Below, in pieces: positions 1 to 64,000 of a stretch of 64,000 bases of DNA. Location: assembly GCA_045656745.1 (NCBI GenBank), contig JAZORT010000028.1, positions 8,862 through 72,861 of the forward strand, in the 5' to 3' direction. Each line of letters opens with the position of its first letter. The first letter of the stretch is position 1. This DNA comes from Eubacteriales bacterium (GTDB lineage Bacteria; Bacillota; Clostridia; Oscillospirales; CAG-272). Made by a program: the position numbers and the translations under genes. A model generated the notes under the pieces. That model was not told where the DNA came from. It did no database searches and saw nothing but the letters and a program-made list of their open reading frames with translations.

Positions 1-268
1 TTTTAGTTCCGTCGGTAAGCAAACGCGTATAATAGTTCTCGTTCATCAGCGCAAACGATAAATCCTCTGCAAGCTCGTAATTTTCATTACCGGCAACGAA
101 CAGGTAGATATCCCCCTTGTCCGCCGAAGAATCGTTTGCGTTATTATCGGTGCTTTCGCCGGCATTATTACCTGCGTTCGCGTTCTGTGCGTTATCCCGC
201 TTTGCTTTGCACGAGACGATAAGCAAAAGACATAAAACGAGAGTTAGTAATGTAAATATTTTTTTCAT
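1..268 (-). CDS. lipoprotein, N-terminal part only (gene runs off the left edge)
   Basis: Reverse-strand ATG at 266-268 follows GAAAGGAG. Translation MKKIFTLLTLVLCLLLIVSCKAKRDN... gives a signal peptide plus lipobox (LIVSC), then an N/D/S-rich linker. The frame stays open to position 1. Absent from the ORF track because it is truncated. Confidence 0.6.
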   Translation of the reverse strand, partial: MKKIFTLLTLVLCLLLIVSCKAKRDNAQNANAGNNAGESTDNNANDSSADKGDIYLFVAGNENYELAEDLSFALMNENYYTRLLTDGTK

Positions 269-360
269 AAAGGGCTCCTTTCGTACATATGCAAAACTTA
301 CAAAACATACGGGATAGCCGCACTTCTTAATAAAATGGGCTATCGCTTATGCTTTTTTAG

Positions 361-392
361 AAAAGCGGGGGATCGGATCGATCCCCCGACAA
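361..392 (-). terminator. intrinsic terminator downstream of the 397..1854 gene
   Basis: Hairpin cgggggatcg/cgatcccccg with a 3-nt loop (366-388), followed on the reverse strand by a short T run. It lies a few nt after the stop codon at 397-399. Confidence 0.5.
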
Positions 393-396
393 AAGA

Positions 397-1854
397 TTAT
401 TTCTGGTAAAGTGCAAGGTTGTCTATATAGAAGGTTCCGGAGAGTGCGCCGTTTGCCCAGGTTTCAAAGGTGAGAACGGAATCGGGCGCAACGCAGGTTT
501 CGGTTGCTTTGGACAGCGACTGAATGGTTTCGCCGGTTTCGGAGTTAACTATTTCAAGAGTACAAAGTGCGCTTGCGGCAGCCTCACCCTCAGCGGGTGT
601 ATATTCATAGGTGTAACGAATGGTGAAGTTAAGCATTTTGCCTGCCTCACCTACGAGAGCTGATCCCGTAACGGTTGAGCCGCTGAGATAAAGGTTAACC
701 TGGTTTCTCGAGGACTGTGCCTGCATGGACATCTGTACTCCCGTACCGGTGCTTCCGGAGGTGGTAGCAAGAAGAGGACGGAAGTAAAGTATACCGTTAA
801 GCTGGCTGGGATCAACGGAAATGTCAGCTTCGAAAACAAGAGTATTCTTGCCGCTCTGAGTACCTGTGGGATAAATTCTTACACGCTCGGTATTTGCCGT
901 AGAATCGCAAACCACCTTTATCTTTCCATTTTCCCAAGACGTACCCACACGCATTGCAAACTTTGAGGTATCGGCAAGCTCATCTGCGGAATTAAGTCTG
1001 ATAATTCCCTTTTCGGCAGCACTCTCATCAACAACGAGCTTTACGGTCATATTTTCATCAACGGTAAGAGGATCACCTATGCCAAGCTCCGAAACTACCG
1101 CAACACCGTTAACGTATTTGGTTACTTCCCACATCTTGTTATCGGTATTTTCCGCAGCAAGGTTTGCGGTTTCGCCATCGAGATAGAAGCCGTATGCCTC
1201 TCCGTCAACAGTACCGCCGTTTACATAAACGTAGTTATATTCGTTGAAGAGGGGAACGTCGTTTGACGGATCGTTATCATTATAATTGATGAAGAGATCT
1301 TGCGCTCTCGAGCAATAGTCAAGGGTGTCGAGGTAAAGATTTTTCTGCACGAGTCCCTTGCCCTCGGTCTTTGTGATAAAGCCTTTTTTGTAAAGCATCT
1401 CATTAAGATAGCTTACTATGTTGTAGCCTATAATTTCACTCTTGTATTCTTCACCGTCAACGGTGTTTACCGCCTGAACGTATATGGTTTTATCCGCAAG
1501 CTTCGGAGCTATACCGATAGTTCTGAATATGTAGCACGGCGTACCGTTTACATTATAAATATATGTTCCGTCATCTTTGTTAACGGCGGGAGTTCTGGGA
1601 GTTTGAAGCTCGTTTTGTCCCGCTGCATCCTCGTAAACTCTAAGAGTGATGTTCGAAACATCAATTCCCTCCGCGGGAACTGCGAAATACATATGGAGAT
1701 TATCATCAAAGGAAACGTTCTTGCTGACAATCTCAGGTGTAACCGAGGTGTCTTCTGCCATTACGGTTACGCACATTGAAGCTGCCAAAATAAGGATAAC
1801 TGAAAGAATAGCAATTGCCGGTTTTAATGTTTTTTTGATTGTTTGTTTTTTCAT
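397..1854 (-). CDS. secreted protein: signal peptide, N-terminal domain shared with 25152..27221, one divergent beta-sandwich module
   Basis: I place the start at MKKQTIKK (1854), which follows AAAGGTG, not at the track start 1908. A hydrophobic signal/anchor AIAILSVILILAASMCVTVMA follows. The N-terminal roughly 230 aa align with the 689-aa protein (PEIVSKNVSF.. vs PVIVSQNVEY.., FINYNDNDPSND vs FNYDANPDNDRD, YVYVNGGTVDGEAYG vs YVYVADGAGTVDGTYAS). The C terminus LVFEADI...FYIDNLALYQK resembles the VFETDI...DNTY.G module. Confidence 0.8.
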   Translation of the reverse strand: MKKQTIKKTLKPAIAILSVILILAASMCVTVMAEDTSVTPEIVSKNVSFDDNLHMYFAVPAEGIDVSNITLRVYEDAAGQNELQTPRTPAVNKDDGTYIYNVNGTPCYIFRTIGIAPKLADKTIYVQAVNTVDGEEYKSEIIGYNIVSYLNEMLYKKGFITKTEGKGLVQKNLYLDTLDYCSRAQDLFINYNDNDPSNDVPLFNEYNYVYVNGGTVDGEAYGFYLDGETANLAAENTDNKMWEVTKYVNGVAVVSELGIGDPLTVDENMTVKLVVDESAAEKGIIRLNSADELADTSKFAMRVGTSWENGKIKVVCDSTANTERVRIYPTGTQSGKNTLVFEADISVDPSQLNGILYFRPLLATTSGSTGTGVQMSMQAQSSRNQVNLYLSGSTVTGSALVGEAGKMLNFTIRYTYEYTPAEGEAAASALCTLEIVNSETGETIQSLSKATETCVAPDSVLTFETWANGALSGTFYIDNLALYQK

Positions 1855-1898
1855 TTTTCTTTTTTCACCTTTCATAAAAATTGTTGTTTGAGCATAGC

Positions 1899-2033
1899 TT
1901 ACGTCCATCCATCAGATTCGAGATTTACTTCATCGTCGGTGGACGTCGATATTACGTCCGAAAAGCTGAGTAAAGTAATCAACAGATTGGGGTTTTCGTA
2001 GTCAAGCTTATTTTCCTTTTTTGCGGATTGCAC
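1899..2033 (-). CDS. unannotated small ORF (44 aa), paralog of 24929..25066
   Basis: GTG start at 2033 lies 7 nt after GAAAGGAG. Hand translation: (M)QSAKKENKLDYENPNLLITLLSFSDVISTSTDDEVNLESDGWT, stop at 1899-1901. It ends 44 nt upstream of the secreted protein start. It shares D-[VI]-I-[ST]-T-S and a C-terminal S-[DE]-G-W-T with the other small ORF. Confidence 0.55.
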   Translation of the reverse strand: MQSAKKENKLDYENPNLLITLLSFSDVISTSTDDEVNLESDGWT

Positions 2034-2365
2034 GAGGTTTCTCCTTTCTACACAACGTGTTATTTTATAATCGATCGGAATTCGTATTTATACCGATTTA
2101 TTATCCTATAAAATCTTAGAATTTCAAAGTTCTATTTAGATTGTTCGATTTGCACAAAATCAAGACTAATGTTTGTAAATTTGTAACAAACTCATAAACA
2201 AATCAAAATGAAGCTTTGGTATTCTAACATAATTGTACATAAATATCGAAAAAGAGTCAACTGCTATTTTTAATCAAAAAGCCAAAATTCTTAAGGTGTT
2301 TTGGTCATCACTTTCAAATTACCGCAAAAATACAAAGAAAAAGCCTTGTTTTTTAAAGATTGGGG

Positions 2366-2394
2366 TTGACTTTTCAGCCTAAAACCGCTACAAT
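2366..2394 (+). promoter_or_regulatory. sigma-A-type promoter for the AraC gene
   Basis: TTGACT (2366-2371), 17-nt spacer, TACAAT (2389-2394), about 40 nt upstream of the ATG at 2434. Confidence 0.45.
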
Positions 2395-2433
2395 GATTGT
2401 AGACTCGAAAGATGAAAGGAGACTTTTGGTTTC

Positions 2434-3252
2434 ATGAGCGAATTTGACTATGGAGCGGAATATGCGGTTTTTGATTCGTTTGGAATATCCGGAATTATGT
2501 ATGAGACAGAATGTACTTTGCATAAGGCGCAAAAGAGTTTTTCACGCTATTCCATGATATATGTTACCGATGGCAAAGGTCTTCTTCATACAAAATCGAT
2601 TTCTAAGAATTTATTAGTGGGCAGCGTTGCCATTATCCCACCTTCCAGTGATTGGAGTGTTGAAAACATCGGTGGATTGAAATACATCCGCGTTATTTAT
2701 TTTGGAACCGAAGCAAAACAGCTTGCAAATCAATTCGGAATCAAAAGAACGGTTAAAATTTATTCGGGACTTACCGATCTTGCCGAGCTGTGGGAGCCTT
2801 GTATTCAGCTACCTAACAACATTGCAGTCATAAGATGCAAGGGATTGGTATACTATACCTTCTCGGAAATAGAACGCCTTACCGCCAGCGATTCGGCGGC
2901 GAAGGATGCCCCCGATACCGCTCATAAAATCAAATCGTTTATTGATAACAATTTCACAGATAGCGAGCTTAACCTTAATTACATAAGTGAAAAATTATCC
3001 TACCATCCTAATTATATATCTTCCGTATTTACTGAGGAATTTAATCTAAGCGTAGTAAAATATATAAATATCCAGCGTATTCGGCACGCCTGTTTTCTTA
3101 TGGAGCAAGGAGCTGCTTCTGTCAAAGAAATCGCCTATCTTTGCGGATATGATAATGCCGATTATTTTTCCTCCGTTTTCAAGGCTCAAATGGGAGTTAC
3201 CCCAAAGAACCACATGAAGCACTTACTGATGAATATCAATACCGATTATTAA
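2434..3252 (+). CDS. AraC family transcriptional regulator (cupin-like N-terminal domain plus HTH)
   Basis: C-terminal AraC HTH signature: IQRIRHACFLMEQGAASVKEIAYLCGYDNADYFSSVFKAQMGVTPKNH. RBS GAAAGGAG upstream. Confidence 0.9.
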   Translation: MSEFDYGAEYAVFDSFGISGIMYETECTLHKAQKSFSRYSMIYVTDGKGLLHTKSISKNLLVGSVAIIPPSSDWSVENIGGLKYIRVIYFGTEAKQLANQFGIKRTVKIYSGLTDLAELWEPCIQLPNNIAVIRCKGLVYYTFSEIERLTASDSAAKDAPDTAHKIKSFIDNNFTDSELNLNYISEKLSYHPNYISSVFTEEFNLSVVKYINIQRIRHACFLMEQGAASVKEIAYLCGYDNADYFSSVFKAQMGVTPKNHMKHLLMNINTDY

Positions 3253-3267
3253 CTTTTGTTATAAAAT

Positions 3268-3312
3268 AAAAGCGATTGCCACTCCAGCTCGGACATTGCA
3301 ATCGCTTTTATA
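3268..3312 (+). terminator. intrinsic terminator after the AraC gene
   Basis: Stem agcgattgc (3271-3279) pairs with gcaatcgct (3298-3306), followed by a T-rich run. Confidence 0.5.
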
Positions 3313-3413
3313 AATAGTTGCTTATTATTTTCGGCTTTTTTCTTTATATTTTCGGTTTACACAAATAAAACTTCATGGTAAAATTATATAAAAAACAAGT
3401 TAGGGAGAGAACT

Positions 3414-5480
3414 ATGTGTGAAAAAGAACATTCCGTAAAATTGCTTAATGCCAAAGATTTTGGAGCATCCGGTTCTACATTCGAAGCGGTGGCAACTACT
3501 GTTTCGGGAAGGCGTAGAATAGACGTTGATAACATAGGTGATTTTTCCGTGGGTGATGAGGTGATTCTCAACAACGGATATTCTCACCACGTTTGCGAAA
3601 TGTTTATGGACAGACGCGATACTTCACCGATAAATCCAAGACCGTGGCAGCACGGAGCTCTTCTTAATGGCAGAGTTGAAATGCGCGGAACGCCCTCCGA
3701 TGAGTGGGTGGCCTATTTTATAGACCTTTACCCGGAAGAGCCTAATGTTTTTCGCTGGACCAAAGATTACGGCAGAACCTGGCACGAGAGCATTCCCATT
3801 ACCGAGGGCTGGATAGATCTTGACGGTGACGTTGAGGTCAAAATAGGAAGCTTTGCGGAGAGGGAGTGGGGATGCACGGCTATAATCGTTTGTTCTACTA
3901 GGCTTGTTGCTACAATAGAACGCATCGATGGAAATTCGCTTTATCTGTCAAAGGAAGCAAATCTTGATTCCAAGTGCGTTATTCGCCATTCCGATACAGC
4001 GGCAATTCAAAGAGCGATTGATGCGGCAATCAAAGAAAACAAGGGGGTATTTCTCCCTAACGGAAGATACCGCCTGACCTCTTCGCTTGTTATAAAGGAT
4101 GCGGAAGGATTTACGTTTGAGGGTGAGAGCGGAGTAAACACTATACTCGACAACTCCCTCGGCGCTGTAGGAGCCGAAACCTACGTCGGCTCTTGCTTGT
4201 ACGTAGAACGAGGAAAAGAGGTTAATATAAAGAATCTCTTTATGGTAGGTTGCGCAGGCTTCGAAGAGCGCGATCAATGCACAAATCTTCGTCCGAGAGG
4301 CGGAGATAGTGTCTGGGGCTTCTATTTTCATAAATCCAACGCAACCTGCGTGATCGATACCGAGAGAGTCTACATTGAAAATTGTCACGCAAGACGTATG
4401 TCCGGCGAATGCTTTTACGCAGTAGGTCAAAGACGTACTCCTCCCGATCCCGATCCGGAGTTTTACACGAAAAGCATAACTTATATGCGCTGTTCGGTAG
4501 AAGATTGCGCCAGAAACGCATTTAATACCGCTATACAGTCGGAACGCACTTCTCTGCTTTATTGCAGAATAAAAGACGTTGGCGGATGCGCCTGGGAGGG
4601 ATCGTCAAGATTTACTAATATCGAGGGCTGTTATTTCAGAAACGCCGGCTCGATAGGAATCGGAAACTCCAGAAGACGTAATATATTCCACGAATATCTT
4701 ACCTGCGGTCAGCATCATATTTCCGGCAACTTTTTCGAAAGCGGGTGTTCCTACAGCAAAGCTATGATAAGAGTTGGAGCAGCCGCAGCTCAGGTTATTA
4801 TTACAGGCAATAGCTTCATCAACTTTAATTCAGACGCAATTCATTCATTCGGCGAAGGCGGTGTAGTTGATCTTCCGTCCGAGAACGTCATAATATCGTC
4901 GAATGCTTTTGATATGACTGCAACAGAAAATGAGTCAGAGTCTCGCTGTGCAATAAGAATAACGAACAATTTCGTAACCGTATCGGATAACCAGATATAC
5001 GTAAGAGGCGAATGTGATAAAAACGTTAACGGAATTGAAATATCCGACGACGTAACAAGACTTCAGATACACGATAACACTATTGCAGGCTGCGGCAAAG
5101 CAATCGTTTCTGAAAAGGTTATCGGAAAGGTCGGAAGAGTGGCAGACGAAAAAACGTTTTACCGTGAGGAAGGCCGCCAAGGCGACGAAACCAAGCCGAT
5201 GCTTCTCCGCCGCAGATCTCATCTTTACCGCGGATGGACGCTTGAGTGGCTTAAGGACGGCTCAAAGTCGAAAATTGATTTCTTTGATGCCGAAAAGCTC
5301 ACCTTTAATCTTAAAGAGCCTAAAACAATCGAGGTTGGCGATGAATTTATGATCTACTCCGACGTAAGCGCTCCTTGGAATATTCACGATAACATTATAG
5401 ATGATTGTGAAACTCCTCTTGCTCTTGATACAGAGGCAGGAAAATGTGCCGTACTTAGGAACAACATAATACATAACTAA
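3414..5480 (+). CDS. right-handed parallel beta-helix protein (pectate-lyase superfamily-like), no signal peptide
   Basis: Start moved to the ATG at 3414, which follows TAGGGAGAG. Motifs LNAKDFGASGS and AIQRAIDAAIKENKGVFLPNGRYRLTSSLVI are typical of pectate_lyase_3-type N termini. The remainder is repetitive and rich in G, N, I and V, like beta-helix coils. Confidence 0.7.
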   Translation: MCEKEHSVKLLNAKDFGASGSTFEAVATTVSGRRRIDVDNIGDFSVGDEVILNNGYSHHVCEMFMDRRDTSPINPRPWQHGALLNGRVEMRGTPSDEWVAYFIDLYPEEPNVFRWTKDYGRTWHESIPITEGWIDLDGDVEVKIGSFAEREWGCTAIIVCSTRLVATIERIDGNSLYLSKEANLDSKCVIRHSDTAAIQRAIDAAIKENKGVFLPNGRYRLTSSLVIKDAEGFTFEGESGVNTILDNSLGAVGAETYVGSCLYVERGKEVNIKNLFMVGCAGFEERDQCTNLRPRGGDSVWGFYFHKSNATCVIDTERVYIENCHARRMSGECFYAVGQRRTPPDPDPEFYTKSITYMRCSVEDCARNAFNTAIQSERTSLLYCRIKDVGGCAWEGSSRFTNIEGCYFRNAGSIGIGNSRRRNIFHEYLTCGQHHISGNFFESGCSYSKAMIRVGAAAAQVIITGNSFINFNSDAIHSFGEGGVVDLPSENVIISSNAFDMTATENESESRCAIRITNNFVTVSDNQIYVRGECDKNVNGIEISDDVTRLQIHDNTIAGCGKAIVSEKVIGKVGRVADEKTFYREEGRQGDETKPMLLRRRSHLYRGWTLEWLKDGSKSKIDFFDAEKLTFNLKEPKTIEVGDEFMIYSDVSAPWNIHDNIIDDCETPLALDTEAGKCAVLRNNIIHN

Positions 5481-5484
5481 AAAA

Positions 5485-5525
5485 GGGGCTGTCTCAAATT
5501 TTGCATTTGAGACAGTCCCTTTTCA
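5485..5525. terminator. bidirectional terminator between convergent genes
   Basis: A 15-bp stem ggggctgtctcaaat / atttgagacagtccc (one mismatch) with loop tttgc. It is flanked by an A run upstream and a T run downstream. Confidence 0.6.
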
Positions 5526-5527
5526 TA

Positions 5528-6457
5528 TTAAAAAACAACTGCGGGAAGAACTACCGAAAGAATGGCGAATACAGTGGCGATAATAGTGTATCTGTTGAGT
5601 TTTTCCCCTATAATCGGAGTTGCGACGGCAACAGCCGCAAAGGCAAATGCGGAAGAGAGCGGAGTATATATCGAAACGTCCATCATACCAAGCAAAAGCA
5701 ACTGAACAACAGAGTTAATGTTTGAGTTTAACGTGGTAACCGCTGAGTAAATTGTTTTTTTGCTCTTTACCATTTTCCATAAATCGGAAGGCTTGATTTT
5801 ATCTCGCTTCATAGTAAACGGAAGAACGGGCAGAACTAAAAATGCACTGAATATATTCGTAATAAAGAAGAACGAATTCTGGTCAGTAACATTCGTGTCA
5901 GCAGAGTAGTACTTTAAAACCGCCGTACTCGCAGCGCCAATAAGAGACATAAAAGCAAGTGTTGATAAAACAATTATGAGCTTTTTTCTTTTTTCAGTTT
6001 TGCTTTCGTTTTCAGCTTCAGTTTTAGCTTTGTTGCTATTCCTGCCAATAAACATAACCGCAGTAGCACAAAGCATCATCACCACTCTTAACAATTTCTC
6101 GACAGTGACGACTTCACTAAAAAGAAACATTCCCATCAGTAGTGAAAGGATTAAGCTCATACTACCTGAAACAAAGCTTATAAAAGCAAAGGAAGCATAA
6201 TTGTATACGAATACCGACGGTATGAGAGAAATGATAACTATAATACCGTATATCAATCCGTAAAGTACTACAGTCCAGTTGAATTCAAGATTAAATCCGT
6301 TTAACGCCCAAAAATAAAATAGTGCAAACAAGCTTGTTTCAAACACATAGAATAAAGAACCCGTAATACCGTTCACCGAAAAAGCGGTGCTGTTCTTTTT
6401 TCTCATTACGTCGCTTAATATTCTAGATAAGAAATGTATTCCAAATAGTATGTACAT
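5528..6457 (-). CDS. polytopic membrane protein, DMT/EamA-like transporter (about 10 TM)
   Basis: Start placed at MYILFGIHF (6457), which follows GGAGAA. Hydrophobic segments run throughout, with a central charged loop (KAKTEAENESKTEKRKK) separating two 5-TM halves as in the DMT superfamily. Confidence 0.65.
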   Translation of the reverse strand: MYILFGIHFLSRILSDVMRKKNSTAFSVNGITGSLFYVFETSLFALFYFWALNGFNLEFNWTVVLYGLIYGIIVIISLIPSVFVYNYASFAFISFVSGSMSLILSLLMGMFLFSEVVTVEKLLRVVMMLCATAVMFIGRNSNKAKTEAENESKTEKRKKLIIVLSTLAFMSLIGAASTAVLKYYSADTNVTDQNSFFFITNIFSAFLVLPVLPFTMKRDKIKPSDLWKMVKSKKTIYSAVTTLNSNINSVVQLLLLGMMDVSIYTPLSSAFAFAAVAVATPIIGEKLNRYTIIATVFAILSVVLPAVVF

Positions 6458-6683
6458 CAGTAGTTCTCCATAAGTTTTTTTACATAACACTTGAGAGTTT
6501 TGCCTACAATAATTTTAGCACAAACAAAGAAAAAATGTAAACAACTAAAACTAATACAAATACTTAAAATTTTAAGAATTGTTTTTCTTCTAGGTTTATT
6601 CATTCTTGATCTATAATCTTTTGAACATTCGACCCTTAGCGTTTATTCTTTGTTTTCAGTGGTAAAAAATTGTTGTTAATGAC

Positions 6684-6725
6684 AGAATCCCGAAGAGCGA
6701 TCTCCGGGATTCTTTTGAGGTTTTA
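6684..6725 (+). terminator. orphan terminator-like hairpin in a long non-coding region
   Basis: Stem agaatcccg (6684-6692) pairs with cgggattct (6705-6713), followed by tttgaggtttt. There is no plus-strand CDS upstream. Confidence 0.3.
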
Positions 6726-6789
6726 AAAATAACACGCATAAAAAAATTACTTAACTTTTTGAGTATGAAGAGTTAAAATATATGTGGAG

Positions 6790-6818
6790 TTGAATCTTCT
6801 TTCGAGTTTTGGTAAAAT
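6790..6818 (+). promoter_or_regulatory. candidate extended -10 promoter with no CDS downstream
   Basis: TTGAAT (6790-6795), 17-nt spacer ending in TGg, then TAAAAT (6813-6818). Confidence 0.4.
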
Positions 6819-6825
6819 CGGCTTG

Positions 6826-7252
6826 ACCACATTTTTGACCATTTACAGAATTTTTCTGTGTGGCAACGGACGGACGTATTGGTCAAAAATGTGAAAAATT
6901 GCGGAATATACGGTTTATTTTAGAGCAGATTTGCTTATTTTGCATTTTAGAATGTCTTTGGGAGCACGATGTCAAAGGTAGCGTAGCGGCGCGAGGTGTT
7001 AGAAAACAACTAAGTGTTGTTTTCCCCGAGCGTGACCGAGCCCGCAGGCGAGAGTCAAATCCTGTCATTTCGACCAAAAAAGAGAAATTAGCCCTTGTGG
7101 TTATTTTCTCTTTTTTTACTTTGATGTGCCTGTTCGAAGCTGTTTTGCAAAGCGAAAGCAGGTTCGCATACCGCTTGCGGTATCTGCGTAGCATACCCTG
7201 TCATTCCGACCATCAATAGACGTTTGTCAAACAGTGTCAAACGTCTTTTTTA
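6826..7252 (+). ncRNA. candidate non-coding transcription unit (about 430 nt), family unknown
   Basis: Bounded by the promoter at 6790-6818 and the hairpin plus T6 terminator at 7219-7251. The only ORF (6860..7219) starts at GTG without an SD and is Cys/Arg-rich junk. Internal helices: cacatttttgacca (6829-6842) pairs with tggtcaaaaatgtg (6880-6893); aaaacaac pairs with gttgtttt; aaaaaagagaaa pairs with tttctctttttt. Confidence 0.3.
7219..7251 (+). terminator. intrinsic terminator (plus orientation) overlapping the AraC stop codon
   Basis: Stem gacgtttg (7219-7226) pairs with caaacgtc (7238-7245), followed by tttttt (7246-7251). In the reverse orientation no T run follows the hairpin. Confidence 0.5.
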
Positions 7253-8047
7253 TTTCATGTCAAATAGGGATCTCCTTATATCCAAAGCTGTTTTTCCCAA
7301 ATGGTATTTAAGGAATTTGTTAAAGAGCTCGACGGTGGGAAAGCCGAGGCTTTTGCCGATTTCTTCTATACTGCGCTCTTCTTTTCGGAGCATCGAGCTT
7401 GCTTGGGAGGCTCTTAGGCTGTCGATATATTCCTTTGCGGTCATGGCGCAGGATTTTTTTACAATTCGGCTCAGGTGATCCTTTGTGCAACCAAGCACCG
7501 AGGCTATTTCACAGACCAAAAGAGGCTCTGCGGAGTGTTCCTTACAATACTTACAAAAGCTGTCGAAGAGCCTTTCGGATTTATCGTATTTTTTCGAGCA
7601 AAGAAGTCCAAAAAGCAAATCGAGCAGTATGACCTCGCACCTTTCAACCGGGGCGCCTGAGACAAATTTTTCGTAAACTCTTACGAAATTCAGATCTTCA
7701 CCGCTCTCGGGAAAAAGAAGATTAATCCGCGACTCGGAGTCAAGGAATACCTCGGGCAGGCAGGAAAAGTCTATTTTATAGACCGCGCTTTTTTCTTTTG
7801 CGGTTATTTTTCTGCAAACATCGGCGCTTACTATTGCGCCATAACCGCGGTGCACTGTTGCACACTCTCCGCTAAGCTCGATTTCAATACTGCCGTCGGC
7901 AACGAAGATAAGAGACGTGTCGGAGGTAAAGCTCTCACGCAGGGGGGATTTATTATCTAAGGTATAGTATTCGCATTTTTTCAGGCTAAGCGAGGTGAAG
8001 CTTTTATTTCTGTGATAGGCGCCGTCTTCAAAGCAAAATTTTATCAA
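7250..8047 (-). CDS. AraC family transcriptional regulator
   Basis: C-terminal HTH: SVLGCTKDHLSRIVKKSCAMTAKEYIDSLRASQASSMLRKEERSIEEIGKSLGFPTVELFNKFLKYHLGKT. It is divergent from the GH32 gene. Confidence 0.85.
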   Translation of the reverse strand: MIKFCFEDGAYHRNKSFTSLSLKKCEYYTLDNKSPLRESFTSDTSLIFVADGSIEIELSGECATVHRGYGAIVSADVCRKITAKEKSAVYKIDFSCLPEVFLDSESRINLLFPESGEDLNFVRVYEKFVSGAPVERCEVILLDLLFGLLCSKKYDKSERLFDSFCKYCKEHSAEPLLVCEIASVLGCTKDHLSRIVKKSCAMTAKEYIDSLRASQASSMLRKEERSIEEIGKSLGFPTVELFNKFLKYHLGKTALDIRRSLFDMK

Positions 8048-8178
8048 GTCGTGTTTTTTCCTTTCGAGATGTATTTTTTCCGTTGATTTTTCGCAAATGA
8101 TGTGTTATAGTTATTATATAACACCTAACTTTGTTTTTCAAGTGCATCTTTAGTAAAAGTTTTGAAAAAGGAAAAAAC

Positions 8179-9744
8179 ACGATGGTAAAAGAGACTGTAA
8201 AAATAGAGCACAAATACCTGAGCTTTCCAACAAGCAAATCGGCAAAGAGCAAAAATCTGCTCTTTTTTGACGGCGGTGAGCTTGTTTATGACCTTAATAT
8301 GAACCTTGATGTTATATCGCCGAATTTTACGGCTTATGTTGATGTTAGTCGATTTATGGGCAAGACGCTTACCTTATCTATTCCTCAGCAGACGCTTTTT
8401 AAATACAGCGCCAAGGACGAAATTCCCGAGGACACAGAGGAACAAAAGGCAAAGCGCCCTTACATTCACCATACTGTAAAAAACGGCTGGAATAATGACC
8501 CAAACGGCTTATATTTTTACAACGGAGAATATCATCTTTTTTATCAGTACAACCCCTGCTCCACCGACTGGGAGAATATGCACTGGGGTCACGCGAAAAG
8601 CAGAGACCTTTTTAACTGGGAGGAGCTTGATACGGCGGTATTCCCTGACAAGCACGGCACAGTTTTTTCGGGGTGCGCTTTTATTGACGAGAAAAACCGC
8701 TCGGGACTAAAGGAGGGGGAGCATCCGCCTATTCTTCTTTACTACACTGCGTGCGCAAATTCCTCGGAGCTCTCGCGCGGGACAAAGACTACGCAAAGGC
8801 TTGTTTACTCCGCAGACGGAGGGCAGACCTTTAAGGTTTATCCTAACACCATTGTGGAGCATATGGTTGCCTGCAACCGCGATCCAAAGGTTGTTTGGTG
8901 CGAGGAGATGGAGTGCTACATTATGGCGCTGTTTTTGATAAACGGAGATTTTTGCCTTTTGCGCTCTTTTGACCTTTTGAGCTGGGAGAGGTTTTACGAC
9001 TTCAAAATTACGGGTGACAGCGAGTGCCCGAATATTGAAAAAATGCCCGTCCTAGAGGGTGGAAAAGTCGTTGGTTACAAGTGGGTAATCTTCGGTGCTT
9101 TTGGCACATATATCGTCGGAAATTTTGATAAAGATGGGTTTATTATTGAGCAGAACGCCTTTCGTCCTTGTTCGGCGAGTGCAAACTACGCCGGGCAAAT
9201 CTTTTGCGGGACGGAGAATGAGGTTGTGCTTATTGACTGGATGAAAACGCAGGTTAAGGATGCGCGTTTTTCACAAAGCTTCAGCCTTCCTTACCGACTT
9301 TCGCTCGTTTACGAAAGCGGGCGTTACTTCCTTTGCCGAGATACGGTAAAGCAGTTTAATTCGCTGGTTAAGAGCGTAGAGTCTTATACCTTCAGTGGGG
9401 ATTTGGAAATTCCTATTAACCCCGGGGCATACGAGATACAGCTTTCTGCAAAATATCCTGCAGGGGGCAAGACAACGCTCAACATTTTCGGTCACGATAT
9501 AGTTATCGATACAAAAAAGAATGCTGTTTTTGTTGGAGAGGCCTCCTGCCCTATTTCGTTTGACAGAAAGAATATTGATGTTAGAATTATCGTTGACAAA
9601 TACTCCTTTGAAATCTTTTGTGACGGTGGCAAATTCTTCTTTACTGCCTGCCCTGATATGGACGAAAACTTTACTCACCTGACGGTAAGGCGCGAGGGTG
9701 AGCCGGAAAAGGCAGAGCTTTGTGTTAAGGCGCTGAAAATTTAA
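8179..9744 (+). CDS. glycoside hydrolase family 32 (beta-fructofuranosidase / sucrose-6-phosphate hydrolase type), intracellular
   Basis: GH32 catalytic motifs are present: WNNDPNGLYFYNGEYHLFYQYNP (WMNDPNG block), NRDPKVVW (RDP) and DSECPN (EC). Start placed at MVKETVK, which follows AAAGGAAAA. No signal peptide. Confidence 0.9.
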   Translation, partial: TMVKETVKIEHKYLSFPTSKSAKSKNLLFFDGGELVYDLNMNLDVISPNFTAYVDVSRFMGKTLTLSIPQQTLFKYSAKDEIPEDTEEQKAKRPYIHHTVKNGWNNDPNGLYFYNGEYHLFYQYNPCSTDWENMHWGHAKSRDLFNWEELDTAVFPDKHGTVFSGCAFIDEKNRSGLKEGEHPPILLYYTACANSSELSRGTKTTQRLVYSADGGQTFKVYPNTIVEHMVACNRDPKVVWCEEMECYIMALFLINGDFCLLRSFDLLSWERFYDFKITGDSECPNIEKMPVLEGGKVVGYKWVIFGAFGTYIVGNFDKDGFIIEQNAFRPCSASANYAGQIFCGTENEVVLIDWMKTQVKDARFSQSFSLPYRLSLVYESGRYFLCRDTVKQFNSLVKSVESYTFSGDLEIPINPGAYEIQLSAKYPAGGKTTLNIFGHDIVIDTKKNAVFVGEASCPISFDRKNIDVRIIVDKYSFEIFCDGGKFFFTACPDMDENFTHLTVRREGEPEKAELCVKALKI

Positions 9745-9756
9745 AGGAATTGAAAA

Positions 9757-10617
9757 ATGAAGATACTGGCTTTTGGTGAAATTATTTGGGATGTTTATCC
9801 TGACGGCAAGGCTCTCGGCGGCGCGCCCTTAAACTTCGCGATACACTCTGCAAAGCTTGGCGCTGACTCGTTTATTGTTTCGGCGGTTGGAAATGACGAG
9901 CTTGGCAAGGAGGCATTTCTTGCAATCAAGGAATGCGGTGTTTATACCGACTACATCGGCAAAAACTCCTATCCTACGGGGCGGTGCCTTGTTACTCTTG
10001 ATGAAAACAAGCTGCCCTCATACAATCTTATGACTAATGCTTCATACGATTTTACTAGTCTTTGCGACGAAGAGACCGAGAAAATTGCAAAATCAAATTT
10101 TGATGCGGTTTGCTTCGGCACGCTGGCGCAAAGAAGCGAAAAAACGAGAGAGACCTTAAAAGAGCTTATTAAAGCGGTAGATTTTAAAACTATCTTTTGC
10201 GATATAAACCTAAGAGCGGGAAATTACGACAAGGAGAGCGTTCTTTTTTGCCTTGAAAACGCAAGAGTTTTAAAAGTAAGCCTTGAAGAAGCGCCTTATC
10301 TTACTTCTCTTAGAATATACCCTACTCCTCAGCCAAACACTCCGCACACTTTGGCAAAGGTTTTGTTTTCAAGCTTCAAAAACCTAGATACAATACTGCT
10401 TACTGACGGAGAGCGGGGAGCTTACAGCTTTAACGAGGACTACGTGTCACTGTTTTGCCCTGCGAAAAAGGTTACGGTTGTATCAACCGTTGGAGCGGGA
10501 GACAGCTTTGGGGCGGCGTGGCTTACAGCGCGCCTTTCGGGCAAAAATCCCCTTGAGTCCCTTGAGGGTGCGGTAAATTACAGCGCGGATGTTATCTCGG
10601 GAAAATATACAAAATAA
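9757..10617 (+). CDS. PfkB-family carbohydrate kinase (fructokinase-like)
   Basis: N terminus ILAFGEIIWDVYPDGKALGGAPLNFA and the PfkB signature VGAGDSFGAAW. It starts 12 nt after GH32, so the two are probably one operon. Confidence 0.85.
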   Translation: MKILAFGEIIWDVYPDGKALGGAPLNFAIHSAKLGADSFIVSAVGNDELGKEAFLAIKECGVYTDYIGKNSYPTGRCLVTLDENKLPSYNLMTNASYDFTSLCDEETEKIAKSNFDAVCFGTLAQRSEKTRETLKELIKAVDFKTIFCDINLRAGNYDKESVLFCLENARVLKVSLEEAPYLTSLRIYPTPQPNTPHTLAKVLFSSFKNLDTILLTDGERGAYSFNEDYVSLFCPAKKVTVVSTVGAGDSFGAAWLTARLSGKNPLESLEGAVNYSADVISGKYTK

Positions 10618-10620
10618 GAA

Positions 10621-10653
10621 AAAGGGCTGACGAAAAGTCAGCCCTGAATTTTA
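10621..10653. terminator. bidirectional terminator between convergent genes
   Basis: Stem gggctgac (10624-10631) pairs with gtcagccc (10637-10644), loop gaaaa, flanked by A and T runs. Confidence 0.6.
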
Positions 10654-10660
10654 TCAAAAA

Positions 10661-11491
10661 TTATGCAAGCATATCCACAAGGTCGCGAAGTGCGGTCTCA
10701 AACTTTGCGCCATACCAATGGTCGGCATCACCCTGAGTATTGATAATGCACTTTACGGTGTAGTCTGCGGCAATTTTTGCGGCAGTGAAGATGTCCTTAT
10801 CATTCATAAGCGCGCCGGTGAAAGCAGAGGCGTAGATGTCACCGGTGCCGTGTGCGCCCTTACCAATTTTATCGTGCTCGTAATGGCTCATTTTGCCATT
10901 AGTATAAACCGCAACGCCGGTCTTGCCCTCGCGGTAGCCCACGCCCGTCATTACAACGGTTTTTGCACCAAGTGCGCAGAGCTTTTCGCAAAGCTCGGTT
11001 ACATAAGCCTCGTCATAGCTCTCGCGGTATTCGCATCCGGTGAGGAATGCTGCCTCGGTGATATTGGGGACAAGGATGTCTGCCTCACCGCAAAGGGGCT
11101 TCATTGCCTCAACGTAATCCATATCGAAGATAGAATAAAGCTTTCCGTTATCAGCCATTGCGGGGTCAACAATGCGGACGCAATCCTCGGTACCCATTGT
11201 TGCCAAAATACTGCGGACATAGCCAATCTGCTTTATGCTTCCGAGATAGCCGGTGTAGATAGCCTTGAACTTAATGTTTTCCTTCTGCCAATGAGCCTGA
11301 ATTGCGGGCATATCATCGGTGAGGTCGCGGAAAGTAAATCCGCTGAATCCACCGGTGTGAGTAGAAAGTACAGCAGAGGGGAGAATGCAGGTTTCAAGTC
11401 CGCAAGCCGAAAGAATGGGGAGCGCAACGGTCAGCGAGCACTGACCAACGCAGGAAATATCTTGGATTGTAAGAATTTTTTTGTAGGACAT
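10661..11491 (-). CDS. pdxK: pyridoxal/pyridoxamine kinase
   Basis: N terminus KKILTIQDISCVGQCSLTVALPILSACGLETCILPSAVLSTHTGGF and C-terminal GTGDIYASAF are typical of the pyridoxamine kinase branch of the ribokinase superfamily. Confidence 0.8.
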   Translation of the reverse strand: MSYKKILTIQDISCVGQCSLTVALPILSACGLETCILPSAVLSTHTGGFSGFTFRDLTDDMPAIQAHWQKENIKFKAIYTGYLGSIKQIGYVRSILATMGTEDCVRIVDPAMADNGKLYSIFDMDYVEAMKPLCGEADILVPNITEAAFLTGCEYRESYDEAYVTELCEKLCALGAKTVVMTGVGYREGKTGVAVYTNGKMSHYEHDKIGKGAHGTGDIYASAFTGALMNDKDIFTAAKIAADYTVKCIINTQGDADHWYGAKFETALRDLVDMLA

Positions 11492-11582
11492 TTTAATTTC
11501 TCCTTGAATTTTTGTTTAGTTTATTGTATAATACATCTGATAACATTACAATGGTCAAAAACGGAGAATATTATATAACCAG

Positions 11583-12668
11583 ATGAAATACAAAGTTGAC
11601 AAAAGCGCACATCCTGTTTATTTGCAGATTTACAGACAAATAAAGGAGGATATAATAAAGGGCAATTACCCCTACAACACAAAACTACCCTCAAAGCGCC
11701 TTCTTGCTGACGAGACAGAGACCAGCACGGTTACTGTTGAGCATGCTTATGCTCTTCTTTGCGACGAGGGATATGTTGAATCAAGGGAGAGGAGCGGATA
11801 TTTCGTTATTTTCCGCGTTTGCGACGGCTTTGCACTCTCGTCGGAGCAGAGCGCACCCACCGCTGAGGTTTTGCACACGAAAAGGAGCGGACCGAGCTTT
11901 CCTTTTTCGGTTTTGGCGAAAACGATGAGAGGTGTTATCAGCGATTATGCTGAGCAGATACTCGAAAAATCACCGAGCAAGGGATGCATACAGTTAAGGG
12001 TTGCGATTAAGCAATATCTTGCAAAAAATCGCGGAATTTCGGTGGATGCCGAGCAGATTATTATCGGTTCGGGAGCTGAATATCTTTACGGACTTATTAT
12101 CGAGCTTCTCGGCAGAGAGAGGATTTACGGAATAGAAAATCCCTCTTACAAGAAAATCGAGCAGGTTTACAAGGCTTACGAGGTTTCGCTCGAGGCGCTT
12201 AATCTTTCGGCTGACGGAATTGAAAGCACCGCGCTTTTAAACACCAGGGCTAATGTTTTGCACACCACCCCTTACAGAAGCTATCCTACCGGTGTTTCTG
12301 CCTCGGCAAGTAAGAGGCACGAATATATTCGGTGGGCAAATTCTAACGGCAGATTCCTTATTGAGGATGATTTTGAGTCGGAGTTTTCGGTTTCCACAAA
12401 GCCTGAGGACACTCTGTTTTCACTATCGGGGGGAAATGTTATTTATCTTAACACATTTTCTATGACTATCTCGCCCTCTTTGCGAGTTGGGTATATGGTT
12501 TTGCCAAAGGGGCTTGTTAAGGCATTTGACGAGCGACTCGGCTTTTACTCCTGCACTGTGCCGACCTTTGAGCAATTTGTTATTGCGAGGCTGATACAAA
12601 ACGGAGATTTTGAAAGGCATATAAACCGAGTAAGGCGTCACAAGCGCAAGGAGATGCAGGGGGTATAA
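11583..12668 (+). CDS. MocR/PdxR-like regulator (GntR wHTH plus aminotransferase-like domain), short and lacking the PLP-binding lysine
   Basis: GntR HTH: LPSKRLLADETETSTVTVEHAYALLCDEGYVESRERSGYFV. Fold-type I aminotransferase blocks follow (IIIGSGAEYLY.., YLNTFSMTISPSLRVGYMVLP). It is divergent from pdxK. Length is 361 aa. Confidence 0.8.
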   Translation: MKYKVDKSAHPVYLQIYRQIKEDIIKGNYPYNTKLPSKRLLADETETSTVTVEHAYALLCDEGYVESRERSGYFVIFRVCDGFALSSEQSAPTAEVLHTKRSGPSFPFSVLAKTMRGVISDYAEQILEKSPSKGCIQLRVAIKQYLAKNRGISVDAEQIIIGSGAEYLYGLIIELLGRERIYGIENPSYKKIEQVYKAYEVSLEALNLSADGIESTALLNTRANVLHTTPYRSYPTGVSASASKRHEYIRWANSNGRFLIEDDFESEFSVSTKPEDTLFSLSGGNVIYLNTFSMTISPSLRVGYMVLPKGLVKAFDERLGFYSCTVPTFEQFVIARLIQNGDFERHINRVRRHKRKEMQGV

Positions 12669-12764
12669 AAAAACGGCAAGAACTCATATGCTTCGAATAT
12701 TGTAAGGAATATTTGATGTCAAGGCGGTTTTAGTGAAAACTCAAGTCGTCTTATTCATTTTAGA

Positions 12765-12793
12765 TTGACAATATACCTAATTCGTGATATAAT
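12765..12793 (+). promoter_or_regulatory. perfect consensus sigma-A promoter
   Basis: TTGACA (12765-12770), 17-nt spacer, TATAAT (12788-12793), about 170 nt upstream of the ATG at 12965. Confidence 0.55.
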
Positions 12794-12964
12794 AAATATG
12801 TTGCACAATTTTACACACTAGTTCTATCAATATAGATTTATGTTGATGAAAATGCAAGACTTCCTTATCACATCACTATAAACGTTAAATTGTGTAATAA
12901 CAATGCGAGAAGCCATGTTTTAGTGAGCAGTTTTGACTACACACATTCTTATTGGAGGATACAA

Positions 12965-13369
12965 ATGCAAACAAACGATTTAATTTTCAGCACGCAAAAC
13001 ATCAAGTCAAAGCCTGTGTGGGGAATATGGGTTTTTATAATTGTTTTTCCTATTATGGCGTTTGTCGTTTTTCCTATACTATGGGCATCAATATTAAGCG
13101 GATTTGCAATAGGAATTACTGTTGTCGGTTTCACTAAAATCAAACAGACACAAAAATCTTATGTTGAGTTACACAGTGATAAAATTATCGGCATAGATAT
13201 CAAGGGAGTATCGTTTGAACTTCAATACAACGAAGTTGCTCGATGTGATTTTGCATCGGAAACAGTACGTATTTATTGTAACGGTGGTTATTATGTAGTG
13301 CGCACTCCCAATTGCGAGCAAAAAGTAATTAATATCATTAAACAGCAGAAGGCAATTAATGCTCAGTAA
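12965..13369 (+). CDS. small membrane protein (two TM plus soluble C-terminal domain), unknown function
   Basis: Start placed at MQTNDLIFS, which follows TTGGAGGA. Hydrophobic hairpin: VWGIWVFIIVFPIMAFVVFPILWASILSGFAIGITVVGF. It lies in an A+T-rich block. Confidence 0.6.
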   Translation: MQTNDLIFSTQNIKSKPVWGIWVFIIVFPIMAFVVFPILWASILSGFAIGITVVGFTKIKQTQKSYVELHSDKIIGIDIKGVSFELQYNEVARCDFASETVRIYCNGGYYVVRTPNCEQKVINIIKQQKAINAQ

Positions 13370-13423
13370 TTTAAGCAAACAAAGCAAAACCAAATTCAGG
13401 CTACGTGATATAGCATAAAACAG

Positions 13424-13455
13424 AAAACCACGGCACAAATGAGCCGTGGTTTTTT
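13424..13455 (+). terminator. intrinsic terminator
   Basis: Stem ccacggc (13428-13434) pairs with gccgtgg (13443-13449), followed by tttttt. Confidence 0.65.
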
Positions 13456-13602
13456 CTCGTCATGCGATATCAAAAATATATATGAATGAAAAACAAGATA
13501 CGACACACCTATTACAAGATATGCCGTATCATAATTAATCTATATCTTAGGTTAAGGACTAAAGTTCGTTTTTTTATACTGCTGTGGATTGGGTATAAAT
13601 GA

Positions 13603-14298
13603 TTAAAGTTTAAGCTCGGCTGTGTGGGGGCGGTGGTCGGAGGCGACTATCGCGGGAATGTCTGCCGAAATTATCTCGATATCGGGGCTTACGAAGATGT
13701 AGTCTATCTTCTCTCTCGGGTTATCTGAGGGGAAGCTTAAAAGCTCTTCGGAAAAGACGCTTGCGGTATCCTTCATACGCTCTCTTATAGGCAGAAGAAG
13801 CGGCGAGTCGGGGCGAAGGTTAAAGTCGCCCATAAGAATACATTTTTCTTTTTCAAGGTTAGCTACTACGGTTTTTACGGCGTTTATCTGCTCGTCGGCG
13901 TTGAGGCCGAAGTGGGTTACAAGCACTGTAATTCCCTGTTCCAGCTTAACCTTGAGCACCGCTCTTGTTTCGTAATATTTTGTGCCCGTTTTGGGGTCGG
14001 GGTCGGGGATTGAAATTGTTTCGGCAGATACAATCGGGTAGCGGGAGATAATTGAGTTGCCGTAAGGGCCGAGCTCGAAATCTATTGCCTTGCCGAAGTA
14101 ATAATTAGGCAGGTCTGTTTTCTCGGAAAGAATGCGGGTTTGGTCGGTGTAATCCTCGCCTTTACCTGCTCCGCGCATTTCCTGAAAGCCGACCACATCG
14201 GGGTTGACCATTTTTATTGCATCGGCAATAACGTCAAAATTAATCTTTCCTTCGAGATAGGCAAGACAGTGCTGGGTATTAAAGCTCATAAATTTCAT
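13603..14298 (-). CDS. endonuclease/exonuclease/phosphatase (EEP) family protein
   Basis: Motifs MSFNTQHC, PDVVGFQEM, LVTHFG, MGDFNLRP and ASDHRP match the EEP catalytic blocks. RBS AAGGAGAA. It is the last gene of the reverse-strand operon. Confidence 0.8.
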   Translation of the reverse strand: MKFMSFNTQHCLAYLEGKINFDVIADAIKMVNPDVVGFQEMRGAGKGEDYTDQTRILSEKTDLPNYYFGKAIDFELGPYGNSIISRYPIVSAETISIPDPDPKTGTKYYETRAVLKVKLEQGITVLVTHFGLNADEQINAVKTVVANLEKEKCILMGDFNLRPDSPLLLPIRERMKDTASVFSEELLSFPSDNPREKIDYIFVSPDIEIISADIPAIVASDHRPHTAELKL

Positions 14299-14315
14299 AT
14301 CGTTTTCTCCTTAAA

Positions 14316-15191
14316 TCAAATAGAAAGCAATACTATGGCAACCGTGCCAACAGCAACGCCAACCCACTGCCACCAGCGCATTTTTTCCTTAAAAATCAAG
14401 AGAGATGCAAGGGTATTGAGTGCAAGAGAGCCGACCGCGATAAAGGGATACACAAGAGTCGGAGAAAGCTCCGAGGTCGCAAGGGTTATAACGAGAAAAT
14501 TGATAAAGAAGTTAAGCGAGCCTGCGGTGGCGGGAAGATACCAGGAGCCTTTTACGATAGACTTAAGGTCGCGCTTGTCCGCAAGGATAAATCTGAACAA
14601 AACGAAGGCAAATCCGATACCCGTGGCAACCACCATAAGAAAATCTCCGAACTCCGATTTAAAGTCTAACTGCTGAGTTCTCTGCACTATTGAGCCAAGA
14701 GAATTTCCGACGAAGTAAATCGAAATAAAGAGTATCCACTTCGGGGTTATCTTCTTTTTCTCGTTTTCCTTTTGCTTACCGGGGTAAAGACAGAGCCAAA
14801 GAGTCAAAACGACCAAAACGAGTCCTATTATTACCGTGGGCGTAACGGGGCTGTTCCAAACGAAAAATCCCCAGATACTCGTGGTTATCATCGAAAGCTG
14901 CATTATCAGCGATGAAAGCACCAGCGAGCCCTCGCGATAGGCGTAAACCGAAGCAACCATCGCCGCAACGTAGCCTAACGCAAAAAGGAAGGAGTACGGC
15001 AATACCGCAAGATTTATTTCGGGATTTAAGAGAAATTTTACGAGCCAAAGTAAAAACACGGCTCCCATTTGAATGACGTTGTAAATAGGAGATGCCGAGG
15101 CTTTGTCGGCGTTTTTACGGTTGTAAAAGCTTGCGCTAATTCCACAAGCCGAAAGAAAAAGTGTGGCAGAAACCATAAGTAGGTATGACAT
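14316..15191 (-). CDS. DMT-superfamily membrane protein (possible GlcU/RhaT-like sugar transporter)
   Basis: Start placed at MSYLLMV (15191), which follows GAGGTAATAAAA, 10 nt after the upstream stop. About 10 TM segments in two halves separated by KQKENEKKKITPK. A sugar substrate is inferred from operon context only. Confidence 0.65.
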   Translation of the reverse strand: MSYLLMVSATLFLSACGISASFYNRKNADKASASPIYNVIQMGAVFLLWLVKFLLNPEINLAVLPYSFLFALGYVAAMVASVYAYREGSLVLSSLIMQLSMITTSIWGFFVWNSPVTPTVIIGLVLVVLTLWLCLYPGKQKENEKKKITPKWILFISIYFVGNSLGSIVQRTQQLDFKSEFGDFLMVVATGIGFAFVLFRFILADKRDLKSIVKGSWYLPATAGSLNFFINFLVITLATSELSPTLVYPFIAVGSLALNTLASLLIFKEKMRWWQWVGVAVGTVAIVLLSI

Positions 15192-15201
15192 TTTTATTAC
15201 C

Positions 15202-17145
15202 TCAACAAATCTTTTTTGCTCCGTAATAGATAAAGAGCATCTGCAAAAGTCTGCCGTTGCCGGAGGCGTTCGGCATCCAGGGGGCAACATAGGCATCGTG
15301 GTCATCTATGCGCTCGGGCTGAAGATACTCGGTTGTTACATTGTATTTGAGAAGCGCGTCGATAAGCTTCTTTTGTTCTGTTTTATTACCGATCTTTTCA
15401 TAATATCTGAACAAATGGAGCTCAGCGGAGGTGGTATACCAGGTTCTTCCCGTACCAGTTGTCGAGCGATAACACGGCCATATAAGGCAGTTTTTCGATT
15501 GACCGCCGTGAGAATAGGTATGAAGAAGCTTTTCCGCATCAGACGTACCGTATCCCGCCGCGCCTACTTCAAGAAGAACGTAAGGATAAACATATCCGAA
15601 AGGATCCTTATTAAGCTCGGCTTCTATCTCGGGAATATTTTTCGGATCTCTCGGAAGATAGAGGAACTGCGAGTCACGCTGTTCCGTGGCAAATTTTTCA
15701 AATATTCCTTTTACAACCGAGAAATACTCAAGATATGCTTCTTCCGTTTCCTTCAAATACTTAGAATTATAAGCTTTCAAAAGGCTTACAAACTCACTAT
15801 AGCATGAAAGAGTACCGCAATCGGTGCCCATCCACTGCTGAGCCTTGGAAATATGGTGGTCGGAGCATATTCCGGGCGGCATTAGTCCCGGTATGATTCC
15901 CTCTATGCTCTTTGACTTTGCGCGCTCGCGCTCGCAATATCCGAAGGCGAGCATTGCCGAGTCAAGGTATTTATCGAAGAGTGCGGAATTGCATCTTGCC
16001 GCCGCTGCAAACATGGAAAGCGCTGTGGAGGTGCGCGTGTTCCACGGAACGTGGGTGTAGAAAATTCTGCCCTTATTTTCCCCGCTCTTTTCCTGAAGCT
16101 CGCCGAAATAGTGGGCAATACCCCTATCAACGTAATCCTCGTAGCCGCCTATATAGCAAAGCGCGCGAACCATTTCAACCGCCTCGGGCCAATGGTAGCG
16201 CTGAGTTGCACCCTGACGCATTATTGTGTAATCTCTGTCGTGGGGGTGGGCAAACATCTGGAGCATTTGCGCAAGGAAGTTATAGAAGAGGGGTTTTACG
16301 CCCTTCATATCGGGGATATTTTTCGCCTTTGAAAGCTCGGATTTCCAAAAGTCGATGCACTCTTTTCTTGCTGTGTTATAGCTTTTCGGCTCTTGTTCAC
16401 TTCTTGTAAAGGCAAAGGTAAAGGTGCGCCTTTCATAGGGGGAGAGGGTTAATTTTATGGTAAAATCGCTCTCGTCATCAAAAGAAAGGTCTGCCTTTTT
16501 ATCAAGATAGAACTTATATTTTCCGTCGGTCAGGACTTTGCCCTTTACCTCGAGCTTTTCTGCTTCAAGAAAACGCTCGCGTGTAGGATTGTAGCCGTCA
16601 TAGCCGTCGGGCTCGTTACATCCCGTAAACAAAAATTCCTTGCCGCGTCTTACAAGACCCGAAAGTTCTACTGTTTCTTCAAAGCCGAAGTTATTTTCAA
16701 CGGTTACCTTGATATAAGCGGTAGGTATGCGCTTATTATCGCAAAAGGCTTCCTCGAAAAATGTCAGTGCATCAAAATCCTTTTTAAACGAGTGGACGGG
16801 AATTCCGTCACTGCGGGTGTTATATTTGACATTTTCGGCGGGCATCAGCTCGTGTGACCAGGTGTAATTCTGATAATTAGGGTTTCCTCTTTGTCTAAAG
16901 CGCAGGTCACTCTCGCGCTTTAAGGTAAACACCACCGCTGCGGAATCCTCGGTGCAAACACCCCAGAACATACCGTATTTCGGGTGCTCATAGTGGTGCT
17001 GAGGATTTTCGGGCGGTATTTCGCCTATCATTATCATAGAGTTAGGCCACATTGTTACAATGTTTTCTGCCTGAGGGGGATGAATATATCTTTTACTGGT
17101 AAAGGGCTTGCCCCAGGGATTATCGTGAGAGCTTAAATGTGACAT
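15202..17145 (-). CDS. hypothetical 647-aa cytoplasmic protein, possibly an (alpha/alpha)6-barrel glycoside hydrolase-like enzyme
   Basis: Long ORF tightly packed in the operon, with no signal peptide. The N-terminal half looks beta-rich and the C-terminal half helix-rich with W/Y/H-rich motifs (HWPEAVEM.., GTDCGTLSCY..). I recognise no diagnostic family motif. Confidence 0.6.
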   Translation of the reverse strand: MSHLSSHDNPWGKPFTSKRYIHPPQAENIVTMWPNSMIMIGEIPPENPQHHYEHPKYGMFWGVCTEDSAAVVFTLKRESDLRFRQRGNPNYQNYTWSHELMPAENVKYNTRSDGIPVHSFKKDFDALTFFEEAFCDNKRIPTAYIKVTVENNFGFEETVELSGLVRRGKEFLFTGCNEPDGYDGYNPTRERFLEAEKLEVKGKVLTDGKYKFYLDKKADLSFDDESDFTIKLTLSPYERRTFTFAFTRSEQEPKSYNTARKECIDFWKSELSKAKNIPDMKGVKPLFYNFLAQMLQMFAHPHDRDYTIMRQGATQRYHWPEAVEMVRALCYIGGYEDYVDRGIAHYFGELQEKSGENKGRIFYTHVPWNTRTSTALSMFAAAARCNSALFDKYLDSAMLAFGYCERERAKSKSIEGIIPGLMPPGICSDHHISKAQQWMGTDCGTLSCYSEFVSLLKAYNSKYLKETEEAYLEYFSVVKGIFEKFATEQRDSQFLYLPRDPKNIPEIEAELNKDPFGYVYPYVLLEVGAAGYGTSDAEKLLHTYSHGGQSKNCLIWPCYRSTTGTGRTWYTTSAELHLFRYYEKIGNKTEQKKLIDALLKYNVTTEYLQPERIDDHDAYVAPWMPNASGNGRLLQMLFIYYGAKKIC

Positions 17146-17151
17146 AGCCGT

Positions 17152-17724
17152 TTAGTCCTTCCTTTTCTCAAGCTTTAAGGGATAGTCGCCGAGGTGCTCC
17201 ATTTTAAAGCCGTTTGCTTTATAGGTTTCGTAATCAAACGCTTCAAGCTCGTCTATTGCAAGCTTGTGGAATTCATAGAAGTTATACCACCACTCGTAGC
17301 CTGTGCCAAGGTCTGCGTTAAGATATGCATCGGCAATATCGCAACCCATGGCGGGTGCTACATAGAATGCGCCCATTGCGAGTACATTTACACCGTTGCC
17401 GGTGATAGCTCTGAGGGCGGCGGGAACACTCTCAACAACGCCTGCGTGGACATGGGGGCACTTGGATGCTGCGATATGGATACCCATACCCGTTCCGCAG
17501 AAGAGGAGCGCACGCTCGAAGTTGCCCTCGGAAATCTGCGCACCAACGCGGAGTCCTACTCTATGGAACATATTTTCGGTATCATTAGGGTCGGAGTCCT
17601 TAGTTACTCCAAGGTCGGTTATCTTCCAGCCCTTTTCACGAAGGTGGTCACAAACTGCCTCTTTAAGGGGATATCCTGCGAAATCCGCGCCTACTACCAA
17701 ATACTTTTCTTTAACTGTTTTCAT
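17152..17724 (-). CDS. RpiB/LacA/LacB-family sugar-phosphate isomerase
   Basis: Start placed at MKTVKEKYLVVGAD, which follows GGAGAATAAAAAA. Motifs: VVGADFAGYPLKEAVCDHLREKGWKITDLG and LFCGTGMGIHIAASKCPHVHAG. Confidence 0.8.
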   Translation of the reverse strand: MKTVKEKYLVVGADFAGYPLKEAVCDHLREKGWKITDLGVTKDSDPNDTENMFHRVGLRVGAQISEGNFERALLFCGTGMGIHIAASKCPHVHAGVVESVPAALRAITGNGVNVLAMGAFYVAPAMGCDIADAYLNADLGTGYEWWYNFYEFHKLAIDELEAFDYETYKANGFKMEHLGDYPLKLEKRKD

Positions 17725-17728
17725 TTTT

Positions 17729-18508
17729 TTATTCTCCGTTTGTATATTTTGCAAGCGCTTCGCCTGCTTCTCTACCTATAATTTCATAGCCTTTATCATT
17801 AAAGTGGCCTATTGCATTAAAGTTTTTATATTCATCGTTAAGGCTGAGCCTTGCGGGGGCATCGGTCAGCATAATAAAGTCGGGGTCTATGGAGGGGAGC
17901 TTTTCCTGCGCTCCCATTATAATTTCGTCACGCGTTTTTCCATACTCGTTGGAGGCAACGCAGTTTTTATACCAAACATTTATTGCGCAGAAATATCCGA
18001 CCTTGATAAGACAAAACTTATCGATACCGAAATCCTCTTTAAGCTTGTTTTTATAGCTTATAATACGCTCGGTATACTCCTGCTCGGTGGTTTCGATAAC
18101 CGCGTCCGACTCGCCCTGAAGCCATATATAATAGATGTTATCAACCTTGCCGAGAGTTTTTGCGTATTCTATGCCTGCTTTGATTTTTTGCCTTGCGTAA
18201 TGGTATCTCTGAGTGCCGTAAAGCCACTGTCCGATAGTAGTGTTACCGCAGGCGCAAGGAATAGCGAAGACTTCTCTGCCCGAGTTTTTTATGTAATTTT
18301 TGCAAAAATCGGGTAGCAGTGAGCCACCTTCCTTTGCTGCGGCGAGAATATACTCCGAGAAGTTTTCACCGGCGGGGTGCTGCATAGGCTTTACGCAATT
18401 TTCATTCCATTTATATTCAACGGCTCCCTCTACGGGGGCGTTGTCGGCAGGGAGCGTGTAGCTTGCTCCCTGCATATTACTTTGTCCGCCAAAGATTATA
18501 ATGTCCAT
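17729..18508 (-). CDS. carbohydrate esterase, sialate O-acetylesterase-like (SASA / DUF303 type)
   Basis: N terminus MDIIIFGGQSNMQGAS carries the GQSNM block; WLQGESD lies downstream. Confidence 0.75.
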   Translation of the reverse strand: MDIIIFGGQSNMQGASYTLPADNAPVEGAVEYKWNENCVKPMQHPAGENFSEYILAAAKEGGSLLPDFCKNYIKNSGREVFAIPCACGNTTIGQWLYGTQRYHYARQKIKAGIEYAKTLGKVDNIYYIWLQGESDAVIETTEQEYTERIISYKNKLKEDFGIDKFCLIKVGYFCAINVWYKNCVASNEYGKTRDEIIMGAQEKLPSIDPDFIMLTDAPARLSLNDEYKNFNAIGHFNDKGYEIIGREAGEALAKYTNGE

Positions 18509-18518
18509 TTTTTGTTCC

Positions 18519-21080
18519 TCAATAGTAGATTTTTACAGGACCGAAAAGTCCGCCCTCAAGGTTGCTTTCGCAAAACGCCATTTGCTTATCGTGATAGGGG
18601 GAGAGTTGCCATTTTGCAAACTTTTCAAAGGTTTTGGTATACTTATATTCGTTCGAGGCGGTGTTTGTCACTCGAATTTCGAGAGTATTCTTATCCTCCA
18701 GCATCTCGCAAGGAATACTGATTACATAGGGATATGCAATCAAAGTGCCTATATGTTTTCCGTTAAGGAAGAGATTCGCCGAATAGTTTACCTTACCGAG
18801 GTCGATTTTAATATACCTTGAGTCGGTTTTTGGACGGGCAAACTCGGTTATATAGGCTCCCGTACCCGAGAAGCTCTCGCCTACCCTCGCTCTCCAATCG
18901 CCGAGAGAGACAGGCGAGGGATTTTCATCAAAGCTCTTTCGGTAAATTTCCATATCTCCGAGAATGAACTGAGAATGCCTCTTGAAAAGAAATTCTCCGT
19001 CAAGGGTTATCTCGTTTTCGGGATCGTTTTCAAGCTCGAAGCTCTCGTCTGTATAGAGGAGGGCTACTGTCTCGCCCGAGGCGAGCGAAAGCTCAGCCTT
19101 GCCGTCTTTTACGCAGAGAGCGCGGAGCTTACCTGCGGTAATATCCACAAGGACGGGTGCTTTTTCCGAAACCGAGAGGCTGAAGCTTTCAGGGGCAAAG
19201 CTTTGGTTAAAGATGATATCAAGTCTGCCGTTTTCAAGCGACTTTGAATAGGTGCGCAGATTACCGGAGGAGAAGTCGGCAGAAATGTCGGGAGAGGTAA
19301 TTCCTCTGCAATTTTCCACCATTTCTGCTCCCGAAATTGCGGGGGTAAGAGGAGATGTGACAACGGCAACCCTGCCGCCCTTGGCAATGAATTTTTCAAG
19401 CTTTTTGACAACTCGGTCGGGAATATATTTTGAGGGGGGAACAACTACCGTTTTGTAGCTTGCTTTACCCATTGAAATAACACCCTTGTTGAGCATATCT
19501 TCATCGCACAAATCGAAAACATCATCGTCAATTATATCGAAATATGTACCGTCAGCTTCAAGCTCAAAGCCTGCTTTTTCATAGGCGTCGCAAACGGTTT
19601 TTGCATTCGCTCCCGACCAGATGTCGCACATAGGATAATAGAGAGCTAAGTCAACCATTCTTTCGCCGAGAGAGGTGATATATGCGAGTCTTTCGGTGTA
19701 CTCGTTAAAGGCTTTGAGATCGGTGCTTTCCTGAAGCTCGGCGCCATAGTTAGGACGCTCGCCTGTCATAAAGAAACCTTTTCTGCCATAATTTATCACC
19801 ATATAATTGAAAATATTGATTCCTCGGATAGCCTGGAAGCCTATGGTATAACGCATTTGGTCATAGGTGGTTCCCTGACCGTAAACACCGAAGCTTTCAC
19901 TAGCCGAAAGGTCAACGCCGATCTGTGCTGCGGCGGAGGACGCATACCTTGGGAAGAAGCGGTTTTCGGCAGTAATTATATCGTCAACAAGCTTCTGCTC
20001 GGAGGGGAAAATCTGACGCCAGATTGCGTCAACGGCGGGGATATCAAAGTTACGAAGAGAGCGCATAACATGGTAGCTTGCACTCCTTATGCTTCCTCTC
20101 GGGTGGTCGTCTCCGTTAAGGTGGCCCACGAAGGACATACCGTGATCGTTAGACCACTTTTTCTCTCTTTGCAAATAATTCTTGCAGAAAAGCTCGCTGC
20201 AAAGGTCGTACCATTTTATTATTGCAAGCGCGGAATCCTCGGGGACGGAATAGTCCTCCTCGGGCAGGTAAAGTCCGTCGCAAATTTTGCCCAAAACATC
20301 AAGATGCGGTTTTATGGATTCGCCGTATCTGCGCTCGTATTCGGCTTCTATTTCAGGGCTGAACGGTACGGGGGTCGGAGCGCAAGGCTCGTCGGAGAAA
20401 ACGGCGGTAATTTCCTTGCCGAAATGCTCGGAGAGGGTGCGAACATATCCGGGGAAGGTTTCCTCGATAAAGGCATCGGTGGACTCGGCTCTCGTAAGGT
20501 CGGGATAGTCGGGAGTTGCGGGCCATTTGAAGTAAAAACGCTCGGAGAAATACTCTTTAATCTCGGTATCCGAGTCGAAGATATACCCCTTCTCTATCAT
20601 CTTTCCGTTTGGTAAAAATGCGGAGGAGGCATCGGCAGATGGGGTATAGCTCTCCCCTGCCTTAAAGGTCAAAATTCGTTTACCGAGACCGCGCCTTGCA
20701 AGATCAGGGCGCTTAAGAAGCACCCTTCCGCAGGCACCGCCTGAGGGCCAACCGCCCTCGTCATATATCCAAGCCGCAAGTCCTCTCGAAAATGCCGACT
20801 TCAAGGCGTAGGCATACGCCTCATAATACGGCTCGGTGAGGTAGTCGGGCTCAAGCATTGTGGGCATTGTGGAGGGGCGGAATGTTTTCGGCTCGGGGAT
20901 TATGTAAAACGCCTTTATTCCAAGACTTACGAACTCGTCAAGCTGACGGTCTGTTTCTTCCTTGGTAACGGGGGCATTCCATACCCAGCTGTAAAATGGA
21001 GAGTAGCTTTTTTCGGGGTTTAAAAAGGCGGATTCGGTGAATTTTTTGTCGGTTACTCTGAAATTCTTGTTGTAATTCAT
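18519..21080 (-). CDS. large intracellular glycoside hydrolase, GH106-like (putative alpha-L-rhamnosidase type) with C-terminal galactose-binding-like domain
   Basis: The N-terminal pattern PFYSWVWNAPVTKEETDRQLDEFVSLGIKAFYIIPEP...YDEGGWPSG resembles, from memory, pfam Glyco_hydro_106-type TIM barrels. The C-terminal NLFLNGKHIGT... is a jelly-roll-like segment. No signal peptide. Confidence 0.5.
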   Translation of the reverse strand: MNYNKNFRVTDKKFTESAFLNPEKSYSPFYSWVWNAPVTKEETDRQLDEFVSLGIKAFYIIPEPKTFRPSTMPTMLEPDYLTEPYYEAYAYALKSAFSRGLAAWIYDEGGWPSGGACGRVLLKRPDLARRGLGKRILTFKAGESYTPSADASSAFLPNGKMIEKGYIFDSDTEIKEYFSERFYFKWPATPDYPDLTRAESTDAFIEETFPGYVRTLSEHFGKEITAVFSDEPCAPTPVPFSPEIEAEYERRYGESIKPHLDVLGKICDGLYLPEEDYSVPEDSALAIIKWYDLCSELFCKNYLQREKKWSNDHGMSFVGHLNGDDHPRGSIRSASYHVMRSLRNFDIPAVDAIWRQIFPSEQKLVDDIITAENRFFPRYASSAAAQIGVDLSASESFGVYGQGTTYDQMRYTIGFQAIRGINIFNYMVINYGRKGFFMTGERPNYGAELQESTDLKAFNEYTERLAYITSLGERMVDLALYYPMCDIWSGANAKTVCDAYEKAGFELEADGTYFDIIDDDVFDLCDEDMLNKGVISMGKASYKTVVVPPSKYIPDRVVKKLEKFIAKGGRVAVVTSPLTPAISGAEMVENCRGITSPDISADFSSGNLRTYSKSLENGRLDIIFNQSFAPESFSLSVSEKAPVLVDITAGKLRALCVKDGKAELSLASGETVALLYTDESFELENDPENEITLDGEFLFKRHSQFILGDMEIYRKSFDENPSPVSLGDWRARVGESFSGTGAYITEFARPKTDSRYIKIDLGKVNYSANLFLNGKHIGTLIAYPYVISIPCEMLEDKNTLEIRVTNTASNEYKYTKTFEKFAKWQLSPYHDKQMAFCESNLEGGLFGPVKIYY

Positions 21081-21082
21081 AA

Positions 21083-21724
21083 TTATTTCCTCAAAAGATA
21101 GTCGCAGACAACACCCGCAAGAAATTCATAGCCATTGTCATTAGGATGAAGTCCGTCAACGGTAAACTCGTCGCCCGTATTGACAAGAGGCTTTGCAAAG
21201 CCATCGGAATAAAGGTCGATATAATCGATAGCATAGTCGGAGAGGATTTTACGCATTACATTGACATACTCCTCAAGGCTTGCGCCACACTCGTCAGCAT
21301 TTTCGCCCTTACAGGCCTTTGGCTCTTCGTCAAAACGGCGAAGAGGAAGAAGGAAGCAGAGCTTTTCCTTACCGTATTTTTCGATCAAGGCGTCAATGAG
21401 CAGATAAAGTCCGCCCGCAAAGCTGTTTTCATCCCTTTCGCCAACCCTGCCAAGGTGGAGATTGCCGTGGCCGAAGTCGTTTGTTCCGCCAAAAATGAAA
21501 ACTCGGTCTGCCTCGCTCGGCATTATTGTCAAACGAAGTCTGAAGTCAAAATCCCATTTTGTCGATGCGGAAACCCGCTTTTGCCTTGCAATTCTTGTAC
21601 CGCTGATACCGTAATTTATTACCTCGTGTCCCGTTTTTTCGCCAACGAGGCTTACATAATTTTTCTCGGGGGCGCTGGCTCCCACGCCCTCGGTTATACT
21701 GTCACCCAGAAACAAAATTCTCAT
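21083..21724 (-). CDS. SGNH/GDSL hydrolase (esterase)
   Basis: Block I MRILFLGDSITEGVG, block III GGTNDFG, block V DGLHPN. Confidence 0.85.
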   Translation of the reverse strand: MRILFLGDSITEGVGASAPEKNYVSLVGEKTGHEVINYGISGTRIARQKRVSASTKWDFDFRLRLTIMPSEADRVFIFGGTNDFGHGNLHLGRVGERDENSFAGGLYLLIDALIEKYGKEKLCFLLPLRRFDEEPKACKGENADECGASLEEYVNVMRKILSDYAIDYIDLYSDGFAKPLVNTGDEFTVDGLHPNDNGYEFLAGVVCDYLLRK

Positions 21725-21920
21725 ACTTTTATTTTCTCCTTAACAAGGTCATAGATAGTATTTTTTGATTATAGCACGATTTTTTTAAAAGTTCAATAGA
21801 ATTATCCGACAATGGCGGAAAATTCATCTTTGCAATATAACAAATCGATTATAGCATAGAAGAAATCGGCAAAGCTATAACAAAACATAGTTAAACTTGA
21901 ATAAAATCGTCAAAGTTTAA

Positions 21921-21951
21921 CAGCCCGACAGCTTTTGTCGGGCTGTTTTTT
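21921..21951. terminator. hairpin terminator between the AraC gene and the downstream operon
   Basis: Stem cagcccgaca pairs with tgtcgggctg (21921-21945). A T6 run follows on the plus strand, and an A run precedes the hairpin on the minus strand. Confidence 0.45.
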
Positions 21952-21968
21952 CGGCTTTGCGGTCGGGA

Positions 21969-22739
21969 CTAATTTTTCAGCCCGTTTTTATACTCCTTTG
22001 GAGATATTCCGTAATACTTTTTGAATATTCTCGAAAAGTATGCAACATCAAGGATACCGCACCGCCCTGCGACCTCGCTAATACTGAAATCATAAAGGTT
22101 CATCAGTGCCTTCGCGTTTTTCATTCTTACGGAAGTAAGGTACTTTATAGGTGTCATTTTCGTTACAGAAAGGAATTTCGCCCTTATGTAATCCTCGGCA
22201 TATCCGCTTGAATTGAGGATAGTAGTAACGTCAATATCCGGATCTGCAAAATTCTTCTCAATCTCGGCACTGATCTTATGTATAACCGAGTACATATTCG
22301 GCTGAACGTCTATATGAAGCAGCAAAAACTGAATAAAGGATTCGCAAAGGCTCCTTGCATACTCTTCATTTATATAGATATTGCGCATTATTGCCTCGGC
22401 AAGAAGTCTGCCCTCACCGTAATCGTTGTCGGTAATTTTATGAAGGTCATCGGCAGAGAGCGCAAGTCTGTCAAAGCTGCCGCCAATATTTATGATTTTG
22501 TGACCGTGCTCGGAATAAACCGAATGCTCAACTCCGGGAGGAGCAATAAAAATACATCCGGGATAAAAGGCGTATTTTTTATCACCGCTGCACATCATTC
22601 CGTTGCCCTCGCGGACTACCATTATCTCGTAATGGCCGTGTGTATGGGAGCGATAATAGTTTTCGCCATCGTTTGTCAGCTTTGCGTAAATCAACTCTGC
22701 CCTCTCCTCAAATATATGTTTTTTAAAATTATAACACAA
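21969..22739 (-). CDS. AraC family transcriptional regulator (cupin plus HTH)
   Basis: Cupin block HTHGHYEIMVVREGNG. HTH: ILNSSGYAEDYIRAKFLSVTKMTPIKYLTSVRMKNAKALMNLYDFSISEVAGRCGILDVAYFSRIFKKYYGISPKEY. Confidence 0.85.
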   Translation of the reverse strand: MCYNFKKHIFEERAELIYAKLTNDGENYYRSHTHGHYEIMVVREGNGMMCSGDKKYAFYPGCIFIAPPGVEHSVYSEHGHKIINIGGSFDRLALSADDLHKITDNDYGEGRLLAEAIMRNIYINEEYARSLCESFIQFLLLHIDVQPNMYSVIHKISAEIEKNFADPDIDVTTILNSSGYAEDYIRAKFLSVTKMTPIKYLTSVRMKNAKALMNLYDFSISEVAGRCGILDVAYFSRIFKKYYGISPKEYKNGLKN

Positions 22740-22965
22740 AACTATCTTTTGTGCAAGTATTTGTAGTTTTTTTTATATCTTTTTTCAAAGTTTTGTGCTA
22801 ATATAATATATAGGAAGGGATCTCTTCTTGAGTTAAGGTGGGATTTTTTTACCAATCCAAGTATGTTTTTTCCAACCTTTGCAAAAACATTGTGCAAAGG
22901 TTACAAATTTGAATTGTTGTTTTTGTTGATTTTTTAATACATGCATTTTGCACGGCAGGTAGCGT

Positions 22966-24780
22966 ATGAAAACTGAAATTTCAAGTGAAAAAATCACGTC
23001 ATTCGTCGGCGATATTCTTCCCGTTTGGTTGATTTGCGAGGATGACGTCAGTAAAGAGGATATAAAGTGGACTATCATCGGCGAAGCGGCGCACATGCGC
23101 ACATTTGAAAAAGAGGATTACGCTTTTCGCCAGCCCGATCCGCGCCCCGGATTTACCCACGGAGTTTTGGTCACGCTGGATAAGCCGGGCAAAGCAGTTG
23201 TCAGTGCAGAATACGCAGACAAAAAATACTCCTGTGACATTCTCGTGAGAGAAGCGGTGCATACCGAGAGCGGAAGAATGAATTATTACACCGCCGATCT
23301 TCACAACCACACGACTATGATCCACCGTTACGAGGAGCTTCACTTAAGAAACGGCGACTTTCAAGAGGATTACGTACGGTATATCAAGGAAAAGGACGAT
23401 ATTGATCTTTCGGTAATTTCCGACCATGCCGACGTTATTGACCGTTGGGAATTTTTCAAGGGATTTATTGACGTTGATACGGCAAAACCCATGAACCCGA
23501 TAATTTTACCCGGTTCGGAATCGGAAATAACCTTGATCGAGGACGACCGTTACGGTCAAAGCCACAAAAACGCAGGAGAGATCGTCGTTCTCTGCGCTGA
23601 CGATATTGCCGCCGTTAAGGATTACGGTGAATTCCTTGATCGTATGAGCACAAGCCCCCACATCATTGCAATTCTTGCCCATCCCCAGGTTCTCGGATTT
23701 GACAAAAACGGTATTTGGAACTTTTCTCTTGAAAAACACAGGGATGACGGCTTTAGGGACGTTGTAAAGCTTATTGAAATGGGCGATGCCAGAGTCGAAA
23801 GCCGCGACGACGATATTATCAACGAATTTATATATTCCGTGGCGCTGGACAACGGTTACAGAGTTTCAACCACCTGCTCTTCCGACAAGCACGAAGCTCC
23901 CTGGGGCAAGGAGGCTTGCGAAGGAAAGACCATCGTCATGGCTCCCGAAAAAACGAAAGAAGCCTTTATTGACGCTCTGCGAAATGGTCGCTGTTACTGC
24001 TCGGATAGCGGAAACATAAAGCTTTACTGCGAGGTTAACGGCAAGGCACTTCCCTGCGACCTTGAACCCAACGAAAAATACCGATTCCACGTTGAGGTTG
24101 ATTATTTTGAAAAGGACGAGGACAGCGTTCCCGTAAAATGCGCAGTTATTTCGGACTACGGAAAATGCGTTAAAGAAATTACGAATGCAGATTTTTCCTC
24201 CTTCGATTTCGAAATTGAATCGGATAGTGCAAGGTGGTTCTACCTAAGACTTGAGGACAGAAAGCACCGCAAAACGCTCTCCCCACCCATCTATTGCACG
24301 AGAGAATACGATCCGATCCTGAAGGACGAGCCAAATCCTATTGATAAATCCGAATTTGAAGCAAAAGAGCTTATTTCGGGAACGAACGCTTCGGTTATCA
24401 TAAACGACAATCCCTGCGAAGCCTTTGAAAGCGAGCTTGGTCAAGCTGAAATTCTTATAGATATGAAGAAAATTCACGAGATCTCTGCTCTTGGGCATTA
24501 TCCTTACCGCTTGATCAGAAAAAAAGAGGTCGATGCGGCGCCGATAGTTGCATCGTTTGCGGGAGAATACGAGGTTTCGATTTCCACCGACGGCAAAAAC
24601 TTCACTACAGTAGCCGAGGGTGCTGTCAGAGTCTACGGTGGCGAGGTAATCATAAGATTTAAACGATCCAAGGCGAGATTCGTAAAATTCACCGTGAAAT
24701 CCAACGCCGGAAAAATGACGGGATACCCGAAATACGAAGGCCTCGGACTTAAGATCGGAGAGTTGACGGTTTTTGAATAA
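22966..24780 (+). CDS. PHP-domain (CehA/McbA-like) metallohydrolase with N-terminal Ig-like and C-terminal F5/8 type C (discoidin) domains, no signal peptide
   Basis: YYTADLHNHTTM plus VISDHADV give a PHP-like metal-binding pattern. The C-terminal segment ...YEVSISTDGKNFTTVAEGAVRVYGGEVIIRFKRSKARFVKFTV resembles a discoidin domain. Confidence 0.65.
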   Translation: MKTEISSEKITSFVGDILPVWLICEDDVSKEDIKWTIIGEAAHMRTFEKEDYAFRQPDPRPGFTHGVLVTLDKPGKAVVSAEYADKKYSCDILVREAVHTESGRMNYYTADLHNHTTMIHRYEELHLRNGDFQEDYVRYIKEKDDIDLSVISDHADVIDRWEFFKGFIDVDTAKPMNPIILPGSESEITLIEDDRYGQSHKNAGEIVVLCADDIAAVKDYGEFLDRMSTSPHIIAILAHPQVLGFDKNGIWNFSLEKHRDDGFRDVVKLIEMGDARVESRDDDIINEFIYSVALDNGYRVSTTCSSDKHEAPWGKEACEGKTIVMAPEKTKEAFIDALRNGRCYCSDSGNIKLYCEVNGKALPCDLEPNEKYRFHVEVDYFEKDEDSVPVKCAVISDYGKCVKEITNADFSSFDFEIESDSARWFYLRLEDRKHRKTLSPPIYCTREYDPILKDEPNPIDKSEFEAKELISGTNASVIINDNPCEAFESELGQAEILIDMKKIHEISALGHYPYRLIRKKEVDAAPIVASFAGEYEVSISTDGKNFTTVAEGAVRVYGGEVIIRFKRSKARFVKFTVKSNAGKMTGYPKYEGLGLKIGELTVFE

Positions 24781-24784
24781 AAAC

Positions 24785-24823
24785 AATGAGAGGTACCTCT
24801 CATTAACCAACCAAGTTGGTTAA
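24785..24823. promoter_or_regulatory. two abutting perfect palindromes
   Basis: aatgagaggtacctctcatt (24785-24804) and ttaaccaac-caa-gttggttaa (24803-24823) lie just after the stop of 22966..24780 and about 105 nt upstream of the small ORF. No T run follows. Confidence 0.35.
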
Positions 24824-24928
24824 TGGCGATTAGGCGGTTTATTATATTTTGGTTTTTACCGAGCAATCGGCAAAAATATAAAGCAGTTCGCAAAAACATT
24901 TAGATAAACGAAAGAAAGGAGTAACGGT

Positions 24929-25066
24929 ATGCCAAAAGAAAAACAGGTCTACCAAAATGCAGACGTTGAAATCGTCGACTTAAAAAACAAGGACATTATT
25001 ACTACGTCGAGCGTGAGTGATTGGCTGAACCCGGACGGCAACGTCGACAGCGAAGGTTGGACCTAA
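24929..25066 (+). CDS. unannotated small ORF (45 aa), paralog of 1899..2033
   Basis: ATG at 24929 lies 8 nt after GAAAGGAG. Hand translation: MPKEKQVYQNADVEIVDLKNKDIITTSSVSDWLNPDGNVDSEGWT, stop at 25064-25066. It lies 85 nt upstream of the secreted protein gene. Confidence 0.55.
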   Translation: MPKEKQVYQNADVEIVDLKNKDIITTSSVSDWLNPDGNVDSEGWT

Positions 25067-25151
25067 GCGCTAAGCGCAAAATCCGAAAGGATCAAAAAAA
25101 CGCCCCGCGGGGCATTACAAAAAAACAAATTTTTGAAAGGAAAACAAAAAA

Positions 25152-27221
25152 ATGAGCAAAAACACTAAAATCTTAGTTATGGTTCTTTCCCTTGCCCTTA
25201 TGATCGGTGCAGCGGTTGGAATCAACGCTTCTGCTACTACCGATAGCGAAGCTCCCGTAATCGTTTCACAGAACGTTGAATACGGCGGAAACTACGCTCT
25301 TATGTATGCCGTTAAGGCAGACTCGGTTTCCGAGAGCGTAACTCTTAAGGTATACGACAATGCAGCATGCGAGGGTAATGCTTTGTGGACCGGCACTATT
25401 GCCGCTACCGAAGCTAACCAGCAGACCGTTAAGGGCGTGCAGTGCTACGTATTCACCACCAACGGTATCCCCGCAAAGGATATGGACACCCAGTTCTACG
25501 TAAAGGTTTCTTCCACCACCGGTGAGACCGTTAAGAGATACAGCGTTGCAGAGTATCTTTACGAGCGTCTTTACAAGAACGGCGTTGCATTCTCTACCAC
25601 AGAGGGTGACATTAAGCGTGCAGAGCTTTACAACACCATTCTTCTCTACGGTAAGCAGGCACAGGACGTTCTCTTCAACTACGACGCTAACCCCGATAAC
25701 GACAGAGATACCTTCGTTACCGATATGAAGTACGTTTACGTTGCAGATGGCGCAGGAACTGTTGACGGCACTTACGCTTCCGGCATTTTCGTTAAGGGCG
25801 CAAGCGTTACTCTTGCGATAGACAAGGCTATCGAAAGCTGGGATCTCTACGATGCTACTACCGGCGCAAAGATCAAGTCTATAAACGCAGGCGAAAGCTT
25901 CGCGGCAGATACTCACGTTAAGGCTGTTGCAGTTGCTACATACAGAGGTACAGGTAAGTATGCAAACTATGCGGATACCATCAACTACACAGGCGCTACA
26001 ATGGACGCTCTTATGGCTTCCAAGGACGTTACCACAAGCACAAAGAGACCTCTCGGCACTGCTAAAAAGGTCACCTTCTCTGACGGTGCTCTCGTATTTA
26101 CAAGTACCGGCTCAAGCTGGGGTTCTGTTGACTTCTACGGTCATAACCTCGACAACACCTTCGTGCTTGACACCGACTTCTTCATTGACGGCGCAACCAT
26201 AGATAAGAACCGCGCAAGCTACTTCGTTGGTCAAACTTCTTCTCAGATCGGTACAGCAGACGGTACTCTGTACGGCTTCGCACTTCAGATCTATTCCAAT
26301 CCCGACACAACTGTTGGCGGATATATGCTTGAGATAAGAAACAGCGATCTTCCCGTTGCTATCCCCGCAGGCAAATGGGTAAACGTTCGCCTTGAGGCTT
26401 ACGGTACAGCTACCGGATCTGCTATGAAGCTCTTCATAAACGGTGAGCTTGCTGCCGAATCAACAGTTTCTGCATCCATCGCATCTCTCGCAGGCCTTCA
26501 GTTCTGCCACTGCTCTACTTCCGGCGGCAACGGCTTCTCCGCAGGTGTTATGAAGCTTGACAACACCTACTTCGGTTCTATTCCCTTTGCAGGTGAGCGC
26601 GGAACGGGTGACTACGCTGAATCCGCTCTTAACTACACCGGCGTTACATTTGATTCCCTTAAGGCTGACGGTACTATCACCGCAGTTAAGACCGGCGCAA
26701 CCGTTTCTGAAAAGACTCCCGAGTCTGACGCTGCTCTTAAGTTTGACTACAAGGCAAACTCTACTTGGGGTAGATACAGCTTCAAGAACGCTACCGAGGT
26801 TACCGACAGCTACGTATTCGAAACAGATATCTGCTTCAACAATATTTCTATTCCCGCAGGTCGTGGATTCGCATTCTACGGTACCTCCAATCTTTCCGCA
26901 GATGCAGGACTCTCTTTCTTCGGCTTCACACTTGTAAAGCTTGATGACGGCGGATACGGCGTTCGCCTTAACAGCTCCAAGAACACTCCTTACGCTATCA
27001 ACCAGGGCGAGTGGTACAATATCAGAGTTGAAGTTGACGCTATTTCCAACTCCACCATGTATCTCTACGTAAACGACGTTGTCGTTGACACATACAACTT
27101 CACAAACTCTCTCACCGGCATTATGGGTGTTCAGCTTATGTGCTGGTCTACTTACAGCGGCACAGAAGGCTTCACCGGTGAAGTTTACGTTGATAACACC
27201 TATGTTGGCGCAAAAAAGTAA
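25152..27221 (+). CDS. secreted protein: signal peptide, N-terminal domain shared with 397..1854, two beta-sandwich (ConA/LamG-like) modules
   Basis: Signal peptide MSKNTKILVMVLSLALMIGAAVGINASA. Modules span about 25941-26579 and 26592-27209, each with the core VF/LxTD...(K/E)W(V/Y)N(V/I)R(L/V)E...(L/Y)(F/Y)(I/V)N(G/D)...DNTY(F/V)G. Confidence 0.8.
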   Translation: MSKNTKILVMVLSLALMIGAAVGINASATTDSEAPVIVSQNVEYGGNYALMYAVKADSVSESVTLKVYDNAACEGNALWTGTIAATEANQQTVKGVQCYVFTTNGIPAKDMDTQFYVKVSSTTGETVKRYSVAEYLYERLYKNGVAFSTTEGDIKRAELYNTILLYGKQAQDVLFNYDANPDNDRDTFVTDMKYVYVADGAGTVDGTYASGIFVKGASVTLAIDKAIESWDLYDATTGAKIKSINAGESFAADTHVKAVAVATYRGTGKYANYADTINYTGATMDALMASKDVTTSTKRPLGTAKKVTFSDGALVFTSTGSSWGSVDFYGHNLDNTFVLDTDFFIDGATIDKNRASYFVGQTSSQIGTADGTLYGFALQIYSNPDTTVGGYMLEIRNSDLPVAIPAGKWVNVRLEAYGTATGSAMKLFINGELAAESTVSASIASLAGLQFCHCSTSGGNGFSAGVMKLDNTYFGSIPFAGERGTGDYAESALNYTGVTFDSLKADGTITAVKTGATVSEKTPESDAALKFDYKANSTWGRYSFKNATEVTDSYVFETDICFNNISIPAGRGFAFYGTSNLSADAGLSFFGFTLVKLDDGGYGVRLNSSKNTPYAINQGEWYNIRVEVDAISNSTMYLYVNDVVVDTYNFTNSLTGIMGVQLMCWSTYSGTEGFTGEVYVDNTYVGAKK

Positions 27222-27257
27222 TTTATAAGCAAAAAAACAACTGCTAATTAATTGTTT

Positions 27258-27318
27258 CAGCCGCCGCACTCAAGTCACGGCGAGCAACGCTCTCTAAAAA
27301 AAGTGCGGCGGCTGTTTT
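27258..27318 (+). terminator. intrinsic terminator (long loop)
   Basis: Stem cagccgccgcact (27258-27270) pairs with agtgcggcggctg (27302-27314), followed by tttt. Confidence 0.55.
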
Positions 27319-27393
27319 AAATTTAAAATTCTTACAAAGCTTAAAAGTTCAAATCAAACAGTTTTAACCACTCATTTTTTGAGGTATAAATTT

Positions 27394-28644
27394 ATGAACA
27401 AGAATTTACTCATAGGCGTTGAGCCTAAGCTAGCAGAGGCTCTTGACAGCCTTATTTCACTTTTTGATATGAGAACCATGCTTTGGTTCGCAAGACTATA
27501 CGACCCCGAAACGGGCGCATTCTATTATTCTAACAGCGGAAGAGATTACGAGGGCTTCGGTCCCGATCTTGAAAGCACGGTGCAGGGATTGCGCTGTGTT
27601 GCTAACCGCGGTATGCTTGACAATTACGGCTGCAGTCTTAAAGACGCATTGCCTAAAGATATAATAAACAAACTCCTTAACTTTACGATCAACTGTGCAG
27701 ATCCCGACGGATATTATTATCATCCGCAGTGGGGCAAAAACATATACGTTCAGCGCAGAGGCCGCGACCTTACTTGGGCAGAACAGATATTCGAATGGTT
27801 TGATGCAAAGCCGCCTTATCCCACCGCAACCCAGCTTTTGGCACAGGGCGAGCAGAACAAAGACGATGCAAGCTCTGCCCTTCCCGATTATTTCAAGAGC
27901 AAGGGCGCATATATAGATTATCTTGATTCTCTTGATTTTGCACACAAATCCTATCCTGCAGGAAACACGCTAAACGCACAGTATCCACAGATAAAAGCGG
28001 CAGGACTTCTTGATGCCACCTGCGAATATCTCATAGCTCACCAAAACGCGAAAAACGGTCTTTGGGAAGAAGAGATAAGCTACGACAGCGTTTCGGGACT
28101 TATGAAGGTTGCGGGATTCTTCGGCAACGCGGGAATGAAGCTTCCGAACTTTAATCGAGCAATAGATTCCTGTATTGATGCAACCCTTTCCGATCTTCCC
28201 GCTGCAGCGGTAGTTCAGGTGTACAACCCTCATTCGGCGGTTTCAAGCCTTACCGGCGGTATGAAAAAAATGGGTGACGAAGATGCTGTTGCATACAGCA
28301 AAAAAAGGTATCTTGACAACATTGTTCCGCTTATTGAAAAAACAAGAGATAAGCTTTTAACCTTTAGAAAGCCGGACGGCTCGTTCTCATATATGCCCGA
28401 CAGGTCGGCTTGCAAGTCGCAGGGCGCGCCCGTTGCTATCTATATGGAAAACGAGGGCGACGTTAACGCTACGACAATTGCTATGAGCGGCGGTGTCGGA
28501 ATGCTTCTCCACAATCTTGATATGCCGTTTAAGATTTACGACAGCAGTGATTTTGCTGAATTTATTTCGGTGCTTATGGCTCAAACGGTTGTAAGGAAAA
28601 AACCGGTCCCCGAAGGAAGAGAAAGCTCTCCCGGCAGATTCTGA
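27394..28644 (+). CDS. cytoplasmic prenyltransferase/terpene-cyclase-like alpha/alpha-toroid repeat protein (unknown function), paralog A
   Basis: Start at MNKNLLIG, which follows GAGGT. QW-like repeats: DPDGYYYHPQWG, QNAKNGLWEEE, KPDGSFSY, GDVNATT. No signal peptide. It aligns end to end with 39120..40343 and with residues about 241-690 of the 1845-aa lipoprotein. Confidence 0.7.
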   Translation: MNKNLLIGVEPKLAEALDSLISLFDMRTMLWFARLYDPETGAFYYSNSGRDYEGFGPDLESTVQGLRCVANRGMLDNYGCSLKDALPKDIINKLLNFTINCADPDGYYYHPQWGKNIYVQRRGRDLTWAEQIFEWFDAKPPYPTATQLLAQGEQNKDDASSALPDYFKSKGAYIDYLDSLDFAHKSYPAGNTLNAQYPQIKAAGLLDATCEYLIAHQNAKNGLWEEEISYDSVSGLMKVAGFFGNAGMKLPNFNRAIDSCIDATLSDLPAAAVVQVYNPHSAVSSLTGGMKKMGDEDAVAYSKKRYLDNIVPLIEKTRDKLLTFRKPDGSFSYMPDRSACKSQGAPVAIYMENEGDVNATTIAMSGGVGMLLHNLDMPFKIYDSSDFAEFISVLMAQTVVRKKPVPEGRESSPGRF

Positions 28645-28692
28645 TAAAAGTAATGTTTTAATAAAAATTATGTAATAAGGAAGGAAAGTTTA

Positions 28693-31600
28693 ATGAAAAA
28701 AAGCTTAAGTTTATTACTTGCTATTTTTGTTTTGCTCTTGGGGCTTAGTCTTTCATCCTGCAATTCCAAAAAAAATGATAAGGATAAAACTGACGATTCT
28801 GCTTCAAACAACAGCACGACAAATCCCCCGAACTCAAGCACCGATGCTTCGGGAGCTATTTCGGAGGGCTCGAAAATTACCATTATTTACTCAAACGAAG
28901 AAGGAAGCAAAGAAACGGCTAACCAATACAGCACCCTTCTTTCAAAAATACAAACCGCGCTTCTTTACGGCGATGTGTATTACGATGCCGTTTACGGTCA
29001 GGAGTCCTCTTCTCCCGTAAAGTATGAGATCATCGTTGGTAGATCCAATCGCTCAATTTCAACCACCGCTTACAAAAGACTTTCGAGAGTTGAAGTTTCA
29101 AAAGAAGAGGAAACCGATTATCTTCTCGGTTACGGAAGATGGATCGTTTATGCCGAGGGCGGCTCTATTGCCATAGCTTACGATGATGACGAGCATCTTG
29201 CCGCAGCTTCAAGCGCGATCAATGCTCTTATTGACGGATATTTTTCCGGCGGTGCTATTTCGTTTGAAGACGGAGTTCTTGCCGAGGGCGTAGCAGACTA
29301 TTATTCTGTTTATGAAAAACAGGATCAAGAGCAATTAGATCAGCAATGGTTCCGTCTTAAGGAGCTTCTCGGCGAGGACATTACGGCAGCTTTGCAAAAT
29401 CTTTACGGAATTTATTCTGACGGAATGATCGAATGGATGGCTAACCTTTGGGAGCCGTACACCTGTGTATGTACTACCGAGGAATGTACGCATTCTTCAA
29501 CCTACTGCGGCGGCGGAGCATTCTATTACTCCAATTCCGGCCGTAACACCGAAGGCTTCCTTCCCGACTCGGAATCAACAAGACAGATTCTTTATTTCCT
29601 TGAAAATTCGGGTATGCTAAAGACCTATAAGCAAATTCCCGATGAAATGAAGGCCGGTATCGTTCGCTTTTTAAAGAGCCTTCAAGACCCCGAGTCCGGA
29701 TATTTTTATCATCCGCAATGGGGTGACACTATTTCAAACTCCCGACGCGGACGCGACCTTGGCGACTGTACTACCCTGCTTGTTGCCTTTGGCTCTGCAC
29801 CTACATACGATGCTCCCAACGGAACAAAGGGTGACGGAATTTTAGCAGACGGAACTCCCGTTGAACAAGCAGCGCCCGCATCCCGCCTTACCGAAAGGCT
29901 TGGTCTTTCATCCGCTGTTGCAGTTTCAAAGGTTGTGCCCACCGCGGCGGCAATTCCCGCACATCTTGTTGACAAAGAATCCTTTGAAGCTTATCTTAAA
30001 GGACTTAACATAAGAGAAAACTCCTATGGTGCGGGCAACGAGCTTGCTGCACAAATGTCCGAAATTATACAGCGCGACAAGGTTCTTAAAGCAGAGGGCA
30101 AAAACTACTCGCTTGTATCTATTCTTATAAACTTCTTAAACGAAAACCAGAATCCCGACACCGGTGCTTGGGACTGGCCTATGGAAAACGATACCAGAGG
30201 AGCTTACCACGCAAACAACGGCGTGCTTAAAATCTCTATGGTTTACAGCAATGCCGGCGTTTTGTTACCTAACTACACAAAGATGGTAACCAATGCAGTC
30301 AACACTCTTCTTGACCCCGCAACTCCCGGTGCAGTTGTTGACGTTTACAACGTTTGGTACACTCTTTCTATGGTAAAGGGTAACATTGAAAGCTACGGAG
30401 GCGAAGAGGCAAAAGCGCATCTTGCGGCATTCCAGGAAGAGCTTCTTGCGAATGCGGTAACTCTTATTGACGCTACGAGAGAAAAGCTTGTTATTTTCTT
30501 GAAGCCCGACGGTTCGTTCTCTTATCACCCGAAATATTCATCCTCTAACTCCCAATCTGCAACCGTTGCCGTTCCGCAGAGCGAGGAGGGTGATGTTAAC
30601 GCAACGACCATTTGTTGTACCGGTACTATCAGCACAATGTTCAACGCCCTCGGACTTACGAAGCTAAGACCGCAGATCTATACCGATGTTGACTATATGC
30701 GATTTATTCACATCATTGAAAATCTCGACAAGGTTATAAAAGACGAGATTCCTCCTCTTGAAATAGAAGCCACCGGCGACGAAAACAAGGGCAAAGGAAA
30801 ATATTACGAGGATTCTCTTCACTTTGACGGAAGATTTTCAGACCTTGTAAACCAGGGACTCTTCTATTCGCAAAACGATATTATCAACCTTGACAGACTG
30901 AACGTTGGCGCATACGTTGGCACGACCACGGTAAATAAGGACAAGGTTATGGCGTACGGTAAGCTTATCGGCGGAAGCCCTTACCTTTACATCAACCTTA
31001 TGAACGGCAAAAATGGCAACGCAATTGTTTTTGAAACGGATATCTGCCTTATAGGCGGTTCTACCGAGTATTCTGACGGTGCCGTACTGCAGTTCTGGCT
31101 TGACGATGCAAATATCACAAACAGCGAAATGTGGTGGAACGGCTCATTCGCCTTAAAGCAGGAAGAAACCATTTTGGGCGGCGAAGATCCGATACAGCAA
31201 TATTCGGTTTCTCCCACGATGAAAAAACATCTGGTTACCTACCAAACCTGGCACAACATTCGCCTTGAGGTACAGAATTCGGGAATTGTCGGTGCTGAGA
31301 TCCGACTTTACCTTGACAACGTTCTTATAAACAGAAGCTACGTTTCTACCGCGAACACCTCGCTTGACCACCTTACTCTCAGATTCAGAGGTGACAGCGG
31401 CATTGACAGCGTTGTTCTCTTTGACAATATGTTCCTCGGTTCGTTTGACTCCATTCCCGCAGACAACACCGAGCTTATTCCGGATAACATCGAAATAGGC
31501 ACGATTGACGAGAATATCAAAAACGAGCAAATTCGCGGAACGGGTGTTTACGCAAAAGACGCTCAAACCTATGCAGATGTCAACCTTACCTACCTGAGTC

Positions 31601-34230
31601 TTATCGGAAAAATCGGCTCACAGGACGGAAAAATCACCTTTGACAAGGCCTTCTCCGGTCACTATGCGCAAATCAAGCATATAAAAAACACCGGCGAGGC
31701 TATGGTATTCGGTTCTACGACGTCAAGCGACCCCTATCTGTTCTTCTATGCTGAAGGAAACGAAGACGAAAACGACAAGTCCTTGGTCTTTGAAACCGAC
31801 TTTGCATTTATGTCGGGAACGGCAGAGGGCAGATCAGACAACCTCGTAATGCAGCTTTACGCTTCTAAAACAGAGGGTGTTTCCTACTGGTACGGACTCG
31901 GTCTTTCGATCCAACATATTGACGGAAAATATTATCTATGCGGAACAAATCTTAAGCTTCAATTGCCTGTTGCAACCTGGAATACTATTCGTATAGAGGT
32001 TGATGATACTTCAAAGACAGGCTCAGAAGCAAGAATTTACGTTAACAACACTCTTGTATCAACCTTTAACACTACTTCAAACTCCACCTACGTTCCTAAT
32101 ATGATGATACGCTTTATGTCACAGTGTAAGGACGGTAAAGTATACTTTGACAACACGTATTTCAGAGCTCCCATTGAGCCTCCGCCTCCTACACCCGTAA
32201 ATCCTCCCACAGGAACCGAGAGTGACAATATAAGCAACGGCGTGCTTTATGAAAAAGCTGAGAAATACGAGGGCAGAACCCACGAAGCTCTTATTGCCGA
32301 CGGCATAATGGCGATGAATACCAACAGAGGCACGGGTGATTTAAGAACCCTTTCCTTCTCCGACGGAGCTTTGCACTACAAGTCCAGAGGCTCTTCTTGG
32401 GGCTCGATAAACTTCGTAAGCCAAACTGACGGCACGGGATTTGTATTTGAAACAGATATCAAGCTTTCGGGAGTTGTTGCTTCGAAGGACAGACCTATTC
32501 AGTTTGCGGGAAGCTCCAATAACGGAAGCGGTAACGCATCGGTTTATCCCTTCAACATCTCAATATTCCCCTACTCCGACAAGAACGTTGGCGGTTACCT
32601 TATAACCATAAAGGGTAATACCGAGGATGTTGCCTGGATTCCCGAAGCTACCTGGGTAAACATTCGCTACGAGTTTGATACAACAGGATCCGAAGCAGCT
32701 ACAAGACTTCTTATAAACGGCGTTGCCGTTCTTGAAGCAACGTCTACCGGCGCAATCTCAAATATAACAGGCGTTGAGCTGTTTACCATGTCAACGAGCG
32801 GCGGTGTCGGATTTATTGCAGGCACTATCTCGCTTGACAATACCTGGTGCGGCGTATTGACCGAATCTGCACCAACTCCTCCTTCCGGCGGCGGTGAGGG
32901 CGGAAATACCCCCACAGAGCCTGAAACTCCCGTAGATCCTCCCGTTTCAAGCGATGATTACTACGGCAAGGGCGTATATTACGACAAGGCGATCAATTAC
33001 ACAGGCGCAACTCACGCATCTCTTATTTCCGCAGGCCTTATGGCAGAAAACACACCAAGGGGTCTTGGCGGTAAAACGCTTTCCTTCACTGACGGAGCTA
33101 TGGTTTACGCCGGAGTAAAATCCTCATGGAGTGCTATAAACTTCATAAAGCGCGGCTCGGGCGAAGGTATGGTATTCGAAACCGACATAAAGATCGACGG
33201 AGCCGATATCTCGAAGAACAGAGCCACCCAGTTTGTCGGTACTTCAAACAACGGTACCGGAAACGCGGGACTTTACGCATTCCGTATTTCTATTTATTCA
33301 AACGCTGACGGCGGTTATATCATTGAGATCAAGGACAGCGACAAGCAGATCGCAATTCCCGAGGGCAAGTGGGTAAACATCCGCTATGAGTTTGAGACTC
33401 TTACTCTCGGCTCAAGCGTTAAGCTCTACGTAAACGGCGAGCTTGTTATCGAGACCGTATCAAGCGACTCTATATCCAATATCAAGGGCGTTGAAATGCT
33501 TCATTCGTCCAATAACGGCGCAGATCTCGGCTTCTCAAACGGTACTATCACGCTTGACAATACCTATTGCGGAAGCATCTTTGTCGACCAAGGCTCAAGA
33601 GGCGAGGGCGCATACAAGGACTTGGCTGCGGGCTTTGAAGGCGTGACCTTCGATGATCTTGTAACAAGCGGCGCTATTACGCCCGTCAACGCCTCCTCTG
33701 CCCCTGCTTCTATCGTTGATGTGTCGGGTGACAATGCTGTAAAGGTATCGTCAAGCGGCTCGTCCTGGGCAAGATACAGCATCAAGAAGCAAGGTACTGC
33801 CGCTAATATGGTATTTGAGACCGATATGATGATCGAGGATTACTCAAGCTCGGCTACAAGATACTTCTACATCATGCCTACCTCGAATCTCTCGGCAAAC
33901 GCCTCGCTCTATGCTGCGTATATCGTGCTTATGCCTAATTCCGATGGTGGATACGATATCTACCTTAACGATGCAAGCGAAAGCAAGTATACCGTAACCC
34001 AGGGCAAGTGGTTTAACCTTAGAGTTGAATTTGACGGTCTTAGTATGGGCGACAGATTCTGCATCTACGTAAACGGTGAGCTTCTTGCCGAAGCCACCCT
34101 GCAAAAGTCCATTTCAAACGCTCAGGGACTTCAGCTCCAGCTCCCCGGAAGGAGCGGAGATAACGCAGGCGTTGTAGGTAATATCTACTTCGACAACACC
34201 TATCTCGGCGACAAGAAAACTGAAGAATAA
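28693..34230 (+). CDS. 1845-aa multidomain surface lipoprotein: lipobox, N-terminal domain, alpha/alpha-toroid domain, five beta-sandwich modules
   Basis: MKKSLSLLLAIFVLLLGLSLSSC gives a signal peptide plus lipobox, followed by a low-complexity S/N/D linker. The toroid domain spans about nt 29413-30762. Five modules occupy nt 30784-34212, separated by Pro/Thr-rich linkers (IEPPPPTPVNPPTG, APTPPSGGGEGGNTPTEPETPVDPP). Confidence 0.85.
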   Translation: MKKSLSLLLAIFVLLLGLSLSSCNSKKNDKDKTDDSASNNSTTNPPNSSTDASGAISEGSKITIIYSNEEGSKETANQYSTLLSKIQTALLYGDVYYDAVYGQESSSPVKYEIIVGRSNRSISTTAYKRLSRVEVSKEEETDYLLGYGRWIVYAEGGSIAIAYDDDEHLAAASSAINALIDGYFSGGAISFEDGVLAEGVADYYSVYEKQDQEQLDQQWFRLKELLGEDITAALQNLYGIYSDGMIEWMANLWEPYTCVCTTEECTHSSTYCGGGAFYYSNSGRNTEGFLPDSESTRQILYFLENSGMLKTYKQIPDEMKAGIVRFLKSLQDPESGYFYHPQWGDTISNSRRGRDLGDCTTLLVAFGSAPTYDAPNGTKGDGILADGTPVEQAAPASRLTERLGLSSAVAVSKVVPTAAAIPAHLVDKESFEAYLKGLNIRENSYGAGNELAAQMSEIIQRDKVLKAEGKNYSLVSILINFLNENQNPDTGAWDWPMENDTRGAYHANNGVLKISMVYSNAGVLLPNYTKMVTNAVNTLLDPATPGAVVDVYNVWYTLSMVKGNIESYGGEEAKAHLAAFQEELLANAVTLIDATREKLVIFLKPDGSFSYHPKYSSSNSQSATVAVPQSEEGDVNATTICCTGTISTMFNALGLTKLRPQIYTDVDYMRFIHIIENLDKVIKDEIPPLEIEATGDENKGKGKYYEDSLHFDGRFSDLVNQGLFYSQNDIINLDRLNVGAYVGTTTVNKDKVMAYGKLIGGSPYLYINLMNGKNGNAIVFETDICLIGGSTEYSDGAVLQFWLDDANITNSEMWWNGSFALKQEETILGGEDPIQQYSVSPTMKKHLVTYQTWHNIRLEVQNSGIVGAEIRLYLDNVLINRSYVSTANTSLDHLTLRFRGDSGIDSVVLFDNMFLGSFDSIPADNTELIPDNIEIGTIDENIKNEQIRGTGVYAKDAQTYADVNLTYLSLIGKIGSQDGKITFDKAFSGHYAQIKHIKNTGEAMVFGSTTSSDPYLFFYAEGNEDENDKSLVFETDFAFMSGTAEGRSDNLVMQLYASKTEGVSYWYGLGLSIQHIDGKYYLCGTNLKLQLPVATWNTIRIEVDDTSKTGSEARIYVNNTLVSTFNTTSNSTYVPNMMIRFMSQCKDGKVYFDNTYFRAPIEPPPPTPVNPPTGTESDNISNGVLYEKAEKYEGRTHEALIADGIMAMNTNRGTGDLRTLSFSDGALHYKSRGSSWGSINFVSQTDGTGFVFETDIKLSGVVASKDRPIQFAGSSNNGSGNASVYPFNISIFPYSDKNVGGYLITIKGNTEDVAWIPEATWVNIRYEFDTTGSEAATRLLINGVAVLEATSTGAISNITGVELFTMSTSGGVGFIAGTISLDNTWCGVLTESAPTPPSGGGEGGNTPTEPETPVDPPVSSDDYYGKGVYYDKAINYTGATHASLISAGLMAENTPRGLGGKTLSFTDGAMVYAGVKSSWSAINFIKRGSGEGMVFETDIKIDGADISKNRATQFVGTSNNGTGNAGLYAFRISIYSNADGGYIIEIKDSDKQIAIPEGKWVNIRYEFETLTLGSSVKLYVNGELVIETVSSDSISNIKGVEMLHSSNNGADLGFSNGTITLDNTYCGSIFVDQGSRGEGAYKDLAAGFEGVTFDDLVTSGAITPVNASSAPASIVDVSGDNAVKVSSSGSSWARYSIKKQGTAANMVFETDMMIEDYSSSATRYFYIMPTSNLSANASLYAAYIVLMPNSDGGYDIYLNDASESKYTVTQGKWFNLRVEFDGLSMGDRFCIYVNGELLAEATLQKSISNAQGLQLQLPGRSGDNAGVVGNIYFDNTYLGDKKTEE
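30784..34212 (+). repeat. five tandem copies of a roughly 210-aa beta-sandwich module inside the lipoprotein gene
   Basis: Approximate module boundaries in nt: 30784-31443, 31531-32166, 32221-32856, 32953-33576, 33586-34212. Each holds (V/L)VFETD(I/F/M), W(H/N/V/F)N(I/L)R(L/I/Y/V)E, (L/I)Y(L/V)(D/N)N or (I/V)NG, and a terminal (F/L)DN(M/T)(F/Y/W)(L/F/C)G. Confidence 0.75.
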
Positions 34231-34243
34231 CGAAACAAGAAAA

Positions 34244-34276
34244 CGGCTCCCGTTAAAGAGCGGGAGTCGTTATTTT
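34244..34276 (+). terminator. intrinsic terminator after the lipoprotein gene
   Basis: Stem cggctcccg (34244-34252) pairs with gcgggagtcg (34260-34269) with one mismatch, followed by ttatttt. Confidence 0.5.
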
Positions 34277-34311
34277 AGCAAAACATCTACAAAAAAATCG
34301 GAGAATCCAAA

Positions 34312-35262
34312 ATGAAAAACGAGAAAATCTGGGCATTCCTCATTCACCTCGGCTCTAATATGTGGGCAAAAAAAGGTACAACGTGGGGAAGAAGACTGCA
34401 CATAGAAGAATTTGGTTATAAAGACGAAATGTTCTGTGACAGAGAGGTTTGGAAAAAGGTCGTTGACTTCCTTCCCTCTCAAGGCTTTAATACCCTGCTC
34501 ATCGACATAGGCGAGGGACTTGTGCTTGACTCTCACCCGGAGATTGCAACCAAGGGTGCTTGGACAAAGGAAGAATTAAAGGCAGAAATCGTAAGGCTTC
34601 GCGAAATGGGAATTACCTGTATTCCGAAGTTTAATTTCTCCACAAGACACAATGCATGGATGGGAGAATGGGCTTACAGAGTCGGCGCACCGGAATATTA
34701 CCAGATGTGCCGCGACATCGTTGAAGAGGTTATTGACCTCTTTGAAACTCCGAAGCTTTTCCATCTTGGTCTTGAAGAGGAGATAGCTCACCAAAACGAT
34801 AGCGTAAATATCTGCCGTTCCGCAAAAAAGAAAATCGAGGATGCACTCGACCTTATCAACCTTTGCATAAAAAGAGGCGTGCGCCCTTGGATATGGCTTG
34901 ACGTTGACGGCTTTGGCGGATGGGATAATTTCTGTAAGAATATCCCCAAGGAAACCGTAGTATCGACCTGGTTCTACGGAATAATCCCCCCTAACGGCAA
35001 TCCCAAAAGCGCACCTAAAGAGGCTTATTACATGAAGGAGCTTGACGAATACGGCTACGAGCAGATCCCCACAAGCTCATCAAGGCAGTATCATCTGAAC
35101 TCCAAGGAAACGATGATGTTCGGGCAGGAATACTGTAATAACGGTACTATCATCGGTCATATGACCGCGTCTTGGTATCTTACTACCGAGCGCAGACTTT
35201 ACGCACTCTATAACGATGCCTACATATTTAACTGGGCAAGAAAAGACGTTTTCGGCGAATAA
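34312..35262 (+). CDS. 316-aa cytoplasmic TIM-barrel-like hydrolase candidate, tandem paralog 1
   Basis: RBS GGAGAA. The motif FHLGLEEE recalls the GH20-type H-x-G-x-D/E-E catalytic block, but the family is unassigned. It has the same length as the next gene and, by eye, is about three quarters identical to it. Confidence 0.7.
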   Translation: MKNEKIWAFLIHLGSNMWAKKGTTWGRRLHIEEFGYKDEMFCDREVWKKVVDFLPSQGFNTLLIDIGEGLVLDSHPEIATKGAWTKEELKAEIVRLREMGITCIPKFNFSTRHNAWMGEWAYRVGAPEYYQMCRDIVEEVIDLFETPKLFHLGLEEEIAHQNDSVNICRSAKKKIEDALDLINLCIKRGVRPWIWLDVDGFGGWDNFCKNIPKETVVSTWFYGIIPPNGNPKSAPKEAYYMKELDEYGYEQIPTSSSRQYHLNSKETMMFGQEYCNNGTIIGHMTASWYLTTERRLYALYNDAYIFNWARKDVFGE

Positions 35263-35283
35263 ATTGAAAAAAGGAAATAAAAA

Positions 35284-36234
35284 ATGAGAAACGAAAGAAT
35301 TTGGGCATTCCTCATACACCTAGGCTCAAATATGTGGGCTAAAAAAGGAACTACTTGGGGAAGAAAAATACACGAAGAGGACTTTGGCTACAAGGAAGAG
35401 ATGTTCTGCGACAGAGAGGTTTGGCGCAAGGTCGTCGACTTCCTTCCCGAACAAGGCTTCAACACCCTGCTTATCGACATCGGCGAAGGTCTGCAGCTTG
35501 ACTCTCACCCCGAGCTTGCCACCAAGGGCGCTTGGACAAAGGAAGAGCTTCGCGCGGAAATCAAGAGGCTGAAGGAAATGGGAATCACCTGTCTTCCCAA
35601 GTTTAACTTCTCCTGCCGTCACAACGCTTGGATGGGCGAGTGGGCTTACAGAGTAGGCTCTGCCGAGTATTATCAGATGTGCCGTGACATCGTTGAAGAG
35701 GTTATCGACGTATTCGACACTCCCGAGCTCTTCCACCTCGGTCTTGAGGAGGAAGTCCCCCACCAGAACGACGAGGTCAGCATTTGCCGTTCTCCCGAAA
35801 AGAAGATCGAAGACGCTCTCGACCTCTTTGCCGTCTGCCGTAAAAAGGGCGTTCGTCCTTGGATATGGCTCGACGTTGAAAGCTTTGGCGGTTGGGATAA
35901 GTTCTGTGAAAGAATTCCCAAGGACGTCGTTATTTCGACCTGGCACTACGGAATGATCCCCAACAACGGCGATCCCAAGAAGGTTGACAAAGAAGCGTAT
36001 TACATCAAGGAGCTTGACGAATACGGCTACGACCAGATCCCCACAAGCTCTACCTGGGCTTGGCATTGCAACACCAAGGACACTATGAATTACTGTAAGA
36101 TGTATTGCGAAAACGGTACGGTTATCGGATATATGACCGCCTCCTGGATGCTTACCTGCAAGCGCAAGCTCCACGCCCTTTACAACGATGCATATACCTT
36201 CGGCTGGGCAAAGCGTGATATTTACGGAGAATAA
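35284..36234 (+). CDS. 316-aa cytoplasmic TIM-barrel-like hydrolase candidate, tandem paralog 2
   Basis: Collinear with 34312..35262 (MRNERIWAFLIHLGSNMWAKKGTTWGR.. vs MKNEKIWAFLIHLGSNMWAKKGTTWGR..). It starts 21 nt after paralog 1. Confidence 0.7.
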   Translation: MRNERIWAFLIHLGSNMWAKKGTTWGRKIHEEDFGYKEEMFCDREVWRKVVDFLPEQGFNTLLIDIGEGLQLDSHPELATKGAWTKEELRAEIKRLKEMGITCLPKFNFSCRHNAWMGEWAYRVGSAEYYQMCRDIVEEVIDVFDTPELFHLGLEEEVPHQNDEVSICRSPEKKIEDALDLFAVCRKKGVRPWIWLDVESFGGWDKFCERIPKDVVISTWHYGMIPNNGDPKKVDKEAYYIKELDEYGYDQIPTSSTWAWHCNTKDTMNYCKMYCENGTVIGYMTASWMLTCKRKLHALYNDAYTFGWAKRDIYGE

Positions 36235-36235
36235 G

Positions 36236-37120
36236 ATGCTTTCTGTTTTAGAAGATCTAAAATCCTCACACATAATCAAGGGTGACGAGCGACATGCCTA
36301 CCGCGACCCTGCGGTGCTTTATAAGGATGGTGTGTTTTACATTTATTTCACCTTGGTCGAAACCGAGGCGGACGGCACGGTGTATATGTATACCGCTGAA
36401 ACGCGCACGGCAGACCTTACGAATTTCACTCCGATAAAAAAGCTTACAGTACGCGACAGAAGATATAATTTTTCAAGTCCGGGTAACGTTGTTTTTCACG
36501 ACGGGAAATACAAGATGTGTCTGCAGACCTATTGCAGAGAAAACGGCGAAAAGTTCGGCAACGACAACAGCCGAATCTTCATTATGGAAAGCGCGGACCT
36601 TGAGAGCTGGGATACTCCCTACCCTATTTTGGCAAAGGGAGCCACTCCGCTCTCCGAGCTTGGCAGAATGATCGACCCATACCTTATTTATGAGGAAGAG
36701 GCTGACGTTTGGCATCTCTTCTACAAGCAAAACGGCGTAAGCCACTCCACCTCGCACGATTTGAAGCATTTTAATTACGAGGGCTTTATCGACGGCGGTG
36801 AAAACGTGAGCGTTATCGAAGCGGACGGCGGCTACTATATGTTCCATTCGCCGAGAAACGGCATCGGAGTTAAATTCTCCTCGGATCTGCGTAATTGGAG
36901 GGATGTCGGAGAGCCTCTCGTGTTCGGTCAAAGCGGATGGCCTTGGGCTATGGGCAGACTTACCGCGGGAGCTATCGTTGAGCTTTCGGAAAACGGAGGA
37001 CCGCTTTATCTTATGTTTTTCCACGGCACGGGACCCGAGGACGAGGAAGTTATATTTGACACTCACGCGGGTATCGGCGTTGCCTGGAGCTTTGATCTGA
37101 AAAACTGGATATGGAAATAA
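36236..37120 (+). CDS. five-bladed beta-propeller glycoside hydrolase-like protein (GH43/GH32 clan-like)
   Basis: Start placed at MLSVLEDL (ATG at 36236, 1 nt after the upstream stop). Motifs YRDPAVLYKDGVFYIYFT and MIDPYLIYEEEADVWHLFYK resemble GH43-type Asp-containing blades. No signal peptide. Confidence 0.6.
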   Translation: MLSVLEDLKSSHIIKGDERHAYRDPAVLYKDGVFYIYFTLVETEADGTVYMYTAETRTADLTNFTPIKKLTVRDRRYNFSSPGNVVFHDGKYKMCLQTYCRENGEKFGNDNSRIFIMESADLESWDTPYPILAKGATPLSELGRMIDPYLIYEEEADVWHLFYKQNGVSHSTSHDLKHFNYEGFIDGGENVSVIEADGGYYMFHSPRNGIGVKFSSDLRNWRDVGEPLVFGQSGWPWAMGRLTAGAIVELSENGGPLYLMFFHGTGPEDEEVIFDTHAGIGVAWSFDLKNWIWK

Positions 37121-37152
37121 CGAAAAGGACTGCGAATTCGCAGTCCTTTTCG
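37121..37152. terminator. perfect 32-nt palindrome, bidirectional terminator
   Basis: cgaaaaggactgcgaattcgcagtccttttcg lies between convergent genes. Confidence 0.65.
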
Positions 37153-37173
37153 TTATAGTTTGTGGTTACTTAA

Positions 37174-38190
37174 TTATTTTCCGCTCATTTTGTGAACGAG
37201 AGGCCAGGAAGCATCGGCATAGAATCTGTGTCCCTCAGGGCCTGTAACGAGCGCACAGTTATCGGGCACGCCTGCAGCCGCGTAGAGGGGCTTTATAATC
37301 TCCATTGTTTCTACAACGCCCTCGTCGGGGAAGATATCGTCATACTTTCCGTTTACAACGATAAGGTTACGGGGAGCGATAAGTCCGCCGATGTCGCCCA
37401 TATCAAAGTATCTTGCGATATTAGGCACGAAGTTGCAGACGCAATGCTCCATTGCCGCAATAGAATGCTTGTAGGTGCAGACTGCACAGGAGGGCATAGC
37501 AAGCTTTATACGCTCGTCGATCGCCGCTGCATAGAAGGTTGCAGTTCCGCCGCCGGAGTTACCCATGAGCATTACGTTTTCTCTGTCGAGGAAGTCGAAG
37601 TTTTCAAGGGCGTCGATAACGGTCATGGTGTCAACCACACGCTCGCCTATGGTAGTTCTGCCGTTGATGATCGCGCTCATTGAGGAAACGTGACAGCCGG
37701 GGTTCTTAGAAACCGCCTCCTTGTATCCGAGCTCGCCAAAGTTACGCTGCTCGATAGCGATAGCCGCAAAGCCTTCCTTAACCGCTCTTACAACAAAGTC
37801 GCGGTCACCGCCGGATATTGACTGAACATCTCTTGCGTATATGGGATTACCGAGAGAAATGTGCATACCGGTTGAATGTCCCTGAAGAGTAAGCATTACG
37901 GGAATGGGTGCTTTTACGCCGTGGGGAACACGCATAACGCAAGGGAATACATAATTTTCTTCACTTTCAAGAGTGAAGCGGTATTCGTCGTAGCCCTCAC
38001 ATTCCTTCTTATATTCAATTGTGAAATTGTTGTTTTTTGCTCTATGTATATTCTGGAGTCCGAGAAGCTCGGCAAGCTTTGCTCTCGCTTCCTTCTGCCA
38101 CGCAGCAAAGTCACCGCCTTTATATCGCATTGAAGGCTCCATGGACTTTATTATTTCGAGATTATGCTCCCAAGGCATACGCTTTAACAT
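37174..38190 (-). CDS. alpha/beta-hydrolase, putative carbohydrate (acetyl) esterase
   Basis: Nucleophile elbow MLMGNSGGGTATFYAA (G-x-S-x-G). The overall layout resembles acetyl-xylan-esterase/dienelactone-hydrolase-type proteins. No signal peptide. Confidence 0.7.
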   Translation of the reverse strand: MLKRMPWEHNLEIIKSMEPSMRYKGGDFAAWQKEARAKLAELLGLQNIHRAKNNNFTIEYKKECEGYDEYRFTLESEENYVFPCVMRVPHGVKAPIPVMLTLQGHSTGMHISLGNPIYARDVQSISGGDRDFVVRAVKEGFAAIAIEQRNFGELGYKEAVSKNPGCHVSSMSAIINGRTTIGERVVDTMTVIDALENFDFLDRENVMLMGNSGGGTATFYAAAIDERIKLAMPSCAVCTYKHSIAAMEHCVCNFVPNIARYFDMGDIGGLIAPRNLIVVNGKYDDIFPDEGVVETMEIIKPLYAAAGVPDNCALVTGPEGHRFYADASWPLVHKMSGK

Positions 38191-38366
38191 TTTATTTTCT
38201 CCTTAAAATTTATTTTGCACACGCGCATAATTATTATAGCACAGCATCAAACTCCAGTCAACAGCAAAACTGACATTAAATTAAAAATTTCAAATATAAC
38301 AGAAAAATGCAAAACCTATTGCACAAAACATAAAATTATGTTATAATATCATAACAAAACATAAAA

Positions 38367-39095
38367 ATGGAGTTTGTTATGATTAACGTAAAATTAATCG
38401 AAAGTGAAGCTTCAAAAACCACTAAAACAGCACCGGAGCATAGAATCATCCAAATAATCGAAGGCAAAGGTCAAATCAAAACAGCAAGATCCTCTTACGA
38501 TCTGTTCCCCGGTCTTATAGTAATAATTCCGCCAAAGCTTGAATACACCTTGTCATTCAGCGCTGAAAGCAGATTGATTTCTATGGAAGGCAACTTCTCA
38601 AGGCTATACTTTTTAAAAGAGGTTTACTGTCTTCTTGACAACCTTTACAAAGAAGGACAGATGCTTGCCGAGGCTATGCTTCGACACAGCCGTGAAAACA
38701 AGGATTATACCGTTACCCTCTTCGATGCATATTTGAAATATATCTCGCTTAACGTCACCGCTTTTGACAGCTTTAATTCAATAATACACTCTATAACGAC
38801 AAAAATTGAAAACAGTTACAGCGATCCATATTTCGACCTTATGCAGCTGATAAGCAGTCAAGGATATGCTACCGACTACGTTAGAGCGAAATTCCTAAAG
38901 ATAACGGGAATGACGCCGGTTGAATATCTGATGAACGTCAGAATAAACAATGCAAAAACGATGCTTGAAATATTCGACGATGCTTGCATTCAGGAAATAG
39001 CCTCAAGATGCGGTTATTTTGACTCCGCGTACTTTACAAGGTGCTTTAAAAAGATCGTTGGAATGTCACCGAGAGAATACCGGCAAAAGCACTAG
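38367..39095 (+). CDS. AraC family transcriptional regulator
   Basis: HTH: LISSQGYATDYVRAKFLKITGMTPVEYLMNVRINNAKTMLEIFDDACIQEIASRCGYFDSAYFTRCFKKIVGMSPREY. The ATG at 38379 (MINVK), which follows GGAG, may be the true start. Confidence 0.85.
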   Translation: MEFVMINVKLIESEASKTTKTAPEHRIIQIIEGKGQIKTARSSYDLFPGLIVIIPPKLEYTLSFSAESRLISMEGNFSRLYFLKEVYCLLDNLYKEGQMLAEAMLRHSRENKDYTVTLFDAYLKYISLNVTAFDSFNSIIHSITTKIENSYSDPYFDLMQLISSQGYATDYVRAKFLKITGMTPVEYLMNVRINNAKTMLEIFDDACIQEIASRCGYFDSAYFTRCFKKIVGMSPREYRQKH

Positions 39096-39119
39096 CGTTT
39101 GCGGAGCAAAAGCTCGTGC

Positions 39120-40343
39120 TTAAGGCATTCTTCCTTCGGGAACGGGCGCTTTTACTACCGGCTTTTGAGCTCTTATAATTGATATGAATTCTTCAAAATC
39201 AGCCTTGTCGAAGGTTTTGGAAGAGATTCCCAGATTTGTAAGCAATATTGATATTACACCGCCCGAAACTATCGTAGTGGCATTTACGTCACCTTCTGCC
39301 GTTTCCTTAAGAGCGGAAGGAACATTTTGAGATCTTGCGGCTGAAAAATCGGGAGAATAGGAAAAGCTTCCGTCCGGCTTTGCAAACACCCTTGCCTTAT
39401 CGGTGGCCGAGCGTACTATATCGTAGGCATTTTCGTGCAACCTTGAGATAAGCTTTGACGCGTCGTAGCTTTCATCCACGAGCTTTAACATATATATCTG
39501 CTGGCTCAATGCAGATATGGGGTTATAAATATAAACTATTTGGTCTACCTTATCCTTGGATTTCAGCAATGAAAAGATACTGTTTGCTACCGTTTCGGAA
39601 TAATTGATCTTTCTTCCGGCGTTGATATATATAGCGCTGAGCTTCATTAAGCCGGAAATACTTCGGTAGGATATTTCATCCTCCCAAAGACCGTTCTTAA
39701 GATTTTGCTTTGAATCAAGGAATTTACAGCACTCATCAAGTAGTCCTGCTGCTTTTATTTGTACCATTTGGGAATTGAGGGCATTTCCGAAGGGGAAAGA
39801 GCTTTTAAGCTCAAATTCCTTTTCAAGATATTCGCGAAATACCTTTTTGCTCTTTAAGTGGTCGGGAATCGCTTTTGCGCTTTGGCGCTCGCTTCCCTGA
39901 AGCAACTCAACGGCGGTTTTTCTCGGCGGGGTTTTGCCAAGCATATTATAGACTATTCTCCCCCACTGAAGGTCGCGACCTCTTCTCGACGTTCCTATAT
40001 TTTTTCCCCATTGAGGATGATAGAAATATCCGTCATCCGAAAGGCAGGAGTCGGCAAATCCAACAAGCTTATCCGCTATATCGGCAGGCATAGCCTTTGC
40101 CATGCTTCCATAGGATTCGATCATTCCTCTGTCGTCTATAAAGCGCAAAATCTGTGCTGTGCTTTCAAGGTCTACGCCAAAGCCTTCGTGATCCCTCGCA
40201 CTCTCCGAATAGTAAAAAGCTCCGCTTTGGGGATCCCAAAGTCTTGCCATCCAACGAACGGCGTCCATATTAAGCAAAAATACGAATTCCTCAAGAGCGT
40301 CTGCAAATTTTCTATCAAGTCCCAAAAGAAAATCTTTATTCAC
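39120..40343 (-). CDS. cytoplasmic prenyltransferase/terpene-cyclase-like alpha/alpha-toroid repeat protein, paralog B
   Basis: I prefer the GTG start at 40343 (VNKDFLLGLDRKFADAL), which follows AAGGAG and aligns with MNKNLLIGVEPKLAEAL of paralog A. The track ATG at 40376 has no SD. Motifs: DDGYFYHPQWG, QNLKNGLWEDE, KPDGSFSY, GDVNATT. Confidence 0.7.
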   Translation of the reverse strand: MNKDFLLGLDRKFADALEEFVFLLNMDAVRWMARLWDPQSGAFYYSESARDHEGFGVDLESTAQILRFIDDRGMIESYGSMAKAMPADIADKLVGFADSCLSDDGYFYHPQWGKNIGTSRRGRDLQWGRIVYNMLGKTPPRKTAVELLQGSERQSAKAIPDHLKSKKVFREYLEKEFELKSSFPFGNALNSQMVQIKAAGLLDECCKFLDSKQNLKNGLWEDEISYRSISGLMKLSAIYINAGRKINYSETVANSIFSLLKSKDKVDQIVYIYNPISALSQQIYMLKLVDESYDASKLISRLHENAYDIVRSATDKARVFAKPDGSFSYSPDFSAARSQNVPSALKETAEGDVNATTIVSGGVISILLTNLGISSKTFDKADFEEFISIIRAQKPVVKAPVPEGRMP

Positions 40344-40569
40344 GGTTGTATACACTCCTTGTAAAAAATATATCATCTGTTTGTATTATAATATATTTTA
40401 TCTGAAAACAGCTAGGACAAAACAGAGCGTGTTTTGTACAAAACATAAATTTGGCGTATTTTGCCTCTAATATTACGGCAATGTGCAAGTTTATATCGGT
40501 ATAATCCGTTGTATATATCCGAGTATAATGCTATAATTTACATAATCCATAAAATTTAAGGAAGAAAAC

Positions 40570-41874
40570 ATGAAAAAATACGATCTAACAGTCATAGGCG
40601 GCGGATTTGGCGGCGTAAGCGCGGCGATCTCTGCGGCAAGAGAAGGACTAAAAGTCCTTATCGTTGATAAAAACGGCAGTTTTGGCGGCGCAATGTCATC
40701 AGGGTTGGTATATCCCTTCTGCCCTTATTGGACTTCCGACGGACGTTTCGCAACGAAAATAATAAACTCGGGAATTTTCTCCGAAATGCGTAAGAGAGCC
40801 TTCGAAAAGGAGTTCCCCGAGGGCAATTTTGAGCTTTTTGATGCTCCGATAGACATTAGAGCAACCGACAACAAGCTCCGTTTCTTCTCTCCTGAATTTT
40901 TCAAGGCAGTGCTTGATGATATGGTAAGCGAAGCGGGAGTTGACGTTATTTTCCACGCCACGCTCTGCAAGGTTGACTGCGAGAACGGGAAAATAAAATC
41001 CGTTAGCCTTGCAACGAAATCCGGAATGTTCGAAATCGAAGCCGACTATTTTGTTGACGGTACGGGTGACGGTGCTTTATTCTACCTCGCAGGCTGCGAT
41101 CACCTTCTCGGCAGAGAGGAGGACAATCTCACCCAACCGATGACAACCTGCTTTAGAGTTTGCAATATCGATACCGATTTATACAAAAAAGAGCTTCCGG
41201 AGCTTCAAAAGCTTTACAAGGAGTACAGAAGCTCGGGCAAGATCAAAAATCCAAGAGAAAATCTTTTGCAATTTTACGGTCTTGGCGACGGTATAATACA
41301 TTACAACACAACGAGAGTAGTTAAATTTAATCCCGTTGATCCTTTGGAAATTTCCAAGGCTGAAATAGAGGCAAGAAGCCAGGTAATTGAAGTATTCTCG
41401 TTCTTAAAAAACAACTCAAAGGCATATAAAAACGCAACGCTTATCTCCGTTGCGAGCGAAATAGGCGTCAGAGAGTCGAGAAAACTTATCGGAGAGCATT
41501 TACTTACAACCGATGAGTTGTTTGAATCGGTGAAATTTGAGGACAGAATCGCTTTAGGAAACTACGACGTTGACATACATTCGCCGGACGGAACGGGAAC
41601 CTGTATCAAAAAATACGATCCTTCAAAATACTACTATATTCCCTACCGTTCGCTTTTACCAAAGGAATACGATAATCTTCTCGTTGTGGGAAGGTGCATT
41701 TCGGCAAGTCACGAGGCACAATCATCGGTAAGAATTATGCCTATTTGTGCATCGATGGGACAAGCCGCAGGTGTTGCAATAGCCAACGCAAAGAAGAACG
41801 GTAAAAGCACAAAGAATATTGATATTAGTGAGGTTCAAAACCGCCTTCGCGAGCTTTCGGCGGCAATAGACTGA
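40570..41874 (+). CDS. FAD-dependent oxidoreductase (FAD_oxidored / GidA-like Rossmann N terminus)
   Basis: The dinucleotide-binding motif YDLTVIGGGFGGVSAAISAAREGLKVLIVDK is followed by GGAMSSG. RBS AAGGAAG. Confidence 0.8.
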   Translation: MKKYDLTVIGGGFGGVSAAISAAREGLKVLIVDKNGSFGGAMSSGLVYPFCPYWTSDGRFATKIINSGIFSEMRKRAFEKEFPEGNFELFDAPIDIRATDNKLRFFSPEFFKAVLDDMVSEAGVDVIFHATLCKVDCENGKIKSVSLATKSGMFEIEADYFVDGTGDGALFYLAGCDHLLGREEDNLTQPMTTCFRVCNIDTDLYKKELPELQKLYKEYRSSGKIKNPRENLLQFYGLGDGIIHYNTTRVVKFNPVDPLEISKAEIEARSQVIEVFSFLKNNSKAYKNATLISVASEIGVRESRKLIGEHLLTTDELFESVKFEDRIALGNYDVDIHSPDGTGTCIKKYDPSKYYYIPYRSLLPKEYDNLLVVGRCISASHEAQSSVRIMPICASMGQAAGVAIANAKKNGKSTKNIDISEVQNRLRELSAAID

Positions 41875-41875
41875 T

Positions 41876-43525
41876 ATGATTTTTATACATAACTACGCTC
41901 CCAAATATACCGCAAAGCTTATAGAGCTTGGAATAGCGAAAAAGGGCGACGGATTTAAAATTTCTCAACACTATGCAACACCCGAAGAAATGCGTTTTAA
42001 CAACGTTGCAAAAAAAGACGGAGAGCTATATAAAATCGTAAAAAAGCTTGGCTCCTGCTTTTATATAGACCGTCTTCAGGGGGGAACCTTTTATTCGGAA
42101 TACGACTATGACGAGGAATTACTGTCGGAATACGAAAAACTCTGCGATTTTCTCGGTTTTCAGCTTCACGAGCTTGGCACGACCAGAATGCTGGACTGGA
42201 ACAGGATCGACAGACAGTTAAAAGCATTTGGATACGAGAAAACGGAAGAAAATATTATCGAAGCTGTAAGAGCCGTTTCGGCAAACAAGGTCGTTTTGCA
42301 CTTTTCTCAAGGACGCCCTTCGGAATATGCACAAAAAGAGATGCCCAAAACTCTAACGGAAGCATTTGACGATATTAAATCGGTTTTGGAAAATGCTATC
42401 AAGCGCACTAAAAACAGAGTGTTTAACTGCGATGCGGGCACTATGCTTGCGGCGATTGATACAACGCTCAATCTTCCCCTTTCATTTATTGAGGTTGGAT
42501 GTCAAACGAAATTTTCGAGAACGCAATACGCCTTAAGACGAGGTGCATCCCACGCTGTCGGAGCAAAATGGGGCGCATATCTTGAGCCGTGGAGTCACAT
42601 GGCAAACGGTACTACCTGTTATTGCTTTATGCGCGACGGATCAAATGAGTGGAACATTCAAGGCGAGGGATTTGCATATCATCATGACGGCGAAAGAGGA
42701 GGAAGCTCTATGTCGTATGCAAAAAGAATGATGTATTATACCCTGTTCTCGGGAGCGGACTATTTCTCAGAGGAATGGGGACAGTCCAACACCTTCTACG
42801 ACTTTGAAAGCTTTGAATTATCCCCTTACGGAAGGATAAAAAAAGAATTCTGCGACTTTGCAACAGACTTTAAAAACGTAAAAGCCTATGCGCCCATCGC
42901 AATCGTTATCCCAAGAGAATACGGTGTTTTAAACACACACACGAGAGTTTTCCCCTACGAAACCATCATCGATGATACGAAGACGAAAAGAAGGATGGAA
43001 ACCGCAGAAAGACTTGCGTCCTTTATTTACAACAAAGCAAATCTCGGAAGCGAGGACGAATATTTTTCAAACGGCGTACTACCCAGCATTTTTGATGTTA
43101 TTTTCGAGGATTCCTACGAAAAGATCCCCGAGAGCTACGAGCTTATAATTGATCTTTCGGGAATGATACAAAAATCCGACCGAACGATTGACGGTTGGAG
43201 TGACGAAGTATTTGACAAAATCAAAGAATTTAAAGAGAAAAAAATGCCTGTTGAAATCTCAGCAACGGCCGATCTCGATTACACAATTTTTACAAACAAC
43301 GAGAAAAAATACGCGGCAGTATTTAACCACGCAGGCGTTTCAAAAACCGTTGAACATGGCGAATCTACAAATCCCGAGGCATGTGTCTTCTTAAGTGCGA
43401 ATGCAAAGAATGGCAAGATCACGAAGCTTTACAATCTCTCAAATTCCGATTGTTCACTTGAAAATGGCAAACTTTCCGGATCGCTGCAAGGCGGTGAATT
43501 TATCCTCTTTGAATACGAAGAATAA
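41876..43525 (+). CDS. hypothetical 549-aa cytoplasmic protein, translationally coupled to the FAD oxidoreductase
   Basis: ATG at 41876 lies 1 nt after the upstream TGA (ctgATATGatt). No signal peptide or TM segment, and I recognise no family motif. Confidence 0.65.
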   Translation: MIFIHNYAPKYTAKLIELGIAKKGDGFKISQHYATPEEMRFNNVAKKDGELYKIVKKLGSCFYIDRLQGGTFYSEYDYDEELLSEYEKLCDFLGFQLHELGTTRMLDWNRIDRQLKAFGYEKTEENIIEAVRAVSANKVVLHFSQGRPSEYAQKEMPKTLTEAFDDIKSVLENAIKRTKNRVFNCDAGTMLAAIDTTLNLPLSFIEVGCQTKFSRTQYALRRGASHAVGAKWGAYLEPWSHMANGTTCYCFMRDGSNEWNIQGEGFAYHHDGERGGSSMSYAKRMMYYTLFSGADYFSEEWGQSNTFYDFESFELSPYGRIKKEFCDFATDFKNVKAYAPIAIVIPREYGVLNTHTRVFPYETIIDDTKTKRRMETAERLASFIYNKANLGSEDEYFSNGVLPSIFDVIFEDSYEKIPESYELIIDLSGMIQKSDRTIDGWSDEVFDKIKEFKEKKMPVEISATADLDYTIFTNNEKKYAAVFNHAGVSKTVEHGESTNPEACVFLSANAKNGKITKLYNLSNSDCSLENGKLSGSLQGGEFILFEYEE

Positions 43526-43547
43526 AGCGATAGTAAATTCTTTCATT

Positions 43548-43586
43548 AAAAAAAGGAGTACGAAACCTAGTTCGTACTCCTTTTTT
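43548..43586 (+). terminator. intrinsic terminator
   Basis: Stem ggagtacgaa (43555-43564) pairs with ttcgtactcc (43571-43580), followed by tttttt. An A run precedes the hairpin. Confidence 0.7.
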
Positions 43587-43618
43587 AGTCTTTGTGCATA
43601 ACAAAAAATCCCACACTC

Positions 43619-43692
43619 TGTGCGTGAGGTGGTCGATCCACGGCTTCGCCAAAACAAAAGGATGCCACAAGGGCATCTTTTATACGGGTGGG
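43619..43692. repeat. copy 1 of a duplicated roughly 65-75-nt element (hairpins, terminator, short tRNA-Val 3' fragment)
   Basis: tgtgcgtgaggtggtcgatccacggcttcgccaaaacaaaaggatgccacaagggcatctttt, followed by atacgggtggg. It is nearly identical to 43786-43871. Confidence 0.7.
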
Positions 43693-43785
43693 TTTTGCCG
43701 CTTTGCGTCAATATTTCTGCGTTCACCGCTGAAAAGCAAGCTTTTCGACGGTTTTACTTGAAATGCGAACCACATTCACGCACTT

Positions 43786-43871
43786 TGTGCGTGAGGTGGT
43801 CGATCCACGGCTTCGCCAAAAACAAAAGGATGCCACAAGGGCATCCTTTTGTTTTGGTGGAAACGGGTGGG
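43786..43871. repeat. copy 2 of the duplicated element, abutting and overlapping the 3' end of tRNA-Val
   Basis: tgtgcgtgaggtggtcgatccacggcttcgccaaaaacaaaaggatgccacaagggcatcctttt, followed by gttttggtggaaacgggtggg. The hairpin ggatgcc/ggcatcc with flanking A and T runs serves as the tRNA terminator. Confidence 0.7.
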
Positions 43872-43931
43872 CTCGAACCACTGACCCCCTGCATGTCAAG
43901 CAGGTACTCTGACCAACTGAGCTACGCTTCC
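43855..43931 (-). tRNA. tRNA-Val (anticodon GAC), CCA encoded
   Basis: Hand-folded cloverleaf: acceptor GGAAGCG/CGTTTCC; D arm GCTC-AGTTGGTCA-GAGT; anticodon arm CCTGC-TTGACAT-GCAGG; variable GGGTC; T arm AGTGG-TTCGAGC-CCACC; then A-CCA. Confidence 0.85.
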
Positions 43932-43947
43932 GAATATTAACGCAAGT

Positions 43948-43976
43948 ATGATACCACATAGCGGAGAAAAAGTCAA
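43948..43976 (-). promoter_or_regulatory. promoter of tRNA-Val
   Basis: On the reverse strand: TTGACT, 17-nt spacer ending in TGg, then TATCAT, about 17 nt upstream of the mature 5' end. Confidence 0.5.
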
Positions 43977-44036
43977 TAGATTTTTTAAAAAGTTTGTTTC
44001 TCTGTTTATACTTGATATGCTTTTTGTTTTTTTCTC

Positions 44037-44065
44037 TTGATATTTTCTTTATTTTGTGCTATAAT
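44037..44065 (+). promoter_or_regulatory. strong extended -10 promoter
   Basis: TTGATA (44037-44042), 17-nt spacer ending in TGc, then TATAAT (44060-44065). Confidence 0.55.
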
Positions 44066-44071
44066 TGAAGT

Positions 44072-44295
44072 GCCAAACGAATCGAATATTTTTATTAAGG
44101 GTATTTTTTATTTATGGGGATATTATACCTTTTTTCGCTGTACACTATCGTTGTGGATTTAGCAAAAATGTAAACTCCAAGCGTTAGTGTACGGCTAGAT
44201 TTCATATCCCTATTCTAATTCTTCGATTTGTTTGGCGACAATCGGAGTTTGCGTTTTTCGGTGCGGTGACTTCGGTTGCCGCACTTTTTGTTTTT
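44072..44295 (+). promoter_or_regulatory. structured 5' leader with a long-range closing helix and an intrinsic terminator (candidate riboswitch/attenuator, class unknown)
   Basis: gccaaacgaatcgaa (44072-44086) pairs with ttcgatttgtttggc (44222-44236), 14 of 15 positions. An inner helix pairs gtacacta with tagtgtac. The terminator at 44261-44295 lies 25 nt before the ATG. Confidence 0.4.
44261..44295 (+). terminator. leader terminator with a UUCG tetraloop
   Basis: Stem gtgcggtgac pairs with gttgccgcac (10 bp including two G-U pairs), loop ttcg, followed by tttttgttttt. It sits between the promoter and the RBS GGAGGAATGAAAATG. Confidence 0.6.
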
Positions 44296-44320
44296 ATCGA
44301 AAACGAATGGAGGAATGAAA

Positions 44321-45271
44321 ATGGAAGAACAGAACAATCAGAATTTTGAAAAACAAGAAACCGATGAGAACAAAGCTAGCGAGTCGGGCAAACAAAAAAA
44401 GCCGTTATCGCGTAAAACGAAAATGGCTATTATCATTGGTGCCGCAGTAGCAGTCATTGCAATAGTAATAGCAATAATAATTGCATTTCTCGGAAATGGC
44501 AATCGCGAGCATACTCATAACTGGCGTTACAACACAACAAAAGACAGAACATGTACGGAAAACGGAATTATGATAAAGAAATGTGACGTTTGCGGAGAAA
44601 CTACAGCCATTGATCTTTTAGCCGAACATTCTTACGGAGACTATCAACGTATTCAAGCAAACTGTATAATGGAAGGAAAGCAAGCCCGTTTTTGTAAGGT
44701 ATGCGGTCACGAAGATTCGTACGCTATTTCCGCGCGCGACTCACATTCATTTTGGAGTGATTGGACTATAGTAGAAGAAGCCGACTGCTTAACCGAGGGT
44801 AAAAGAGAGCGCAAATGTTATTATTGCGATGAATATGAACGGGAAATCATTCCTGCGCAACATAAATATTTAAACGGAACATGTACCGTATGCAATCGCG
44901 GATTGTTAAATTTTGTACTCCCCGATGCACCTATAATCGTACACGATTTCATCTCTAACGATTTAATTGATGAAACGTGTAAAATAACATCAATAGAACT
45001 TAAAGAAATTGAATACCGCAACGGAAAATACACAATAACATTCGTTTGGTCCGGTGAAAAAACATATGACAATAATGGCGATAACTATTCTTCCTCGGTT
45101 GGATTTGCTTATAAGATATACGATTCCGAGGGGTTTGTCGTATATTCTTCACAAACAATGTCGGTCGCAGTTAAGGTTGGTGAAAAGTTCCGCAACGAGG
45201 AGTTTACTACTGTCAGTCTAGACATTGACCCCGACGAACAATATACGATGGAAATTTTGAATTTGGACTAA
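44321..45271 (+). CDS. membrane-anchored protein with Cys-rich (zinc-ribbon-like) repeats and a C-terminal beta-rich domain
   Basis: Start at MEEQNNQ, which follows GGAGGA. TM segment MAIIIGAAVAVIAIVIAIIIAFL. It has 3-4 repeats of H-x(1-3)-(W/Y)-x(6-9)-C-x3-G-x5-C-x2-C. Confidence 0.7.
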   Translation: MEEQNNQNFEKQETDENKASESGKQKKPLSRKTKMAIIIGAAVAVIAIVIAIIIAFLGNGNREHTHNWRYNTTKDRTCTENGIMIKKCDVCGETTAIDLLAEHSYGDYQRIQANCIMEGKQARFCKVCGHEDSYAISARDSHSFWSDWTIVEEADCLTEGKRERKCYYCDEYEREIIPAQHKYLNGTCTVCNRGLLNFVLPDAPIIVHDFISNDLIDETCKITSIELKEIEYRNGKYTITFVWSGEKTYDNNGDNYSSSVGFAYKIYDSEGFVVYSSQTMSVAVKVGEKFRNEEFTTVSLDIDPDEQYTMEILNLD

Positions 45272-45576
45272 CGTATAATTCCTTTCAACTCAATTTAATA
45301 CTTTCCAAATTAATTACAAACAGTCAGCGAGCCGTTTGTTGAACCGAAACAGCAAGAACGGACGTTGAATTAAAAAGCTCTCGTAGTATTTTGAAAGCTG
45401 CTTCTTTTTCAGGAGCAGCTTTTTCGTTTTTTCGGATCAATATATATTGCAAAGAATTTGAAAATGTGTTAGGTTGTTATTAGTTAAATAATTTTTATAA
45501 GGCAACGGTAAATATGATATTCGCCCCTGAAGTTTAACACTTTAGGGGCGAATGTTTTTTCATAAATATCGATCGT

Positions 45577-46029
45577 TTATTTAATTTTTTCGAGTAATGC
45601 TTCGCAACCTTTAACGATATCGCGGTAGGTAAGCTCAAAGTCGCCTGTGTACCAGGGGTCTGCCACATCACGAGGGGTGGTTGTGAAATCAAGGAGCTTT
45701 GTGATTTTTGCCTTTGGGTCGGAGCCGAAAATGCGGTGCATATTTCTCACGTTTGCCGAGTCCATACCTATGAAGAGATCGTATTTTTCGTAGTCGGAGC
45801 GTTCAAGCTGAACTGCCGAGCGCCGAGCAAATTTTATGCCGTATTTTTCAAGAATTCGACGGGTGCCGGGGTGGATGTCATTACCTATTTCCTCGGTAGA
45901 TGTAGCGCAGGAGGAGACGGTGATTTTACCCTCGGGCAAGCCACGCTTTTTCAGTATATCCGCAAAGACAAACTCTGCCATCGGGCTGCGGCAAATGTTC
46001 CCGTGGCACACAAACATTACTTTAAACAT
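45577..46029 (-). CDS. low-molecular-weight protein-tyrosine phosphatase
   Basis: Start at MFKVMFVCHGNICRSPMAE, which follows GGAGCATATA and carries the C-x5-R-S P-loop. A DPWY Asp loop lies near the C terminus. Confidence 0.85.
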   Translation of the reverse strand: MFKVMFVCHGNICRSPMAEFVFADILKKRGLPEGKITVSSCATSTEEIGNDIHPGTRRILEKYGIKFARRSAVQLERSDYEKYDLFIGMDSANVRNMHRIFGSDPKAKITKLLDFTTTPRDVADPWYTGDFELTYRDIVKGCEALLEKIK

Positions 46030-46085
46030 TATATGCTCCAATATGTTTCTGCTCTGTTTTAACTCTTGTAATTTCCGTTTTTTGA

Positions 46086-46553
46086 TTATCCGAGGTCTTC
46101 AAAACCGGACTGGCGAAGAGCCTCGTAGACGGCTATTGCAACTGCGTTTGAAAGGTTGAGGCAACGAAGAGTTGGGCGCATTGGAATACGGACCGCGCGG
46201 TCGATATTTGCCTCTACAAGCTCGGGAGGCAGCCCTCTTGTTTCGCAGCCAAATACGAGATATGCGTTATCGGGATATTCCACCTGGGCATAATTTTTCT
46301 TTGCCTTTGAGGAGAAGAAATACATTTCCGCATTAGGATTTTTAGAGACGAAATCCTCGTAATTTTCATAATAAAAAACATCAAGCTTATCCCAATAGTC
46401 AAGCCCTGCTCTTTTCAGGGTGCGGTCGGAAATTTCAAAGCCTATGGGATAGATTATATGCAATGCGGCACCTGTTACGGCGGCGGTGCGGGAGATGTTT
46501 CCCGTATTTTGCGGTATTTCGGGAGAATAGAGGACTATGTTGATTTTTTTCAT
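46086..46553 (-). CDS. trmL: tRNA (cytidine/uridine-34 2'-O)-methyltransferase, SpoU/TrmH class
   Basis: INIVLYSPEIPQNTGNISRTAAVTGAALHIIYPIGFEISDRTLKRAGLDYW and the C-terminal RIPM...RCLNLSNAVAIAVYEA match TrmL blocks. Length is 155 aa. Confidence 0.85.
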   Translation of the reverse strand: MKKINIVLYSPEIPQNTGNISRTAAVTGAALHIIYPIGFEISDRTLKRAGLDYWDKLDVFYYENYEDFVSKNPNAEMYFFSSKAKKNYAQVEYPDNAYLVFGCETRGLPPELVEANIDRAVRIPMRPTLRCLNLSNAVAIAVYEALRQSGFEDLG

Positions 46554-46736
46554 TTTTTCCTTGGTATTTCCTTGGTACGTGATTTTTATACTAGTTTAGC
46601 ACACTTGGAGAGAAAAATCAAGAGAGGCGGTGATTAAAAAATTTTATTTAATTTACATTTTAGACTTTATTTTTAAAATACTTTGTGTTATAATATAATG
46701 AATTATTATTTGCCCACGCGAAAGGAATTGTTCACA

Positions 46737-49484
46737 ATGGGACTTTTTAAAACTTACAGTGAAAAACAAATAAAGCGCATTTTGCCCTTGGTTGACGCTA
46801 CGGAGGCTCTTGGAGAAAGATTTGCCGAGATGAGCAACGAGGAGCTGAAGGCTTATACCGATAAACTGAAGGGAGACCTTGCTGACGGCAAGACTCTTGA
46901 CGATATTCTTCCCGAGGCTTTTGCCCTTGTAAGAGAGGCAGACACCAGAGTGCTTGGAAAACGCCCCTACCGCGTGCAGATCATGGGCGGTATTCTCCTG
47001 CACCAGGGCCGTATTGCCGAAATGAAAACCGGTGAGGGTAAGACTCTTGTTGCTACAATGCCCGCATATCTTAACGCACTTTCGGGCAACGGCGTTCACA
47101 TCGTTACGGTAAACGATTACCTTGCTAAGCGTGACTCTGACGAGATGGGCAGAGTTTACGGCTTCCTCGGTCTTACTACCGGTCTTATTATCCACGGACA
47201 AAACGGCTCGGAAAAGAGAGCGGCGTACAATGCGGATATTACCTACGGAACAAATAACGAGCTCGGCTTCGACTATCTTCGTGACAATATGGTTGTTTAC
47301 AAGGAAAAGATGGTACAGCGCGGTCACAACTTTGCTATCATCGACGAGGTTGACTCCATTCTTATAGACGAGGCGAGAACTCCCCTTATTATTTCGGGTC
47401 AAAGCTCAAAGTCCACCGACCTTTATACCCTTGCTGACAGACTTGTAAGAACTATGAGCCGTCACGTTATCAAGGAGGTTGACGCCAAGGAGGACCTTGA
47501 CACCTACAAAGAGGACTTTATCGTTGACGAAAAGGCGAGAACTGCCGTTCTTACTCAGCACGGTATTGAAAAGGCGGAGAGATACTTTAACCTTGAAAAC
47601 CTTTCCGACCCTCAGAACGCAAGTATTTATCACCATGTAAATACCGCTATAAAGGCTCACGGCGTTATGAAGCGCGACGTTGATTACATTGTTAAGGACG
47701 GAAGCGTTATTATCGTTGATACGTTCACCGGCCGTCTTATGCCCGGACGCCGTTACAACGACGGTCTTCACCAGGCTATTGAGGCAAAGGAGGGTGTAAG
47801 CGTTCAGCGCGAGTCCCGCACTATTGCGACCATTACCTTCCAGAACTATTTCCGTATGTACAAGAAGCTTTCGGGTATGACGGGTACTGCTCTTACGGAA
47901 GAGGACGAATTTAAGCAGATTTACGCCCTTGACGTTGTTGAGGTTCCCACCAACAAGCCTATGATAAGGCTTGACTGCAACGATGTTGTTTACCGCACCA
48001 GAAGAGGAAAGCTTTACGCGATAGTTGAGCAGATAAAGGAATGTCACGAAAAGGGACAGCCCGTTCTTGTCGGTACAGTTTCTATCGACAAGTCGGAGGA
48101 GCTTTCGCAGATTTTGAAAAAGAGCGGAATCCCCCACACCGTTCTTAACGCAAAGCACCACGAAAAAGAGGCCGAAATCGTTGCTCAGGCAGGAAAATTC
48201 GGCAGTGTTACCATTTCTACAAATATGGCCGGTAGAGGTACAGATATTATGCTCGGAGGAAATCCCGAGTATCTTGCTAAAAACGAAATGCGCAAGGCAG
48301 GCTTTGAGGAAGGCCTTATCGCTATGGCTACAAGCTCCGCGCCCTCGGATGACGAGGAGGTAAGCCGAGCAAGAGCTACCTTTGCCGAGCTTTACGCAAA
48401 GCACAAGGCGGAAATCGCGCCTGAGGCTGAAAAGGTGCGCGAGGCGGGCGGTCTTTACATTCTCGGTACAGAGCGACACGAGAGCCGCCGTATAGACAAC
48501 CAGCTCCGCGGTCGAAGTGGCCGTCAGGGAGACCCGGGTGAGTCGAGATTCTTCCTTTCGCTTGAGGACGACCTTATGCGTCTTTTCGGCTCGGACAGAA
48601 TTATCGGTATGTGCGAGCGTCTCGGTCTTGACGAAAGGACTCCCATTGACGCGAAGATACTTTCGGGCTCTATTGAGCAGGCACAGAAGCGCATAGAGGA
48701 CAACAACTTTAACAGACGTAAGAACGTTCTTACCTACGACGATGTTATGAATCAGCAGCGTCAGGTTATTTATCAGCAGCGCTCCGAGGTGCTTCACGGA
48801 ATCAATATTTCCGAGACCATTACGGGAATGATAACCCGCTCGGTTGGCGAGACCTTTGACTTCTGCTTCGGTGTTGACACTCCTGAGGATTGGAAGATCG
48901 ACGAATTCAAAAACCATTACCTCGGCAAGCTTACCGATGAGCGCTTCGAGCTTTCTCTCGAGGAGCTTCGCGAGATAGACAGAGAGGATATGCGTCAGGC
49001 ACTTATCGACAAGGCTCTCGAAATCTATCACTCCAAGGATGAGCTGTTCTCTGCAGCTGAGGGTATGCCCGAAAACGCAATGCGCGAGGTTGAAAAGGTT
49101 ATCCTTCTTCAAAACGTTGACAAAAAGTGGATGGACCACCTTGAGGAGATGGATGAGCTTAAGGAATATGTCGGTCTTAACTCCTACGCACAGCGCGACC
49201 CCGTTGCAATGTACAGAATTCAGGGTGCGGATATGTTTGACCAGATGGTTGACGATATTAAGGAGGACACAGTAAGACAGATTCTTACCGTTACTCCCAG
49301 AGTTCAGTCCACCGAGCGTGTTCAGGTTGCAAAGCCTACCTCAGAGGGATTTGACGGCGGAAAATCCATAGTGCGCAAGCCCGTAACCGTTACCAAGACA
49401 GGCAGAAACGACCCCTGCCCCTGCGGCAGCGGTAAGAAGTACAAAAAATGCTGCGGCATGTCGGTTGCTGCCGATAAAGACTGA
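46737..49484 (+). CDS. secA: preprotein translocase ATPase SecA
   Basis: Start at MGLFKTYSEKQIKRI, which follows AAAGGAA. Walker A MKTGEGKTLVA, DEVDSILIDEARTPLIISG, TNMAGRGTDI, and the C-terminal zinc motif CPCGSGKKYKKCCG. Confidence 0.95.
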   Translation: MGLFKTYSEKQIKRILPLVDATEALGERFAEMSNEELKAYTDKLKGDLADGKTLDDILPEAFALVREADTRVLGKRPYRVQIMGGILLHQGRIAEMKTGEGKTLVATMPAYLNALSGNGVHIVTVNDYLAKRDSDEMGRVYGFLGLTTGLIIHGQNGSEKRAAYNADITYGTNNELGFDYLRDNMVVYKEKMVQRGHNFAIIDEVDSILIDEARTPLIISGQSSKSTDLYTLADRLVRTMSRHVIKEVDAKEDLDTYKEDFIVDEKARTAVLTQHGIEKAERYFNLENLSDPQNASIYHHVNTAIKAHGVMKRDVDYIVKDGSVIIVDTFTGRLMPGRRYNDGLHQAIEAKEGVSVQRESRTIATITFQNYFRMYKKLSGMTGTALTEEDEFKQIYALDVVEVPTNKPMIRLDCNDVVYRTRRGKLYAIVEQIKECHEKGQPVLVGTVSIDKSEELSQILKKSGIPHTVLNAKHHEKEAEIVAQAGKFGSVTISTNMAGRGTDIMLGGNPEYLAKNEMRKAGFEEGLIAMATSSAPSDDEEVSRARATFAELYAKHKAEIAPEAEKVREAGGLYILGTERHESRRIDNQLRGRSGRQGDPGESRFFLSLEDDLMRLFGSDRIIGMCERLGLDERTPIDAKILSGSIEQAQKRIEDNNFNRRKNVLTYDDVMNQQRQVIYQQRSEVLHGINISETITGMITRSVGETFDFCFGVDTPEDWKIDEFKNHYLGKLTDERFELSLEELREIDREDMRQALIDKALEIYHSKDELFSAAEGMPENAMREVEKVILLQNVDKKWMDHLEEMDELKEYVGLNSYAQRDPVAMYRIQGADMFDQMVDDIKEDTVRQILTVTPRVQSTERVQVAKPTSEGFDGGKSIVRKPVTVTKTGRNDPCPCGSGKKYKKCCGMSVAADKD

Positions 49485-49489
49485 CGGCT

Positions 49490-50185
49490 ATGGGATTCGG
49501 TATACTTTTCGTAGGATATTTCCTGCTTCTTAACATCAGCACACCCGAGCTTACCGACGCTGTTGCGGCGGCGGTAATGCTCTATGCCTTTTACAAGCTC
49601 AAAGAGGTCTGCCCCGAATTTAAAAAAGGGGTGGGCGCCTCTCTTGCCTTCTTGATTTTCGGCCTTTTCGAGCTTTTTGTTGCCGTATCATCGACTCTTG
49701 GCATTATAAGCTTGCCAGCCCTGCCCATAGGGCTTATACCAATGATTCGCCACCTTTTGGCGGCGGTTTGCTCATTCCTTATGCTTCTCGGAATGAGAGA
49801 GACGGCAAGCGAGGTTGAGCTGCCTGCTATTGCGAAAAAGTGCAACCGCAACTTATACCTTACGGCGGCAGTTTACGGAATACACATTCTTCTTGAAGCC
49901 GAAAGCGTAGCAAATCTTTTGCCTGCCGGCTTTGCGCTCGGACTTTACATAACCGCTCTTGTGGTTACTCTTGCAAGGCTTGCAGTAATAATTCTCAACC
50001 TTTCGGCTATCTATTCCTGCTATATGAGGATATGTATGCCCGGTCAGGAGGACCCGAAGCCTAAGCAGAGCCGCTTCGGTTTCGTTAACGACTTCCGCAA
50101 GCACCAAGAGGACAAGCAGAGAGAATACGCCGAATACAGACTTGAGAAATTGAAATCCAAGAAAAACAAAAAAAGAAAGAAATAA
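49490..50185 (+). CDS. polytopic membrane protein with a Lys-rich tail, unknown function
   Basis: About 6 TM segments. The C terminus is charged (KLKSKKNKKRKK). It starts 5 nt after secA. Confidence 0.65.
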   Translation: MGFGILFVGYFLLLNISTPELTDAVAAAVMLYAFYKLKEVCPEFKKGVGASLAFLIFGLFELFVAVSSTLGIISLPALPIGLIPMIRHLLAAVCSFLMLLGMRETASEVELPAIAKKCNRNLYLTAAVYGIHILLEAESVANLLPAGFALGLYITALVVTLARLAVIILNLSAIYSCYMRICMPGQEDPKPKQSRFGFVNDFRKHQEDKQREYAEYRLEKLKSKKNKKRKK

Positions 50186-50189
50186 AAAT

Positions 50190-51623
50190 ATGAGAAAAAA
50201 GAAAGAAAAGGACAGCTTTTCTTATTTTAAGCTTGCCGTAGCGCTGATTTTTCTCCTCAACCCTTGTATAAAATTCGTTGACCTTCTTGCGGATTTTGTT
50301 GCCTGCATTATTATTTCGAAAATGCTTTCGGGCTATTGCGACCGCTCGGAGGGCTTTACAGAGGCGAGAGATTCATTCGTTAAGCTGGGCTGGCTATCCT
50401 TTATGAAAATTCCTGCCTTTATCCTCGCGGTAATGATAAGAGGAAAGAACACGGTCGATAACGATATAAGCGTTCTTTTCACCCTTATTTTTGCAGTGTT
50501 TGAGGCTTATATGCTTATCGTTGCGGTGAAATGCCTCTTCTCTGCTCTTTTCCACGTTGGACTGCGCGGCGGAGCGGACGCAACCATTCTCCCCTTTTCC
50601 GCTTTGGGCAAGAAAATTCGCGTAAGGCCCGAAGTCTTAAAGGTTATGAGCTATATTTTCGCCGCTTTAAGGTCGGCTGCCTGCTTCCTTCCGGAGACGC
50701 TGATGCTTTCTACCACAGAGGATGCTTACGGAAACCCGAAGCTTTTCAGGCTGAAGGCTATGTATCCAAAAATATTCCTTATCGGCGTTTTTGTAACTCT
50801 TGCTTTGGGGTTGATTGTCTTTATATTGTATATGGCTTATTTCAGAGCCATTCGCAAGGAGGGCGCGCTGAAGAGCGGAATAATTTCGCTCCATACAGAG
50901 GGCGAGCTTCTTGAAATTGAGGAATATATCAACGCAAAGAGGCTTAAAAGAAAGCTTAGATTTATTGCACTTACATCATTCTTCTCGTTCGATATAGTCA
51001 TTGAAAATATGGCTAATATTGATATTGTTCCCGACTTTATTTTCGGAATTTTGATTACCCTTGCGACCTGCAAGCTGCTGAGCACGAAAAAGGTAAAGCT
51101 ACTTTTAGGAATACCTGCAGGGCTTTACACTTTGCTCTCGCTGGTAAACTTTGTTCTCACCTTGAATTTCCTTGACAGCTATGAATACATCTCTCTTGTG
51201 CACAAGGCTGCGAAGGACGCGTATCTTCCCATACTCAATATAGGAATTGCACAGTATTGCCTTTGGATAATCTCGATTTTTGTAGTCTGCTCGGTTTTAT
51301 ATACCTTTGTTAAGAAATATACGGGTATAGATGTTGACCAAAGGTCAAGGGTTACTGTGAAAAACGACCGCAGAAGACTCTCGGGAATTCTTGTTTTCGG
51401 CTTCCTCGGTACGGCGATCGGTCTTTGCAAGGTCATAGGTCTTTTCCTAAACTACAATATGTCGGTTATGGAATTTACCGTTCAAAACAGAGCGAAGGAT
51501 ATTATCACATCTCCTCTGCCCTGGTTTAACACATTCTCGTTCATTTTGAACATTGCTTTCGTTGCATACACCTGCTACTTCATTTCCTGCCTCACCGACG
51601 AGGTAGACTTGAAATACTCATAA
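50190..51623 (+). CDS. polytopic membrane protein, unknown function (distant N-terminal similarity to the preceding gene)
   Basis: Multiple TM segments. N-terminal LIFLLNPCIKFVDLLADFVACIIISKML compares with FLLLNISTPELTDAVAAAVMLYAFYKL of 49490..50185. Confidence 0.65.
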   Translation: MRKKKEKDSFSYFKLAVALIFLLNPCIKFVDLLADFVACIIISKMLSGYCDRSEGFTEARDSFVKLGWLSFMKIPAFILAVMIRGKNTVDNDISVLFTLIFAVFEAYMLIVAVKCLFSALFHVGLRGGADATILPFSALGKKIRVRPEVLKVMSYIFAALRSAACFLPETLMLSTTEDAYGNPKLFRLKAMYPKIFLIGVFVTLALGLIVFILYMAYFRAIRKEGALKSGIISLHTEGELLEIEEYINAKRLKRKLRFIALTSFFSFDIVIENMANIDIVPDFIFGILITLATCKLLSTKKVKLLLGIPAGLYTLLSLVNFVLTLNFLDSYEYISLVHKAAKDAYLPILNIGIAQYCLWIISIFVVCSVLYTFVKKYTGIDVDQRSRVTVKNDRRRLSGILVFGFLGTAIGLCKVIGLFLNYNMSVMEFTVQNRAKDIITSPLPWFNTFSFILNIAFVAYTCYFISCLTDEVDLKYS

Positions 51624-51639
51624 AAGGAAAGGTCTGCTT

Positions 51640-52581
51640 TTGGCAGATTGGGTTTTTTCATCAATGAAACCAAACAAATCTTTGGGCTTTGATTTTTCGG
51701 CAAAAATCAAGTCGCTTTCAGACAAGACTAAAGCTCTGCCCAAGAAGCTCAAAAATCTCTTAAAAAAAGAAAATTTCAAGACACTGTTTACAGAAAAGCT
51801 TGATGTTCTTGTTTCGGCACTTATTATTGCTACGGGCATTTGTTTTATTGTCTGTGACTACATACTCTTCAAGAGCGGCGGGGTAAGGCCTTATTCTGCC
51901 GAGAGGGTTGGAAAATTCCTTATTTTTCCTATGATCATGTTAGGGATTACGGCAGTTTTCGCCTTTATCGACGGCCTCAGAAAAAACAGACGCACCCTCT
52001 GCGAGCGCGGAGGATATAACGAGATGGCAAACGACCGCCTTGGCAGAATTACCAAAAAGCTTTTGGCGGACTTTGACCTTGGCTCGGCGTCCGAGGAGGT
52101 AAAGAGCGAGCTTTCGGCTCTTAGAAAAAAGAGGGTTAACACCCTTACCGTTGCTATATCAACTACCTCTACCGCTTTTGTTTTTTCGGTTATTACCCTT
52201 ATAAACACCGACAAATTTACGGTTGAGCATGTTAATGCCGATATTGCAAGGGCTGCGTGCGTTATTATTTTTGCCTCGGTATTAAGCTTTATTGCCTGGT
52301 GCGTTTATTCCTCGCAGTGCTTCAATACAAGAAACGAGGAGAGAAGAATAATCCGCGAGGCTCTGCGCGAAAATCCCGACCTGCGACTTCCCAAGGCTGA
52401 AAAAGAACAGAAAGGAAGACTCTCCCGCATTATTGAAAGCGAGAAGGCAGGCTTTATACTGAAGGCTTTGCTCCTTGCTGTTTCGCTCGTCCTTATCGTG
52501 CTTGGAATAATGAACGGCGGTATGGCGGACGTTTTGTCAAAGGCGGTAGCTATTTGTATGGAGTGTATAGGAATTGGCTGA
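51640..52581 (+). CDS. membrane protein ending in a CXXC-IGIG motif (CD1871A-like C-terminal module)
   Basis: TTG start lies 7 nt after AAAGGAAAGG; an alternative ATG is at 51664. The C-terminal ...LLLAVSLVLIVLGIMNGGMADVLSKAVAICMECIGIG consists of a TM helix plus C-x2-C at the extreme C terminus. Confidence 0.6.
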   Translation: MADWVFSSMKPNKSLGFDFSAKIKSLSDKTKALPKKLKNLLKKENFKTLFTEKLDVLVSALIIATGICFIVCDYILFKSGGVRPYSAERVGKFLIFPMIMLGITAVFAFIDGLRKNRRTLCERGGYNEMANDRLGRITKKLLADFDLGSASEEVKSELSALRKKRVNTLTVAISTTSTAFVFSVITLINTDKFTVEHVNADIARAACVIIFASVLSFIAWCVYSSQCFNTRNEERRIIREALRENPDLRLPKAEKEQKGRLSRIIESEKAGFILKALLLAVSLVLIVLGIMNGGMADVLSKAVAICMECIGIG

Positions 52582-52582
52582 T

Positions 52583-54196
52583 ATGAAAAACATTTTTACA
52601 AAAATCAAAAACTTTTCTGTGCGCCACGCTCCCACAAAGCGCAGACTTATTCAGGTTTATTCCGCCCTGCTCTTTAACGCAAACCTGAAGGGATATATTT
52701 CCGGCTCGGGCGGTATATTTAAGGGAGATACAAAGAATTTCTGCACACCGGGTCTTAACTGTTACTCCTGTCCGGGCGCAATAACATCCTGTCCTCTCGG
52801 TGCATTGCAAAACGCCTTTGCTTCAAGCGGAAAATCGGCACCCTATTATATGCTCGGTATAATTCTTTTGTACTGTGTAATGTTCGGCCGTTGGATATGC
52901 GGTTGGCTTTGCCCATTCGGTCTTGTTCAGGACCTTTTACATAAGATTAGGACACCCAAGGTGAAAAAGAGCAGAATTACGAAGGTGCTTTCGGTATTCA
53001 AGTATATTTTGCTTGTAGTTTTTGTGGTGATTTTACCTCTTATTTATGTTCTTCGCGATATTCCTCTGCCTGCGTTCTGTAAATACATTTGCCCCGAGGG
53101 TACATTCGGCGGAGCGCTCGGCCTTTTGATAAATCCCGCAAACGACGGCTTCTTCTCAGGTCTTGGTCCGCTCTTTACCTGGAAATTTATACTGATGATT
53201 TCCTTTATTGTGGCGGCGGTGTTTATTTACAGAGTATTTTGCCGTTTCTTCTGCCCTCTCGGCGCTATTTACGGTCTGTTTAACAAGATTGCAATTTTCG
53301 GCATTAAGCTTGAGAAAAAGGCCTGCGTTGACTGCGGAAAGTGCGTTACAGCCTGCAAGCTCGATATTAGAGAGGTTGGCGACAGAGAGTGTATTCAATG
53401 CGGTGACTGTATTGCGGTTTGTCCCACTCAGGCAATTACCTGGAAGGGCTCGAAGATATTCCTTCCCAAAAACGATTTTGAAAAGGATACTTCCTCGGTT
53501 TGCTCCGAGGATGCAACCAACGTTATAACCGTAAACAACAACGCAGTTGCGGAAAATGCGGCAGAGCGCTTCAAGAAGAGATCGAGAATAACCGCATCGG
53601 TAATTCTCGCATCGGTGCTCCTTGCTGCTCTTGTTTACTTTAACATAGTTGATCCGCTTATCAACAAAGACGAGCGCCCCGATTACAGCGACTTTGACGA
53701 CGAGGGCGTTGACGAGGAGCTTGCAAAGATACCCTTCGGCGAGGAGGTTGGCGACAGATGTCCCATTATGACTCTCGACCTTGTTGACGGCTCGGGAAGT
53801 ATTTCTATTTCCTCACTTCGCGGAAAGGTTGTTGTTATAAACTTCTGGGGCACCTGGTGCGGCCCCTGCAAGGCGGAGCTTCCCTACTTTAACAGAATAG
53901 CCTCGGAATACGAGGGTGAGGTTGTTGTTCTTACCATTCACACCGCGTATAACAAGACCTCAAAGGCTGAGGCTCCCGGATATATTAGCGAGCATTTTGA
54001 CGGCTCGAAGATGCTCTTTGCTTACGATATTCCCTATGACGATTACAGCGATGAGTATTACACGGCGCTTGGCGGTCTGGGCGGTTATCCTATGACCCTT
54101 GTTCTTGATGACAGAGGCGTTATTTCCTTTACAAAGCAGAATTCGATGCATTACGAAGAGCTGAAGGATGCTGTTGAAAACGCGTTAAACAAATAA
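52583..54196 (+). CDS. membrane polyferredoxin (NapH/MauN-like, 2x[4Fe-4S]) fused to a TlpA/ResA-like thioredoxin domain
   Basis: ATG at 52583 follows the upstream TGA by 1 nt. Motifs: CYSCPGAITSCP, CGWLCPFG, CRFFCPLG, CVDCGKCVTACK and CIQCGDCIAVCP. After an extra TM segment comes FWGTWCGPCKAELP (thioredoxin WCxxC). Confidence 0.8.
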   Translation: MKNIFTKIKNFSVRHAPTKRRLIQVYSALLFNANLKGYISGSGGIFKGDTKNFCTPGLNCYSCPGAITSCPLGALQNAFASSGKSAPYYMLGIILLYCVMFGRWICGWLCPFGLVQDLLHKIRTPKVKKSRITKVLSVFKYILLVVFVVILPLIYVLRDIPLPAFCKYICPEGTFGGALGLLINPANDGFFSGLGPLFTWKFILMISFIVAAVFIYRVFCRFFCPLGAIYGLFNKIAIFGIKLEKKACVDCGKCVTACKLDIREVGDRECIQCGDCIAVCPTQAITWKGSKIFLPKNDFEKDTSSVCSEDATNVITVNNNAVAENAAERFKKRSRITASVILASVLLAALVYFNIVDPLINKDERPDYSDFDDEGVDEELAKIPFGEEVGDRCPIMTLDLVDGSGSISISSLRGKVVVINFWGTWCGPCKAELPYFNRIASEYEGEVVVLTIHTAYNKTSKAEAPGYISEHFDGSKMLFAYDIPYDDYSDEYYTALGGLGGYPMTLVLDDRGVISFTKQNSMHYEELKDAVENALNK

Positions 54197-54202
54197 AAAA
54201 GT

Positions 54203-54241
54203 CCCTGCGTTTCCCTAGAGGGAGGCGCAGGGTTGTTTTTT
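54203..54241. terminator. bidirectional terminator
   Basis: Stem ccctgcg (54203-54209) pairs with cgcaggg (54226-54232), with an inner ccct/aggg pairing. ttgtttttt follows, and an A run lies upstream. Confidence 0.6.
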
Positions 54242-55202
54242 ATATTTTAACGGTAGTTTTTGCGGTTATTATGGTAGGATTGCCGTCAAGCATAATATAG
54301 ACGGGGATATCCGAGGGATTTTCTATCTCGGAATCGCTGACGCGAAGGGCTTTTACCGCATCCTCGTAGGCGAGAATGTCACCGACAGAGGCGTAATAAT
54401 AATCGTTTTGGCGGTTGCCGTATTTTTCGGCAAAGGCGAGAAGGTCGCCCCACTTGTTCGCGGTTTCGTAATCTACCGAATGTACTCCGATAGAGAAGAA
54501 TTTAAGCTCGCCGTCATCGGGATAATTTTCGTAAAGCTCGGCTACTGCAAGAAGGCTGTTGTGAGAGGCGTTGTAGGTCCAATTAAATCTATCGGCAGGC
54601 ATTGCAAAGCCTGTTGTGTCGCGGAGGTCGCCTGTCTTTCTTATATTCTGGTATCCTTCCTTGATAAGGTGCTCGCGCGCGCCGACAGAGCCTCTGCCGT
54701 GGGGCCAGGCAAATCCGCGGACGCTTCCTTTACCGAATACTTCCTCGAGGCCTGCCTTTGTTCTGTCGGCAAAGCGGTTATAGTCCTCGTTCGGAGAAAC
54801 GGCGTGCCAGCCTCTCGGCACATCGTATGTACCCGTATTCTTTCCCCATATTTTATAGATATGAACAAGATATACGCCCTCTTCGGTCTTGTAATAATGG
54901 TCGAAGTCGGGGCGGTTGCGGTCAAAGGGCTCGGTTGCTATTTCATCGGTGATGTCATCATCAATAGCTATGGCGTGCTTTTCGCAATGGTTTGCTATCT
55001 CATAGCCCTCGTAAAGCTCGCGGTAAAACTCGGGCGGTTTAACATTCCAATGGTGGAGATTAAAGGTGCCGAAAATTCCCGCGGGGCGGACAATGTCAAG
55101 AAATTTTTTATCCATTTCGAAATTGCCGTCGTCAATGGTGAATGTTATTGATTTTCTTGTAAAGCCGGGGAAAAAGTTTTTATCAACTCTTTTATTTTGC
55201 AT
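54240..55202 (-). CDS. polysaccharide deacetylase (CE4/NodB-like), cytoplasmic
   Basis: NodB-like motifs: TFTIDDGN (TFDDG), ANHCEKH (H-x4-H), FAWPHGRG (R/W-P-x-G). It overlaps the cysE stop by 11 nt. Confidence 0.7.
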   Translation of the reverse strand: MQNKRVDKNFFPGFTRKSITFTIDDGNFEMDKKFLDIVRPAGIFGTFNLHHWNVKPPEFYRELYEGYEIANHCEKHAIAIDDDITDEIATEPFDRNRPDFDHYYKTEEGVYLVHIYKIWGKNTGTYDVPRGWHAVSPNEDYNRFADRTKAGLEEVFGKGSVRGFAWPHGRGSVGAREHLIKEGYQNIRKTGDLRDTTGFAMPADRFNWTYNASHNSLLAVAELYENYPDDGELKFFSIGVHSVDYETANKWGDLLAFAEKYGNRQNDYYYASVGDILAYEDAVKALRVSDSEIENPSDIPVYIMLDGNPTIITAKTTVKI

Positions 55203-56040
55203 TGTAGTAAACCACCTCTCCTGCGGGGACGGAGCGGGTCAGCCATACGTTACCGCCGATAACGCATCCGTCACCTATTTTAGTGTTTCCGCCGAGTATT
55301 GTTGCATTTGCGTAAATTACAACGCCGTTTCCGATGTCGGGGTGGCGCTTTATTCCCTTTACGGGGTTCCCCTCTTCGTCAAGCTCGAAGCTCTTAGCTC
55401 CAAGGGTGACGCCCTGATATATCTTTACTCTGTCACCTATGGTGGTTGTTTCACCAATGACTATACCGGTGCCGTGGTCGATGAAGAAATATTCGCCGAT
55501 TGTTGCGCCCGCGTGGATATCAACACCCGTTTTTTCGTGGGCAAACTCGGTCATAAGCCTTGAGATATAAGGAATTGAGCGAAGGTAGAATTCGTGGGCG
55601 AGGCGGTATATGGATATGGCGTAAAAGCCGGGGTAAGACAGTATTACCTCCTCGGGCGACCTTGCGGCAGGGTCTCCCTCGTAAAGCGCGATAACATCCT
55701 TTAAGAGCTTTTGCTTTATTGCGGGCAAGAGGCCGAGAATTTCGTAGGTTATCTTCTCGGTATCCACAACAGAATCCTCGTCAAAGAAATAATAAGAGGC
55801 GGTTATCTGCCTTTTTAACAGAGTGAAAACCTCTTTCGCAACCTCGGAAAGCCCCTTTCCCTCATCCTCATCAAGAAGGAAGTATTCAGGAAACATAAGG
55901 TGCTGAATTTTCTTTATTATTTTAACCACCTCGTTTCTCGAGGGGACCATTACGGTATGTTTTTTAAAATAACTGCACGAAAGCTCACTTGATGCCGAAA
56001 GCTCACATAAAACCGCACTTATCTTTTCATCGTAGGACAT
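55192..56040 (-). CDS. cysE: serine O-acetyltransferase (long EpsC/CysE type)
   Basis: Left-handed beta-helix hexapeptide repeats: GVDIHAGATIGEYFFIDHGTGIVIGETTTIGDRVKIYQGVTLG...IGNGVVIYANATILGG. RBS GGAAAGGAG. Confidence 0.85.
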   Translation of the reverse strand: MSYDEKISAVLCELSASSELSCSYFKKHTVMVPSRNEVVKIIKKIQHLMFPEYFLLDEDEGKGLSEVAKEVFTLLKRQITASYYFFDEDSVVDTEKITYEILGLLPAIKQKLLKDVIALYEGDPAARSPEEVILSYPGFYAISIYRLAHEFYLRSIPYISRLMTEFAHEKTGVDIHAGATIGEYFFIDHGTGIVIGETTTIGDRVKIYQGVTLGAKSFELDEEGNPVKGIKRHPDIGNGVVIYANATILGGNTKIGDGCVIGGNVWLTRSVPAGEVVYYNAK

Positions 56041-56079
56041 ATAAGTCTCCTTTCCTTGCGAAGAAAATAATATAGGTTA

Positions 56080-56108
56080 ATTTTATCACACACTACCCCG
56101 CTTTGCAA
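56080..56108 (-). promoter_or_regulatory. promoter of the cysE-deacetylase operon
   Basis: On the reverse strand: TTGCAA, 17-nt spacer, TAAAAT. The leader is only about 35 nt, so there is no room for a T-box or riboswitch. Confidence 0.45.
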
Positions 56109-56334
56109 CACTTTTTTAAAATTTTGGGGGATAAATTTGTTTTTTCGTTTTTTGGGGAAATTACGATGCAAATATTTTTTCTTTTTGAACAAAATATTAC
56201 AAATAGCCGTTGATTTTTATTATTATGTATGTTATACTATATTTGTAAAGATATGTCTGCACAGCAGGACTGCTTGATGCTATAAAAAGAAAGGAAGCGG
56301 CGGTGTTTTTTTACCGCGGCTTTGGTTATATAAA

Positions 56335-59300
56335 ATGGGAAAAGGGATTTATACTTACTATAAAAACCGTCTCGTTGAGATAGGAGGCGGAAACAAGTGC
56401 CTCTATCTGAAAAAGGTCGTAAGACGCGGCGCGTATGATGTTGGCCGCATTTTCAGCACCCGTGAAAAGAAGATTGCGGAGCTTTTCGACACTCTCTGGA
56501 ACGGCAGGGGCTCCTCTTTCACTCTTCTTTGCGAAGAAGAGGTTGACGAAATTGCCGAAAACATTTCTTCGACAGAGCCTGACGAGGCCGAGGGTGAAGA
56601 GGAGAAAAAGTCTTCAAGAAAATCTAAGGGCAACGACAAAATAAAGCTGCTGGAAGCAGAGGTTGCCAGGGTTAAGGAAATAAAGCGCGAGATTGAGGAA
56701 ATCGAGCGCGAGACGGGAAGAAACGAGCTTTACTTAGGCTATCCTTTTGTTTTCGGCTCTGTGTCCCAAGGCTCAAGCCGCTCTATGATAAAGGCACCCC
56801 TTGTGCTCTTCCCCATAAGGATTGACATTCCCGATGACAGAACGGTTGAGATAAGCCTTAACGAGGCGGAGAAAATTCAGCTTAACCGCGCTCTTATCCT
56901 ATCCTATGCTCAATCAAAGAAGGTTGACATTGAGAACCTTGAAATCGAGTTTGACGATTTTTCAAGCTTCAAGGGGATAAAGCAGCTAGTTGACTATCTT
57001 AACCACGCTAAAATCAAGGTGGAATACACCACCTCAAAGAATATTTACCCTTATTCAAGGTTTAAGGAGCCTGACGAGGACAGCGAGCTTTCGTTAAGAT
57101 ATGCCGCAGTTCTTGCGCGCTTCCCCCTCTCTAACTCGATTTATAACGATTACACTCTTCTCGAGCGTAAAAACCTTACTAACGATGCGATAAACGAGCT
57201 TCTTCGCACCTCTAAGAAGAGCGGATTTAAGCTCTTTGGCAAGATTAAGGCTTTGCGCGGCGGAGCAAAGGCTAAGCGGGATAATTCGAAAAAATCCTAT
57301 ACTGCAAAGGCAAGCTACACCGTAAAAATGCTTGACTACGCTCAGTCCGAGGTAGTACGCAAGGTTGACGAGCTTGGTAACATGGTTATCTACGGCCCTC
57401 CGGGTACGGGAAAATCCCAAACTATCGTTAATGTTATTACAGATGCCGTTGTAAAAGGCAAAAAGGTACTTGTTGTTTCACAAAAGAAGGCGGCTCTCGA
57501 TGTTGTTTACTCCCGCCTCGGCACTCTTAACGAGTCGGCAATGTATATCAACGACGAGGCAAAGGAGAAAAAGGCCTTCTACGAAAAGACATACGCTCTG
57601 CACAAGAGACTTGTTCACGGAAGAAAGGCAGAAATCGAGCCTCGCCAGGCAGAATTCGACGAGCTTGAGGAAAAAATTCTTAACGAGCAGAACACCCTTG
57701 AGTCTATGTACGCGCTTCTTAACAACAAGCGTCCATTCGGACTTTCACTTACCGAGATGTATTCCTCGTCCTATATGTTAAACAAGGATTCGGGCGAATA
57801 CGGGGCATATCTCAATATGCTTGAGTGTCCTGACATTCTCGCTATGAATTACAAGGAGCTTTCCGAGGCGCTCTTTAAGATAAAGGCAAAAAATCTCTCC
57901 GAGACCTATTACGAATTTGCTCAGGAGAAGAATAAAAATCCCCTTATTGAGCTTATGCTCCCCGATGTTGAGATACACACCCTCGGCATTGTAAGGGATG
58001 GGCTTACCGAGGCAGAAAAATCCAGACGCGGTCACTTTAATTTCGCAAAATACCCCTATCTCAGGCAGGTGCTTGCTCACTACAACCACCTTGACGACCA
58101 AAAAAAGCGACGCGCCATTGTAAAGCTTGTTGCAAAGCTGGAAAATCCCGACTCCCTCTTTAACAAAAAGGCGGAGGAGAAAATGTCGGCGCAGTTTGCT
58201 GACACAGTTGAGGCTATCAGGCGTTATATCGAAAAATACGACTGCTTAAAGCAGGTTATGAGCGCAGACGGTTACTTCTCGGTTATTGACAACCTTTTAA
58301 GAGGAAACACCGCCTTTGTTAAGTATGTTTTCGAGGCTATTGACCATTATCTCGAGCTTCGAGATGTTACAAATCTTTTCAGAGCGATGGACAAGGGTGT
58401 TGTCAGCGTTCTTGAATTCGCATTCAACACTACAAAGAATGAAAAGGAATACAAGGAGCTTATTGATAAAGTAATGCTTCTTAGAATATACCACGAGCTG
58501 ACCATTGCGGAGGAGGAGTGCAAGGATTCTCTTGCTATGCTTCTTGACTTCCCGAACGTTACCTCCCGCATTTACAAGCTCAAGGAGGCGGAGCTTTCGG
58601 TTGCGGCAAAGCTGTGCGCTGTAAAGAGCTCGGGCAACTACCGCGAGATGTATTCCGCTGCGGAAAATGCAAAGGACTACCTCTACCAAATCTCAAAGGA
58701 GCAGAAATTCTGGCCTATCAGAAAGATGATGGAGGTTTACGGCAACTTTGTAACCACCCTCTTCCCCTGCTGGCTCCTTTCCCCGGAGAACGTTTCGGCA
58801 ATTCTTCCTTTAACGAAGAATATGTTCGATGTTGTAATCTTCGACGAGGCTTCGCAGGTATTTATTGAAAGCACAATACCCACCATATACCGCGGAAAGA
58901 ACATTGTTGTTGCGGGTGACTCAAAGCAGCTTCGTCCCTCGGCAACCTTTATGAAGAGATATATGGGTACCGATCCTGAGGTTTTGGAGGATTACTCGGT
59001 GCAGGCGGCGCTTGAGGTTGAGAGCCTTCTCGACCTTGCGGTTTCACGATATGAAAGCGCAAATCTTACCTATCATTACCGCAGTAAGCACCAGGAGCTT
59101 ATCGACTTCTCCAACTGTGCATTCTATTCATCAAATCTTCAGATTGCTCCCAATATTTCAACCAACAAGGCAAACAGACCTATCGAAAGATACAAGGTTG
59201 ACGGTCGTTGGGTGGACAGAACAAATCCCACCGAGGCAGAAAAGATTGTTGAAATCCTTGAAAAGATTTTTAAGACCAGAAAGAACAACGAGAGCATTGG

Positions 59301-60117
59301 TATTATAACCTTTAACATTGACCAGCAGACCTGCATTGCCGATGCCATTGAGAAGGAAGCAAGGCAGAACAAGAGCTTCGGCGCTTATATTGCCGAGGAG
59401 CGCCTCCGCACAGACGGCGGCGAGGACACAAGCCTCTTTATCAAAAACCTTGAAAATGTTCAGGGTGACGAGAGAGATATTATCATCTTCTCCATTGGAT
59501 ATGCTCCTGCGGAAAACGGCAAGGTTCATTCAAGCTTCGGCTCTCTTTCGACAGAGGGCGGTGAAAACAGACTTAATGTTGCTATAACCAGAGCGAAATC
59601 GAAGATTATCGTTGTTACCAGCATTGAGCCTGAGGACCTGAAGGTTGAAAACTCGAAGAACCTTGGACCGAGATTGCTGCGCGATTATCTTGCCTACACT
59701 AAGGCGGTTGCGGAAAGCGACAACGATGGCGCGAGGGCAATTCTGCGCGGTCTTAACCCTGCGGAAAAGGCTGAGGAAGAAATCCCGACGGGTCTTCCCC
59801 GCACAGAGGATCAGATTAAGGCAGGGCTTGAAAAGCTGGGCTACGCGGTGCATACGGGTCTTGGCAACGAGAACAACCGCATTTCCCTTGCGGTCTATGA
59901 CGAGAAGGAGGACAGATACCTTGTCGGCGTAATTCTCGACACCGATGCCTTTGCCTCCTCGCCCGCTTCTATGGAGCGAGATGTTTACAAGCCCAAGTTC
60001 CTTGAGGCAAGGGGTTGGAATCTTATGCGAGTTTGGTGCAGAGATTTCTGGATTTCTCCTGAAAAGGTTGTAAAATCTATCGCTTCTGCCGCTGAAAAGG
60101 CAAAAAAGAAGGCATAA
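56335..60117 (+). CDS. 1260-aa SF1 (Upf1/Dna2-like) helicase with N-terminal DUF4011-like and C-terminal DUF3320/REase-like regions
   Basis: Walker A VIYGPPGTGKSQTI, motif II VIFDEASQV, then GDSKQLRP, YRSKHQELIDFSN, VQGDERDIIIFS and LNVAITRAK. The C terminus FLEARGWNLMRVWCRDFW is typical, from memory, of DUF3320-containing helicases. Confidence 0.8.
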   Translation: MGKGIYTYYKNRLVEIGGGNKCLYLKKVVRRGAYDVGRIFSTREKKIAELFDTLWNGRGSSFTLLCEEEVDEIAENISSTEPDEAEGEEEKKSSRKSKGNDKIKLLEAEVARVKEIKREIEEIERETGRNELYLGYPFVFGSVSQGSSRSMIKAPLVLFPIRIDIPDDRTVEISLNEAEKIQLNRALILSYAQSKKVDIENLEIEFDDFSSFKGIKQLVDYLNHAKIKVEYTTSKNIYPYSRFKEPDEDSELSLRYAAVLARFPLSNSIYNDYTLLERKNLTNDAINELLRTSKKSGFKLFGKIKALRGGAKAKRDNSKKSYTAKASYTVKMLDYAQSEVVRKVDELGNMVIYGPPGTGKSQTIVNVITDAVVKGKKVLVVSQKKAALDVVYSRLGTLNESAMYINDEAKEKKAFYEKTYALHKRLVHGRKAEIEPRQAEFDELEEKILNEQNTLESMYALLNNKRPFGLSLTEMYSSSYMLNKDSGEYGAYLNMLECPDILAMNYKELSEALFKIKAKNLSETYYEFAQEKNKNPLIELMLPDVEIHTLGIVRDGLTEAEKSRRGHFNFAKYPYLRQVLAHYNHLDDQKKRRAIVKLVAKLENPDSLFNKKAEEKMSAQFADTVEAIRRYIEKYDCLKQVMSADGYFSVIDNLLRGNTAFVKYVFEAIDHYLELRDVTNLFRAMDKGVVSVLEFAFNTTKNEKEYKELIDKVMLLRIYHELTIAEEECKDSLAMLLDFPNVTSRIYKLKEAELSVAAKLCAVKSSGNYREMYSAAENAKDYLYQISKEQKFWPIRKMMEVYGNFVTTLFPCWLLSPENVSAILPLTKNMFDVVIFDEASQVFIESTIPTIYRGKNIVVAGDSKQLRPSATFMKRYMGTDPEVLEDYSVQAALEVESLLDLAVSRYESANLTYHYRSKHQELIDFSNCAFYSSNLQIAPNISTNKANRPIERYKVDGRWVDRTNPTEAEKIVEILEKIFKTRKNNESIGIITFNIDQQTCIADAIEKEARQNKSFGAYIAEERLRTDGGEDTSLFIKNLENVQGDERDIIIFSIGYAPAENGKVHSSFGSLSTEGGENRLNVAITRAKSKIIVVTSIEPEDLKVENSKNLGPRLLRDYLAYTKAVAESDNDGARAILRGLNPAEKAEEEIPTGLPRTEDQIKAGLEKLGYAVHTGLGNENNRISLAVYDEKEDRYLVGVILDTDAFASSPASMERDVYKPKFLEARGWNLMRVWCRDFWISPEKVVKSIASAAEKAKKKA

Positions 60118-60212
60118 ACAAAAAATAGTTGTAAAAAAACTGTTACAACTATTGAATTAATTTGTTTTCAAGTGTATAATACATTATGATTTAAAAAGAA
60201 AGGTATTTTATT

Positions 60213-60698
60213 ATGTTTTTCAATTCACTTTTAACTAACGCAGGCGGAAGCAGCTTCGGCCTTATTCTGATGATCATTATGATCGCTGTGTTCTATTTCC
60301 TTGTTATGCGTCCCCAGAAGAAGCGCGAAAAGAAGGAAGCTGAAATGCGCGCAGGCGTTGCGGTAGGCGACGAGGTTACCACTATCGGCGGTATTATCGG
60401 TAAAGTTGTTTCTGTTAAGGACGAGACCTTCGTTCTTGAAACCACCAAGGACAAAACCAAAATTCGTTTCCTTAAAGGCGCTATCAGAAGCATTGATGTT
60501 TGCGCCGCTGACCTTGCTGCTCAGATAATGAGCGCTAAGGAGGCTGAGGCAGCAGAGGCCGAGGCTAATGCAGACACTGAAGAGCCCGCAGAGTCCAAGA
60601 AGGACCTTGCAAAGAAGGCAAAGGAAGAAAAGGCAAGAGCTAAGGCTGAAAAGAAAGAGCAGAAGGCTAAAGAAAAGGCTGAAAAGAAGGCTAAGTAA
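60213..60698 (+). CDS. yajC: preprotein translocase subunit YajC with a long Lys/Glu/Ala-rich C-terminal extension
   Basis: The TM segment plus FYFLVMRPQKKREKKEAEMRAGVAVGDEVTTIGGIIGKVVSV is the YajC core. The last 60 or so residues are low complexity (AKEEKARAKAEKKEQKAKEKAEKKAK). Confidence 0.85.
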   Translation: MFFNSLLTNAGGSSFGLILMIIMIAVFYFLVMRPQKKREKKEAEMRAGVAVGDEVTTIGGIIGKVVSVKDETFVLETTKDKTKIRFLKGAIRSIDVCAADLAAQIMSAKEAEAAEAEANADTEEPAESKKDLAKKAKEEKARAKAEKKEQKAKEKAEKKAK

Positions 60699-60737
60699 TT
60701 TTTAAGGCATTCAGTTTTTTGGAATATTTTATAAGCT

Positions 60738-60779
60738 CTCCGAATAGGTTGTACAAGGACTTATTCGGAGGCTTTTTTT
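60738..60779 (+). terminator. intrinsic terminator after yajC that contains the next gene's SD
   Basis: Stem ctccgaata (60738-60746) pairs with tattcggag (60762-60770), followed by gcttttttt. The ATG of the next ORF is at 60780. Confidence 0.6.
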
Positions 60780-61178
60780 ATGCTTAATTTAAAATTAAAA
60801 GGAAGAAACAGAAAACCCGAGGGAATATCGCTTATTCTTTTGCTTTTTGCTCTTGGGGTTTTATCTCTCATTATCTGCTCGGTTATCTCTTCGGCGGTTG
60901 TATATTCCCTAAAAGACCCGCAAAGGGCTATTGGGTTAGGCGGACTTGCTTCTATTATCCTTGCGGGCGGTGCTTCGGGGCTTTTCGCATCTTACTTCAC
61001 TAAGGGTGAGATAAGACAATGCGCTATCCCTCTCGGTGCGGTGGCGGCTATTTTATTCCTTATTCCGCTATTTTTCAGCGGTAGCGCGGGAGGGGGTATA
61101 ATGAACGCTCTTTGCTACTTTGGCACTGCGGTAATTCTCTGCCCCGTATTCAAGAAAAAGAGGCACAAAAGAAGATAA
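60780..61178 (+). CDS. small four-TM membrane protein, unknown function
   Basis: The basic N terminus is followed by Gly/Ala-rich TM segments and a basic tail KKKRHKRR. The SD GGAGG lies 8 nt upstream, inside the terminator stem. Confidence 0.55.
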   Translation: MLNLKLKGRNRKPEGISLILLLFALGVLSLIICSVISSAVVYSLKDPQRAIGLGGLASIILAGGASGLFASYFTKGEIRQCAIPLGAVAAILFLIPLFFSGSAGGGIMNALCYFGTAVILCPVFKKKRHKRR

Positions 61179-61205
61179 GGCGGGCGCTATTCTCGTTATA
61201 AAAAA

Positions 61206-61238
61206 GAAAACCGCGGATTTAAAACCGCGGTTTTCTTA
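61206..61238 (+). terminator. intrinsic terminator
   Basis: Stem gaaaaccgcgg (61206-61216) pairs with ccgcggttttc (61225-61235), followed by a T-rich run. Confidence 0.55.
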
Positions 61239-61255
61239 GAAAAGCTTTATATTTT

Positions 61256-61292
61256 GGGCAGAGGCGAAACAAACCGCCTCTGCCCGTTTTTT
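61256..61292. terminator. GC-rich hairpin terminator between convergent genes
   Basis: Stem gggcagaggcg (61256-61266) pairs with cgcctctgccc (61275-61285), followed by gtttttt on the plus strand. Confidence 0.6.
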
Positions 61293-61335
61293 ATGAATTG
61301 TTTTATAACGAAGCTTTTAATTTAAGCGGTGTTAA

Positions 61336-63516
61336 TTACCACTTGCAAACATTGCCAAACTCGTCGTAATACCAATATCTTCCTCCCTCTTGGGGCTCGG
61401 TTGCAGAGTAGAAGTAAAGGTTATTGGTAAGCTTGATTTTTTCAAGGAAGGTATTATCACCGATAAGGGCATCATACTGCTCAGAGGTACCGGTGTAGTA
61501 AACCTCTTCAATAGTGCCCGAATCACAGAATGCAAAGCTTGAAATATGCTTAACATCAGCGAAGATAACGAGATAAGATACAAGCTCACCGTTCAGGTAG
61601 AGATCGCCCTTGTTGTACAAGGGGCTGGCAAAGGTGTTGCCGAAGCTTATTGCATACCACTTGTTAATATCATCGATATAAACGCTCTTGATCTGTTCAC
61701 ACCCGTTAAATGCATTCTCGCCTATCTTATAAACAGACGAAGGGATAACAACGGAAACAAGCGAGGTACAGTTTTCAAAAGCACCGTTTCCGATGCGAAC
61801 AACGCTTTCGGTAATCTCTACGGACTTGATAGCGCTGCATTCCGCAAACGCCATATCCGAGATATACTTAACGGTAAGAGGAAGATGTATTTCATCAAGG
61901 CTGATACAACCGTTGAATGCGGCGGTCTCAATTCCCTCAAGGGCATCGCCAAGGTCGATTTCAAGAAGGCTTGTGCAGCCTCTGAATGCGTATTTCTCGA
62001 TATAAACAACACCTGCGGGAAGAGTAACCTCGGAAAGTGAGCTGCAACCGTCAAATGCTGCGTGAGCAACAACGAGGAGAGACTCGGGCAAGGTAAGGTT
62101 CTTCAAAGCAGCGCATCCTGCGAAAGCTCCGTCACCAATGTCGGTAAGAGTGCCGTTTATCTTTGCGGTTTGAAGAGCGATACACTCGGCAAAGACATAG
62201 TCACCCATAGCAATAAGGTTTTTGGGAATATTTACGGTTTTAAGATGATCATAACCGTAGAACTGATATGAGGAGATTGCAGTGACAGAGGAAGGAAGAT
62301 TAAGCTCCTTTAACACCTTGTTTGAAACATAGAGCTCCGCGCTGCCGCTTACGGGGTTTGCGCCACCGTTTTCAAAGGAGATAGCAAGCCAGCTCTCCAA
62401 TGAGGGGATATAAACCGACTTCATACTATAGGTCTCGGCAAATGCATCATAACCGACAAAGCCAAGCTTGTTACCAAGCTTTACAGAGCTGAGAGAGGCG
62501 CAATCAGCAAAGGCTTCTCTGCCAATAACCTCAACCTTAGAGACGTCGGAGATGGTTTCAAGGGCGTAGCAATCAAGGAACGCCTTCGCACCGATAACCT
62601 TTACGTCAGAGGCGAATTTAACCGACTTGAGGGCTTCGCAGCCCGCAAAGAGAGATGCGCTGATTACGGTGATGCTTTCGGGGAGCTCGGCAGAGGTGAG
62701 TGACAGACATCCCTCAAAGACACCCTCGCCGATAGTAACGATATTACCGTTAAGCTCTATTTCCTGAAGTGAGGCACAGTTTTCAAAGGCGCGGTCACCG
62801 ATAGCACTTACATTATTAAAATATATGTAAGAAAGAGCGGTGCATCCGCTGAAAGCGCGCTTGCCGATAGTTTTTACAGTATCGGGGATATAAACTACCT
62901 CAATAGCATCGCATCCCGCAAAGGCGCCCTCAGAAATACCGACAACAGTATAACCGCCTATATTCTCGGGAACGAGCATTTCATCGGAAAGAGCCTGGAA
63001 AACGCGGTCGATAGTGCAGGTTTTGTCAGCCTCGTTAACCGAGAAGAGAATTTCCTGCATTCCCCAAGCGGGAAGATATTCGCTAACGAAAGAATCATTG
63101 CAATTTTCGCAAGTGTAGGTGGTGTAACCGACCTGATCATAGGTTGGCTCAAACACCTCAGCAACATATTCGTGGCCGAGAGCGGGGATAACCTGACGGT
63201 CAAGCTCCTTATTACAAGCCTTACACTTTCTGTACTTTGCACCGTCGTTTTCACAATCGGGGTCAACGGTTACCCAGCTGCCAACCGAGTGACCGGGAGT
63301 TGTAACAGACTCAATCTGCACCTCGCCGCACTCACAGCTTCTTGTCTTGAGGCCGTCGGTCTCGCAAGTTACCTTACGAAGAGTGGTCCACTCCGAAAAC
63401 GCGTGTATATGATCGAGCGGTGCCTCGGGCAAGGGAGGATTTTTCTCCTTTGCGCAGGATGCTAAAAGCAACGCCGCAACTGATATGCTTAATAAAAACA
63501 AAAAGCTTTTTTTCAT
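61336..63516 (-). CDS. surface lipoprotein with N-terminal Cys-rich repeats and BspA-type leucine-rich repeats
   Basis: MKKSFLFLLSISVAALLLASC gives a signal peptide plus lipobox. Cys-rich repeats such as HAFSEWTTLRKVTCETDGLKTRSCECG occur about three times. Many LRR_5-like units follow (IPDTVKTIGKRAFSGCTALSYIYF, LPESITVISASLFAGCEALKSVKF ...). Confidence 0.85.
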   Translation of the reverse strand: MKKSFLFLLSISVAALLLASCAKEKNPPLPEAPLDHIHAFSEWTTLRKVTCETDGLKTRSCECGEVQIESVTTPGHSVGSWVTVDPDCENDGAKYRKCKACNKELDRQVIPALGHEYVAEVFEPTYDQVGYTTYTCENCNDSFVSEYLPAWGMQEILFSVNEADKTCTIDRVFQALSDEMLVPENIGGYTVVGISEGAFAGCDAIEVVYIPDTVKTIGKRAFSGCTALSYIYFNNVSAIGDRAFENCASLQEIELNGNIVTIGEGVFEGCLSLTSAELPESITVISASLFAGCEALKSVKFASDVKVIGAKAFLDCYALETISDVSKVEVIGREAFADCASLSSVKLGNKLGFVGYDAFAETYSMKSVYIPSLESWLAISFENGGANPVSGSAELYVSNKVLKELNLPSSVTAISSYQFYGYDHLKTVNIPKNLIAMGDYVFAECIALQTAKINGTLTDIGDGAFAGCAALKNLTLPESLLVVAHAAFDGCSSLSEVTLPAGVVYIEKYAFRGCTSLLEIDLGDALEGIETAAFNGCISLDEIHLPLTVKYISDMAFAECSAIKSVEITESVVRIGNGAFENCTSLVSVVIPSSVYKIGENAFNGCEQIKSVYIDDINKWYAISFGNTFASPLYNKGDLYLNGELVSYLVIFADVKHISSFAFCDSGTIEEVYYTGTSEQYDALIGDNTFLEKIKLTNNLYFYSATEPQEGGRYWYYDEFGNVCKW

Positions 63517-63657
63517 TTTAATGTCCTACCGAATTTGGAAATATTGAAAAACAAACAAATTTTGTATATGTTTTATATAATTATATTAACATAAATTATC
63601 CGTTCTGTCAATATTTATTAAATTATTTTTTCATCTTTTTAAATATTTGGTCGTTTA

Positions 63658-64000
63658 TTAATTGAAGCTTATTTTTCCGCCGAGGGATGAAATCTTTTCT
63701 TCAAGAAGCTCGTATCCGCGAAGTATTCTTTCGGGATAATATATTTCGCTCTCCCCTTTCGCGCAAAGGGCGCACAAGAGACAGGCAATTCCTCCGCGAA
63801 GGTCGGGGGAGCGGGCGGAGGCCGGGCGAAATACCGAGGGGTAGATGCGTGCGCTTCCCTCTCTGCGCTCGGAATTCAGACCAAAACAGGAAAGCTCGTC
63901 AAGATAGCCGAATCTTTCGGGAAAGACTTCATCAAAGACCTCACCTCCGCTATGGGCGGCAAGAATTACCGAGGCGATCGGCTGAAGGTCGGTGGGAAAT
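63658..64000 (-). CDS. murA: UDP-N-acetylglucosamine 1-carboxyvinyltransferase, C-terminal part (gene continues past the right edge)
   Basis: Hand translation of the reverse strand: FPTDLQPIASVILAAHSGGEVFDEVFPERFGYLDELSCFGLNSERREGSARIYPSVFRPASARSPDLRGGIACLLCALCAKGESEIYYPERILRGYELLEEKISSLGGKISFN, stop at 63658-63660. It matches the MurA C-terminal blocks (FPTD.Q, DLRGG, RGYE). Confidence 0.75.
   Translation of the reverse strand, partial: FPTDLQPIASVILAAHSGGEVFDEVFPERFGYLDELSCFGLNSERREGSARIYPSVFRPASARSPDLRGGIACLLCALCAKGESEIYYPERILRGYELLEEKISSLGGKISFN

Follow-up and report, generated by a model that had tools for sequence, protein, structure and literature searches.

This locus raises the question of which genes behind secA function together, and in what process. 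The stretch of DNA analysed (64,000 nucleotides; hereafter, the window) contains five co-directional ORFs on the + strand: secA (46737..49484), ORF1 (49490..50185), ORF2 (50190..51623), ORF3 (51640..52581) and ORF4 (52583..54196). A preliminary description had interpreted ORF1 to ORF4 as a four-gene membrane module linked to secA, the last two products of which would relay electrons across the membrane. The gene positions and intergenic gaps that it gave (5, 4, 16 and 1 nt, in order from secA to ORF4) agreed with the ORF list, except that the third gap is 16 nt if ORF3 starts at the TTG at 51640 and 40 nt if it starts at the ATG at 51664. ORF3 may start at the latter codon, as do its homologues P0001–P0003. 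The 40-nt version of the gap contains a weak hairpin with a T run, and a scan for intrinsic terminators detected no strong one between secA and ORF4. The sole strong site lies directly 3′ of ORF4 (54203..54242, + strand; a 13-bp stem with 9 GC pairs at 54203–54232, followed by TTGTTTTTTA); this terminator-like hairpin and T run would end the transcription unit, in which secA is probably co-transcribed with the downstream genes. The window also contains, 2.4 kb upstream, a gene for a Cys-rich type II membrane protein.

ORF3 encodes a five-helix membrane protein of 313 aa (from the TTG) or 305 aa (from the ATG), for which a Pfam search returned no family. Its C-terminus reads ...KAVAICMECIGIG-stop (last residues AICMECIGIG), and the segment composed of the last helix and the C-terminal tail (52456..52578, +) is conserved in 84 of 84 loci. 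The tail was correctly recognized as being of the CD1871A type: ORF3 residues 277–313 match the NCBIfam model NF040920 (CD1871A_fam) over all of its 38 positions, with a score of 45.7 bits against a cut-off of 32. Within the tail sequence, N-G-G-M-A-D-V-L-S-K-A-V-A-I-C-M-E-C-I-G-I-G, the two Cys codons occupy 52555–52557 and 52564–52566; the CXXC is present in every homologue, and the Glu within CxEC is nearly invariant among them. A search of 1.84 billion representatives placed 2806 clusters in the ORF3 family at E<=1e-3. In its long form, the only well conserved stretches are the tail and a motif in the first outer loop, L-x3-G-x3-P-Y-x3-R-V (51865..51909, +), with the invariant columns L76, G80, P84, Y85, R89 and V90 and the family consensus Y-x3-G-x2-P-Y-S-R-E-x-V.

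ORF3 resembles the CD1871A family in having the motif at the extreme C-terminus after a helix and in being encoded beside a 4Fe-4S membrane protein, but it differs from the short CD1871A proteins by four additional helices before the domain (313 aa). This long N-terminal region, at first thought to be special to the locus, proved to be the norm, as 75 of the 83 proteins encoded upstream of ORF4 homologues in the genome loci have at least 225 aa. Tail proteins of 46–57 aa also exist, paired with the same partner. In another form, P0006, the tail comes after two helices that are themselves preceded by a secreted LRR lipoprotein domain, and a Fer4_5-Redoxin gene lies downstream. A literature search returned nothing on the function of the CD1871A family.

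The partner, ORF4 (537 aa), begins 1 nt past the ORF3 stop codon and joins a NapH-like Fer4_5 polyferredoxin to one extra membrane helix and a ResA/TlpA-like thioredoxin. The Pfam search bore out this polyferredoxin-thioredoxin fusion, with matches to Fer4_5 (74.4 bits, three stretches), to 4Fe-4S dicluster families and, at aa 389–529, to Redoxin/AhpC-TSA/Thioredoxin (Redoxin, 52.7 bits against a cut-off of 26.6). More than 7700 homologues were found at E<=1e-10, of which the top 120 were all full length with the thioredoxin. The label ‘NapH-like’ holds at the superfamily level only, since ORF4 scores 73 bits on the NapH model TIGR02163, for which the family cut-off is 213.

All 18 Cys residues of the membrane and ferredoxin part are conserved in 83–84 of 84 homologues. 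The two ferredoxin motifs noted earlier, of the form CxxCxxCxxxC (C248 to C258 and C270 to C280-P), constitute a cytoplasmic ferredoxin-like domain (53324..53425, +) that matches Pfam Fer4, Fer4_7 and Fer4_9, has all eight Cys residues conserved in 84 of 84 homologues and is expected to bind two [4Fe-4S] clusters. The count of two CPxx-type motifs had to be revised, as there are three CX3CP motifs: C106-G-W-L-C110-P at the inner end of helix 2 (52898..52915, +), C166-K-Y-I-C170-P in the outer loop between helices 3 and 4 (53078..53095, +) and C220-R-F-F-C224-P at the inner end of helix 4 (53240..53257, +). A further motif, missing from the preliminary description, is C54-x5-C60-x2-C63-x6-C70-P in outer loop 1 (FCTPGLNCYSCPGAITSCP; 52742..52795, +; conserved in 83 of 84 homologues).

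With NapH, NosR, RdhC (PceC), MauN and CcoG (PF12801, Fer4_5), ORF4 shares a four-helix core that opens with an RRLxQ helix, the CX3CP motifs after helices 2 and 4 and a C-terminal cytoplasmic domain with two [4Fe-4S] motifs. Unlike NapH, it has six more invariant Cys residues in the two outer loops. In the alignment with E. coli NapH, in which the ferredoxin clusters were aligned, these outer Cys are replaced by the Cys-less sequences PLMTLQ (loop 1) and EWINP (the C166 site). ORF4 also differs from the NapH group in having a fifth helix and a thioredoxin as its output, where those systems have an FMN-binding domain or NapG, and in its obligate partner, a small subunit with a CXXC at the C-terminus.

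The thioredoxin-fold domain (53747..54169, +) is of the extracytoplasmic TlpA/ResA/Etrx type, with the active site WCGPC at aa 425–429 (53855–53869). The CxxC is conserved in 84 of 84 homologues and the cis-Pro, P503, in 83 of 84; C-x-P-C variants of the active site occur in the family. The domain was modelled by AlphaFold2 with a pLDDT of about 90 or above, and its nearest solved relatives are ResA and Etrx (Foldseek target TM-scores of up to 0.82–0.87 against ResA and Etrx2). In sequence and predicted fold together, it is nearest to ResA, Etrx1/2, TlpA and CcmG, which are extracytoplasmic reductases supplied by CcdA or DsbD. A thioredoxin on the partner is not peculiar to this locus, as had been supposed: it is fused to the ORF4 homologue in all 83 genome loci as well as in the top 120 homologues, the gene that follows encodes it in membrane-anchored form in loci L097, L117, L131 and L146, and every complete partner has or precedes one.

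We assessed the association of the two genes in the window and 83 further genome loci (84 loci) and, independently, in 80 metagenome loci picked solely by a DNA pattern for the tail. In 84 of 84 genome loci, the ORF4 homologue is immediately preceded on its strand by a gene ending in CxxC-[IV]-G-[LIM]-[GF]-stop, and each locus has a single copy of the tail motif, which always lies immediately 5′ of the ORF4 homologue. An ORF4-like gene lies immediately downstream of the tail gene in 78 of the 80 metagenome loci, and in L150 its first ~24 codons are kept before a breakpoint (79 of 80), although these counts overstate independence because the loci are mostly from related gut Clostridia MAGs and one abundant species dominates the metagenome sample. 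The last locus, L145, has only 79 nt past the tail gene; there is no real exception. The two genes are mostly 1–13 nt apart or overlapping in the genome loci, and the usual overlap in the metagenome loci is 8 nt. The pairing is far beyond chance. By sequence comparison, the conserved unit is a strictly conserved, uncharacterized pair of gut Clostridia, with ORF3 as one subunit and ORF4 as the other; our literature search turned up no paper describing it. A further secreted Trx/Redoxin lipoprotein is encoded within 6 kb of the pair in 22 of 83 loci. No cytoplasmic donor gene was conserved among the neighbours of the 83 loci, which fits a general donor.

Membrane topology was deduced from hydropathy and the positive-inside rule, for ORF3 over 75 homologues. 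ORF3 spans the membrane five times, starting inside and ending with the tail outside; P0006, with its secreted lipoprotein domain joined to the tail, also places the tail outside. In ORF4, the mean number of Lys and Arg residues is 6.1 and 7.4 in the inside loops and 1.1, 3.2 and 0.9 in the outside ones. The loop following the first CX3CP motif is the one with 6.1 and is therefore inside, and the C54–C70 loop stands before helix 2, the far end of which is inside. The fifth helix (53591..53647, +; hydropathy peak at aa 337–355; AlphaFold2 helix at 320–360) connects the cytoplasmic ferredoxin domain with the outside, the mean being 7.4 before and 0.9 after it. The AlphaFold2 helices are consistent with this topology; the first helix (aa 19–40) is weakly hydrophobic and falls under the hydropathy threshold, and pLDDT drops below 50 exactly at the cysteine loops (residues 41–90, 160–173 and 236–316). 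Thus, the tail CXXC, the thioredoxin and the Cys groups C54/C60/C63/C70 and C166/C170 are predicted to face outward, and the CX3CP motifs C106/C110 and C220/C224, as well as both ferredoxin motifs, are predicted to lie inside, so that the Cys motifs are on compatible sides. The three observations named beforehand as speaking against an electron relay (a tail not conserved in orthologs, Cys motifs on incompatible sides, and independent transcription with no co-occurrence elsewhere) all failed to materialize.

With the tail, the thioredoxin and the outer Cys residues on one face and the clusters inside, a relay to an outside thiol, as originally proposed, is the most economical reading of evidence that is sequence-based throughout. 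We give slightly better than even credence to the interpretation that ORF3 and ORF4 form an obligate membrane complex moving reducing equivalents from the cytoplasm to the extracytoplasmic thioredoxin. A low-potential cytoplasmic donor, most likely a ferredoxin, would reduce the two [4Fe-4S] clusters of the ORF4 ferredoxin-like domain, from which electrons would pass to the inner CX3CP motifs of the NapH-type core (C106/C110 and C220/C224), to the outer Cys absent from E. coli NapH (C54/C60/C63/C70 and C166/C170), to the CXXC at the extreme C-terminus of ORF3 and then to the fused WCGPC thioredoxin, which would reduce disulfides on surface or secreted proteins. The outward direction is argued from two features, the WCGPC motif and the fold class. 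The CX3CP-type motifs could be either Fe-S cluster ligands or redox-active disulfides, and the ORF3 tail could likewise be a relay disulfide or a cluster ligand. It would be unusual for a protein inserted by Sec/YidC to acquire an Fe-S cluster on its outer face. In NapH, NosR and RdhC, too, CX3CP may either bind metal or form disulfides (PMC5928378). PF12801 NapH-like proteins have been proposed to be modular transmembrane electron-transfer units that supply extracytosolic FMN domains (Meheust et al. 2021, PMC8238504); ORF4 resembles these flavinylated systems in that its module would link electrons from inside or within the membrane to an extracytosolic redox domain.

In its output, a membrane-tethered ResA/TlpA/Etrx-type thioredoxin on the outer face, and in its proposed job of bringing reducing power outward to a CXXC, the pair resembles the DsbD/CcdA pathways that feed ResA, TlpA, CcmG, StoA and Etrx1/2. 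It differs from them in that its membrane part is an Fe-S polyferredoxin fused to the thioredoxin and in that the donor would be ferredoxin-like instead of a cytoplasmic thioredoxin; searches of Pfam and NCBIfam found no DsbD/CcdA domain in the four ORF1–ORF4 proteins. If our interpretation is right, the system does the job of DsbD/CcdA without being related to either. The likeness to ferredoxin:thioredoxin reductase and heterodisulfide reductase is one of chemistry only, in that one-electron Fe-S carriers would be reducing a two-electron disulfide, but the ORF4 site would lie in the membrane or on its outer face, not in the cytoplasm. The likeness to the intramembrane Fe-S centres of Nqr and Rnf is again one of chemistry, in that Cys residues from membrane segments of inverted topology would hold a metal centre. 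We detected, and claim, no sequence relationship to any of these four systems.

The same complex could run backwards, as an extracytoplasmic disulfide-forming system like DsbB-DsbA or the VKOR-Trx fusions, with the thioredoxin oxidizing secreted proteins and electrons draining inward through the Cys and Fe-S sites to a cytoplasmic acceptor. These systems also have a polytopic redox module coupled, or fused via an extra helix, to an extracytoplasmic thioredoxin-fold domain, the VKOR-Trx fusions having the same architecture of membrane redox module and outside thioredoxin. Possible folding clients are Cys-rich secreted lipoproteins, encoded within 6 kb of the pair in 22 of 83 loci, and the window itself has the Cys-rich type II membrane protein upstream. 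We consider an oxidizing role unlikely, however, because WCGPC is a canonical reducing active site (other family members have C-x-P-C variants), the fold class is that of ResA/TlpA/Etrx and not DsbA, and electrons from thiols are not readily taken up by low-potential [4Fe-4S] ferredoxin domains; the VKOR and DsbB systems are quinone-dependent oxidases without Fe-S.

Alternatively, the four-helix core might act as a NapH-type quinol dehydrogenase that oxidizes menaquinol and passes electrons outward to the thioredoxin, with the cytoplasmic clusters in an accessory role, as has been suggested for NapGH. ORF4 and E. coli NapH have in common the RRLxQ helix, two of the CX3CP motifs and the two ferredoxin motifs, ORF4 does score on TIGR02163, and quinol oxidation has been proposed for the membrane part of NapH (PMC5928378). 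That score is nonetheless far under the NapH cut-off, and neither the window region nor the clustered neighbours of the 83 loci contained nap, nos or rdh genes. Since menaquinol (about −75 mV) is also a poor reductant for a thioredoxin-type disulfide, we hold this mechanism to be decidedly unlikely.

Metal handling, in which the outer Cys and the CxEC tail would bind or reduce an ion such as Cu or Fe and the TlpA-like domain would assist a metallochaperone in the way that TlpA assists ScoI, seems quite improbable. Ten conserved outside Cys residues and the nearly invariant tail Glu could form metal sites, TlpA complexes with ScoI and CoxB are among the structural matches of the thioredoxin domain, and the Fer4_5 protein CcoG, which reduces Cu(II), provides a precedent. 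Against it, Sco, copper and iron-uptake genes, like transporter genes, show no conserved association with the pair, the thioredoxin motif is a generic one, and we know of no evident cuproenzyme to mature in the hosts, fermentative gut Clostridia.

The remaining genes of the locus lie outside the conserved pair. ORF1 (231 aa) is a membrane protein with a lysine-rich C-terminus and no assigned Pfam or NCBIfam family, and ORF2 (477 aa) is a polytopic membrane protein that matched no Pfam, NCBIfam or PADLOC family. The weak N-terminal similarity once suggested between them is statistically unsupported (BLASTP E 0.15; hhalign probability 0.1%). A secA-coupled four-gene module, for instance for redox quality control of secreted proteins at the translocon, is very improbable: in spite of the tight gaps (5, 4, 16–40 and 1 nt) uninterrupted by a strong terminator and the synteny kept in L003, 82 of 83 genome loci lack ORF1 and ORF2, an ORF2 alignment scanned against metagenomes yielded no additional relatives, L004–L006 (and L007, at a contig end) have secA followed directly by ORF3-ORF4, and most pairs are nowhere near secA. 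Among the 83 loci, only the close relative L003 shares ORF1 and ORF2 with the window. ORF2 is a lineage-restricted accessory, and ORF1 is probably outside the system. The linkage to secA is confined to one clade, namely the window and six of about 90 genome-derived loci (L003–L007 and L084); L001, L002 and the other loci have no secA at that position, and more distant pairs reside in unrelated gene contexts. It is best read as clade-specific synteny, with secA being no functional part of the system. In L084, again behind secA, ORF2 and ORF3 are fused in a single protein, P0198 (31% identical over 468 aa, E 5e-66), which is a point in favour of the four-gene arrangement.

As the preliminary description had stated, five co-directional open reading frames follow one another closely on the + strand: secA (46737-49484, 915 aa), ORF1 (49490-50185, 231 aa), ORF2 (50190-51623, 477 aa), ORF3 (51640-52581, 313 aa when read from a TTG start) and ORF4 (52583-54196, 537 aa), with spacings of 5, 4, 16 and 1 nt, respectively. 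Homologues of ORF3 favor an alternative ATG start at 51664, with which the ORF2-ORF3 gap becomes 40 nt. The sole strong terminator-like site, at 54203-54232, lies directly 3′ of ORF4. A weak hairpin (51631-51649, + strand; eight pairs, three of them GC, then a T run) is located between the ORF2 stop codon and ATG 51664; the TTG codon at 51640 falls within it, and it may act as a partial terminator or have arisen by chance. An Rfam search of the 40-64 kb part of the window returned no RNA element besides one tRNA gene (43858-43931, - strand; RF00005, 58.9 bits).

Among the related gut Clostridia that we sampled, the conserved unit is the pair of ORF3, a membrane protein with a C-terminal CXXC tail, and ORF4, a polyferredoxin-thioredoxin fusion, and the pairing is obligate. 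The genome sample comprised 83 loci, 80 collected by similarity to ORF4 and three by similarity to ORF3. In the window and at all 83 loci, the upstream same-strand neighbor of the ORF4 homologue ends with CxxC-[IV]-G-[LIM]-[GF]-stop, a motif that occurs a single time at each locus, and the two genes at the genome loci are usually 1-13 nt apart or overlap. As a control, metagenomes were searched with a degenerate DNA pattern that represents only the tail, which yielded 80 loci dominated by one species; an ORF4-like gene was found directly downstream in 78 of them, with a typical overlap of 8 nt. The remaining two were L145, which has only 79 nt after the tail gene, and L150 (OHUA01004431.1), which retains the first ~24 ORF4-like codons before a breakpoint. 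The ORF4-like gene of L150 stops ~73 nt past the tail-gene stop and is followed by unrelated sequence; comparison with L144, from the same species, identifies the break as an assembly chimera or a rearrangement. Adjacency to a gene for a 4Fe-4S membrane protein, which the preliminary description gives as typical of the CD1871A family, thus holds for 84 of 84 genome loci (the window included) and, with L150 counted, for 79 of the 80 tail-selected loci.

Every size class of tail protein (46-57, ~100, 145-180 and ~256 aa) has an ORF4-type partner. At four loci (L097, L117, L131 and L146) ORF4 is split: a ~300-aa polyferredoxin is encoded first, and the next gene specifies a thioredoxin of 189-356 aa with a membrane anchor. 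The thioredoxin is thus present throughout, fused or split. No natural ORF3::ORF4 fusion was found; the L047 homologue has an N-terminal extension, but this bears no relation to the tail.

The assignment of the tail was borne out by a profile search, in which ORF3 residues 277-313 matched positions 2-38 of the 38-position NCBIfam model NF040920 (CD1871A_fam; model type 'domain') with 45.7 bits, above the curated cut-off of 32. The ORF3 C-terminus reads ...IVLGIMNGGMADVLSKAVAICMECIGIG-stop, with C-x-x-C-[IV]-G-x-G at the extreme end and a hydrophobic helix before it, and the motif is kept in 84 of 84 loci, the final residue being F in L047. CD1871A proteins are presumably short (~40-60 aa, one helix), whereas ORF3 is much larger (305-313 aa, five helices); tail forms of 46-57 aa do occur at other loci. 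Hydropathy and the positive-inside rule, applied to 75 homologues, place the ORF3 N-terminus inside and the tail outside, and sequence conservation is high only in the tail and in one motif of the first outer loop. The structure model of ORF3 had a mean pLDDT of 60.8, and a Foldseek search with it gave no match below E 0.5. A variant partner protein (P0006; L213, 101-1666), whose gene immediately precedes one for a Fer4_5-Redoxin protein, has a lipoprotein signal and a BspA-type LRR domain in place of the first helices of ORF3, so that a secreted LRR domain leads into two helices and an identical type of tail. This arrangement independently supports the outside location of the ORF3 tail. The P0006 context is syntenic with the window, sharing the polysaccharide deacetylase and hexapeptide-repeat genes.

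The observation in the preliminary description was real, but its framing of a four-gene, secA-linked and unusually fused module was not supported. The long form accounts for 75 of the 83 upstream partner proteins, and its family comprises 2806 clusters (exhaustive profile search, E<=1e-3, clusters at 50% identity). The impression that this form is rare came from a word-indexed homology search that returned only six ORF3 relatives, and was overturned by the neighborhood approach and the exhaustive search. The fusion itself is common: more than 7700 homologues of the ORF4 type were counted at E<=1e-10, and each of the best 120 is full length and carries the thioredoxin. The window pair is an ordinary, typical member of a large uncharacterized family.

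Linkage to secA is confined to one clade. In its members L004-L006, and in L007 at a contig end, secA is directly followed by ORF3 and ORF4, whereas the pairs of L001 and L002 lie behind an unrelated operon. The genes downstream of the window pair (54240-60117: polysaccharide deacetylase, -; hexapeptide-repeat protein, -; 1260-aa DUF4011/AAA_11-type helicase, +) are syntenic with L003, L084 and L213 and serve as a marker of the clade with secA ahead of the pair. Beside the pair, counterparts of ORF1 and ORF2 occur only in the close, syntenic relative L003, and neither protein matched a Pfam or NCBIfam family; the similarity proposed between them was unsupported (BLASTP E 0.15; hhalign probability 0.1%). 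PADLOC returned nothing for ORF2 and a weak, chance-level match for ORF1 (E 0.0057), and a defense system was dismissed, as none of the four proteins had a meaningful match. For ORF2 there is one further case: in L084 (8001-10316; JGI 3300029305), between secA and the Fer4_5-thioredoxin gene homologous to ORF4, the 771-aa protein P0198 joins an ORF2 homologue (31% identity over 468 aa, E 5e-66) to an ORF3 homologue, on two contigs. The ORF2 alignment brought up no relatives when metagenomes were scanned with it, so the association of ORF2 rests on L003 and this fusion. This makes ORF2 a lineage-restricted accessory and a possible interaction partner of ORF3; local synteny seems to account for ORF1 and for the linkage to secA.

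We then consider ORF4 itself. It matched Pfam Fer4_5 (PF12801) in three stretches with 74.4 bits against a gathering score of 22, and further matched 4Fe-4S dicluster and Redoxin/Thioredoxin families, the thioredoxin part scoring 52.7 bits against 26.6 for Redoxin (PF08534). A peroxiredoxin reading of an AhpC-TSA match was ruled out by the W-C-G-P-C active site, which is of the thioredoxin/TlpA type. The thioredoxin CxxC is kept in 84 of 84 homologues and the cis-proline P503 in 83 of 84. This domain, modeled with pLDDT of ~90 or higher, is closest to ResA, Etrx, TlpA and CcmG (Foldseek target TM-scores of 0.82-0.87 for ResA and Etrx2), and it has the fold, CXXC and cis-proline of TlpA/ResA/DsbE-type thioredoxins, yet its scores stay below the equivalog cut-offs (ResA 55/170, TlpA 46/230, StoA 41/210 and DsbE 38/123 bits). 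Some homologues of ~660-820 aa (P0099, P0114, and those of L050 and L083) carry two tandem C-terminal thioredoxin domains, and the second copy in L083 has lost its CxxC.

Helices of ORF4 were located at ~19-40 (weak), 90-108, 135-153, 202-220 and 337-355, in agreement with the AlphaFold2 helices, although the structure model cannot be relied on in the cysteine loops. From hydropathy and the positive-inside rule, taken as means across 84 homologues, we predict C106/C110, C220/C224 and the eight ferredoxin cysteines to be inside, and C54, C60, C63 and C70 (loop 1), C166 and C170 (loop 3) and the thioredoxin cysteines C426 and C429 to be outside; each of these motif cysteines is kept in 83-84 of 84 homologues. 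Loop 1 is placed outside by the orientation of helices 2-5, without reliance on the weak first helix. A single helix separates the ferredoxin and thioredoxin domains, across which the mean K+R falls from 7.4 to 0.9, and the split thioredoxins carry an N-terminal signal anchor. The thioredoxin domain is thus predicted to lie outside the cytoplasmic membrane.

The likeness to NapH held for the Fer4_5 match and the layout of helices and motifs, but ORF4 fell below the cut-offs for NapH/MauN proper (73.3 against 213.05 bits for TIGR02163; 59.3 against 234 bits for NF007013). Like NapH/MauN, ORF4 has a core of four helices, the second and fourth of which are each followed by CX3CP, and then a 2x[4Fe-4S] domain towards the C-terminus; the RRLxQ helix that starts the core, C106/C110, C220/C224 and both ferredoxin motifs align with E. 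coli K-12 NapH (b2204; L212 2719-3579 against window 52583-53620). In contrast, E. coli NapH has the cysteine-less PLMTLQ and EWINP at the positions of the outer cysteine motifs of ORF4. The alignment suggests an ancestral four-unit repeat of alternating topology in the Fer4_5 core, in which, with E. coli NapH as the comparison, the two outer units look to bear cysteines only in the ORF4 family. Profile and Foldseek searches against solved structures matched the thioredoxin and ferredoxin parts only, not the Fer4_5 membrane core. No napG/napA, mau, nos or rdh genes were found at 44-60 kb of the window or among the clustered neighbors of the 83 loci. Nor did ORF1-ORF4 contain the DsbD/CcdA domain (PF02683; two essential cysteines in P-C-x-x-P helices), with no Pfam or NCBIfam match to it at E<=0.1. 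Published comparative work already describes NapH-like proteins as modules that conduct electrons across the membrane to FMN domains (PMC8238504), whereas the output of ORF4 is a thioredoxin. The CX3CP-type motifs of NapH, NosR and RdhC may either bind Fe-S or act as disulfides (PMC5928378).

Alongside the observed domain content, obligate pairing, cysteine conservation, predicted sidedness and ResA/Etrx/TlpA/CcmG-like thioredoxin domain, the best-supported reading is a trans-membrane electron relay to an outside thiol, towards which the sequences incline us modestly. Electrons from a general low-potential donor would enter at the cytoplasmic 2x[4Fe-4S] domain, cross the membrane via the inner and then the outer cysteine motifs, acting either as Fe-S ligands or as disulfides, and leave through the tail CXXC and the WCGPC site, reducing outside disulfides. 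A more specific version, which we put forward tentatively and with some doubt, is a new class of transmembrane disulfide reductase that works independently of DsbD/CcdA. Here, ferredoxin electrons would pass through a NapH-type core of four alternating-topology units with cysteine-ligated centers on both faces; the C-terminal CxEC of the CD1871A subunit, beside the outer center, would convert one-electron to two-electron transfer, as in ferredoxin:thioredoxin reductase; and in strictly anaerobic gut Clostridia the fused thioredoxin would maintain surface proteins in the reduced state or, alternatively, reduce disulfides outside the cell, for example in Cys-rich lipoproteins. The system is a new combination of known parts, and our literature searches (CD1871A, PF12801 with thioredoxin, clostridial extracytoplasmic thioredoxin/ferredoxin) returned no description of it. 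The single CD1871 match was an ABC permease under another strain's numbering.

Reducing power is supplied to extracytoplasmic thiols by the established DsbD/CcdA cysteine cascade, which is fed by cytoplasmic thioredoxin. If the relay reading is true, an Fe-S route linked to ferredoxin would solve the task in a second way. The pair is common in gut Clostridia, as shown by the sizes of the fusion and partner families (>7700 homologues and ~2800 clusters). The relay would also explain what the CD1871A family and the outer-loop cysteines do, and offer a tractable case for the role of CX3CP and electron passage through the membrane core in NapH, NosR and RdhC (PMC5928378).

Within 6 kb of the pair at the 83 genome loci, three kinds of neighbor recur, with occurrences in L008-L083: a divergent S8 subtilase of giant size that carries PA, Fn3-like and BspA LRR domains (26/83), a secreted Trx/Redoxin lipoprotein of 600-1200 aa with Ig-like domains (22/83) and a Cys-rich lipoprotein of ~540 aa (22/83); examples lie in L020 at 2-4723, 7629-8336, 8381-10000 and 10066-13149. 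None of the three is present in the window. These neighborhoods fit an outside thiol function, and hint at surface-protein maintenance or the breakdown of disulfide-rich substrates in the gut. The window does encode, at 44276-45271 (+), a type II membrane protein (helix at aa 51-69, ~262 aa outside) with 12 cysteines, including four CxxC, in repeats of H-x-[WY]...C-x2-[EN]-G-x5-C-x2-C. Because like repeats occur in lipoproteins flanking the pair in other genomes, this protein is a possible client of an outside thiol system.
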